DNA of 63,931 nucleotides, counting the filler, from Phoronis australis (Eukaryota; Animalia; Phoronida): NCBI GenBank assembly GCA_002633005.1. It is 5 parts of 5 records of this genome, joined end to end, with 100 filler letters (N's around TTAATTAATTAA, not from the genome) between each part and the next. Parts side by side here need not be neighbours in the genome. Positions count along the whole stretch, not along the records: positions 1 to 25,197 come from NMRA01000248.1; 4 more parts are not named here. One strand, 5' to 3'. A program made the position numbers and the translations under genes. Below are positions 1 to 63,931 of the stretch, piece after piece; the first letter of the stretch is position 1; the number at the start of each line of letters is the position of its first letter. The notes under the pieces were generated by a model. It saw only the letters and a program-made list of their open reading frames with translations. It was not told where the DNA came from and did no database searches.

Positions 1-317
1 GGCTCCCCTCTAAATCCGCCACTGTGTTCTGTCCAGTTAACTGAAATTGAGCTCTTAAACGATGTTATGCTTTAGACGAAAGAATTTAGTGTTTTAATTT
101 CAAAAATTCAACTTGGTCGGCCGAGATTGATATTTGAAAAATATAACACATGAAATAGACGTAATTATTAAAACCAAGAAAGTAGAATTGATGGTCATAT
201 AATTTTTATTTTCAATTGCGAGCCTAGTTTTTTATCGTAATCAAAATATATATTTAATGACATCAAGTATTATTTCAGATCAATGACAAATCAACTGTTA
301 GTCCCGGTAGTGCTTAC

Positions 318-468
318 CTCACCAGGACCTAGGCTATGCTTGAAGCTAACAGGCCTACTCTTGATCAACAAATTAAACCAGATGAGACTAATTGCACATG
401 ACAGCAAAATGCTATGAGCCACCACTGTCGAACATATCTTCAACTCGTCAACAATACGACCAGATGAC
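318..468 (-). other. Possible exon of an unidentified gene
   Basis: Open frame SSGRIVDELKICSTVVAHSILLSCAISLIWFNLLIKSRPVSFKHSLGPGE, bounded by ccag and a strong GAG|gtaagc donor; no family recognised. Confidence 0.25.
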
Positions 469-2181
469 CTGGTTCGTGTAGAAAGCATTTTTATTAAGAA
501 TTTATTAGAAGAAACGTAACCCTGCATTCAACAGTAACACTACGATCGCCGCAATTTGGTCATGTTTACTTTTCATGTTTCGAACCTAGTTTTCCCGAAA
601 AAAACCTATATCTTTTCGTCAGACAACTCTTTGGTGCATTGACGTGTTCTTTAACTGTATTTTTCTACGTATCTGTGGTTAAATATTGACACATTTTTTA
701 AGATTTAATATTCAGGTTGGACTCCAAAGACCGGCCATTTAATCACGCAATGTAAATTTCCGCTTTGTTTATAGCAGTGAGCCTCGCTTTGGATTTTTAA
801 TGTCCGCCTCGTGAATAGAGTCTATAGGTGGCTACGGGTATAGAATGTATGGTGGGGTTTAGGGAACATCAACCTCGGGAAACATCGGAACAGGAAAAAT
901 ATCACTTCTGGTTTATATCCGTCGTGGGAATATCGTAAAGCATCGGGACTTTTGTAACTGCCGGGAACCTATGAGTTCATTTTCAAATAAGGCACTGGCA
1001 CCCAGGTGCTTAACACAGCCAAGCCGGTACACTCTTTCATTGACTGTCGCTGTTCTGTTTTGATGTGCAGCTTTGAAGTCTTGCGCACGCGTGAGTTCAC
1101 GCACATGAATCGCTGGAGTAGGCCTACACTTTACGTTGGCAAAAACGTGTGAAAGCAAATCATATTTCGCGCACATAGCCCCAGAAACAAGTAAAGGGGT
1201 TTGAGATTTTTTTGGCAACTGAAAGTAAAGATATGGCCGTCGTTTGGCGATTAATAGAGCTGCTATTTTCACTTTGGCTGTCTTATGCTATAAAAACGAG
1301 AGGCACATCTCTGAGTCCCGATTGTCTGCCGGGACCACTTGCGCGCTAACAAAGAGACCGACCAGTGCCGCAGTGCGATATCAGGGACATTGTCGTGGGT
1401 ATTTGGTACATCAGTGTAATAAGGACAACTTAAGCGAAAAATAAACATATTTGTCCACCGCAAAGTTTGGTAAGTTGATCGCTTAAGAATTAGTAGAAAC
1501 ACCGCTTTTTGTGACGTTTTACCACGTGTTATGCAGTGGCCCGAAACTTTCTTCGCCAAATCCGAAAATTTGCAAAAGTGTTCGAAAATGTTAGCCAATG
1601 AAACGCGTCAAAGATCGATTATGCATATCCCATGATCGCGCGACTTGGTTACAAGTCATCGGGGAGGGTTGTTCTCGGTTAATGTTCTTTTGAACTTGGA
1701 TTTGGCAACAACCAAACAACGGTCGGATTAATAAGAGTTGCTTTATATTTGCAAGGTGCAGTATGTGCCGAGAAGTGTAAAAGCTCAGCTCGCAATTGTT
1801 GGAAATTCCAGGTCGCATTTTGCGACATGATATGAGCTGACAAAAATCTCAGCTCGCATTACCGAATTTCAGGTCGCAAATGCGACCTGCCGCTCGTTAT
1901 ATCGAGCCCTGGTATACATGAATCTAAAGCTAATGTACCTGTAAAAGTGTTCTCATGGAGTGTAGGCTGGAGGCTGCTGGAAAAGCCAGCGCCACCTATA
2001 GGGGTACATAGTGAGCCCTCTAGTGGCAGTACCAATATTGTCTAGTTGTCAGTTGTGTACAGATCTAGTTTTACTTTTTTAAGTCCAGTACAAAACATGA
2101 ACGTTGATAACACTTTTTAAATGGACTGCTTGATATGGGTATCACCAGGACAGTAATGTGGTGCAACTGAACTAAGAGATC

Positions 2182-2226
2182 TCACGAAAACAATCTTAAG
2201 AACAATTCTTAAGATTGTTTTCGTGA
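2182..2226. repeat. Perfect 21-bp inverted repeat with 3-nt loop
   Basis: tcacgaaaacaatcttaagaa-caa-ttcttaagattgttttcgtga. Confidence 0.9.
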
Positions 2227-2649
2227 TTCACTAGGTTCAACTAATGGAAATCATAAGAAATTCACCACAATGTTGCAATATTAGGAAATGGTTATTTCGC
2301 TCTGGAATGTTTCTGTGAACACTGTGTCATCCTGTTAAGAGCATGTGTGAATATATTCCAGGGGACAGTTCAGCCTCACCTCAAGAAAGTAAACAAATCA
2401 CTAAGAGTACATGACCAACGCTGGAGCAGATCCATTTGAAATAATTAAAACTCAAGTTAGAATAATAAACACACAACAATTTCATGTCACATCACATATT
2501 TAATACAACACAGGAATGCGACTTTGAATAGCTCAATACCATGCTGAAATGCTGTGTTGTTTGTTTTTAATATTCCTGTAATGGCTGACTTCTTTATGCG
2601 AAGCCTGTGGCTGTTTTGTAAACTATAGTTCGAAGTTACACGAACTCTG

Positions 2650-2745
2650 TCTATTCGTTGTAGTGTGGTCTGATCTATTCGTTGTGGTCTGATCTTTGAC
2701 ATATTCGTTGCTGTCTGGTCTCATGTATTCGTTGTGGTCTGGTCC
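2650..2745. repeat. Degenerate ~20-25-bp tandem repeat
   Basis: Four tattcgttg(tggtctgatc)-like units. Confidence 0.7.
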
Positions 2746-3844
2746 ATTTCTCTCATAGAGTTTGGCCATTTAAAAAATGTTTGTTATCACGTCTCGTTAT
2801 GAAACTTGTAGCGACGAGCCAAAATTGCACTGATTGTTAAGCTGCCGGTTGCTAATTCTTGAGTAACTACTATTGTGATAGATCGTAATATGAGGATATG
2901 CACTTACGCTACTGATAATTGCGTAACATTACTATTGTGACAGATTCTAAACGGAGTGTACATGTATGTGCTGAAACCACTTTCCAGTTAAATAATCATC
3001 AGGTCTTTGGATGGATTGGAATTAAGTGCTATCATTAATGCAATGGCACTCAACCGACTCTGTTACAATACTTCTTGTAAGATGTATAACGAGTAATATT
3101 AAAAAATGGCGTGAATTTGCATGGTCTCATTGTGTTAAAAGACGACCAGATTTCCGACCCAACTGCTAACGGCATTGGCCTCCGAGGTAACGACTCCTAA
3201 CAAACCGTTTTATTTTTGGTCGGAGTCAGCTAGATGGCAGGTCGCTGAATCCTTGACGACCACGAAAAAGGTTTGTATTGCACGTGAAAAAAGCAGCAAA
3301 ACGCCAATGGTGAATCAAACATGTATCACACATAAAAAACTAGAAAGCAATAGCTGACATATGATCGACTTCTAATCAGCAATAACTTGGAAAATTTGGC
3401 CTAAGTGTCAAACGACTGAATGAACTGGCGAGTCATAGTGTGTTGTGCTGTGCCTGAAAAGACAAAATACGTAGCATGAAAACCTAGCGTATACGTAGTC
3501 TAGGAACTTTTCGCTCGCAAGGTGGCACTCTGGCTCACGTTTCAATCAAAATACGATATCCTGATTCCAAAAGTAACCAAACTAGCTAGAGCTTGAAAAT
3601 TTAGGCTCCTCCAATTGTTTCAAGCGAGGAAAAATGAATATAACATCCCCGAAATCTCTCTAAGGTGACACACCAAATACGAGCTAAGCACCTCTGAGGC
3701 CACTCGGGTAGAAAGCCAATTATACATGTTGTCATAAAAGAAAATTACGGATAAAGGAGCCGAAAACAAGCACACATCAATTAAATTTTGCGGTAGTCGT
3801 TGAGCAACGAGCAATTACCACAATCACTTCTCGAAGAAACTTAC

Positions 3845-3976
3845 GAAGTTGGTAATAAGTTATTATCTGGTGGATCTTATGTTTTTCGCGGTCCGGAATA
3901 CGCCCTGTTCAGCTATGATCTCAAACATATTGGCTTGGCTAAAGTACAGACGTATCCACTACGAGTACAACAGGTT
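3845..3976 (-). pseudogene. PTP relic exon (P-loop RSG and VFRT region)
   Basis: tttcag|A ACC TGT TGT ACT CGT AGT GGA TAC GTC TGT = TCCTRSGYVC; after a frameshift ANMFEIIAEQGVFRTAKNIRSTR**LITNF|gtaagt. Confidence 0.75.
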
Positions 3977-4450
3977 CTGAAATGGATCATTTAGTGTAGA
4001 ATTGACAGGAACAATAAATTAAAGTGCGAAGTTGCGCAAATCCCATTGCAGTGGAAAAAGTGAATTCCATTCCGATGGGAAAAATCGCCACAAATCGCGA
4101 CATGCAACACAGGGATTCAGCAGAGGGTGAAACAACTACGCCACCTGCTGTTTAATCCGTGGTAATGGCAGAAACTCCGAGGCGCTGTCGATAAACATTA
4201 GTGTAGAGTTAAACCGAGTCGCGATGGATCTGTGATAGTTTCGCAAACGGTAAAGTGACAAAAGAGATATTAGCACAATAGCGGTACTTAATTTGTCTTC
4301 CCCCAGTCAAACACCTGATGGGTTTAAAGCACGTACTAATCATACTACTTAACCAGTTGGCCAGGCTGAAGGGTAAAGTCAATCAAGTGCTGCCATTTCT
4401 ACATTCAACACGAGTTGTTTGTGAACATAAAACTTGCTATATTTACTTAC

Positions 4451-4604
4451 AAACGTTGCATTACAGCTGCGTTCTTCCCAGTTGGTTACTGCGCCAGTTC
4501 CACAATTCGATAAGGGCACTTTGTAACTTCGATTGTGGCATATCAAGTTTGTTTGACCAGTTCCTGACTTGGAAGTGTTCGATTTCCCGACACTTGCTGT
4601 TCGG
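4451..4604 (-). pseudogene. PTP relic exon (WPD-loop region to VHC-equivalent)
   Basis: PNSKCREIEHFQVRNWSNKLDMPQS..LIEL / AVTNWEE / AVMQRL across frameshifts; acceptor appears mutated (ttttccaa); donor gtaagt, phase 2. Confidence 0.72.
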
Positions 4605-4859
4605 TTGGAAAAACAACTCAAAATGTGACTCCCGTTTTACTGTTCAGTAAGAAAGCCTATGCATACTGAATCACCACAAACACGAGATCTGGTGTCTATG
4701 GTGATCTAGTGGTCAAAGTACATCAACAGTGCGTAATGTTTATGAACAGTGTCGTTGACACAAAAAAGCAGAAATGCTGAACCATACGACAAACGTCTTA
4801 AATCTACTGAGCTGCAGATTGATCACGAAGAAACAATGTAACAAAACTAATACACTTAC

Positions 4860-4991
4860 CCTCATCGTGTCAGTCAAAAGATCTCGCTGCTTGATAACGT
4901 CGCCATGGTGATACCTTGACCCAACACATTGCACTTCATAGCGTACACAGTGCACAGGTCCTTCATCAGGCCGATATTGAGAGCAATAAAA
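4860..4991 (-). pseudogene. PTP relic exon (QYWP motif mutated to QYRP)
   Basis: cacag|FYCSQYRPDEGPVHCVRYEVQCVGSRYHHGDVIKQRDLLTDTMR|gtaagt. Confidence 0.72.
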
Positions 4992-7668
4992 CTGTGAGTT
5001 ACCAGTAATAATATATCATACTGTCCAGAGGCTCGGAGTTTATTAAGAGTGAGATGACGTATATAGTAAGTAAGGCTATGGAGAACTAAACTATGGAAAT
5101 TGACTTTGTGAAAGCAAATATTTTCTGACAGTGGAAAGCATGTAATCTGCCGATAGGAGTAGGCGTTTGTACGCTATTCTTCGCCCATGTGCTTTATATT
5201 GTTTTGATTTATCTGACGTTAAAAAGTCATGGGACGCGAAAGCTCGTCAAGATTATCTTTTAAACAGTTCCTGACGAAAGTATCATCTCGCAACGTCTAT
5301 TAGAGAGTAATTCGAATTGCCCTGTGAGGAACTTTTCAGAGAAAACCCACAAAATTCCCATTTTTAGAAATACCCATGGAAGAAAAGGTCCCACTTAAAA
5401 TAAAGGCGCACATGCGTTCACTTTCATTTGCATGAAATCGCTGTAGGTCCAAGGTCACATTTTCCACAATAAGGAGAGGTACTTTACCTTGTGGGAGATA
5501 AATTGATGAAGTGGCGAGTAGTTGACAGATCGTTTGTTTTCAAACTTAAAACTAAGAGAAAATGCTTTGATGTCAACAAAAATTACAGCTCTTTACGAAC
5601 AAACCCCCAAAATACCCGGTGAGGAGGTTGATTTCTGTTTCAGTGACAGAGAACAACATTCAATATTGCAATTTCGTCTGTTTATCGTGTTCCAGGCCTC
5701 TTTGAAGTTTGTGCTCTCGATTCTCTGCAAAATACGCCGTAAGCAGATTTTGTTATTACTAACACGTGTCTAGTATATCGAAATATTGTCCACTAGATTA
5801 GGGTGTCGGTTATTTAATTTGTCTAGTATGTCGTAACATGGTTCCCTAGATTAGATTGTAGGTCGTTGCCCTACTTTCTGAAAAGTTGTTTAAAATCCCC
5901 TCTATTGTTTTGGGATCGTCCTCGTCGGTTTTCGTCTGTTTTGTTGCTCTCGTACTGCCTTGAGGTGTAGTTGTATCACGTCAAAGAACCGAAGTTTTTT
6001 GAATGTCGCGCGGTCGTGAATTTTCCGATACTTACTTGTAGATTTCAGGTCAGTTGTGCATGTAGTAGGCTTTTCCGCTTTTGTAGCTTTTACTATGCAA
6101 AATTCACTTTAGTAGGCACATTTGGTGTTGTAACTTTATTTCCTGGCAAATCTTGCAGAATTTTATTTTTCATTGAGTAAATATGTCATGAATAGGAACA
6201 CGTGACCATGAGTTGTTATGAAAATTTAGTATAAAAGAAATATTCGATCAAAACTCAATTGATATAAATGATCAAATTAAAACCTCACAAACGTTTTGTG
6301 ACAGATTTTCAAAATATCAGCTCTTTTCATTGATGCAACTTTAAGATTTCTTCATAAAACCACTAAAAAGTACTGTTTTTATGGCACCTCGTGCAAATGT
6401 GAATCGTTTTAAAAGGAATTTCTAGAATGGTGTTAGTGCATCAAACAAAGTACGTGGACATTTCATATGTTTCCGATCAGCCATGTCCGAGACTTCTTTT
6501 TTGAACGAAGACAAATTTGAACATTTTTCTTGTTTCCTGCATGTACATAATCTAATACTTGAATTCACACGAGGGGCGCTGTACTGAGGAGTGGCCAAAA
6601 AGTGTGTTATCAGTAGCAGACTACACAGATTAAGTAATTAGTTTCTGTTTTTCCAAGAAGATGCATTTGCAATTTTTGAACTTGCAGGAGAACTACTCGA
6701 AAACGGAATCAAAAAACGAATCTGTACAGATAACCAGACAGCAATTAAAGCTTTAAAAACAATCTTGTGAAATAACGTATTGTTGAACAATGTATTACCA
6801 ACCAAAATACATTAAGTGAATATAACGATATCGCTATTGCCTTGACATGCCACCTGTCGGTTTTGCCTTTTGTTTCTCAGGAATAAGGGTTGGTCATTAA
6901 AAACGATCCCAATCAGAGACAACAATAAAAGTTACGGATATCCGTTTGTTACGTCATTGGACAACACTAAAGTGACAATAGCGAGCGGTAAGTGCCGTGC
7001 GCTAGAAACGCCAAAAATTGAAAAATTCACAGTTGATATCCCGCTGACTGCAAAAAAACTACGGCTGATACTCCAAAATTTTCAGGTTCTGCATGCTTCC
7101 AACGGAAAATTAGAAAATTTCGGAGTCTCAATTGTCAGTTTTTAGTAATCGACGGGCAGTTAACGATGAAATTTCAGTTGGGCTCCACGAGTCTCACAGA
7201 ATAGCCGTGGATTCAATTTTAAGAGATAGAGTGACATCTACGGCAATAACGGAACGTAACAGAGGCGTATATAAAGATCCAGAATTAATACATTTAGTTG
7301 TATTTCAGAGAATTAAAAACCAACAGCAAGCTTAACCATGAACGTAATCAACTCAAGATTGCACAGAATAAATACAATCTGTACCATGTCAGATTTCAAC
7401 TCTACATACTTGCATGAAGGACAAAGTAAATAATAAAAATAAAGATATATAGCCAAATTAACATCAAAAATGCAATAAATCTTGCTGTATCAAATTGAAG
7501 AAATTAAACGTTACACATTTGTTCGGCTCACCAAACGATTCTCTATGGGAAGTTATGCTGTAGAAACAGTTCTACAGCAATAACAATTGAAACTGCTCGG
7601 TCCTATTTTGGCCCTGACCTTTTTGACGCGAGAATGGCTTAGCAGGTTTAAGGTTTAGCTTCACTCAC

Positions 7669-7719
7669 GTTCACGAAGACTGCATTGATATAGCCACCTC
7701 TTCCTTAAACGATGGTGGT
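7669..7719 (-). pseudogene. PTP relic exon with YINAVFVN motif
   Basis: tctttag|AC CAC CAT CGT TTA ... GGC TAT ATC AAT GCA GTC TTC GTG AAC|gtgagt; matches the PTP DYINA motif of D2 type (YINAVFVD); internal frameshift/deletion. Confidence 0.75.
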
Positions 7720-8229
7720 CTAAAGAATATCATTGAGTGTTTGTAGAATCCCCGATCACGCCGTTTGTTGATGAGGAGACCCTTGTCAATATCAGAACAT
7801 TCAGATGTATCCAAATCAAGGTGTAAATGTACAGTTTACAAACGCTATCACGTTTCGTTACCAAGGAACCATTTCAAGTTGGTGATGCCCTAGAATGTCC
7901 TCTTGACTTTCCGTAATTTGGCACATTTCGAGAACAAGGAAAGTGGCTGTTGAATTACATTGTAGCACAAGCGAAATACAAATCATCATGTACATTGTGC
8001 TCAGCTCTCTGGTGATGTCTCTACTACTAAAAGATCTGCGTCACATTGGGTGTAAAATTGCGCACAAAAGAAAGGTTTTCTTTTTTGGCCAAAATGTCGC
8101 CGCTAAAGATGATATCAGTACCAACAACTTAATCCAAAGTTCGAAAATTGGAGTTGATGATTTACCTCCACAACACTCAGAACCAGCAGTAATGTGAATT
8201 TAGTCGACCCGTGATTGTAATCTTCTATA

Positions 8230-8383
8230 CCGTGGCGGAATAAGAGGGGGACAAGGGGGCCATGCCCCCCTAAAATTCTCCTAAATTACATTTTGCTGTT
8301 CGGGGGTGCGAACGTCTGACAGGAAAAGTCCTGGCTGATGCTCTGCCCTGGCTACCCTAACTCACAATCCTGAATCCACCCCT
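8230..8383. mobile_element. G/C-tract MITE, deleted copy
   Basis: Reverse-complement similarity to both ends of 39593-39855. Confidence 0.65.
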
Positions 8384-9683
8384 TCTACATTCTGTCAACT
8401 GATTGAGACGCCTTAGTTTTTGGTCACGGAATGAGAAGGAGAGAAAAGTCATCAAAAACAATGTATGGAACTTTTGATATACTGGCAACTCTGAGACGAC
8501 CAGGTGTGTAAACAGGTGGGTACTCAAGACACGGCTCAAGTTTTAAGATGTGGTGAAGTAAACATAACTGTACACTGTCAGTTTTCAGGTACTTAGGAGC
8601 AACCATTGATTTTCCCTCTCACTAAAATATCAAATCCGTTTCACGCGTGACGCAACGCATTGCAACTTGTCATATACAAGCCAAATGAAATTTCGTGGTA
8701 TTCACCATGTTCTTAGTGGTGAGTAAAAGAACATTTTATCAAAACCATAAAAGCCTGTGTTTTCCATACTAAATAGAAACAAATTATCTATAATGAGGCA
8801 TATGATAAAAAAGAAACAAATGAAACGGTTGCATCTAAAACGTGTTTTTCACACTTAGTCACCGTTTGCCAGTGATACAGCACACACGATGCAAGTTAAG
8901 AAAACATTAACACTGATTACCAATGACATCAGAGAGTGGCGCATCTGAACGGAGAGTATGACTAAGGCTCTTTGTGAATTGCCAGGGCAGCTGAATTCAA
9001 TAGTTGTCTCACCGCGGGGAAAATCTCACCAAAACCGTATGCTTTCAATAAAATATCCTGCTTTACGTCGCACAATTTCGAGAGAGCACTCGTGTTATTG
9101 AACTCGACCCTGGTGTTGGTACATTGTATACTGTCTACTATCGAACAAAATAATAGGCAAAGTGACACTGTAAGGTGATAAAACAACGGTGGATTTAAAA
9201 CGGGTTGACATGTTTCTGTGTTTATCAAAACACCATCACCATAAGCAAAAACAGTGGCCACCTATGTACCATTTCTTGTTGTTGGGCATAGCACTTGGTC
9301 ACTGTTTTCACTTCTGAAGATGATGTTTTAACAAACGCCAAATCATGCCAGGGCTTTTTGAATCCATCGTTGTTTTACTCAATATATACTGCTACTTGCT
9401 ATTATGGAGATAAACTGTACATGTAAGTGATTTCAATTACAGGTGACGGAATTCGTATAGGCTTAAATTGCCCTACGTGGTTAAGTCTCATTTTATGAAA
9501 AGAACTTAGAATGCATAAAAAATACTTAAGAAAAAAACAAACAATTATAAAGCATTTATAATTCACCAAAACACATGTAAATTGTCTAATTTCTCAACAT
9601 TAGCTGCGAGTACCCAATAAATAGATGTTCCGAGTTCAAGGCTCTGACGAGGCAATAAGCAATATTACATTGTGTTATCAAGT

Positions 9684-9855
9684 TCAGCAGTCGTCTTTCC
9701 CTGTATCGATGTTTTCGTACATGAAATCGTCACCACCCTTCACAGAGATAAACGTCTTCCTCAGAGTCAACATATCTTCCAACATGGGCACGAGGACATT
9801 AAATGATGGTCGTTTGTGAGGCTCCTCTCTCCAGCACATTGTCATCAACTCGTAT
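9684..9855 (-). CDS. RTK terminal exon: kinase subdomain XI and C-tail
   Basis: [56 protein letters not shown]. Confidence 0.94.
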
Positions 9856-12800
9856 CTGAAGAAAGGAATTTTAAGCAAATTTTACATACACAGTAAACTT
9901 CAACGAAACTGTATTTGTTCGCCACCGCTTTTCACCAGATATAGAAAACCCCTTGTAGGATCTTAGTCGTTCAAAGTCATTGAAAAAATCAAACAATGTT
10001 TCGGAGGCGGAAATGGGTTAGATTGAGTCGCAGAATTCCCGAATTCCAAAAATAGCACGAATTTTTTCACTACTCAATTTCGAAGGAGCGACTGAGTGGC
10101 AGTTTTGAATTAGAGCTGACATGCTGCAAGCGTAGGTTGGGCCAACCCAACAAGGAAACGTGATGCAACGAAGCTGAAGTACGGTAATTAGTTAGCGCGC
10201 AGTTTGAACGCCTATAATTATAATCAAATGGAATAGAAAAGCGGTCACAGATGCCCGATGTAATAACCACTAGAAATCACCTGTAGGCATATAGTGACAC
10301 GATAACACGACATATAAAGGTATCCACCAAACACTATCGAATTTGTCAAATCAAGTCACACATTTGCCATTATTTCTTGGACATTGCTCATATTAGTTCG
10401 CATATTCATACACTCGCGTCTGACAATTTACGATCTTTGTTCACGGAGTACCATCGAAATGTACAAAAATGCAAACCACGTTGTGCAAACTATCTAATTA
10501 GAAAACATCTTTGTTACGTTATGTTTGCTTGGAAAATGGCAACTTCGGATATTTCTGTACAGCAAGCAAAAATGACCGGATACTTAGATATTATCAACAC
10601 AATTTCTCAGTAGCAGCAAACATTTTGCACATTTGTTTGCATTTTGTAAAATCAGTGATAATCACGGAAAATACCCCCAAGTTCAAGAATGGGGGAATAC
10701 ATACATGTAGTTGACGAAGAATTCAAAGAAAAAAGCCATTCGTAAATGTGTTTAGTGTACAATTTGTCTTTTGTCGAGAAGATGCTTTGATTCCAAATAT
10801 GAATGCTTTTATAAATTGTATTATATTATGCAGCATAGAACTACGGCTCCTAATTAGTAAATGGTTTTTGGAAAAACAGCATTTCGGTCACCGGCGGAGA
10901 TGCACATGTTCAGTACTCACCCATCTCGAATTTAATTTTACAAGAAGCAAGTGTAAAATGTACGAATGTACATAGTTACATCTTTAACATTGCAATTTCA
11001 TCGTGCTTTGGAGTATTTCAAAATTTGGTAATACTAGATGCCTGGTTTGTGTCATTGCTAGACTGTCCTTTTTCTGTGGGGCGGAAATAAGGTGAATGAT
11101 GGTCTGCAATTTATATGTAAAAATGTCGTATCTCGAGAAAACACGTAGAGAGAAGAGACACGAGATGCTCTCATTGTATACTGGCTTTAAACAGTTTCAG
11201 TATGAAATACCCAACGTGTACTTACACGTCCTCACTGCAGTTACAAGGCTGTGGCATCCTGTAGCCAGACTGGAGCATAGTTTGCAGGTGACTGCTGGAT
11301 ACCCCACTGTAGGGCGTCCCTCCTGAAAGACGCACGTGCAAGATTTGATTGATGCAACAAGTTACGCTACGGATCGTTTTATGATTCCTCTTACGCATGC
11401 CCAGGAAATTGAATTACTAGATAGTACCAGTTCTTGCAACATAGCCGTCTGTTTCCCACAGTACTTCTGTTTCACTCAATCCAGTATTCTTTGTAAGAAC
11501 AATAAGAGAACAAGCAAAATGCTGCTTTATAAAGCCTGATTACAGTTTTGAACTCGATCCTAGACATGAACATTTACTGTACAGGGCATTAAGCCTATTC
11601 ATCACGTAGAAGAGAGGGGAGTATTTAAATCTTTTTCAGCTAACCACTGAAGTTTTTGCCCATATTTGACTACATGTAACTAGATTATTTAATGTTTCAA
11701 AATACGGAAGATGTTGAAAACTTACCCAGTGTCACAATCTCCCACATCAGAATTCCAAAAGACCACCTGGAAATTCACCCGACAAAATAAAAGCAATCAA
11801 TTATTTCGAATTTTCCAACGGTAAACAAATGGGAATCCTAAGTAGCGGGAAGTTACTCATTGTTTTTAATTCCTTATCGGTGGCACATGACAAGAAATCA
11901 GCCTAACAAATTATGAAACGGGGTTCTCCAAATATCGAAAATATAACGAGCCCGATTAATACCACATCACACCAGAAACAACAAAAGTAACAAGGTCGCA
12001 CAAAGTTAGCCTATGCTTCCAAAATATCGTTCACATGAATCGAACTCTTCATTTTGATAATGAGCACCTGTTGGTGTCAGTGCTTTGTTAAACCAGTGTT
12101 CACCTGAGTCTACGTATCTGCGTGTTCTGGTCGTGCTTTACGTCACGAAAAAATACAGCCTGAAACACAAAATGAGCAAAAAGCTCCAAAATCAAACTAT
12201 CACCAACAAGGTTAATAATGAAGGATGGGAGCAGGTAGACTTTGAAAAAAATCTTTCAGGAACAACCTCTTCGATTATCGCAGGGTATTTGGTGAGTTGG
12301 CCTCGTGGAAAAGACAAAACAACCAATTTCCGAGCACCAACTCCAGTGTCGTTTAGCAATCGGTGAGATGGTCTTGTCGCTTCCACCTCGCAAATCTGTA
12401 ACAATCCATTTCCGAGCACCAACTCTGCTGTGAGTTCGTCTGGGTAAAGGCAAACAGCTGTTGGTGATATCACTGCATGCATTCTGAACACGCTAAATGC
12501 CCCTGGAGAATTTGGTCCTATTTGAATAGGTAAGCACCTATTTGGTCATATTTGAATACGTAAGCACCTATTTGGTCATATTTGAATACGTAAGCACCTA
12601 TTTGGTCATTTTTGAATAGGTAAGCACCTATTTGGTCATATTTGAATAGGTAAGAGCCTATTGCCTCTGGTGCAAAGTAATGGGAACAAGACCCTGGCAT
12701 AGATTTTACGGTATCAAATGCACTATTATCGTAGAAAACACAGATCAGTTCAACAGTCATAGCGAAGTAGAAACAACATACACGTCACTTTTAGTAGAAT

Positions 12801-15091
12801 AGGACTGGTCAAAGAGTGACTCGGGCGCCATCCAACGTATCGGAACTCTAGTCTGGGTATGTTTCACATAGACTTCTTCATTTCTGCTGAGTCCAAAGTC
12901 AGATATCTTGGCCGTCAAGTCTTTGCTAACCAGTACGTTTCTTGCAGCAAGGTCACGGTGAATAATCTGCAAATGAGATACACTACACACGTTTTGTGTT
13001 TTCATAATACATCAAGCAGGGGGTATGATAGGCCCCAGTTGTAAAGTAATTAGTGATCCTAAGTCTAAACATAAAGCGCAGTGCTGGACAGCACCATTTG
13101 CCAGAGTTTCCAAGAATTTAGTCACTAGTCATTCATACATGTACTTGACGTTGTCTTATAGATAAAAAAATTCGTTCGTGTATTTGATAGCAACCTTGTG
13201 ATTTCCTTCAATGGGTTGAGTTTGGTCGACCACCACCGTACACATTTTATTCTCTAACCTTAGAAGCAGCAAGATGCTTCATTCCTCTGGAGACATCTAG
13301 CGCCATTTGCAGCAACTGTTTCTCAGTGAGATACGTTGTGGAACCAACATTGGCGTAATCAGAGTCCGTGCGATTGTTCCTCAGAAATGTTCGCAGGTTT
13401 CCGTTGGCAACAAATTCCGTAGCGACAAACAAAACACCTGCAACAACAACAGTTCGAACAAAAAAAAAACAAATTCTTCGTCTTGGAATTTCAGAGAGGA
13501 GATGAAAACAAAATTCGTCGCAGATTTGAACATAAAAATCATCACCAGGGACAATAGAAGAACGTGGAGAAAATAAACACTAATAAATTCACTACATGTA
13601 CATGTACATGTAATTCACTATCCGTATATGCCACACATGGCCATTGTAAAGCCAATTAAGTGTACATGTACTATTGTTTTAAAGTACTCTCTGAAATACA
13701 AGCAATGACTTGTACATGTACGGGATTGCACTTACAGAGACAGGCCAGGACTATGATTACTGTAGGCCCTACACTGTGTTAACAAGCTGACCTACAGGCA
13801 TAGTACTGACCAGGTTTTAAGCTGTGCTCTTTGGCGCATCTCTTGATAACAAGTGTGTCGTTCTCAAAAAGTTGTGCCAGCAGATTTAGAATAATTTAAA
13901 TGATAACACGTGAAACAGAAATCTCAAGGACAATGAAATTAAGAACAGATACATGTTTCATGTGATTGACAGCCAGTTGAATAGGATCTTCGTTTGGAAG
14001 TGTTGGGTTCAAAATGATGGGCCCTTGGGAGCCCAGTGCTGCATTGTATTTGCGCTTTTTGATTTTTATTCCCTAATGGCGCAAAGGCGCAGTCCAGGAA
14101 TATTTCCAGGAATGTTGGGAATCACTGTTGGGAATGGTCTATAGAGTGAATCTGCACTGTTAAATCGAGGGGTTATGTAGTGCATTTCAACTATCGCGAA
14201 TTCTGCAACCCCCGTCACTTTTTTGACACACACTTCTAGATGTCATGGCTTCAAGTGTAAGTAATAAGTTTTTTCATAATTTAAAATTTCAATGTCGCAG
14301 TCCATGACGTCCAATTTACTAGTGTACGCTAGCATGATTGCAATATAACTCGCGAAACACTTGCGAGATTTTCCCTTTTACTAATCGCGGCGGCCACATC
14401 GAATAAATCTAGCCTTGCGTCCCGCTGACCAAAAAATTATTGATAAACCGGCTGCTCCCGGACCCGCGGCATGCTGCGTCCACTAAAATTACTTCACCTT
14501 GATGTTCACAAGCTCCAATCAACGATACGATGTTGGGATGACTTCCAACTTGACTGAGAATGTTTAGCTCTCCAATAAAATCCATCCGGTCCTTGTCTGT
14601 GGCGACAGCTAAAACGTAAGTTACTAATCAGACATCTTTCTACCCACAGAGAATACATATTTAGTTGACGTCACATGTGCACGAAGAAACACAATCTTTT
14701 GTCTTTTTTGATTCTACGGAAGCGTATACATGTAGGTGCCACAAAATCGTACATAACCCTACACAGTTCACAACATCTCCGACATCGACTGCCACACCGG
14801 AGAACTCTCTACAACATCCCCCAAAATTGCAACCGGCTTTACACAACCAACACATCACTTTCCCCAGATTGTGAAAATACTACCCATACAGAATTTACAT
14901 GTACAATATTACGAAATTAACATAAGAGAAACCGATGTCGTTCACGTTAATTTCTATCGGATCAGTTGTCATTATGGGATCACGTTAGAGTTGTGCATGT
15001 GGGCGGGACGCCGGATTAAGCATGATTGGTTTTACAAACATGTTGGTACAACATACAGACAGATACACATACATACATACATACACACACA

Positions 15092-15122
<31 letters not shown>

Positions 15123-18100
15123 TTATTTACCACCAAAGTAGCATGAACGGTGAACATTAGCGAATGTCTAGTCGATGCAAAGCGTTTTAATAGGATCATC
15201 ATAGAGAAAAGGAACATTTACTTTGTACAAGCTTGCTAATCATTTGTTACTGGCAGCTTTATCAATAACAATGACACGTTGCTTAGATTTGAACAGAATA
15301 AACAGTTAAATACTGTAATTTTTATTGTAAAAACTACCGATCCATTCCCACTGGCACTAAACTCGGGTTTTGTCAATGTAAATTTCTTAATACATCGACC
15401 ATCTGCCTCAGACCCAGGTAATGAATGGCTCTAAAGACTTTTGTCCCCTCGACCCACAACCCCTCGATCCCACCACCAACGACCTCCCTCGACCCACGGC
15501 CTGTGGCAGTAGAGATTTTTACTGCATAATATTTTTTTTACGTCACTGAGTGACTTTCCCATAAGAAATACCTACACGCGAGTCTGGTCTGGCTCAAGTC
15601 TCATGATTAAAAACAGAAAGTGGCGAGATGTGAAATGGCTCATTGAGAGCGTGTTATCGTTGTTATGGAAATAGTTCAACGAGCGGCTACAAATGGCCCA
15701 GTTTTACTAAACTTAAGGAGAGAGTATGTTAACGTGGATGTACATTCATTCACGTCTTTATTTTTTATTTCTGTTGTATACCCGTTTACAATATACTCCA
15801 TATGACGTTGAAATAGTTTTAGTTTGTTTTTCCAAACTGCATTTACTTCTTGTTCGTCTCAAATCTGCTGTGCTTGGACTCGTGGTCTACTATATATAAA
15901 AACAGAGGTTCCACTGCCACTGTTTTGGGTGATACTGATGATAATGGCGATTCTGATGATTGTAGAAACATGTTTTCATGTTGTAGTTTCACCAAAAACA
16001 ACTCTAGATCAGGTATCTAATGATACTCAAATACTTTTTGTTTTTTGAAACTACAAAAACAATTTGGGTGAATTCTTGGAAAATTTCTGCATGAAACATA
16101 TCCAATTTTGGAATTTATGAAACACCTGTTTTAATAAAAATCTGAGTACACTTGGCTGCTTGACTGAGCTGATGGTCTGGTTGAATTCCAGATTAAGGAC
16201 ATTGACTTTGCATTTTAAATTGACTACTACATTTTTGTAAAAATGATTAATCAAAAATCAGATTGTGTTTATTATTGCTAATTCTACAGTCATTGTGATT
16301 AACGATATGCCCATAAGTTACATTGAACAGTTTTGATGCTTCTATCTGACTCTGGAAAGATGAAGTGACACTTGTTTTGTTCAAAAAAGACAAAACGTTG
16401 GTCTTGACCAAGTCCTGTATAAAAGTGGGTGGAAAATAATAATTAAAGCTTTGAATCAAGAATTGTACCTTATTTGACGAAATGCAAAACCTTTATGTTA
16501 TTATCAGACCCTCGTTACAATAATTTCCATGGAAACGTAAAAAATTGACAAAATTTGACGGAAACTACTTTTTAAAATGACGTTCATAAAAATGTGCAAA
16601 GCTTTCTTGTGTGAGCATATATCAACGTTGTGTTTTGATGGAAACTTTAGAAACTATTGGGGAGCTCAAAACTTGCTTTGAGGGCATCAAGTTCGAATGG
16701 GCAAGGGTTAACTCAAACCCACATTTAAGTTTAAATAATGTAGTCACTAATTTATCAGTGATGTTTTTGTCTGCCAGATGCCCATGCATATCAGACATGT
16801 CGTAAAGCACAACAGAGTAGAAAAAAACTATTGGAATTGGAGTACATTTTATGTTTATGGACACAATCAACCTCTTCTATCTCTTACAGTGTACGTCACG
16901 TAGTTTGCAATTTCTTCCAGGGACCTTCTTTGTGACAAAGCTTTAATAGAAAACCTTTTCAAATTCCGGAAAACCGTTAAGATGTTTATTGAGGTTTTAA
17001 AACTTATTTGATAACATAGTATTTATGAATTAGTTACAAAATCACAAGGACATGACAGGAAATGAAGATAATATGTTTAGTTTTTGAAAATGTAAACATT
17101 TACATTACATCACGTGGCTAGATATTTCAGGTTGAGGTTTAATGACATGAACATTAACTCATTGGCGATTTGTCTATACATCAATTCATAGAAACCCGCC
17201 TTCTATGTTATATTTTTTTCTGAAAATCTACTGCAAAATTCTCCAATTTGCCACGTTTTGACAGCAGATGACACCGTAAACATGCCGTACCTGTAACTCG
17301 AAGAGGATCAACTTTATCACAGTGTGTGGCACTGGTTTGGGATCCAGAAAGTCGTCTCAAAATGTAGTTTGCGAGTTTTCGGGACGAAAAATGTTTTCTA
17401 GGGCTCTTTTTGATTCACATAAAGGCCTACATGAATGGTGTTATATTTAGGGTTAATGTTCATCAGAGGTTGTATGCCGGGACTCGTACGGTAATAAAGT
17501 CGCTCATGTTTTCCTAGCATAATGGTGACTGCATGGAGCAGCCTTGAGGCTCTCATGTTTGTCCTAGACCTTTCTCTACAGTTAGGGTGAATGTCATATG
17601 TGAACGACGGCGTTGCTTGTTGCCATTGTGTTTATCACCGTCCTTGGTGCTCTGCACTAGATATCAGCATCTAGTTTGCCGAGATTTTCCAGTTTTTCAC
17701 TGAGAAATGCTCGCAGACTCTGATTTCAATTTGCTCACTGCCGTCACATGTCCTGGCTTTCCACGGTGAGTTTGCGGACTTTAGCACCTGCTTCAGAATG
17801 CAGGCTCACTGCTGCCTTTCGTAACTTATCTTTCCAATTGTTGGTTGACAAAAAATTTTCACGGACAGTCGGGCATGATCCCAACTTACATGTATTTATT
17901 ATGCACACGACCCTCACGTATTGAGTTTGTGCCTTTGTTTTGGAATATTATGCCTGCAATGTCCTCGTGTTAGCATATTTCACTTGGCCGGCTAGCATTT
18001 ATACTAAGACTGACATATAACTAGTTGCAGGTGTTACTAGTTTCCGTGGTGTTGTGGCTTCTCTGGGGGTGTTGTGGCTTCTCGTAGGAGCTATGACTGT

Positions 18101-21100
18101 GGCTTCTGAGCTTACGAATTTGTGAGGGTGTTGTGTTGATTGTTGGGTGTTGTGAAGTTGGTACGGTGTTGTGATATGTGTAGGGTGTTGCAACATTTAC
18201 ACGCTTACATACGATTCACAATTGAATGCACATTACGTAAACAAAGTGTCTGAATACCAGTGTAATTTGATGTTTACCGTTCATTTTTTTCAATGCCACC
18301 TTGATAATAGAAGTGTTCTTGACGACGGTCGCAGATTGAACATCCCCAAAACTTCCTTTACCGATGACGTCACCGAAAGATATAGAAGTAAATGGTATCA
18401 TCCAGTAGTTTGGCTCCATCTTCTCATATACGACGGATGTCGGTCTGTTGTGAGATGTAAGCCGATTCTTGTCGGGCCCGTTATTTATACACTGGAAGTC
18501 AAAATATAAGCTAGATCTGCAACATGTTATCTACCATTCACGGAAGGTGAGTGCACTTACAAAATGCCATTGCAAACTACTACAGTGATGTACTAAAAAA
18601 CCTCGCAATTTGCAACCAAAGCCCCTAAATGTACAAGTTGAATGAGATTTCTAATATTATAGATTCGGGGCACAACAGCCTCCACTGTGTATGTATTGGT
18701 CAGCAGTTACGTTTTTAAACACATCTTGTGAGTGCAAGTAGCTTGAGCGGACTCGTGCCAACTTAACAAACTTGATCAGATATGCATGCTTCATACCGAC
18801 TCATATTCAATATTGTCAAGTGTAGACAACTCCATGGCAGTGTGCCCACTCCGAGGTGTCTGTCTTGAATGACCTGAAATAAAAATGCGCGGATTTGAAA
18901 TAACGCAGACAGTCTTTTGCCTTGTGCACGTGCGTGAGGTGTTTATGAGTCTGCCATGACTCATGGTTGGTTTTTAGCATTAAAGCGAGGCCAGACAATT
19001 CGAAAGTTGCCCATTTAACCGGCTTTTTATTGTTTAAATATAGAGATGCATTCAAAATCACGTGGCAAGTGAATATTTGAGGAGTAAGATCAAGACCTCA
19101 GTAGCGTAGATTAGCAGCTAGAGTTTCCATTTATTTTCGTCGGCAAGGACGAAATGCTAGGTCTTGGGGAAATTTTCACGGTTTGCATACCAAACTCAAT
19201 TTTAACGCAGTTATGTCGTGAGTGTCTTACATAACGGAAAAATGCTAAGATTCAATGCTGTTTTTCAAATCTCAATCCAACGCTATACCTGGTTCAATAA
19301 TGTTCTCAGTCACGCCTGCACTGTCCTGCATCTGTCTTCTTTTCCTGAATTATGGAAACAACAGTGAAAAGAACCAACAGACCATCCCTGGATAGAAGCC
19401 AGGTGGCATTTATTTGCAAAAATATAAATATCCTTATGCCAGCTATATAACTCGAAGAACATATATACCCATAATGAGTTGGGAAAGATTATTTTATTGC
19501 GGAAATTATTGATCATATATTTTACCATCAAAGTTTGCTGTTCTCGTCTTAAAACTCTTTCAATTAATTTATTTGAAACAATTTTGATACGTTTGTGTAC
19601 GTATTACACATTTCACAGGATTTGAGTACCAAATTTTCATACAAATGGTGTTAAACTCGACGTTCCCTCGACCATTTCGGTATTCTCGCTCCGACAGACA
19701 AATGTGATCATTAAACACTTGAGCTTGGAGTGTTGCAGTGTCAAAAACATTGTTACGAAAGGGGTGTACTGTTACGACCAATATACACATGAAATATACT
19801 TACCTACGCAATACGAACACAACGACACACAGACCAATAAGGACGAATACCAATGGACCACATATCGCACCGATTGTTTTTAGCAACGAAGACGTGCTGT
19901 AATCTCGCACTGTTGGGTTGGAACACATACATGTATACACATTTAACATCCACTACTCTGTCTTAATAATAACCAATTTGCTACAAATCAGGATAACTAT
20001 GGGAATTGTTTTCACTTGCACTACCGACATATTTACAAATGGGTCTCGCATACTATTTCAGAGGTTGAGCAAACGCGTTGAAACTCGTCTGTCTTTGTCG
20101 ACATTATGTTAGAAATGGCGAACAAAGTTATTGTCACAATAAAATCGTTCTCGACGGTTGTTCACTATTGAGACAAAACACTACGCCTAACAAAGTTACC
20201 TTCGACAAACTGGCCATCAGAGGCACCATCAACATCGAATACTTGGAAATGAGACTTCTTTTCCTGTCGAAAGTGAGGCATGTTTTATTAGTGATTATTA
20301 TTTATCGAAATGTTCCTTTGCGCAGGTGATTGCTTAGTCAAATTAGTTTAAAAAAATGATATGTGTTTATGAAAGTGTTGAAAACTGACAAATACTTTTA
20401 AGAGCAAGTTCTGTGCCGAAAATGATGGGCATTAAACCATTTCTCCGGGTGCAGTGACCATGGTGACGTGATGTTGGGGAATAACACTGCATGGTGCAGG
20501 CTATGTGAGCACACAAGGTACGTCATTATTGCAAAGGTCGCTTATTTGCAGAATTTTTTGTTATCACATTTACACGTGGTCAATGAATACAACTACACGA
20601 TGTTTACAATAGCATGTCGTTCAGTGCCAGATACATATTAGCATAGTTATGAGTATGTAAATACATCATGAAGCGAGTAAAACACAGGAGTCTTGGACAC
20701 GACTGCTTTGTTCACTGCACTCCAGTACACACCAGGCCACAACGCACATAGCAAATTATCAATGAATATCTAGAGAACGAAGCCGACACGATGGTATAAT
20801 TAGACATGGACAGTAATTAGTACGACAGGCGCAGGTGTCTATTCTACAGCCAGTAATTACTGTAGAATTCTACCAAGGCGCCAATATTGAGCATAATACA
20901 GAAATAATGACGCTTATGGAGTAAACAGTAGAAATAAGGAAAGGTAACGTAGGTTTTGAAACGCTAAGGTGTAAGAAGAGCCGTACAAGGAAGCTGCAGT
21001 TCCATATACAACATAACGGATATATGTGTGCCTGTTCATCAAATATACCACTTGTACTAGTCCAAAAATTTCTACGCTGCTGAGACATTGGCACTTAATA

Positions 21101-23397
21101 CTTACATCAGTATTCTCAAAAAAGACTCCGTAAAGAAACTTGTAGAGATATCCAGAGTCTAGCTCCACGTTCATGTAACCACCATAGTATTCCCCATCAC
21201 CAACTACAAAGTCGACACCATCTTCTACGAAATCTGCTGTCAGCTTTGCCGCTATATAAAGTGGCTCCTGATTTCTCTGCGCTTCTGCATACCCTTTTAA
21301 CGACGATGCATCTACGACCACAGCTCGTCGTCGTTTAGAATGTTTTCTTCGAGTATTCACTACGATCATGTAGTACCTTTTGAGATACAAAAAAGGATTT
21401 TGATGTTGATTCAGGAAAGAACAAAGAGTTTGGAGAACAACGGTTGCCCAACAATGTCATGAATGGGGGATCGTCAAAGCAGGAACTAATAGGCTAAAAC
21501 CTCACTTGATATACACGCCCTTGGTATAACCACTTGCTGGCGTTAGACGTATTTTCACAGTTGTGTCAGTCATGTCTTCCTTGGTTATCATCTGCAGTGC
21601 TAGGTCCGGTAAATCTGAAACATAAGTGGAAAGGTATCATAACAACATTCTGAAATTTCAAGGTTTCGTTTTTTATGACACGGATCGACAATATGTAACA
21701 AGCAACTGATAATAACAAACTGATAACTCGCTACCAATAATATTGGTCTCCAATTCTTATAATAGAGAAACAAGAAGACAACACATGTCGCATTCGTGGC
21801 TAACAATCGTCCTTGATGCCTGAACGTAAGGTCCTGTGGTTGTGAGGCTCGTGTTGCTGAGTTTAAAGAAACGTCTCGTGACTGAAAGGGGATACAACCA
21901 TAGTTTTCAAATCACAACGTAATGAAAACTCATTATCGCACATATCTCGTGTCTCCTTACCTATAGAAATCCAATACTTTATTGCTTACCAATCAAATCC
22001 GTTAAATAGTGTTTGCCTACCTCCATACCACGACAGAAACAATGGGTTAATCAAAAACCCCATCGACCCCCACATTCCACGACCCTAGACCCAATACCCC
22101 ACGAACCACGGCATACAACACCTTCGACCCAAGACCTATGGAAATGGATACATTCTTGCACTTTATGTAATGACATTACTCAATTAGGTCGCTAAATGAC
22201 TTTTCCACAACTCTTCTTGATACCTATACGCAAATCTGCTTTGGCTCAAGTCTGGTGATAAAGAACATGATCTGAAATAGCGAATTGTGAACGTGGTATC
22301 GTTGTCAAGGAAAGATGTTCCACGAGCACCTACCAATGGCCCTGTTCTTCTAAATTATGGGAGAGAATACACTAACGTGAAGGCATTTAATTTTTAATTT
22401 TATTGTTTGCCTTCCGTTATATACTCGTCTATCATGTTCTTCATGTAATGTTCAGATATTTTTTTAGTTCTCAGTTCGTTCTTCGAACTGTATTTTCTAA
22501 AGAAATACTTCTTCGTCTGTTCCTCGCACTTCCCAACAAAAGCTTGAATATGCCAATCACTGAGAACCAGACAAGATGATAAAATTCTGTCAGCAACGGC
22601 ATTTGTAGCGTTGGTAGGTCTTTGATTTGATTTGGTCGCTTTGTTTTTGTCTGTTCCCTTGGCTTTGAGACTTTCCGAATCGTCTCCCTTAAGTGCAAAA
22701 CAAACAGGTAAAAACCAGCCGAGCTCACGGCCAGACTCGTTTATCCTGAAATTCAACGTCTGTTCCGAGTTCAAATCGAGTAGAACTTGTGTAGACTGTT
22801 TCGAAGAGTTGTGGGCCGTGTGTCGAGGTTGTCGTGGGTTCAGGGTGTCGATTGGGTTTCAGTACAATCAGAAATATGGCCATTTGGTCCAATGGTTTAA
22901 CACTATAAGGAGTCGAACCAAATTGCCAACACTTGTAGTGGAAAAAATACGGGAACGTTGATACCTTAGAAATTTGTGAATCTATGACTTGGACAGTGTC
23001 TAACGATCTCGAGTTATGAAAATCTGTCCGACTCTCGGGCTGTGACAATTAATTTGCAGGTTACAATTTTGTTGTAGTCTAGAAAGTTTTACCCAAAGTA
23101 AAGGATTTCAGCCTTAGTTGTACAACTAAGAGTGCATTTTCTATGTTTTTTATTGAACAAAAACTATAGTAATATTCTGCCAATTAAACTGTCCTACTAA
23201 TGAGCACATTGGTAATAATTACCAGGCAAAGCTGTCCAGCAGACTGTAGTTGCCGGTGGTCCAAAGCCAACGGATGTTTTTGCCGCTACATGAACCTTGT
23301 ACGGTGTCCCAGGCTTCAGATTTGAAACCTCAAATTCCAAGATACTTGGTCCCACGGTTTTAGACAACAAACTCTCATCTCCGGTATTCCATGATAT
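9684..23397 (-). CDS. Receptor tyrosine kinase with Tie-family kinase domain and FN3/RPTP-like ectodomain (spliced, 5'-partial; 14 exons, 618 aa)
   Basis: Exons 23223-23397, 21506-21614, 21106-21376, 20200-20263, 19804-19909, 19289-19344, 18797-18873, 18278-18491, 14498-14608, 13259-13437, 12782-12966, 11726-11766, 11226-11322, 9684-9855. All have AG/GT boundaries and compatible phases, and they sum to 1857 nt with no internal stop. Motifs: [67 protein letters not shown], and a Tie-like C-tail. Confidence 0.93.
11226..11322 (-). CDS. RTK exon: kinase subdomain X
   Basis: [32 protein letters not shown]. Confidence 0.93.
11726..11766 (-). CDS. RTK exon: kinase subdomain IX
   Basis: [14 protein letters not shown]; 41-nt exon with ttccag acceptor and gtaag donor. 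Confidence 0.93.
12511..12662. repeat. 30-bp minisatellite, 5 copies, intronic
   Basis: Unit tttggtcatatttgaata(c/g)gtaagcaccta, head-to-tail with no spacers. Confidence 0.95.
12782..12966 (-). CDS. RTK exon: catalytic and activation loops
   Basis: [62 protein letters not shown]. Confidence 0.96.
13259..13437 (-). CDS. RTK exon: kinase subdomains V-VIa
   Basis: [22 protein letters not shown]...[24 protein letters not shown]. Confidence 0.92.
14498..14608 (-). CDS. RTK exon: kinase subdomains III-IV
   Basis: [37 protein letters not shown] (alphaC Glu, HPNIVxLxG). Confidence 0.92.
15050..15121. repeat. (CATA)n microsatellite
   Basis: acatacatac runs. Confidence 0.9.
15445..15745 (+). repeat. 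Dispersed intronic repeat, copy A (cgaccc microrepeats + conserved block)
   Basis: Aligns with 22060-22385 (ggctcaagtct..tatcgttgt..aatggccc..ggagaga..taacgtg). Confidence 0.7.
18278..18491 (-). CDS. RTK exon: kinase subdomains I-II
   Basis: ...[43 protein letters not shown]. Confidence 0.92.
18797..18873 (-). CDS. RTK exon: intracellular juxtamembrane 2
   Basis: [26 protein letters not shown]; acceptor tttttatttcag, donor gtatga; phases 1/0. Confidence 0.75.
19289..19344 (-). CDS. RTK exon: intracellular juxtamembrane 1
   Basis: [19 protein letters not shown]; acceptor attcag, donor gtatag; phases 2/1. Confidence 0.75.
19804..19909 (-). CDS. RTK exon: transmembrane helix
   Basis: [35 protein letters not shown]; hydrophobic stretch followed by basic stop-transfer residues; donor gtaagt. 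Confidence 0.9.
20200..20263 (-). CDS. RTK exon: extracellular juxtamembrane
   Basis: [21 protein letters not shown]; acceptor ttcgacag, donor gtaact; phase 0/1 bridges the flanking exons. Confidence 0.75.
21106..21376 (-). CDS. RTK exon: RPTP-like membrane-proximal domain with polybasic site
   Basis: [17 protein letters not shown]...PLYIAAKL...[28 protein letters not shown]; the YIAA / FxxGDxxxYxGYxNxxL signature of RPTP stalks. Confidence 0.88.
21506..21614 (-). CDS. RTK exon: start of membrane-proximal stalk domain
   Basis: [37 protein letters not shown]; acceptor tttcag, donor gtgagg; phases 1/2 fit both neighbours. Confidence 0.85.
22060..22385 (+). repeat. Dispersed intronic repeat, copy B
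   Basis: Aligns with 15445-15745. Confidence 0.7.
23223..23397 (-). CDS. RTK exon: second half of a fibronectin type III domain
   Basis: [58 protein letters not shown]; FN3 pattern L-K-P-G-T-x-Y and A-x-T-x-x-G-x-G-P; acceptor tttag, donor gtaaat. Confidence 0.9.
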
Positions 23398-24393
23398 CTA
23401 AATGAAAAATTAATCGAGATTACGGAAACTTTTATATGGAAATTATAGATGTTTTAATATTTTTAATACTTTAACTTCAGATCAAATAAATTCAAGAGCT
23501 CTCAGGTCTTGAAAAACTCATTTAAAGCATTTCACGATATCTAATGCAAATGGTCAATATCTCATCAAGGTGATGGGAATTAGTGCATGAACACGACATT
23601 AAACAAATATCATAGCATAGAACATAGAATTAGCCGATTTAGCAAACTGTGGCTTGCAGTTTTGCTCTCAACGATACCTTTCTTTTGTCAGTTACTTCGT
23701 TTTCTTTTTCTGAAACGGAGCTGCCCCCTGCTCCGACTATAACCTCGGCTGATTTGTCGTGAGGACTGTGATGCACTTAAGAGAAATAATCTACAGGCTG
23801 TTCTTGAACTCCAAATTACGCGACTCTGTGTGAAGCTGACAGAGATGTTAATGCAAATATGCCACCCTCAGATATTAACTTAATCTTTCTTTTTGGCTCG
23901 ATAGCACTTTGAGCTCAAACATTTATAGGGGATGTGGAGGTGGTAATGGTTCGTTTCCCACGATTTGCTGACACGAATGACAAACTGATTTTCTGATGTC
24001 CGAGGTGAAGTCGCTCGTCTAAACATGTGCAAATAACGCAGATAATTTACAAAATAAGCTTCCGAAATTTTCAAAACACATTCGTGACAAGACAATGACC
24101 ATAAATGCTGTCATGTTTTGAAAGTAGTGGTTCTAATACAGGACTGACTCTTCTTGGAAGATTGTGTCTACGTGTCAGTTGACCCTCAGAGCATCAAATC
24201 TATTGGTCAGCTTGTGTCTGGCGTTCATGCATCCGGAGGTTTTTCTTACAGTGTTCGGAAAATTTAGCTCTCCTTTAGCATGTGTTTATTCCGCTATATC
24301 AGTGAATAGAACTACGTGTTTCCTTCATTTCCAGGATTCGGATCAAAACTTGTCACCCTTACAATTAAAGCAGTTACCAAAAGTTGTGTGAGG

Positions 24394-24510
24394 AGGCAGT
24401 GGTGGCCTGGTTGATAAGTGCCCGCTTTCTTTTTTCGAGGTCGTGGGTTCGAGTCCCACCAGGTCACACAGCTAAACCCTTGAGCCAGATTTCTAGCTCC
24501 TCAGCTCGGT
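24394..24510 (+). mobile_element. tRNA-derived SINE head
   Basis: A box TGGCCTGGTTGA, B box GGTTCGAGTCCC, followed by CCCTTGAGC; no proper cloverleaf or acceptor stem. Confidence 0.65.
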
Positions 24511-25197
24511 TTTAACCTTATATCAATGAAGCATAAAAATATTTCCAGGCGATCAATGCAATGGGCCCACATGCGAGGCTTGCGCACGTCTGGTACAACG
24601 TGTATCAGACCGCCTGCAACTATTTTTTTAAAAAAGGTTTTGTGGACATTTTCGAAAACACAGATTCTATTAACCTTCAAACATCGGTACGTTTCATCAT
24701 TAACCCTCAGATTACACGGGCTTGGTAGCTAAACAAAATGTTCAACAATGCAAACACATAGGATCAAAACAAATCCCCAAAACACCTAACTGAATGGTAT
24801 CCACGAATGGTCTAATTAGGTGAAAACAAAAAAAATAAACCTATCGAGTGAAGTGATCGCAGTTTGCGTGTAGACCAATCTTTTGTCCCAAACAGAAACA
24901 GCAGACGATAGGAGGTGCAGGAAAAACCGGCCGTTTAAAAATGGAGTGAAAAGGGATATAAAAAATAAGCGTAATTAAAATTAAAATTAACAAACATAAA
25001 CGTAAAGGGGTTTAAGTTAAAGCGTTCACGTATGACTGGAACTTTCAATACGTGGAAATCAGTGCTAAGATAATGGTGCTGCCGATTGATCGTGTTTAAA
25101 TTTTCACAATTTTCGCCAATGCGCTAAGTGAAGTACATTAATCATCGCCGTCGTTAATCTCACTGTAATACATGCTTAGGCTTACTAACTTGATATT

Positions 25198-25297
25198 NNN
25201 NNNNNNNNNNNNNNNNNNNNNNNNNNNNNNNNNNNNNNNNNTTAATTAATTAANNNNNNNNNNNNNNNNNNNNNNNNNNNNNNNNNNNNNNNNNNNN
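25198..25297. other. Assembly gap linker (44 N + TTAATTAATTAA + 44 N)
   Basis: Identical 100-bp construct at four positions. Confidence 0.97.
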
Positions 25298-26056
25298 TTT
25301 TTTGTATTAAAAAGTTAATTTTATTTGTTGATTAAGTCATAGAAAGTACATACTTTGATCATTGTCATGTATTTGTCTCATACTGCTTAATAAACGCTGT
25401 CAGAATAATCTATTTTAATACAGTCTTTGTGCACATTCACAGAGATCATTCAACTATATTGTTTTTGTACTATAACATATTTCTGGTGCATTATGCAAAC
25501 AAGCTGTATTTTACACCATTAGTCAATGTTTTAGTCATTGAGGCACAAATTTTGCCCAGTCTCAAGTGTTTTGTGTTATTTTTGTTGCCTGACAATGCCA
25601 GAATAACTTCCAAGTATCATTCAGACTTAGTTTGTATTTTTGCCACTAGGTGTCTGTTTACGTTTTTTAAATTTCACTGTTTACAATTAATTTACAATAG
25701 TAAAACATGTAATGTGAGTGTAATATTGTTCAATACAATGGCACTGATGGGACCATATTCCTTGTTTTACAAAAAAGTCACCAAAACTGTTGTTTTTGCA
25801 AATATAAGTTTACTAAGCTCTTTGGTGATTATTAGGTAACTTCAAACTCAAATTTCTCAAAAATGTGCAACTTTATATGAGGGAACTTTTTAGATTTTGA
25901 AAACACTCTAATAAATGAATTAAAAAACACCAAAATAAGATTGCCCCCCTAAAGTACTCACAAAAACCATTTTCTAGAGGCCCTACAAATTCTGGCCCAC
26001 CGACTATATGTTGGCGGCTGCCCGGCTGGTGGCAATAAGCATTGGTTATCTCGCAC

Positions 26057-26588
26057 AATAGCTGACTTTCGAAATAGCCGCACCATATTGAAATTCACTA
26101 TCTCGGCAGACGGCAGTAAGATCGACAGGCGTTCAGTCCCGAGTAATGCGGACGGAAGGTTTCAATCTACTGGTATAAACAGCGTTTTAACACCTTTCCT
26201 ACTCTCATAATGCAGACAAATTTTCACTGATATGTGGTAGGATGTACTAATGGTTTACGGAAAAAGACAAACCTCTCGCAACATCCACGAAAGAAGGGCA
26301 TCGTGTCCCTTTACATTTCCCATTGCGAAGAATCTGCGGCAGCATCATTGTCAGAGACTGAGGGGGAAATTTCGATCCCAACCGGCGTCATAAAGCAAAA
26401 AATAAATTAGTGAAATTAACTTAATCAGACAACGGTAGGGGTTGACAGTGAGATTTATTCCTCTGTTTTTAAAATGAACCACTGCGTTGTGGTGAATTTC
26501 TATCCACCGAATCTGAGTCCGGATCAATCGGAAGTCGCTTTCGCGCTCTCATTACAATAGAGAGCGCCAATATGAAAAGTCCGCTATT
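26057..26588. mobile_element. Candidate MITE with AATAGC.GACTTT termini
   Basis: aatagctgactttcgaaatag at left; caatatgaaaagtccgctatt at right (reverse complement aatagcggacttttcatattg). Confidence 0.4.
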
Positions 26589-29500
26589 CCCTTGAATTAT
26601 CCGCACAACAATTCAATAAGTTCACCTACCTACATTAAACCATTGCTTTGCCACGAGAACTCGTTTTCACCTTGATTCGAAACAGGATTGAGTCAATGTC
26701 GTGTTGTTACCACCCACCGGCACTGACGTGAACGCTGGCCTGAGTGTATCTGGTAGTCACGTGAACGAAGGTAACCCATTAAAGCAGAAGGCACCAAATA
26801 TACTGATCATGGGGCCATTTCAGCGTTGAATGACGTTAACCTTGTTTACTTTGCTTTATTTATTGTTGTTTATGTTAAGTTGAGTGTTATTAATGTGTTC
26901 TGACGTTTGTTATCGCATTGCAATTCCTAAAGCCTGCTGTGTCTCTGTGCCGTCACCAATTCAAAAACAGAAGCTATATACGTCAATCAGTCGAGCACAT
27001 TTGCAACAGACACAAAAAAACATCGTGTGAAATCGGTAACAGATTGACATTTGCAGCTACCAAATGAACAACTTCCAAGCAACAGAGGTACCTTATGTCA
27101 CAGCGCCATCTATAGAGCAGAGTGGCTCAGTGAAAAGATTACAATCGGCAGGCATGAAAGGGCGAAATTGTATGGAATTCATTCTGTGTAGATGGGGATG
27201 CATTCATTACAGTGCATTTCTCATTATCAACCAATAAGAATATCTGAATTTTATATTCCAACCGATCGGAATGTCCGAATGTTGCTTCGTTCCGTTAACC
27301 AATGAAAGGCTGCTTCACGTAGCACTAGGAAGGAGTGTACAGAGATAAGTCGCTTACTTCACTAACCTTTATAGCATGAATGATAAAGAGAACTGAGAAG
27401 TTCGTTGTAAAACAGTCCTGTACAGAGCTCGTCAGTTATAACAATGATTTCCGAATCATTATTTTGAAAACAAGGCGATAAAACTTATGTTTGAACGTTT
27501 TAGGCCATGGACCGTAAGCCACAGGAGGCTTAAAAAACCACATCCGTAACCATTTTTAGGTGGGCAATTTTGTTTTGGCGTATTATAAAATGAATCCCAA
27601 ATTCCTGGATTCATGGGCCTCAGTTGGTAGTGAAATCTGGAACTACAATTCCAAACGTTTTGTACTATCGTTGAAGTTATAACAATAAATGTAGTACCAA
27701 TCTGACAATGTCACCTGTTAACTCGATAACACAATACAAATATTCCATAAATGTAATTGGAAAGAACTCGTTCCTGGAATAAGATCATTAAGCTTACACA
27801 AGATAGTGATAATGGATTCCCCAATTTTCAACTCAAATTAATTATAATTACAGATCTTTCATACCTTTCTTACTAAAAGCTCTTGAACATTTGAATAACC
27901 CCACCACAACAGTGGTGTTACTTAGCGTTTTCAGTTTTACAAAAAATAAAGAGAACCCTATAATTTCAAGAGAGTAAGTGAGTTTTAACGCGATAGCAAC
28001 TGATACTTATTGTAGTTTTGGTCACCCAAAAAGAACTTCCTCTACTTTTAGAAGGTTTGGATTATTGCGAAGTTGGTTTTATCTCGTTTCAAAGGAAAAT
28101 GCATTTTCTAATGATAAAATTGAGTACAGTGCCAAAACTGAATGAAAAAAGAGATCTTCCCTGAATTTCCAGCCTTTTTATTCTCCAATCTCACTACCTC
28201 TCTGGCGATGCTCCCTCCCCCCAACCTGTTGATATCCGTCCGAGAAATTTGAGCCGGGATAACGTCGAGAGGGGAGAACCTGAGAACGGGATAACATGGA
28301 AACGAGACAACACTGAATATGGATGAGATATCAAGGGAAATACCGCTATGGACCGGAAATTCGTAAAAAATCGATACAACGAAAAAAAACCACTGACGTT
28401 TTGAAAACTGGAGTTGAAATTAATTTTGCTATTAATGATGACGTTTTGCAAATTAGATCATTTTGTATTTTGACAGGTGTTATTGACTGACTGTGGTAAA
28501 AATATCTAATCAATTCCACGCAAGTTTCAGAACTTTGAAAGTATCCGAACATGGATTAAATCTACTTTTCTAAAAGTTCTTCGAATGGAACATACTTCAC
28601 AAGTTTACAAAACATGTAAGAGCGTGTGAAACGGATTAAAATATTGCGGAGTCACTGAGTGCATATATTTTCAAGACGATAAAAAAAATCCAAAGGGTGC
28701 AGATATCAGGAGACCTGAGAAGCTAAATATTTTGTCTAATATAAGCTTCACATTTTCTTCAACATGATCATGTGAATATTGCTAAAATAGCAACATTCAG
28801 TAGCTGCTGAATTTCTTTTACGTTGCTTTGCTCATCCTGATTTTGTCGTGTGACAGTGAAGTCAGAGACCAGACTAGACCAAAAGTACTAACAAACAACT
28901 GATGACACACACTCTAACCTCATTAGACTCTTTAAACAAAGTCATTCTTCACACAATCACAGCTGTTTGCTCAAAATAAGACAATTGATCAGGTGAATTT
29001 ACTGTTTTAAAATGCATGCAGCATTCATCAACATCAACAAATGATTACGCGGCCATATTGAAATAGTTCGGTACCTTCTGAATTTCTGAGCATGTGATTG
29101 GCTAAAGAGACAGAATACAGTGCCACCTGTCGCTAATAATGCTATGCTAGGAGTGTGCAACTTAAAATGTAGGTACTTCTCAAATATCGAATGATTGAAC
29201 ATGTATCTAGCCACACCCGAAAAAGGAAGTTGCCACCCGACTGACGTGAAAAGACTGGACTTGCGGCCTATTTCGAAAAAAGCAATTTCCCAATTTTGAA
29301 AACAACATTCCTTGAATACAGTATGGATCTTATTAAGACATTTTCGACATTTACCTTTAAAACGTAGTGAAAAGCACAAAGGTTACATTGCAATCGATCA
29401 AAGATAATATTTCCGTGTTTGACCGACTTTCAACCGTCATTTTTCGGTCGGCGACATAGTACGATGTCGACTATTATTTCAGCTTGTTTCTGTTTTAGAA

Positions 29501-32053
29501 TTTACCCTTGCACTGCATAGTTTAGGGTCGTGCACAGCAGTTAACAAGGCTGTTGGTAAGGTTAATGCGTGACGTAAAGTATTATGCCAATTTCATTGGG
29601 CAATTTACGTTGTATTATTGACAACGCATATTTCTCAGTACAGCGCAACTGTGACTAACATAGTCAAGTCACTTCTTTGCCGGCCTCTTTCAGAGAACAC
29701 ACGCGCGATAGAGGATAGATTCTTTGAGTCAACATTATATTCTGGAAATAAAAATTGGCAGCACAATTTGAACATTTTGGATCAAATCAGATAAAGAATT
29801 TTCTCTTAAAAAGGCAAAATTTTGGCTGTGGCCGAGAACGACTGCTTCCTGCATATACAATGTAATTTATAAGCAACTATACCAAAAGAATAGAGTCATA
29901 CAAGAACCACAATTTCCAGATTTCTTGTAGCAACAGGCGCATGTACAATGTAACAACCAGTTGCACGGCGTGCCTTGGCACTCAATAGTTTATTAGCCAC
30001 AATCGATTTTACCCCCTCCAATTCCATTAGAAGTTGCTGACTGCTGGTCTTGGTCGCCGGGTGTTCTCAGATTTGTACTGCGTGCGAACTTAATTTGACA
30101 TTTGATTAATTTCGAGTCTGTTTTCAGTGAATAAAAGCAATTCGACAAATACTGTCGCCCGGGCGAATGCGACAATGTATTTCACAATACACGCCGCCAG
30201 GTGGACCTGTTAGTGAAGCACTCCTTTTACTCGAAATTGAACTCGAAAAAATTTTGAAATTTTCCGTTCAGTAAACTAAAGATATGTCTCTGTTGTTCCG
30301 ACTGTGGTCCAGTATGTCATGCTTTACACGGGTGACTGTGTAATCTTATATTGCACTTGACGATCCTAACACTATAGCCATGAGTTTGATTTTGAACTTG
30401 GAATTTCTAGTTATTACGCGACATCTCGAGTTATTACACGAAATCTCGAGTTTTAGCTTTGTGGGTCCAATTTAGGAGTCACCAAGTGCACGTTTGGACT
30501 GTATAGTGATTTCCGTTATTCGTAATATACTCAAACATAGAATCACAGATAATTATCTCGAGTTATTATTAAAGGAGAACGCTGACTGACAAATTTTCGA
30601 GTTTAATTCTTGGTAAAATGGCTGAGTCCCGGTCCCTGCATTTGATATTTGTCGCTTGCATCAATTTTAACCTTTCGTTATTGTTTGAACAATAAAAATA
30701 TTTCTTAGATACTCAGGATTTTTAGATAGAGTTTTAATTACTAAAAGCCATAAATTAGGCAAATAGGTCTTTCGGGCCGTGGAAAGATAAAACGTCAGTT
30801 TTAATCGAAGTTTCAGTTTCGTAAATCGTGCTACAGCTTATGAGTAGCGCAGTTCATTCACAGAGAAAATTGCCAGCCACTAAATTTGAAATGAACATAA
30901 CCTCGGGGACATTATCGGCAAGAAACGTGACTTTCCGAGACCAGCCTCAACGCAGACTCGAACCTCCAACCCTCGCTATCTCAGTCTAAACCTGTGCAGG
31001 TGGATCAAAACCTCACCCAATAAAAGGATCGAGCAATATTTCAATGATATCTAAAGCTACATTTCGCAGTGTTAAGCTGGCTGAAAACGAAAATCGAATT
31101 GGGGCTTTTTCTCTCACAAAATGAATCGCATAATATTCATTACCGTGGCAGAATTTTATGTCTATTACCATAGCACTATTTTCGATTTCGTATCTTAGAG
31201 GTTGACCAACCCTAATAAATTTTAATGCCTTCTCTAGTCCCTCATGGGTTTCGATGTAGTTTTGGTAACTTAATAGAAATACTATCACGGTAAAGAATAT
31301 TGCGAGACCATTAGAAAAATGCATAATTTTATTTTTCGTTTTTAGCTAGCTAAATAATGAGAAATGCAACGGCCTTTTTCTCAAAGAATATCTTGAGACA
31401 ACGGCGAAAACCTGTAATGAAACATCAAAACCACAGCAGGTTTTGTTGTTTGATAGCTCATAACTTCAAGAAGTCAATCTCATCCAACAATAGTACCAAA
31501 AATGCACTCTTCGGCCGTAAAACCAATAATTTTCCTTAAACACACAAACTGTTTGTACGCCGACTTCAAAACATCATCAATCAGATGAAATTTTGTGAGT
31601 GAAGACGGAGAAAATGTCATGTCAATATTACATGTGGGTTAGTGTGAATCTTAAGAGTTATTTTGTGAATGGCGATAAGTCGCGCAAATGTCCACTGATC
31701 GGTGCGATATTTTATTTATGGATGCCGGTTCCGACTATTTGGAGACATGAGGATCGTTGAAGTTGCTTTAAATATAAAACTATTTTCAACAAACGACAGC
31801 CGGCCACATCCATTACAGCTATACTGCGGTGGGGAATCATAGGTTAAATGATTTAGCAGCTGTACGACTGATTTGAGGGACTTTGATTGGCGTTTCTCTA
31901 TGATATATTACATAGAGACCGTAGAGATCAATATTTTAGATGCCAAGACGGACTTTCATTGCTCATTATTGTCCTGGACGTTACAATACTTTAAGTTTGT
32001 CTCCTGACCACAGAAGCGTCGCTGAACTTTTTTCATACCAGTAATAAAAAATC

Positions 32054-32057
<4 letters not shown>

Positions 32058-32107
<50 letters not shown>
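32058..32107. repeat. (CT)n microsatellite
   Basis: Pure ct run ending at an N. Confidence 0.95.
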
Positions 32108-32463
32108 NAAAGGCCTCCTGTGAATGAGAGTGTGTGTTGGATTCAGCAATAAACCTTCTAGCTCCCTCGTTTTAAAAGAAACCCCGTGTGGTCTTTTTTG
32201 TTGTTTTCCATGACGCTTTGCTATCTTGAGTTATCGCAAAATAAGCGCTTTTGTGGAATGTACATAGTTAACATTTCCTTGTTACTGTAACCGCAAGTCG
32301 CCACAATGTGCAGGCCCGTAACAGGTCCAGCCGCAGCCTATCCGCTAAAGATAGGATGTACATGGACAACAACAAAATTGTTGCAGTCACTGGTACTAGA
32401 AACTACAATGAAAACTAAGTTAGTAATAATTTTGAATTTGCTTCAAGTGTCTCACGTAATTAT

Positions 32464-32575
32464 CGGGCCGTACCTGGCCAATTTTAAACGAATAATGTTT
32501 CCGTAGATGACAGGATGGTGCAGACGATTAGAGGAGGCTTCATGTTATTCACCGGCACTGAACGCGCGTGGTGGC
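32464..32575. repeat. Dispersed repeat; inverted copy at ~44170-44290
   Basis: Reverse complement gccaccacgcgcgttcagtg..gaataacat..ctctaatcgtctgcac..tgtcatctacg matches 44170-44290. Confidence 0.7.
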
Positions 32576-33214
32576 TTCAATATAATGTTACAAGGGAATC
32601 TAGAAGTAAACGTCTACACCTTGCTAGGCTATATAGAAGCGATAGAGCTCCCAAAAAGTAGTGCGGTGTGATGCCTTAAAACCGACCAAGAAACAAAACA
32701 GCAGAAAATAGGTTCTTTAGCTGTTATTTTGGAATAATTGTTAGCATAGTACGATAAAGTGCAATCATTTTCATTAAAAAGAAACTTCTTAGATCATCCA
32801 CATCAAATAAACTTATCTCACAATCCTAACAAGAAAATATTGCTGAACAGCAGCGGGACAATGATGTTATCGAAATTAGCAGGCATTTCAGAAGTTCAAA
32901 TCATCTATTTTATACAGAGGTGTTTGACTGAGCTAAAATATCTCAAAAACTGAGCCAATGACGCTCTAGAAAACACGAATGGCTTAAAAGTAAAACTTTA
33001 CTGAACAATTTAACACATAAGTGTTAACTTTTTAAATAGAAGCCAAAACTCTAAAATCTGAGGAACTCAAAATCCGTAAAAATGCTTACGTAAAACAATT
33101 GTCGTTAATACATAAAACTGACATCGTACAACGATATTAACCCATTTTCAAAAAGATTTCAACTGTTAATTTCATTAGATGTTGCATTTCAGTAACTCAT
33201 GTGAATTTCCCATC

Positions 33215-33333
33215 AGAGGTGTCTCTGTGAAGTGCCTCCGTGAGGTGCCACCGTGAGGTGCCTCTCTTGTGAGGTGCCTCTGTGAGATGTCTCTGTTAGG
33301 TGTCTCTGTGAGGTTCCTCTGTGAGATGGCTCT
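33215..33333. repeat. Degenerate 12-14-bp tandem repeat (gtgaggtgcctct)
   Basis: About 9 imperfect units. Confidence 0.8.
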
Positions 33334-35689
33334 AACGGGAAAGCTAATTAGGTGAACCTGTTTGCTTGACAAATTTGTACCTGGCAATGATCAAAATGTC
33401 ATTTTTTTCAAAAATTCAACGATAAACCAAACTGTGTCAAGTCCAGGGCAACATACTGACTACTGTTGACTCTAGAAATTGCTTCTTAAAAGAACATGAT
33501 CGTTTTTGCGAACGAAGACACATTTTTGGGTCTATTGTTAGGTGAGACAGATCTATTGAAGTTGTTAACTTTGACCAGGGCCATAAAACAATGAACTTCG
33601 CTGTGTTTTCGTTTTCGTGACAAATCGCCAATTATCGCCGTTGTCTGTCAGACATTCACTGGAATCAAGGAGGCCAATTTTACCACTTAAATACGCTAAA
33701 TTAGTCTGCCTTGTATCGGAGTGAGATTCAACTCGGTCGGCAGAGTGTTTTTATTGCGACCGCAAAAGTTCGCTGGTTTCCAGCGTGTCCTCTACCCACT
33801 AGCGGACACGCAGCGAACCAGCGAGTCGCAAAGTTGCCTGTTTGAATCTCCAAACAGAAGAGCTGAAAATCACTTTCTTCCTTTTCGATACTGTAATAAA
33901 AAGTGAAATGAAGGCCAAGTCAAATACACTGCAGTCAATATATTTGTCAATATCAAAGCCTGAAATTATACATTGGTTGATTGCTGCTTGTTATGCATTT
34001 GGTATTATACCATTAGTCATTATACATTTGGTCTTATGCCATTATGTGAGTCATTATGCATTTGGAATTTTACTTTTAGAGCATTAACATTACCAATGTC
34101 ATACTTAACTTTTTAACAAATGCTGGTCACTTCTTAATCGCATTTCTTCCAATGATCATTGAGTACATGCGCTATACGGTTTTTATAGTATATACAAGTC
34201 AAAAAAGTTGTCAACTGGGGACATTTCCAGAGACCAAACAACTTTAACAGTGTAGCTTCAATCAATATCGACTGGTTAATCCACGACCACTTCTCATATA
34301 TGCGAGCTACTTTAAGGTTTTATTGTCGATCTTCTAATATGAATATCAATACACTTTGGGCTAAGTAAGCAGACGAAAACATAAACCGGAAATGAACAAT
34401 ATACTCCCATATATCTATCATGGTACATGACTGTTGACACAGGCGGATTCAAATTATTGTGAGGGAATGCTTAAAATACTCCAGTGTGAGCCCTGGGGAT
34501 AACAAGTGGTTCTCGAGCGGTCAAGTGCCACCTACTAGAGCCGCCTGAATGAGAGTGTGATTGAGTCGGTGGAAACAACAGTTGAACAGCTTCTATACTT
34601 GGAGTGTTTCTTTAGTAGACTCTTTGATTCATGGGTATTTAAGAATTGTATAATACATTATAGACATTACGCGCGGTCCTAATGTGTTTTTCTAATGCTT
34701 ACGCGAATTTTGTACCAGCATCTATGGTGTACCATTATTTATTGATGTAACACTCAGTCATTAGGCTGATCAAAACAGGTTAAATCAGTTGAGTAAGGAG
34801 TCGTACGTTGGCAGTCCAAATACTGTATAAAAGCATCGTAAACTCTCAGACTTTGGGACAGACAGAGGTCCCGGCAATTGTTGCAACCTATTTAAATCAA
34901 GGTCGTGGCACTCAATATTTTTTTAGCAGCAATCGAATCCATCCTCACCGCCGTCATATTTCTTGGTTTTGTTACCCAGGGAGACAAAACTGAGGAAAAC
35001 TGTTGAGTGCCACCTCATATACAACAATTAAAGGGACAATCGGATCATCTTGGCTGGTACAAAACTAAAGTGACAGGGTTCTTTCTAATAAAAGATGGGT
35101 TCAGGGTATATGTAGGTGATACTTATTCCACGCATAGTGCTCATTTCATATTATCTTTACTTTGCTTTTTTGTGTCAACAAGCTATAAGTAACCATCTCA
35201 TTGTCTGAAGTAACTGCAGTTACTTTATTGCTGGGGTCAGTGGGTGATTCACACATTACAACTGCTCCCTTTCTTTGCTCTAACCACATTTTAACACATT
35301 GTATAGCTGCTTGCTGTTTTTGTTCTTGCAACACTTTTGAATGTTAACGTTATCTATACTAACACAACTTGCTAACATATACACAATACAAGCAAGCGCG
35401 ACGTAATTTGAACATCGTGGCAGAGTCCAATTAACTGAAGTAGTGCTCAGAGACATAACATTTCTTTGCAGGAAGTCTGCCTCCGATTTTATAAAAGTTA
35501 TGACGTAAGTACAAATATTGACTTAAGGGGGTTAGACAAAGTTTGCCAAAAATGCAGTGATTGTTTTACAACACAGAAGAGTTCATAAAGCATTTCACTG
35601 TCATTTTTATTTAAAAAAATAACAGATTTTTATGTTTGAAAAACGATGATTTACCGTTCAGTTTCTGTTACTATGGTGTTGAACAAAAG

Positions 35690-35870
35690 CATCAATCTAT
35701 CTATTTCTATTTATCTGTCCATCTATCCATTCATCCATCCATTATTCATTCATTCACTTATCCATCTATTTTCTGTATCTATCTATCTGTCCATCTATCT
35801 ATCCATATGTCCGTCCATCCGTTCGTTCGTCCATTTCTTCATTCACCCATTTACTGATATCCATCCGCGT
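35690..35870. repeat. Degenerate (ATCT/ATCC/ATTC)n microsatellite
   Basis: Tetranucleotide runs; a related tract lies at ~36180-36295. Confidence 0.8.
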
Positions 35871-36582
35871 TGTATTTAGACATACCTCCACCATCCACCA
35901 CGACATTGATGTTGACTACGTACGTGTATCATAGAGTCTATGAAACAAGTCTGACTCATCATTTATTTTAAAACCTTCCTCTCAGTCTTCGAATAATATT
36001 GGTACTTCCTCCAAGTTACAGCTTTGGGCAGGATTCCCGCTAATTTTCTGTTTCCTGTCCCCTTTACGTTTTCTTACTGCCATTCTAGTGTTTATAAGTT
36101 CTGCACTATTCATTTTCAGGTGTGTGATGACGTTCTGAGCAACGTAACGCAACGTTTGGACTTAGAGTATAATATATTCCATCCATTTAGTATCAATCTA
36201 TTTATATAGCGATATATTCATCTATCTATATGTCCATTCACCCATTCATTCAGTCTGTTGTGTGTTTGTCTGTTTGTCTATTCATCCATCTACCCAGCAA
36301 TCTAGTTGCCCCGTTGACTACTTGTTTATCTCTTCTTAAGTACGTCTTTCTACCCATTTTTCTACGCTGTTGATATCAACAGGCAGACTCTAGGCCATTA
36401 GGATTTAGCCTTTGACATAAAAATAATTTAAGTAATGAAATGATTTCAAAGCATCGACGAAGTTTGTAATGCGCCTGAGGAGGAACAAATAGACGGAACT
36501 CGTTCAGATAACTTGTTTTGTTTGCTAAATTGACGGAGTATGTAGTTGGCTTCAGCAATCGTGCGCAGTTCCGTTTTAAAAG

Positions 36583-36998
36583 TAAAGCACCGTCCACAAA
36601 TCCCGTTTTAATTTTAGAACGCAACTTTTCCTCACGGATACAGATTCCGTCCACACGTATCAACTAAATTCGAAAAACCAAAAATGTAGACTTTGAAAAC
36701 GCTCTCCTGAGTGGAATTCTTCATGAAATTATACTTTTTCTTCACGAATATTGCTTCTGTTCACTAGTATTTACGATCAAAAACGTTTTGAAAACGCTGA
36801 AGTCATGATTGCGTAAGTGTATTCGTGTGTACGCACCCTTGAAAAGAGAGAGTAAACGTTGTTTTTGTTAACATAAGCGTTATAGTGTGGATGGAGAAAT
36901 TTACGAGAACGATACATAAGGGCGAAGAATTTTTTTCCACACGCCAACAAAAATGTTGCGTTTTCAAATGAAAACGCAGACGTGCGGACAGCGCCTAA
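36583..36998. mobile_element. PIF/Harbinger-like MITE
   Basis: Imperfect TIRs taaagcaccgtccacaaatcccgttttaattt / aaatgaaaacgcagacgtgcggacagcgcctaa; internal gtccacac and gaaaacg repeats. Confidence 0.5.
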
Positions 36999-39592
36999 CT
37001 TATAGACTAGTTCACGGAAGTCTCGAAATATATCCTTCTTGTTGCGTCAAGATACGCAATATTGTGTTCTGATATGCGAGACATGACATGCTCAATCACA
37101 AATGTTGCTTTAAAGATATACTCACATTCCAGTCGTGTTGGCAATTCAAACAACAACTTCGTTGGGGACTGAACTGATCAGAAAAATCTACCATTTGACT
37201 TTCCTTCCTCATACGGTTACTTCAAGTGACCGTGTCGTACACACAGAGGTGTGAAATAGAAAATTTATCTTATTTTATCCTCATTTTGTTTTCCTGGTAT
37301 GTTCGGGGAATGCAGCATAACTCTTGCGCGATTACTTTTTCTTAAACAATCCTCTCGTCATGACCTTGGCGTACCACATCTGACAACAGTTGACGCCTCT
37401 CTGAACACGTATATCCACGAAGGTGATGAATAGCCCCAGAAAAGTCGATCAACAAGTAGAAACGAAAAAACACTTTACCTGCCTTGAAGTTTGACTTGGT
37501 GGCGCATTACGTCATTTGAACCAGTAGGTTGGGATCATGACATCGGGACAATCTCAATCAGACTGAACCTCGCTCAACACTGCATGACAAAAGCGAATCA
37601 GTAGCGTATGATCGGAGTCACTATCCGAATGAATAATAAAACGAAGACCGCTCAGTCTATTCTCGAGGCGTAGCAAACCGTGAAAAGACACAAGTCCTCC
37701 TGTTTTATTTATCATTTACTCACTTTTATAAATGGATAATTTATGCCAAAAATGTGCGCAGCTACCGTAAAGCGTAAAAATAGATTTATGCGTGTCCCAC
37801 ATATCACACTGCGTTGAGGAAACACGCTTGCCTCACACTTTCGACTGAACTCAAGTTGAAAAGATTGCTGGGGACATTTTTGTCAATTTTGCATATTGAA
37901 AACTTTGGTTTTAAAACCTCAAAACGCATTTTTTCGTCCCAGTTATGTCACACAAGCCTTGTTTACATCGAGCTTTCAGTGGCCATCGGCATTCGGCAGA
38001 ACGCACAGACCCTACTTTGATGTGCTGTGTCACTGGCGTTGATTTTAATTCTGATCAAACGCATAGCGTTTCTTTGCTTCTTTTAAGACGCAAAGAAACT
38101 TTATAGTTAAAAATCTGCCCCTGTTGTTATTTTTATACTGAACAATCACAATTTCTTTTCGTTTCACACCTGCACAATATGGAGCTTATATGGTTGTAAT
38201 ACATAACATTTCTTTATAATTCAAGAGCAGAAGCAGGCATTAAGAAAGGTGGAGTGGGGTTCAGTGTTGTTGTTTACAAACTATGTTACAACATCATTAG
38301 GTGAGTCACCGTGGTGATGACCGGGGATTCTTTCAACGACCTAAGAATTCTGGCGACACAATTGGTATCCCACGGGCCGAAATTATCACGCTGATTCAGC
38401 CACTCAGCACCTTACTCGTTCCCGAACATAAGCCCATACTTGTTTCAGCAATTCAATGTAAAGTTACAAAAGCAATTAACCGCCTAATTCAATGCTTGTT
38501 TAGATTGTGTAACTGCATGGTTGTAATGTGGGGTGCATACCGGTGCAGTCTTTTATAAAGTCGGTCTGGCAGTGTTTTGTTTTGTATCGCCCTGAACTGC
38601 ATGAACCACAACATCTGCCGAAAGCTCGGGTGGAACTCTCTCAGTGGTTTAACTGTTACGTCATTGTTCCCGTCCACACCCGGACGCAAAAGGTACCCGC
38701 CCGACCAACCGTTTTACCGCTAAAAGGTGGCGCTACTGGAACTGACCTGTGATCATAAACCACAAACAAGAGAGTCATGATGATTAAATGTGTGAGACTT
38801 TTCAGAGAACAACAAAGCGTTTTTGTGATTGAGTTGAAAATAATTCGCCACCAGTCCCAAACTTAACTTAAATTTTCACATTTTCTTCGGTGCAGATCTG
38901 TAAAGACCCCCATTTGCCCATGACATGAGTAAGATTTTGTTAACAAATTTAAACTTCGCTTTGTTTTTGTGTGGAAGTAATAAGTTATATTACAAGTGAC
39001 TCAGTGAAACTACTAGGAATACATATTGACGACGACGTCACTTTTCAAAAGCACACACCAGCCCTGCGTAAGAAATCATTCTAACAAATGCGTGCTTTAT
39101 TTCGTTTACGAACCGGCCTTCTCGACACTCGCTATAAGACTGAAATGTTTAATATTTTCATTAACATTAAGTCATATTTCAACTATTGCTAACTTGCCTC
39201 GCACTTAGCAGAAGAAAAACCGGGTAAAGTTCAATGCAGGTCAGTGCGCCTTGACTCGGTATCTTCATAAAATCTATTAACCAGAGCACACTGTTTGCCA
39301 CAATTCTCAATACGGCAATGAAATGTTGGTTCGGGAATTGCCTCAAGTGTACAGATTCCGAAAAGAAAACTACAAAAATTTTCCAGAAAATACAAAAATG
39401 TGTGATTACAATGGCTTTAAAGTATCAAACGTCCTTCTTCATTATCTATCCGCAACATCGAGAAATTTGAAAAACTCGTGAATATTTTTCGAAAGACTGT
39501 ATCAGTGTATCTATAAAAAATGTGACTTCAGTACAGTTGTGCTTTTGCAGTGCCTTCAAAACTTTGTCTCGATACAGTTGTATCTGCTTAAG

Positions 39593-39855
39593 CAGGGAGG
39601 GGGGGTTCCAGGATTTTGAGTTAGGGGGGCCAGGGCACAGGAATAACCAGAATTTCGCCACATGCGCACGCACAGCCTAAAATGTAGGGATGCTGGGGTC
39701 TCGAATTTTTGGGTTTGTGGACTTTAAACAACGGTAAACGGGGTTTCATGCTCAAGGCCTATGCATTGTGCATTCGCACCCCGAACTGCCAAATGGTATC
39801 TAGGAGAATTTTAGGGGGGTCATGGCCTCCTTGCCCCCCCCTAAATCCGCCACTG
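39593..39855. mobile_element. G/C-tract MITE (CAGGG...AAATCCGCCACTG family)
   Basis: An inverted, internally deleted copy lies at 8230-8383, sharing taaaattctcc, gttcgg(g)gtgcgaa and gccctggc..ccctaactca; another terminus is at 1-25. Confidence 0.7.
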
Positions 39856-41851
39856 GTAAGCTCTTAATTTTTTGTGTTTTATGCCATCGCTTTCATTGAA
39901 CACATTCCCGTTATTTTAATCTCGAATTGGCATCTCTGATAATGTCCATCGTTTGTATCCCGCATCCGACATAAATCAAACTTCATTCTATTCTATTGTA
40001 TTCTATTCAGACGGTAGTGCGGAAATTAGTTCTTTTTACCACACAAGCAAAAATGATGTCAAGACTAGTAAAAGCAGGCAGAGCTTTTAACAATTGTTTG
40101 AAGCACATATCATGACAATCAATCGCTTCTGTAGGTTAAATGCCATAGCACCGGGATTAAGAGCCTATGAGAACCTGACAAACTACCGGCGACTCAAGAA
40201 AAATACGGCATGTAAACAATTTAGCTATGAATGATGATTTTTGCAACTGCCGTGTCCCGGCACAACGGTTAAACCTTTCGCTAAACCACCCTCTTAAAGG
40301 GTTACAACTGCGCTATAATTACAACTGTTAAAACCGGTGTTAAAGTGTTCAGACCGACAGTCATGACATTTAAATCGGTTTTAAAGTTACCACCGTTTTG
40401 GTGTCACAGAATAATTTCACTCCGAGTCACGTGACAAGTCACAATGTCAATAATGATTCGAAGCTGACCTCTGTTGGAATATGATTCCGAGTCACTAATT
40501 ATATTCACAAATTCTTCGAAAAGGAACTGATACGAGCTCATATCAAAACATCTGAGGAGTACCACGCCGTTCGCCGCATGAGTTCCCCAAACATGCAGGA
40601 GCGTACATAGTTAAGTTCATTTTAAAACTATATCAACAAGCGATAAACAAATTAAAATTCATCTTTTCAGTCTAAGTCATCTCGTTGAAATTTATTTGAC
40701 CGCTATTACCTTACAATATGATACATGACGAAATGAGTTTCCCAAGCGCCACAGGTTTTCCAGGGTCGTTTTATTTGTAACACTAAAACACTGCGCTTAT
40801 TGACATTGCCGTCAATAACCTATAAACAGACGTTTTAATAGACACATGCACCTTTCACAAAACCTGTCGTAACAAGTGATTGATAGATCTTCTGAAATAT
40901 AATGCTAATGTATTAATATATGTTAATATATTAGTATATCATGTTGTCAGTAACGTTCTTTTTTCCACTCATCTGATGACTGAGCAAATGTGTAAGACAA
41001 CAAGGTTGACGCGGAGAGTAAAGTTGCAATAATAAAACAAAAATCCTGTCGATATGTGTACATTATTTTCACTGCAGAAAGGCTCAGTGAATATTCTCAA
41101 AGGTTCATTTGACATCACATATAGACCCGTACCCAGCAGTGCGTGGGGGTGGTTCGAATTTCTAGAACGGTGGACTTTGCAAACGACGACACTAGAGTTT
41201 CCGGTAAGGCCGTTGACGCAACTTAATTAGGGGAAGGGAAATCTGTATACAGCGATGATTCTGTGCTTTATGTTCCTGAGATGAGACGGAATTCGAAATA
41301 CCAGAAATGAGGATGATGTCGTGACGGTTGGTCGCAAAGAACTGGACACAAATTCGGATGTAATGTTGTCCAGAAAAAGAACGTTCTCGCGTTAGCTCAT
41401 GCCAAACTTTCAAATGAGGCGTGTTTAAATCAGTGATTATGTTTTATTACATAATCGGACGGAAATATTTAGTTTGAGAATGATTTGACGAAATTTTTTA
41501 TCTGGTTGTAGTTTTTACGTGTTACTAAGTTGCTTACATCGCTGGAAATGGGAACAATTCACTATTCCGAAGGCTCACTAATCCAAAGGTTCACTATTCC
41601 AAAGGTTTAGGGTTAAAACTCCAAGAATATCTAAAATTTCGGACTAAGATGTAATTTATATACTTTTACATGCCAAAATAAACAGTGCTTCGGTTATTAG
41701 ATGCACTGAGTGGTGTGCCTATAGCGAAAACAACGTTAGCACTTTGCTTGGATTTTGTGACTTTCTAAAACAGCTCTGAGGTGATGGCGTGTTACAACTA
41801 TTGTTAAATCTCTTGGTCTATTTACATCGACTTCTTGTCTGGTTACATTGT

Positions 41852-41893
41852 CACAACGTTTCGGTCGGTGTATTCTCTGACCATCTTCCGGTG
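41852..41893 (-). ncRNA. Second hammerhead copy (degenerate) in the inverted arm
   Basis: Minus strand CAC-CGGAAGA-T-GGTCAG agaataca CCGACC-GAAA-CGTT-GTG; ACGT palindrome intact, core CUGA mutated to CGGA. Confidence 0.65.
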
Positions 41894-42163
41894 TTCCTGC
41901 CTTCTTAGAAGAACGCAGCACGGATATTTTGTATACTCATCATGGTGTGATTTTTTATTATATATTGTCCGAGGAAGGATTTGAAGTCACGATTTCTGAA
42001 ACTACTACAGATATTTTGAGCCCAGCACCTTAACCACTACACTACGGAGTCATCAACTGTACTTAAACCTTCCTAAGTAGACTGAGCTAGGTGTCACTTG
42101 GCTGTTTGCTCGGCTGGCTGAAGAATTGCCTTGTACTTTCATGTACATGGCTTCCTTGATCTT

Positions 42164-42826
42164 CGACTTCAACTCCAACCACACCACAGGAGTCAAGAAG
42201 GGTATAATCAAATGCCTTGCATCAAGATCAAAGGAAATCTGCAGTGCTACAGCACTGCAAGCAGAAATGACCAACTTCAAGGAGACATTCGAAAAAAATG
42301 GCTACCCAAAGGATTTCATCAAGTCGTCTTTAACATAGCAGAGAAAAGAGAGAGTGGCAGAAGAACGCCCACTGCAGACTATGTGCTTGCCATATATACC
42401 TGGAACAATCGAGAAGCTCGGAAGAACATGTAAAGAATTTATAATAAGAACAGTATACCCTGGCTCAGACACACTGGGTCGGCGACTGACAGAAGTCAAA
42501 CCAAGAACTGACATGGGAAAAAAGAAAAATGTCATCTATGAAATCCCATGTGGATGTGGTGAATCATATGTCGGCGAAACATTAAGACCACTGGAGATGA
42601 GAATTGCCGAACATAAAAGGTGTTGTATAGAGGGTAATACCTCATCAGGAGTAGCAGAACACATGCGGACGAAAAACACAACACCCAGTGGAATAACATC
42701 CGAATACTTGACAGTGAAACAGGTTGGACCAAGAGAAAGATCAAGGAAGCCATGTACACGAAAGTACAAGGCAATGTCTTCAGTCAGCCAATTGACACTT
42801 GGCTCAGTCTACTTAGGAAGGTTTAA
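42164..42826 (+). pseudogene. Penelope-like ORF remnant (GIY-YIG endonuclease)
   Basis: VIY-x-IPC-x-C-xx-YVGET..R...R..EH motif; in-frame stop near 42338 and frameshift near 42675. Confidence 0.88.
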
Positions 42827-42858
42827 GTATAGTTAAATTCCCTCTGAGTAAATGGATA

Positions 42859-42940
42859 ACTCCGTGGTGTAGTAGTTATCGTGCTGGACTCAAAATATCT
42901 GTAGTAGTTTCAGTCGTGGGTTCAAATCCTTCCTTGAACA
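42859..42940 (+). promoter_or_regulatory. tRNA-like Pol III A/B-box module in the Penelope 3' region
   Basis: TGGTGTAGTAGTTA (A box; TAGTGTAGTGGTTAAGG in the other arm) ...GACTCAAAA... GTGGGTTCAAATCC (B box); mirrored at 41966-42050 on minus. Confidence 0.65.
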
Positions 42941-43012
42941 ATATATAATCAAAAAATCACACCATGACGAGTGTACCAAATATCCGTGCTCGTTCCTCTA
43001 AGAACGCAGGAA

Positions 43013-43054
43013 CACCTGACGATGGTTGGAGAATAGACCGACCGAAACATCGTG
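43013..43054 (+). ncRNA. Minimal type I hammerhead ribozyme (degenerate) in the Penelope right arm
   Basis: CAC-CTGACGA-T-GGTTGG agaataga CCGACC-GAAA-CATC-GTG: core boxes, 6-bp stem II, short stem I (CAC/GTG); the stem III ACGT palindrome is mutated to ACAT. Confidence 0.75.
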
Positions 43055-43499
43055 ACAATGTAAATAGACAAGAGGTCAGTATAGACCAAGAGATTTTAAC
43101 AATAGTTGTTAGATTTCGTGCGCATGCAAAATTGCCCGCATTTCTTACGAGTAATGAAAAATGAGTACGTACTTGCATTTTTTATAAGAATATGAAGTAG
43201 GCATATAACCACTACACATTCATCAAATCCATGTTAAGTTGACATCATTTCACAGCGTGACTGAAAAGTTTAGGGCCGCTGCGCCTCAACCTCACTCACC
43301 GTAACCACACGCAAGGCCGGGTTGAAACTAAATGTAGTTAGTAAGCTACCCTGTCCCTGCCGAAGTCAAAGAGTCCCATTCAGACTTCAATTTAAAACCT
43401 CCGTTAGTCGCCGCACCCCTGTCCCGTGCCCCAGATGTTGTCGCTGCTTCAGAAGGAGTTGTTAGTTAGATTCAACAATCAGGATTGGCAGTGGTATTT

Positions 43500-43590
43500 T
43501 GAAGGTAGCGAACCTTCGTAGTAGTGAACCTTCGGAGAAGGGAACCTTCGGAGTAGAGGACTTTCGGAGTAGTGGACCTCCGGAATAGCG
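43500..43590. repeat. 16-bp tandem repeat gaaccttcggagtagt; inverted partner at 41560-41610
   Basis: 5-6 units here; cactattccgaaggtt x3 at 41560-41607. Confidence 0.75.
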
Positions 43591-44468
43591 ACGTGTAACT
43601 TTAGAAATCTTTTCCATCATGTTTGTTGCTCGTATGAAGTCTACGAGTTGTGCGCCATTGACATTGATTGACAAGAGAAGACTTTCTTCATTGACCAAAG
43701 ATTTTGTTAGGTCTAGATCTACTTTTCCCTAATAATGTGAACGTACTCGTCGGAGTTTTCTCAGTGGAGGATAACATGGAAGTTAAATGTCTGGTTTTCG
43801 AGCAACGGCGGAGGACTGCCTATAGTGAACTTACCGTCGGCGTGTGAACTGAATTTAAAAGAATAGAAATGCACACAGGTGTATACGTATACATGCCAAT
43901 CCACCGATCCTCAATCAAAGTGGACCCTGTATGAACAACGTTTTTGACGATCACCTTTAATTCAAAATCTGAAAATGCCTGCACTTTAACGTAATATACT
44001 AGCAAGTATACCGAAATAGCAGATAAAAAACATTTTCTGCTGTTTTGTTTCTTGGTCAATTTTAAGGCATTCACATTGCACTACTTTTTGGGAGTTCTCT
44101 CGCTGCTATATAGCATAAAGTAGCTAGGTATAGACACTAACTTCTAGACTCCTTTGTTTTTTCATGGTGTAGCCACCACGTGCGTTCAATGTCAATGAAT
44201 AACATAAAATCTTCTCTAATCGTCTGCACGAGCTTGTCATCTACGCAAACACCATTCTGGCGAAATTGACCGGGTACGGCCACCCGATGATTACGTGAAG
44301 CGCTTTGAAAATTATTACTAACTTAGTTATCATTGTAGTTAGTAGTACCAGTAACTGCGACAACTTTATTGTTATTGTCCTTCTATTTAAGGAATAGGCT
44401 GAGTGGGGCTGGACGTTTCCGCGAGGGGGTGGGGGTTGATCGAACCTTCCGAACTCCCCCCCCCCCCC

Positions 44469-44568
44469 NNNNNNNNNNNNNNNNNNNNNNNNNNNNNNNN
44501 NNNNNNNNNNNNTTAATTAATTAANNNNNNNNNNNNNNNNNNNNNNNNNNNNNNNNNNNNNNNNNNNN
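44469..44568. other. Assembly gap linker
   Basis: Same construct. Confidence 0.97.
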
Positions 44569-44619
44569 GTGGTATCAGCCTGACAACCTATTACGCAACT
44601 GCTACTCTAGCCTAAAAAT

Positions 44620-44835
44620 AGCAGCCGACCAGCTGGTCGGCTGATGGCCGGTCGGCTGAAGGGTCGGCTGAAGGGTCGGCTGGGGAGTCGCCTTATGAGT
44701 CGGCACTGCGGGCGGCTGGCGGTCGGATAATTTTTAGCCGACCGGTCGGCAAATTAGACGACCGGTCGACGGCTAGTCGTCGACCAATTTCCGACCGGGC
44801 GGCCAAAAATTCGTGATGTGTGCTGTATAGGGCAT
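44620..44835. repeat. GC-rich palindromic gtcggc/gccgac tract, probably a MITE end
   Basis: gccgaccagctggtcggc, gccgaccggtcggc, repeated ggtcggctgaag; abuts a gap. Confidence 0.55.
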
Positions 44836-47800
44836 AAAATTTTTCTACCTCAACACAGTGAAGACTTTTCTGTTCCCAGATCGCAGACAAGATCCCAAGC
44901 TGTCTTGCCCTCTAGATTTGAAACTGCATAACGAAATGGCGAGACACTTGTTTGAAACGGTTTAATTCACATCGACAGCTTAGTATTTGACCACTCTGTG
45001 ACTCTTCCTTTTTCCATAAGGCATCGGAGACGCGCGGGTATAACAAACGTTATTACAAAAAACTTGCGTGATAGGGGACATGACATACTGGCGCTGGATA
45101 CGTTCATACGTCACACTCATGTCCGTGGAGCTAATAAACTTCAAATGAAGTATCAATTATTCTACTTTCTCGTCCTGTGTGATATTAAATTCACGATTCT
45201 GTTTTTACTGATATAAAGCATTTGTTAATGATGCTGACTATGTAGTTACATGTAACAACATTTGTAAATATATAAAATACCTCAAGAGAATTCCAAGTTC
45301 AGTTGGAGTATTTGGTTTTAACAAATGTTCGTGAAACCTCGTTGACATCGCTACTCGTAAAACAACTGCTCAAAGGTGGTGCCATACACTTAATACATGC
45401 ATTTGTAGCAATATCAATAATTTTCAGAACCATATGAGTATGTTAACTTTAAGTCCAAAATATTGGTTCCGTGATTCAGTTAGTTCTTCTACTTTCAAAA
45501 AAAGATCTAGCCAGGAAGACAGTGTATGATGTACCAAATAACACAACTATCACAGGTTGTATACCTCCTTGGTATCTTTTACCCACGACATCTATGGATC
45601 TATGGTTTCGTTGTGGACTTGGTTGACCAGACGACTTGACCCGAAAGTAAAACTTATTGGGGAGACATGAAGCAACTCGACTACGACAAACTTCCGGCTT
45701 TCCCTTCCCATCGCCAGCACATCCGACACTCCTGCCCCCAGTTACCAAATGTTACCAATAGTGTATCACCTCGCGCTCAAATCAGGTTAGCGCAAATGCA
45801 AAGGAAGTAGCCATCGGCACTTCACTCTTGAGCGTTAAGCATTTTGCTCCCATTTTTACTGGGGAAGGGTTTTTCGAGTCATAGCTTTAAGTCACCAGCC
45901 AAATAAACAGTTTTGGGCTGTTCTAGGAAACTTTTAGATATTTTTTAGAGTTTCATTGCATTATTTTTGTAACGGGGTTATATCCATATCAAATTGCATG
46001 GTCAAGATTTGATGTTTTTTCGCTTATTTGATGTCTGTTATTTGTCAATAGTGTTGGGCAATAAATGTCCGTTCTCCAAAACTTCTTTGTCATTGAGTAC
46101 AGGGCACGTCGTGGCTCAAGCGCACGCTCTTGGAGCATATTGGAACTGTACACTAGGGCCAGGCGCAAAGTCTGATCCACGGCATAGAATTTGTCAATAC
46201 AGTGTTGTATTGACTTTTGACTAAATGTTTGGAACACACTGTGTATTGTTTGCCACCAAACACCAAAAACTGAACTACCGTGTTTTAACAACGGATTTTG
46301 AGACATCTGTCAACTACCTGAGGAAAGCCTTCAGTATCTGTCTCGCAGCAAGAAAAGATATAGTCAAAATCACGTGCGTTCACTCAAAATACTCGGAAAT
46401 ATATCAAGTAATCTCGCAAGGTCTTGCTTTTATAGCTAGATTCTTACGTTACTGAACCCAACCCATGGACCTTCAAACCCCAGTCTTCAAAATAATTGAA
46501 GTCATTACACGAATAAAATATTTCAAGTTTTCCCAAAACTGCACCACAATATACATGTACATGTATGAACAATCTGAGGTCCAGCGCAAAAGGGCAGGTT
46601 CCTTCCATTATATGTTATTTTTCCGTACTTTCCAATTTAATTTGCTTATTGTGTCTGACTTCAAAGCTAAAGAATACTTTGGAAAGTTTCAGATTTATAC
46701 ATCCGGTACACTCCCTCCTATAGGGCCCGTTTGGAGCATTTTACGCAGCAAGGAGTTCTCTAGGGCATGCGCATACGTGAACTTCATAGAGAGTCTATGT
46801 ACGATAGCCTAAAACATGCTCAACCATTTGGGAAATTCTGAGAAAATGAAGTGTATTATAAAACACTAGTCAACATGAACAACAGAAAGTAATCATTCCA
46901 ATTTCAGGATACCTAAATTCAAATCCAGAGACAGCTATTCTTTATGTTACGTATTTGAATTTTTACAAGATGAGGATAAACAAATACCAACAACTAATTT
47001 TCAGTTTTGTTTACATGGAACTAGGCTGTGCAGCGCAAGGTTGACCACTGGTGCCTAGGCAAACAACCTCTTCGGAGGTAAAACAAGCATATGGCGATTC
47101 ATAACTTAACCACAGTCTGATGTAAGCATATCGTCGTTTTCAAACGTGGAGTTATAACCGCCTACATCATTGCATTTCACTGGATTTCCCAAAAAGAATG
47201 CTTTTCAATCTTCTCAAGCTAAAGATCAATGTGTTTAACTTGATTTAAAGATTTAGTTCCTTAAAACCACAATTCGCATATCACTATATGTTATCATAAT
47301 CAAACCTTGTTTTATGGCATAGCATATAAAGTTAACGTCCAAAACCCCAGAACATAGAAGGAAGCCTACACTTTGAGTGAAAATATCTTAGTTCCTCGGA
47401 CATAAGTATGACTTATGAACTCAACCAGCGCCAGTGCGTCATGTCCATAAACACGCAATTTTCTTGTACAAGGTGGTTCAATATCCAAGCTTCTCTGAGT
47501 TGCCACAGCATCCACTAATTCAACACTTTGTCATTGTCACTATACCATCAACCACGGGAAACCCAGCACCATTATATGGCGACTTTTCACACTAAACACA
47601 ATGGAGGATGACTAACTGCTGTGGTTAGTTGTCCTGATTCTACCTAGAATGAATGTATAGACCAATAATTGCTTGCATCTCACGACCAACTATGTAAAAC
47701 ACCGTACGGTATGTGTTTGGGAGTTCTAATAACACGAGCGACCGACAGGTGGCGTGTTTTCCTTGTTTTTGGTATAGAAATGGTGGCTTTACACACGTTA

Positions 47801-50800
47801 AGTCTCCTTTTTTGTCAGTTTAAACCACTAATCTTCATCTTAGTCTATGAACAAACAACGCATTTGTTCTCAGTTGCACTGTGAGTATATTATGTGGCAC
47901 ATTGTACAACTATTCGAATTTCACCAATAATTCTAAGAGCTATTTCCTGTTGACATATTTCTAGTGTACTTAGCTATTTTGAGATTTGTTATTAGTTGTA
48001 CGCCTGCCAACTTGTTGCAGTATATCCAACATTTGAATGATAGTATAAGATGGAAGGACCGGTATTGTTTTCCGTCATTGGACGGTTTTATATGACGTCA
48101 AGAGACATTTACGTGCCTACAAACAACTCATATTTGCGTAACTGCAACTGTCGTATAGGTTATATCCCCATATTGTTTCAGATCTCCTGGTGACTGCACA
48201 TTGTGCAACGTTAACTTGATCAAGCTGAATAATAAAATGCACCTCCCATAATTTGAAATATTTTCCAAACCCTGAATTTATTTACTTTTCAGCAAACCAA
48301 TTGTCAGAATTCATTTCAAAACAACAGCTTATCATTGACTTTTTTTGATGTTATCAAAGTGAACTATGTTTTGGGAGCGATCGGCCTAACCAACAGTGAA
48401 GCAGTTGTAAGAACCCTCTGTGAGGAGGAGTATAATCATCTCGATACATTTACATGCAATTATTGTAAACGTGCAGTTGCTAGTGAATAGCTTCAAACAA
48501 GGAAAGTATGTCTGAACATGAAGAAATGATGAAACAACGGAAAAACTAAGTTTACCTGGGTGTTGTGAAAACAGCATAAAACATTTTGTTTGCATTCACT
48601 GAAGCGTTGACGTTGCCCAATGCCATTTTGCTCATAGAATCTGAAAACGGACACGCAAACCTGGACGTGATTAAATATGTCGGTGATATAAATATTTGCG
48701 GGTCATTGCAGGCTTAAAATTGAGACTCAAGATTTCCGCAACATCTCTAATAGACGTCAGTTAACATGACTGAGGACGAGTGACACAACACCTCTGACTA
48801 TCGTACAAGTTTGATTGTCACAGTACAATGTACATCGTCCAGTGCACAGTTCGTGATTTGGAAGGAGTGATAGGAAATTCGGTCACCCTCCAGACACAAC
48901 AAATCAGGCGCTGTAAGTGTAGACAGAGACGTTAATGAGGGTGATAGGTCAATTATGTTCTTAAAATTGGTTTACACTACCTCACACTTTCGTAACTTGC
49001 CCTGCACAACAACTTGTTTCACAACATCACTGTCCTTATTCTTGAAAATGCGATAGTGTATCCCAGAGTAGACCTCCGTGATGCATGCTGTTTGCCTTGG
49101 ATCTGATGTTTGATCTCGGCTCTAGCTTGACCCACTACATACCTTTAGATTGATGAATTTTCTCTCTGGGCTTCGTGCAAGCGTCTCAGTCCCAAGTTAT
49201 TTATAATCTTAAGTACTCCCACTGGATTAGTGTCCGCTTTTTGGCGCTCTACCTGAGGCCTGGAAGATACTGAAACCGCTTTCAGCTGCATACTTCGGGA
49301 TACGCTCCTACTGAAATGTCAATCGTCTTCTTTTCCTCTGCATTTAAGAGTGAAATACGGCTCACAGCAGGAAAAATGCCCAGAGGGATGATAAATCCAA
49401 TGTCACCGATTTGAACCATACTATGCATTTTAGTTACCTTTGGGATGATAAACAAAACACTAAAGTCCAACCTCATTTTACCTTGTTTAAGGGGGAGAAA
49501 TCAGGGAGCCTCTATTTTGGGGGTTTGCCATGCAATGATCTCGCCGAAAATGCCTTATTTGCACTACACAATAAAAAATATCGGCGCACGAGATCATTAT
49601 TTGTTTGTAATTTTTTAAACAAAGCAAGCCTTCGGCTTTACAAAGATGGTAAACAATACTCATTAACTCTGCCGCTAAGTTAAAAATTTCAGGCATAAAT
49701 TATAGAGGGGCCCGAGGTTAACAAGGCATTGCAATTACGCCACATTTTGAGCCCGTATATCTCAGCTGGCACAACACTGATCAACACCAGACTTTTACAC
49801 AAGACGTTTCTATCTTTTTGCTGTTGATTAATACAATAAAATGTTCTGGCACTGAGCATTTTTCTATACAAATTGCAAGATTACGACAACCACCTGATTA
49901 GAAATTTCCTTCAATACCGATACCTGTTTGGGACATTAAAACACCAATAAAGTGCATAGTTTTGATTCAAAAATTGATTTATTAATATTTAGTTAAGTGT
50001 CATTAAGTCAGGGGCAATTATTTAAGGTATTTTTCCTTTTTAATTAAAATTCCGCGTTTTTCGTGAACCCAGTGTCCAAAAACAGGTGTCACTTAAGTGG
50101 TGATCCTGAGTTGCTGACGTGTTATCTGCTAGTATGATGGAGTGTGATGAAGTGTATGGAACCTCAAAAGAATGTCTTCTGCACATGTGTGAAATCTTGA
50201 TGCGGCAAAAAGTGAGTAGCAAACCACCGCACCTACAGACTGTGCGGTAACTGATTTTGGCGAGAGTCGGACAATTTACAAGTGCGTGTTCACGGGACCC
50301 GTGTCACGCCTGTGTGACTGCGTCCAAGGCAAGGGCAAGACACCGGGCTGATCTTGGAACTCTGTGGAAACCATGTAGACTCTGCAAATACCCATTAAAT
50401 TAGTGGTAGCTCGCGTGCCAAGCCTGAAGTGGGAATGCTGGTTGAAATGACTAAAGTCAACTTACTTTCACAGGAACTCAACAATGTCAATGCATTTGTG
50501 TTCTTTCCTGTTGGATCTGGTGAGTACTACTACTGCTTTGTTTGAATTTGAGGTTATCACGACAGGATTTTTGGCGGTAATAGTCAGTTTTGTGGTTTCA
50601 TGATTCAAGAACCAGTTAGCACAGCTAGAAACAACAGATGTTATTGTAATACAGTACCCTGCAATGCAAGTTACTGGTCCTCCTTTCAGGAAGATCACAA
50701 ACTGCGTGACCATGCATGTACCACAAAAATGTAAACACAGTACTTGTTTTTGAACATGTAGTATAGACAGAGTTTTTTTATTGTACACACTGGTGAAATT

Positions 50801-51937
50801 TAGTAGTCCTATGCCTGCATCACTGTAAACAACTGATTAACAGTCTTGTATTCATAAGGGCAAATCAGTGATATACCTGCCATGTCGCCGTTGTTGGAGT
50901 CTAGGCTAGCCTAGAGCTATTCAGTCCACTTACTAGTAGCGTCTTATGTTAGTTGTAAGTTTAGTCCGAGATTACATGCATCTAGTGGCCTGTACTTGTT
51001 GCAAGCGGAAAATGCAATCTCATTGACTTTTACTTTTCAACAACCGATATTGTTGTTATGCGTCTTTCTTTTAGTTCATTACAGGAAGTATTTTTTCTGT
51101 AGATATATTGATGAATGCTGTAGTTATAGCATTATAAATTCCAATTTTAGCTGACAACTTGCATGCCGGAATTTCTTTTCACTTCAGCTGTCAGTGAATT
51201 ATGTAATTCTGGAAATCATAGCGTGTCGTTATATTTCATGAGTACCATTATGTTGTCATTTGTTGTCTGGATATGATATTCATTTGATGTCCAAAGGAAT
51301 CCAATGAAACTGGCAAAAATAAACCAAGTACCCACAGTGTTTTTTCTTGTTGTACTTATGGACGTTTTACATATTACACTCCATGGGTCAAATGAATTAT
51401 CTCAGCTAAAATCATTGGATCACTCAGCGGCAGTCACACCTGTGTAGTGGCTGGGCCCTGCAAAGTTCTGCAAAAAGTGTATAATTCGAGAGTGTTACAA
51501 CCTGCCTGTCATTTTTTCAGAAAGTAGAGCAACAAAGCAGACCCCGTAAGAACTGCACAGGCGATGGAGACGGATGAACAGTTTCGGGAGGAAGGCTGAC
51601 TGACACTACAACAGGATAAAGGTTTATTTTCATGCTTGGCTGCCTTGTTGGGTTGTCTGAGTGATTTAACCAGTTGTTATTGATGTGATATTGTAGAAAC
51701 TGCGATAAATGCAAAATGCAATATTGCAACGTGCTCTGATTTTGTCAGTAAAACTTAGGATGTTTAGTCAGTGTTCTGGTCGAAACTTTGCTGTCCAATT
51801 TATTTAAAGATGCTGGTATTTCAGTTTTCATCTTTCAAATTCATATTACACTCAATCTCTCTTAACTAAAAAGCGAAGCCTTATCTGAGTGTTAACGTAT
51901 GTACAAGCTTAAGGAAAGGTAGTGACTTAGGCATACT

Positions 51938-52490
51938 TGAACCAATTCACTGGCATTTAGGTCAAAGAACACATTTACATATCTCGTTTCTCCATGCTAC
52001 TTTGTACCACTTAACTGGATGACCAGTGTTAAACCAGATTACAGTCACATTAAATATCATTTTGACTTTAATCTGTTCCAACATTGCTTTTGCAGAATGA
52101 GAGTTAGTTGTTCGGTATGTGATGATGAGTTAAGGGAGGTGCCGAGGTCACCTGTATTCTGAATTCTTAACATCAGGAGTGTCATGTTTGAGCCAATTCA
52201 CTGGTATTTAGATCGTTTAACACATTTAGACATCTCGTGTTTTCCATGGTAGTTTGTATAAATTAACCAGACAATGAGTGGTAAACCATATTCTGGTCGC
52301 ATTAAATGTCACTTTTTACTTTAAAGTGGTCCAACATTGTATATACAGACTGGGGAGTTACGTATACCGTATGGGATGAGGAGGTACATGTAAGCGAGAT
52401 CACCTGTATTTTGAACAACTAACATAGGAGTCTCCTGTTTGAGCCAGTCCATTAGCACTTAGATCAAATACCACATTTAGATATCTCTGA
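51938..52490. repeat. Diverged ~250-bp tandem repeat (about 2.2 units)
   Basis: ttga(a/g)cca(a/g)t..ca.t.g.a.ttag recurs at ~51938, ~52188 and ~52439; tcacctgtatt and ccaacattg recur at 250-bp spacing. Confidence 0.8.
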
Positions 52491-54459
52491 TGTGATTTTG
52501 CCTTAGGAAGTTGGTAGTCTTGCTATTAAAGCACCTCGAATACTAATTAGCAGTTAGAATCCAATGTGCATGAAGTTATATTTTGAACTGAGTTTCAAAG
52601 TTTTTATGCTGTATATTGTTTGTCTGCTGAGAAGTCAAGGAAAAACATGAGCTACAATACAATACTTGTCGTGTACTTATGGACTTTATACTGAAAGCAG
52701 CCGTTATCATCTTCACTTCTTCCACATGACCTCTGCAGTGGATATTGCTTGCAACATGAGGCATTTATATAGTCAAGTAACAGCTGATCACCTGGAGCAG
52801 GATACATGTACGTTTGCCCTCTGGAGGACTGGGAAGTAACATGAATTCACTCTTTAGACTTCTCACAACTAGTCACACACTCTTATTCAAGTACGTTCCT
52901 CTGTGTCTTCCACTGCTCGGGTGAAATATCTTCTCACTGGTAGCTGGTCCCATTTTGTCAGCCCCGATTGCTACTCGAAAGTCTCCCATTTTTCACTTGT
53001 GTCAAGCACAGCAAAATGCGCACAGATAACAAAATGATCACATTAGCCAGCCATACCACTTCAAAAGTGAAGTTATTGTGACATTGGCGGCTATATAACG
53101 TCCACGGAATGACTCTGACCAGTGGTTTTGCATTTGCCTGTAATTGCCAATGAATCTTTCACCTTGACACTGTCCTCCGCTTTCAACGCCCTGCATCAAA
53201 ACCACTTGAAGATTCCTAAAGAAATGTTTGTTCAGACACACTCCACAGCTAACCCACAGTAAGCATCTTTGTAAACTGCACATTCACAGATAAAACCATA
53301 AATAAATGACCTTGTTCATACAACACTGTAAGATTTGGAACGTCGCAAGTGGGGAGAGGGCAACACGATTTTTGAAGGAAAATTTTATGAAAATGATTTG
53401 TCGGTGTTTTTTTTTTTTGTTTTTAGCAGTGCAAATAAGATTACTGAGCTTTGTAAAACCAGTGAGATTTGAATTTCGACTCTCGCAAAAGGTGTCCTGC
53501 CAAAGTTACTGCTATTTGCGTAGTAAGTATCCTAATTCCATGACTACGAGCACTTTTTAGAAATAAAGTAGTGTACCCTCGGTGCCTAGAAAATACAAAA
53601 TTTGATGAATGATAAATTGATTCGCCGTTTGCTGGCCAACTATTAACAAATGTTCACTTTTTGTTGACGTTAGTCGGCACTACTCATTGTGGTGAAATGG
53701 CGTAACCACCAGCCATTTTTTACTTCAAATGACATGAAATCCGTGCGCCAGGAATTTTTTTGTCTTATTTTGTAGATCTAAAATAGCTCAACACACTGGT
53801 TGGTACTAAAATGTTCTGAAACCTGTGCCAGCTGAGATATCGGGATACGAGTTAAGCCAATTTTGACAGTTTCAAAAATCACTAAAAACACTCATCTTAT
53901 GCGGCTCTAAAATCAGACAAAAATTATCGAAATCTTTAAAATAGTCGAAGGTCACACCTGATCAATAACACAGGTTCAATATTTCAACGTTACTTCCACT
54001 GCAGAACGTAACTGTCGGAATTTTACTAAAACTTAACTGCCGCCAGGCTGAAAACTTGTCGGAAACAAATAGTATCAATGGAAACCAAAAGGGGGCGTTT
54101 TGAAAAAAATAAAGGTGGTCAGGAGTCATTTGGGCCAGAGTCATCTCACAGACAAAATATAAAGAGAATCTGTGACACAGCGTTTATCACCCTCTGCCTG
54201 GTCCATTCGCGAACATGCTCTTAAGGCTTCTAGGTTCTTCTCTTAAGAATTAGTGCCAATTTTAGATTAACCTTTCGGAACCTGCTCCAGTCTTTTGCTT
54301 GCACCTGTCTTGTTCAATGCAGTTGTTGTTTGCTGTCGCTCAACATCTCCCATGTCGAAGGTACATCCCGATGACTGAATCGGCCATTGGCAGGTTCATA
54401 CACATTTTAATTAATTCTCCCGTGCCTTGATTTTGATTTTGATCTTAGCGACACGCAGC

Positions 54460-56075
54460 GTAATCAAAAGATAAATCATTATGGTATTACTGGAGTTGAA
54501 TATGCACTGTTTAAAAGTTATCTCTCAAACCGCACCCAATATGTTTCACTAAGTGATACAACTTCCAGTTGGTTACCAATATCTACCGGAGTTCCCTAAG
54601 GCTCTGTCCTTGGCCCACTTCTCTTCCTAGTTTACATAAATGATCTTTCGTTTTCTTCTCCCATGGATACACTTCTTTATGCTGTCGACACTTGCCTCGT
54701 CACACCTTACAAACTGACTGAATCTTCCCAACGCACTTTACAGCAATCGACCACCATCAGCAACAACCTTAAATCTATTTCAGACTGGTTTTCCGTGAAC
54801 AAACTTTCAATTAACACATCAAAAAGTAAATTAATGATCTTCCACTACCCCGAAAAGTAAATTGAAGAATGTATTATTCCCACCATTTATATAAATAGCA
54901 AAACAATATGTCATGTGAACAGTTTTCCTTACCTTGGTATTACTGTTGACAAAAACCTCTCATGGTCCCCCCACATGAACCTCATCTCAAACAAACTTAA
55001 CAATCTCGGTGGACTTTCATACAAATTGAAATCTTATCTTCCTCTTCCAGCTCTCAAGTTGTTATATAATTCACTTGTCCTTCCACATTTAACCTATGAC
55101 ACTGCAACTTTTGGTTTCTGGCAACACTAAGAAACTTCAGACAGCCCAGAAAAGACTCCTTGGGAATATATCAAATTCCAGTTATAACGCTCACTCTCTA
55201 CCCATATGTAAGGAACTTCGCCTCCCTCTAATTCAAGACATCTTTAAAATCTCAACTGCAAAATTTTATTACAAATTCCTCAATAATCAGCTTCCTAAGT
55301 ATTTTTACACTAACAACTTCGTTACTAAACCCATCCAATATAAACCAACCAGACACATTAAAACTCCTACATACCTGAATCAATACTCAGATGCTATACC
55401 GACAATTCAACCCAAAATTTTAATTCCTCCGTCCAACAAATTGTCATCAAGAGCCTGTATTAGATTTCAGATTACTCGACTTATCAACAACAACGAAATA
55501 CCAGTCTCTGCTCTAAATATAATAAAAACGCATTCTTTGCAAGCATNACCAACCAGACACATTAAAACTCCTACATACCTGAATCAATACTCAGATGCTA
55601 TACCGACAATTCAACCCAAAATTTTAATTCCTCCGTCCAACAAATTGTCATCAAGAGCCTGTATTAGATTTCAGATTACTCGACTTATCAACAACAACGA
55701 AATACCAGTCTCTGCTCTAAATATAATAAAAACGCATTCTTTGCAAGCATTCTCCAGGTTCTTAACAAATTTTATTATTAGCAACTACGATCCAGTTTCT
55801 CATGTTTCCAACTGCTCCATATGTAACGGTATCTAATTGTATTCTCAAAATCTCCTGAGCTGTGCCAGTTTACTTCTTGGTTCCTGGCGTGTCGGTCGTT
55901 TTCAGCACTAATTCACTGTTTTCTTAAGTATTCCTACTGAGTTTTCCATTTCCATTTGTACAGGGAACCTTCTTATTAACGGTCAATAACCTTTAGAAGG
56001 CCTAATCAATGTATTATTATGATGTAATGTAAATAAAAGCGTTCTCTCTCTCTCTCTGTCTCTCTCTCTCACACA
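54460..56075 (+). mobile_element. 5'-truncated, decayed CR1/L2-group LINE (RT remnant + 3' tail)
   Basis: HYGITG..LFKSYLSNRTQYV..STGVP*GSVLGPLLFLVYINDL..LYAVDT..WFSVNKLSINTSKSK..YLGITVDKNLSW..LYNSLVLPHLTY; stops and frameshifts; ends with AATAAA + (CT)n. Confidence 0.9.
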
Positions 56076-56387
56076 CTTGATTGAGTCTGCTATGTCATAT
56101 GGCCACTTTCGGCAGGTCTTGTCGCCTGATTCGATTAGACTGGATTGAACCTCTAAAGTTTTGCAGCCTCTGCCTCTTAGAAGTGATAACTTCTTCGTGT
56201 CAACATATCCCTCCTTAAGACAGAGATTTCTTTTGAATGTGGTCCAGGTTTACCACGCTTCACCGGATCTCTCTGGTCACACTTCAGCGCCACAGTGGTT
56301 AACTTTTGATGCTGATTTACCTAAGTCTAGTGAAGTGTCATACATTGTGGCAGAAAAGGCTCCTTTCCTCTGCAAGGCAATTTCTTC

Positions 56388-56487
56388 NNNNNNNNNNNNN
56401 NNNNNNNNNNNNNNNNNNNNNNNNNNNNNNNTTAATTAATTAANNNNNNNNNNNNNNNNNNNNNNNNNNNNNNNNNNNNNNNNNNNN
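56388..56487. other. Assembly gap linker
   Basis: Same construct. Confidence 0.97.
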
Positions 56488-59400
56488 AGAAGCCGACGCC
56501 AAAAACAAACTAGAGAACAGTAAGAACGGCCACTACGAGGCGCAAAATACGTAGAATCCATCCAAAAACGAGAAGCTGGCACAGTCTGTTATTTGCCAAA
56601 TTGAAAATAGGCCACGGACCTCCCAAGATACAGAGGAAAACATTAAAAGATAACGTTTTTACAGTACAAGGGTGCACAGCGGCAATCGGGTCCGTCCTAA
56701 AGTCCCCACCAATTGTTTCCCACTTTCATAGATATACACTTGCCAAATTTAATAATGTTCCTGCGAGGGTTTCTTGAGACACAGCTGCGGACATACAACA
56801 GGAAAGCACTCTGAGGTGAGACAATGGAACGAAATCAAATAAAAATGTAAAGGTCAGGTTTATGGCGAAACCAAGAACATCAGCAATCACGGACCCGTCG
56901 CCTATTACATCAACGTCAGTTTATAAAAAAACACATTAAACGTGCATTTAAGAATCAGTCAATAAAAGACCGTCATTAGATCAGAAAACCTCGAATAACT
57001 CAAAGAACGGTAAGTCGTAGCGAGAAACCAATCAAATATTGCAGATAGCCCGTGAAAAGATCTATTTACATACCGAAGTTTAAAAAGCTTGGTCAAAAGA
57101 TCGAGGAGCGAGCATAATTCGAAAAATGGCCGTTACAACCACATCTTGCCTCCAATTTCGTTCAAAAGCAAAAGACCTCGAGGTATTGTCTAGATGAATG
57201 CTGAATGTAAATTGTACGTCGTTCAGACGAAACATGTGATCTCTAGCACGAATGTGATAGGTCAACAAAGTGCAGCTAGAAATAAGGCACTAAAAGAACA
57301 GTTATCTAAGGAGTAAATCTCGAATATCTCGAGACCGGAAAGTCGTTACGAAAAGTGGGAATGCTTATAGCGCGTGAAACAATCTATTTGCATATCAAAT
57401 TTCAGACAAATCCCTCAAGGGAAGCCAAAGATACGGCACAAAAATCAATTGATTGGAGAGCAGTCACCGGAAAATCCCGAAGAACTCGAGAACAGTAAGT
57501 TCCCTATCGAAAAAACGGCACGTTTCTTATAGCTTGTGAAGTATCCACATCTAGGCTGTGGGTCTGCAAACCGAAATATTAAAAAATGGCCGCTTCATCG
57601 CCATCTTGTTTACAATTATAACTAGAAACAATAGAGTTTGAGCCATTCACCATACACTTGTTGTGTGCAAATTCCATGTTGATCGTATACGAAATGCAAC
57701 CTGTAGCGTGCGGCAAAGAAACAAACAAAGCAAGAGACTTGGGAGAAATTTCACCAAGTAACAAAACTGCCACTAGGAAATGCCACAGTAGTCAGAGTCG
57801 TCTGAAAATTATCGGTCCTCTTCCCACTAGAAACACATTTATCCTTAGTGCGGTTTGGCATATAAAAAGCGGACTCGAAAAAATGGCTACATGTGGCGCA
57901 GAAGACGTCCAATCCATCTGAAAACGTCGTCTCCTCAATAGACATTTACTTGTAAAATTTCATGAAAATCTGCCAAAAAACTACGAAGATACCAACTGCA
58001 AAGAAAAATACTGAAATTGCCAATTGGGGCACACCAACAGTCAGATCCGTCGTAAAATTAGTCCAAGCCGTCCCATCCATTATATAAACACATCTTCGAA
58101 ATTTCATTATTTTCACCCAGGGTTTTGGACATACAGTACAACAGCAGGCGCCCGGCGCCGGATGGACAGATGTACATGTATGGACAGACGGCATAATGTA
58201 TAAACATACACAACAGCCACGTCTCTGATGCAACAATGAGCACCGCCATTGACTCTCTGTAACTACGGTTGCGCGGTTTACATACAGAAGAGAACATATT
58301 TAAATGAAAGCATCTACACTTGATACTAAATTTATCTCAATCTTGAGACACGTCGTGGTGGCATTCTTACGGACGGAACAATACATCACGTGAATTGAAT
58401 AACTAAACTTTAACTCTCTGCTATGACTATAACGCTACTTAAATAATTGACGCGAGTTTTTTCAATCCATTGTTTGCATTTGCTTGTTTCAGCCTGAGCG
58501 ACTTCTTTAGGCTTCAAGACCCTTTTTACTTTTCCGTAGTACATGTTTACAGTAACCACAACAAAGCCCTGTGCTTATTTGTATTATTTCCTTTGGAACT
58601 AATCTATATATAATGTTTTGTTGCCGTTGCCATAACACAGGCGCATTGCACAGGAAAAACCAGAGGCGCCTGAATTCAGGCTTTGTTGTCAGCAGCGCTC
58701 GAAATAGACGCTGGCCCGGTGTTATAGGGCCAGTGGATATGCGGCCGGGCTAGTAACTTTAAAAGTTAACTTGACACCAGTAAATTTTCAGACTAACAGG
58801 CCCGGCGGGCCAGCACACTTATTTGCTAAATTTAAAACACTGGTTATCAGCCCCATTCGTTTGAAATGAATGACTCTCACTTTTACGTATTTGAAGGTTT
58901 ACATCATCGTGTTCATCAGAACAAAAATAAAAACAATTGATTCTGTTTTATTTCGAAAATCGGTGTAATAATGCAGTATTTTTAGTTGTCCTTGTTTTAA
59001 AAGTCCCCCAATGCCGACTGAAAAGGCCGTTGAGATATTTTTGCCGACCGAATGCCAGATATGATTCGCCGGTTTCAAGATGATTCGGGTGCGGGCCAGA
59101 AACACGAATGCTTATTTGTCCAAATGTAGAAACAAAATTAATTTCAATGTTAATGAATTTTCATATTTAAAGATATTTCAAAGATAACCAATAAAATGGG
59201 CCTTGATTGATTCCTCGGTGGATTTCAACAGACCTACGTATTACACTTCAATTCCATTTCACATGCAGGGTTCGTAAAGGAACATCCCTCCTCTTGAGCA
59301 AAAATAAAGCAGGGTCAAGTGTGAGTTTCAAAAACCTTCAAAATACCTACCTTCCAGTGCCACATTGATTTCAAAACCCAAGTTTTCAAAAAAAACCTGT

Positions 59401-60522
59401 AAATATCAGGCTCATTAAAAAGATGATCAATGTGATTTACAGTGCAACGAATGACATCATTCTTTGGTTTGACTTCAATCACGCTTTGAATGTACAAATA
59501 TCACTGATGCTTGTGTCGCCGTGTTTCGTTTTAATGATAATTTTTACATATATATATATGAAAATATATATTTATGTGTATATGTATATATATTTGCTAC
59601 CTATATACATGTATAATATCAAATCGATTTCTAGACAAAAATATCCTTTCTTGTTTATGCTCATATTGACGGAATAAAATATTTAAGTCTTTCGTAGCAC
59701 AACAAAACAGTGGTTTGAGGTCAATCTGTCAAATGTCAACGCTAAAATTCATGATTTAAGCCCAACACACGTTTATAAATCTGTATGTTTATAAAACTGA
59801 CTTTTCACACATGATAAACATGCGCGCACCCAGCCAAAAATATAGGGGGCCCGAATTTTTCAGAGCGTGGACCTTTTACTGAAAAAAGTGGTGCTACCTT
59901 CAGACCTATGAATTGTGCATTCGCTCCGAATTCCTGTGGACTTCTCTATCGTTTTCTGGGACTTTTTTTCTCTGAGGCGGACCTTTCTGGCCACTTCACC
60001 AAATGTGGGGGTAGGAGGTGGTTCATNCGCATGATAAACAGTTTAAATGATTCGTATTTATTGAAGTGGCCGTAAACCCATGTCGTTAAAAACGTTTTGA
60101 TTTAAACCACCTAAGCAGTAACATTGGTTTCTTAGTCAGATGGTTATGTTATTGCTGGGTTTGCAAAGAAATGGGAATTCCTTACTTTTTGAGATCATGT
60201 TCGGCTCATAAAAACACGCTGTGACAATCGACCTTGAGCCTAGTCAAACAAAATAACGAACTAGCAATTGTTTCGAAGACTTGAAATTCTTTTTTCCGTA
60301 ACGATTTTGCTGTTCTTGTGAAGGTGGCCAGATATAATGCCGCTTTTACTTTCAGATTAATCCGGGATCAAAAACAAACGCTTTAACTCTCAATATCAAA
60401 TGTACTGAAGCTTGGTGCATGATCACGACACACATTTTTGATATTTATAGACGACGTTAGTGAATAGTTCGTGAACTGAGTACAAATTGAATACGCACAA
60501 AAGAGCATTGTCGCATTTTAGC

Positions 60523-60540
60523 GCTGACGCACCAATCAAT
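60523..60540 (+). promoter_or_regulatory. Candidate CRE-like/CCAAT element upstream of the orphan ORF
   Basis: CTGACGCACCAATCAAT about 90 nt upstream of ATG 60625. Confidence 0.25.
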
Positions 60541-60624
60541 AAAATAGCACTGCTATTCAACAAAAAAGTTAACAGAAGTCGCTTACTCGCGAGTAAGTAG
60601 CCGAGGTGAACGGCCGCGACGACA

Positions 60625-61661
60625 ATGCCGGAACGTACCGGGATTTTGATATTGATTTTACTTTTTTGCTGTGTGGCAGCATCTAAGGTGAACGCAACAT
60701 CTCAACAATGTGACTTAACCTTAGATAGTGGCCCGGGGAGTGATTTCCTACAATGCGTTAATGGAAAATGGAACGTAAACGTTACGAATGCAACTTTGAA
60801 ATACAACCACGGAGTACTGCAAATTGGACACCACCACTGGATGCAAGACTGGGGCAGATTGTTTAGAAAAAACAACACGTGGCACGTGCGCGTAGGCTGC
60901 GAGGAGCACACGTGGAATGAGTTCTTCAGGCGTCACAAATTTAACGCCACTACTGAACGGTTCGAGAAGGGAAACTACTCCATCGAAGAAACTTGGTTGC
61001 CATGCGTGAACAACTCGCTGGAGAGAATAAAACCGGATGGCTGCATTGACGATCGCGAGCTTGACAAGATGAAGAATGCAAGCCACTTTAAGTTGAATTG
61101 TGATGCCAATAGTACACGGTGGACGCTGATGGGCCAACGACTGTCTGACATTGTGGAAAAGTGGAGACGACTTGACCGTGACGTGGACGTGTTTGAGAAA
61201 ATACGGACAACACCCGAATATCACGGCAGATGCAACGCGTCATCTTTTGCGGGGAGAGAAGCAGCGAATGCCTTGGAAAAAGTGAAAGATTTCATGATGT
61301 CTTTGGAGAGTAAGAGACGCGATTTAACATGCCGGGACTGGGGAAATAATGACAACAATAATGAAGACAACTGTCTTGACTTCGACAAATTGGCACGAGA
61401 AGTTAATAGAAGCAGAGCTTCTGGTGTACCCTTAAGTCTTTGTTATTGTAAAACATTTTCGAAAATCCTTCACGAAAGGAACATGACTAACCATACACGC
61501 GTAGCAAACGAAAGTTGTGAGGCTTATACAAATCGAACGGCTCAAATAGTCTTGAAATTCGATACAGAGATGAGACAGAAATTCTCCTGTTCCGGACCGA
61601 AGTGTGTCGACTTACGCAACCTACGTAGACGCATTGATGAAGGAATGCAAGTTAACGACAG
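60625..61661 (+). CDS. Hypothetical secreted or membrane Cys-rich glycoprotein (3'-partial, runs into gap)
   Basis: Uninterrupted ORF of about 345 codons in AT-rich DNA; acaATG context; signal-peptide-like MPERTGILILILLFCCVAAS; 15 N-x-S/T sequons; 14 Cys after the leader. Confidence 0.8.
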
Positions 61662-61761
61662 NNNNNNNNNNNNNNNNNNNNNNNNNNNNNNNNNNNNNNN
61701 NNNNNTTAATTAATTAANNNNNNNNNNNNNNNNNNNNNNNNNNNNNNNNNNNNNNNNNNNN
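61662..61761. other. Assembly gap linker
   Basis: Same construct. Confidence 0.97.
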
Positions 61762-63931
61762 TATATTTTCAGACACTGCATTTTTGTTACTTTTTATCAA
61801 ACTTATTTTCACTCCGAAATAATTTCTTGACCCTTTCCACTGAATTTGCGTTTAGAAATACTAGACATAACAGCCGTCATCAATAGTACTTAAAACTGCA
61901 GTAAAGAACGTGACTAGCTTTTACTTTGACAGCCAACCACTACAACTCTGGTCTCAACTCGGCGAGTTTACTATTGTGAAAAGTGATTTCTGTGCCTACA
62001 AGGAACTGACATTTCGTTATTCCTGGTGACCGTGCTTGGCACATACGATGAGCAATAATTCAAGCAATAAAATCACAAGTTCTCTTGCAAACTTCGGAAA
62101 TCACTTCTCATATCTGTAACGGTTAGGCCAAAAATACGATTGGTTCTGGTTTGAATTTTTGAGAATTGATTCTAAGACGCGGTGCTTTCAATCGTTTATC
62201 TTTTTACAAAGTCACCGTGTACGAGATGATGTGAAGCGTGTTTTCAGTTTTCAACGGTCCAGTGACGCCTCACCTGACATTGGAAACCTTTTTCTTAATC
62301 AATCAAGATAAAGGGATGAGTGTCGGTAAGTGACCGAACCACTTTGATTCAGTGATTGAAAGCCTACCTTGTGTATTTGTGCAACTTTGGAAAAAAAGAA
62401 CTCCGCTAAAAGTGATGCAGGGCGGCTCTTCTTTCAAAAGGATACCAAACCCGGATATGGCCTATTANAGAATACGCCCTGTAACCATCGACAACCCTCA
62501 AAAGGTCGGAGGAAAAATTGAAAACCCCTTTCAAAGTCTGCTAATCGGACAAGCGTGACCTACGCTTTTCGCGAATTACACGGCAACTGTGGGAAAAGAC
62601 CAGTCATCAAGGACCAGAATGCCCAATCTGCGACACAAGGAGTATGAGTTTTTAGTTGATTCCTGTCTTTATCTTGGAAGGTTGACGCCAATTACGCTTT
62701 AGCAGGTGACAGAACGAGGATTGGTTGAAATCATCGAAACAGGGTTTAGTATCCTTTTAAACAGCGAGGCGCAAATCAGACGTATATATCTATATATCGT
62801 CAAGTGTTAAAAGCGAAGCAGGCAATCACACTGCAGTTTCCTTTAGCAGATTCTTTCGTCTACGGAACTCAACCCAGATCCAATTATTCTTGGCCTAAGT
62901 TGTCTAAATCAAATTTTAGTTAACATCAATATACAATGTAACGCCATAATGAAGCATGATAAGTCTTGGTAGATGATTCTGCTATTAGGAACTTCGAATA
63001 GGTAGAAGACTATTCTAAAACACGCGATCCTCTAACCACTAAATCATGCGTTTAGAAGGGAACAGCAGAAATGGGTAAGTTGCTGGACCCGAGTTTGGTG
63101 AATTAGAGGGCTAAAACTCAAATTAAACCAAATTATGTCTATGTTTATATATCGAAACATTCTAAACTTTGATCCTGGTACAATGTACTTGTATTCTCTT
63201 ACATGGGCGGCACAGCACTGAAAAAAGGGGATACTATAGCACCCCCCCCCCCGGCCCCCCATGGTGCGCCGCCCATGTCTTACGATAATCGCGGATGGGA
63301 TTTTTCCGGGGACCCCGATTGATTGTTTCTCTCGGTTATTGTTAAGAATGCAGGGACACGCGGCTTTGAGGATTTTTGTACCCAGGCCAAAAAGCACGAC
63401 TCGTTTCGATGTATAAAACACGAAATGGTCTGTTGAATTTTTGCAGCGTTATATGTCAAACTCGGGTCCAGCAATTTTAAGCAAATTGAAAGAAACAATG
63501 TATCAATCAGTGTTGAGTACTGTCTACGCATCCTGATTAGTCGTATTCAACTTTGTGTCGACTTCATACGACAATCTTAGTGTATAGCTAGTGATCCAAA
63601 AGTCGTATACAACTTCTGCGTCGATAGAAAATGGAGGCAAAATCGGACATTTTCTTTTTGGATTTCAAACGCGACACATTGTACAAGACTTTTTACTCGA
63701 AAATTCGAGACACAGGCCTTATCTACACACGCCGATGAGTCGTACACGACAGTCAATTAGTACAAAGTCGACGTGCACGACAAATCGTAACGAGTAGACA
63801 AGGCTACCTACATGTAAATGAAACAATTTCGATTGCTCCAAGATTTGATCGATGCAAAAAACGAGTTCGTAAATCTTATGATTGAAGCTTATATTTTCTA
63901 ACTTGTATTCATTACTGATAGCTGTTACATG

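Follow-up and report, generated by a model that had tools for sequence, protein, structure and literature searches.

A decayed RPTP D2 domain downstream of a Tie-like receptor kinase gene in Phoronis australis

Tandem-domain RPTPs carry a membrane-distal pseudophosphatase domain, D2 (PF00102), in which the motifs YINA, QY[W]P, R..FQ..W, [H]C.DG..RSG and VF..K..R follow one another in that order. In most human RPTPs D1 is active and D2 inactive, as stated in the available text of a source that also defines the C-X5-R and WPD motifs (10.1101/805119), and R3 RPTPs, including sea-urchin copies with an altered WPD, are treated in the available part of another, where a D2 remnant behind a kinase is not described (PMC5336234). 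Tie-like receptor kinases with FN3 and Fn3_PTPRU ectodomains occur in echinoderms (Patiria and Acanthaster entries). Unprocessed pseudogenes keep introns and splice sites, accumulate mixed lesions, harbor intronic element insertions and have expressed relatives.

This article describes a locus related to all three in the window, that is, the whole stretch of 63,931 nucleotides of Phoronis australis that was analysed (animal DNA with introns, ~39% GC). The remnant shares with known RPTP D2 domains the motif order and the absence of WPD, and differs from them in being broken, with no D1 or receptor part attached. Kept introns and splice sites, mixed lesions, an intronic element insertion and expressed relatives are common to it and to fragments of unprocessed (duplicated) pseudogenes; it departs from the typical case in being 5'-truncated and in having its first exon overlapped by the 3' UTR of a neighbor. 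That neighbor, a kinase gene, has the domain build of the echinoderm Tie-like kinases, a kinase domain 47-51% identical to the closest among the matches listed (named mostly from echinoderms) and a C-terminal end of the DDx type, whereas the decayed D2 downstream sets it apart from those entries, which were compared as proteins only. A literature search, conducted largely without subscription papers and supplements, found no account of a D2 remnant following a kinase of this type.

Four exons of a D2 domain

Profiles for D1 and D2 came from one mollusc-heavy set of tandem-domain RPTPs (58 used out of 61 proteins given) and were applied to the minus strand of 3300-9700 with a purpose-written aligner that allows introns and frameshifts. 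The spliced profile score was 47.7 for D2 vs 19.8 for D1; with the D2 profile, 60 control stretches had a mean of 19.2 and a maximum of 23.1, 60 hexamer shuffles reached at most 23.2, and the plus, reversed and complemented forms of the target gave 17.3-20.9. Profiles of non-mollusc proteins (21 proteins) returned 36.3 for D2, against a null maximum of 29.9 (n=18), and 19.8 for D1. When the exons were read as one X-joined sequence, the D2 and D1 scores were 48.7 and 15.1 bits in one comparison and 45.3 and 9.5 bits in another, and the best 21 of 116 single-domain alignments were all to D2, the best single matches being the bivalve 'kappa-like' RPTPs P0202 and P0184 in a protein set seeded with mollusc D2.

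The exons and associated features are the following.

7669..7844, minus strand: D2 exon A, 176 nt, ending in ..GGYINAVFVN, donor GTGAGT
5960..6088, minus strand: candidate remnant of D2 exon B (SYKSGKAY..), noticed by eye; 185/200 nulls score as high
5124..5731 (edges are depth bins), no strand: multi-copy element between exons A and C, from contig depth
4860..4991, minus strand: D2 exon C, 132 nt, CAG acceptor, GTAAGT donor
4451..4604, minus strand: D2 exon D, 32.4 bits, GTAAGT donor
3845..3976, minus strand: D2 exon E (..CTRSG..VFRTAKNIR..), 20.2 bits, GTAAGT donor
3690..3760, minus strand: candidate last D2 exon F (FFYDNMYNWL); 48/200 nulls score as high

Exons A, C, D and E are collinear with the D2 profile and present the PTP motifs in domain order; for these regions, picked after inspection, the score of the exon was attained by 0/200, 1/200, 0/200 and 0/200 nulls, respectively. 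The presence of four minus-strand exons of an RPTP D2 domain, beyond chance, is confirmed. Exon breaks fall after YINAxFxx and inside HCL/xG, which we take to be their places in vertebrate R2B D2 genes. At the WPD-loop position the window reads W-S-N, an altered WPD as is proper to D2. The C-X5-R loop is absent, with R at the Cys position, and this absence is a product of the decay itself. A D2 domain belongs behind D1 in a receptor gene, whereas the window gives no signal of D1 or linker.

Frameshift-aware alignment, which the initial annotation had proposed with a Y_phosphatase model, gave a D2 signal with our own D2 profile (47.7); Pfam searches reported no PTP match (PF00102) for single exons or for the read-through from exon C across the intron into D. 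Searches of the PDB with the PTP pieces yielded nothing relevant, the ESM Atlas gave no usable match, and tblastn with 14 single RPTPs produced a lone match of 27 residues in exon D (E 1.7). The identity of the remnant to database proteins lies below Pfam detection on single exons, and it is assigned to D2, not to an RPTP subtype.

Of the span first proposed for the pseudogene, 3640..7946, the part from 7844 to 3845 contains the four exons. An expected last exon, near 3640-3760, is not upheld by the null scores of candidate F, for which no AG acceptor was found, and the edge at 7946 is only possible, the 5' edge of exon A being uncertain with 7844 preferred. The multi-copy element has a contig depth of about 4900-5700, vs 19-66 in the flanking bins. 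A contig joint at 5928-6079 has a mere 21 letters on one of its sides and was not counted toward exon B.

Lesions, reads and intact relatives

Three of the four exons are broken by frameshift and stop. Exon A has a net frameshift near 7697 and a stop at 7838-7836. In exon D the acceptor is changed from AG to AA (4606-4605), a 10-nt deletion near 4508 shifts the frame and a TAA stop stands at 4488-4486 (both defined against spliced reads), and Q-R (CAA CGT, 4458-4453) occupies the H-C position of D2, that is, C>R. Exon E is shifted at a 5-nt tandem repeat (3939-3930) and carries two stops at 3865-3860. Exon C is free of stop and frameshift and has W>R (CGG, 4973-4971) in QY[W]P. Donors are canonical in 4/4 exons and acceptors are AG in 3/4. 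The features that the initial annotation had listed were recovered at these positions, namely at least four exons with canonical gtaagt or gtgagt donors, frameshifts and stops (read directly in A, D and E), one broken acceptor, and substitutions of W in QYWP and of the catalytic-position Cys; its conclusion from the retained introns, decay in place rather than retrocopying, is upheld as well.

That the lesions are sequencing errors, the condition under which the gene would be intact, is unlikely because contigs of the DNA run X1 match 3300-4913, 4901-5297 and 5270-6179 without a differing letter or a gap, and X7 reads, which come from a separate study, retain the base of the 4488 stop in 3/3 cases. 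Run X1 possibly comes from the same sample as the assembly and is perhaps not independent of it, which leaves some room for assembly errors; yet the lesions are numerous and of several kinds, exon A shows no indel row in the X5 and X6 reads at a depth up to 5.5, and an otherwise intact gene disfigured by assembly is scarcely credible.

Reads of an intact relative were found across the same exons. At 4488 a sense codon is read in 17/17 X5 and 12/12 X6 reads; loose ends in X5 and X6 contain 10 extra bases at 4508 and are then spliced into exon E, reading HCLDGCTRSG (translated by hand), and X6 loose ends at 4884 contain the relative's spliced C-D junction, which lies at the exon edge that had been inferred. 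No spliced reads of the relative were seen on exons A or B at 80% identity over 5740-8240. In the codons compared the relative is about 83% alike to the window. Over 31 codons there are 16 differences, 8 synonymous and 8 non-synonymous (hand count, without an outgroup), which suggests an old duplicate on which selection may have acted during part of its past, in a sample that is small and favors alignable stretches.

Such reads could also stem from another allele of the same locus, the assembled haplotype being a null, and the second X1 contigs that differ by 7-10% from the window at 6247-7040, together with X7 reads on exon C unlike the window (the letters of the relative plus 3 extra bases), agree with a polymorphic pseudogene. 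On exon C, allele and paralogue are only partly told apart by the X7 letters. For two alleles, though, a difference of ~17% over 31 codons would be high. Within one DNA run, the intact-type letters occur in X1 contigs at a depth of 69-101 vs 17.5-27 for contigs identical to the window; paralogues are therefore indicated, the higher depth pointing to extra copies, even though contig depth is no copy number. Window-like reads of exon A are unspliced and lack a frame-restoring indel, and the window has no D1, so that we give a polymorphic locus a slim chance. The spliced reads with an intact HCLDGCTRSG most likely derive from paralogues in the same species, known from locally intact reads and high-depth contigs. 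Three X1 contigs diverge from the window at 7693, in exon A, into related D2 sequence.

The neighboring kinase gene and its transcript

Upstream of exon A on the same strand lies a gene with the following parts.

9684..23399, minus strand: Tie-like receptor tyrosine kinase gene in a 12-exon model, with FN3, Fn3_PTPRU, TM and kinase
21376-21106, minus strand: Fn3_PTPRU exon of the kinase gene (Pfam match, E 1.9e-07)
about 19909-19804, minus strand: TM of the kinase gene, from the gene model
7420..9683 (end approximate), minus strand: likely 3' UTR of the kinase gene, from stranded RNA depth

In the model 10/11 junctions are in frame, and the reading frame runs uninterrupted from the juxtamembrane exon down to the stop, with GT-AG at every junction there. 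The junction from Fn3_PTPRU to TM requires either an additional short exon, not seen, or an acceptor lying upstream, and the 5' end of the gene was not found in the model from 23399 to 9684. The juxtamembrane domain is of the RPTP type (Fn3_PTPRU). The protein ends in DDC-stop where its relatives terminate in DDx, and the alignment reaches their final residues (1798/1799, 713/714 and 338/339). A word-based search with the Fn3_PTPRU exon scored 0/73 candidates.

The RNA reads used amount to about 19% of each run, and depth is low. In RNA, splicing joins the last three exons of the kinase gene (19, 17 and 3 reads for the joint 9852-11223; 6 and 8 for 11323-11728), with many reads differing from the window; a close kinase paralogue may be the source of the divergent ones. 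Reads in the orientation of the kinase run on to about 7420, passing the donor of exon A without a joint at a depth of 1.6-5.5, and likely represent the kinase 3' UTR, unspliced, over exon A only; no AATAAA was found near its end in a polyA scan. The location of the remnant inside the kinase 3' UTR, as originally proposed, probably holds for exon A, and the residual splicing sought there was not seen at this depth. On exon D window-type reads were absent from X5 and X6, and X7 cover over 3604-5123 is thin (0.26-1.26). The RNA alignments of the window contain no joints between PTP exons and no joint from the kinase to D2.

Origin of the remnant

Profiles, introns with splice sites and reads together support the original identification of an unprocessed, decayed RPTP D2 pseudogene, with the refinement that it is a fragment: no D1 was found in the window, and no linker in the interval that separates the kinase stop from exon A. 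On 60 stretches of the window the D1 profile had a best score of 26.9 and a mean of 18.9, that is, no D1 signal, and the score for a D1 end plus linker in 7850-9680 was attained by 14/150 nulls. Three candidates were discarded: the interval 7946-7860, which gave no signal as an exon for the D1 end or the linker; a 'DYINA' stretch at 52774, judged a chance likeness to PTP; and a 41.4-bit D1 path that extended over 44 kb and across kinase exons, also judged chance (there was no null of that length).

The remnant is an ordinary 5'-truncated unprocessed pseudogene, and probably the 3' stump left by a duplicated RPTP gene, the front of which was lost while the rest decayed where it stood, behind the receptor-kinase gene. 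The gene would have arisen by DNA-level duplication within a multi-copy family; promoter, ectodomain, TM and D1 would then have been removed by a deletion or rearrangement, its junction falling between 7845 and 9684, and the kinase 3' UTR would afterwards have come to overlap exon A. The remnant would yield no protein. A duplicated RPTP behind the kinase, its front lost by deletion, is the simplest account.

Two other histories would tie kinase and D2 together. Strand and order match ectodomain-TM-[D1]-D2, as if kinase exons had replaced D1 in an RPTP gene to which ectodomain, TM and D2 stump all belonged, and the Fn3_PTPRU match of the juxtamembrane exon fits this reading, as do the 52.6 bits of that domain with a coral RPTP vs 33.9 at best with sea-star kinases. 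A tree of 51 rows (rows below 8 bits left out) placed the domain with coral RPTPs at 98/98 on a long branch; like all juxtamembrane trees here it included RPTPs from other species only. A tree constrained to unite the domain with 7 sea-star kinases, however, is not rejected by the AU test (p=0.588) and is 3.18 lnL better, the coral grouping is gone in a second tree of 33 rows, and the combination of FN3 and PF23144 is common among sea-star kinases. Reliance on the first ectodomain tree ended with the AU test, which does not support a replacement of D1 by the kinase, and on these sequence comparisons we regard such an exchange as doubtful. A receptor that was once a kinase-D2 fusion and had its D2 tail severed by a new stop would account for the adjacency on the same strand and for nothing else; the kinase ends where its family ends, at the last residues of its relatives with a family-typical DDC-stop, and PF00102 is present in 0/120 kinases listed, of 1065 that passed, and therefore a broken fusion is unlikely. 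With no joint from kinase to D2 in the RNA reads used, we hold it to be very improbable.

Had the kinase replaced D1, an eraser receptor would have become a writer under the same ectodomain, with D2 left as a fossil tail; the origin of receptor kinases with RPTP-type ectodomains would thereby be illustrated, and an exchange of signalling modules between receptor kinases and phosphatases, under an ectodomain common to both, would be directly evidenced. As the stump of a duplicated RPTP gene, the fragment is of value mainly for annotation and marks gene birth and death in the RPTP family. The neighboring kinase thereby probably has a long 3' UTR, part of which is made from an old exon.

The Tie-like receptor kinase gene

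The receptor tyrosine kinase encoded on the minus strand carries a domain that is common to sea-star Tie-like kinases and to the RPTPs of molluscs, corals and bryozoans:

21106-21376, minus strand: RPTP-type juxtamembrane domain of the receptor kinase (Pfam PF23144)

Over the last kinase exons (9684-11766, minus strand), the majority of RNA reads mismatch the window at many sites, as at position 9789, where 20 of the 26 reads from one RNA run of the same species (X5) are unlike it, and these divergent reads suggest a close, expressed kinase paralogue as their source. Repeats also occur in this gene: an inverted repeat with 82-nt arms and a short multi-copy repeat (9179-9377 and 8228-8312) lie inside the likely 3' UTR, and one intron contains a tandem repeat with a 30-bp unit (12510-12662).

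Divergent contigs and a likely chance phosphatase match

At 6247-7040, second contigs from the DNA run X1 differ from the window by 7-10% (27/264 and 20/294 letters); they come either from a duplicated copy or from a haplotype that has diverged strongly. Outside the stretch that holds the decayed phosphatase exons, the top score with the profile of the first RPTP domain (D1) was 26.9, at a 'DYINA' stretch (52680-52829, minus strand) that is likely a chance match.

An open reading frame and probable retroelement remnants

One further reading frame has a start resembling a signal peptide, is Cys-rich with many N-glycosylation sites, and had no match in Pfam or the ESM Atlas:

60610-61661, plus strand: open reading frame without introns, about 350 amino acids, cut at an N gap

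Judging from sequence motifs, we take 42053-42836 to be the remnant of a Penelope-like retroelement and 54600-55836 (plus strand) to be a broken LINE-like reverse-transcriptase tail; within the latter, an N at 55547 is flanked by an apparent assembly duplication.
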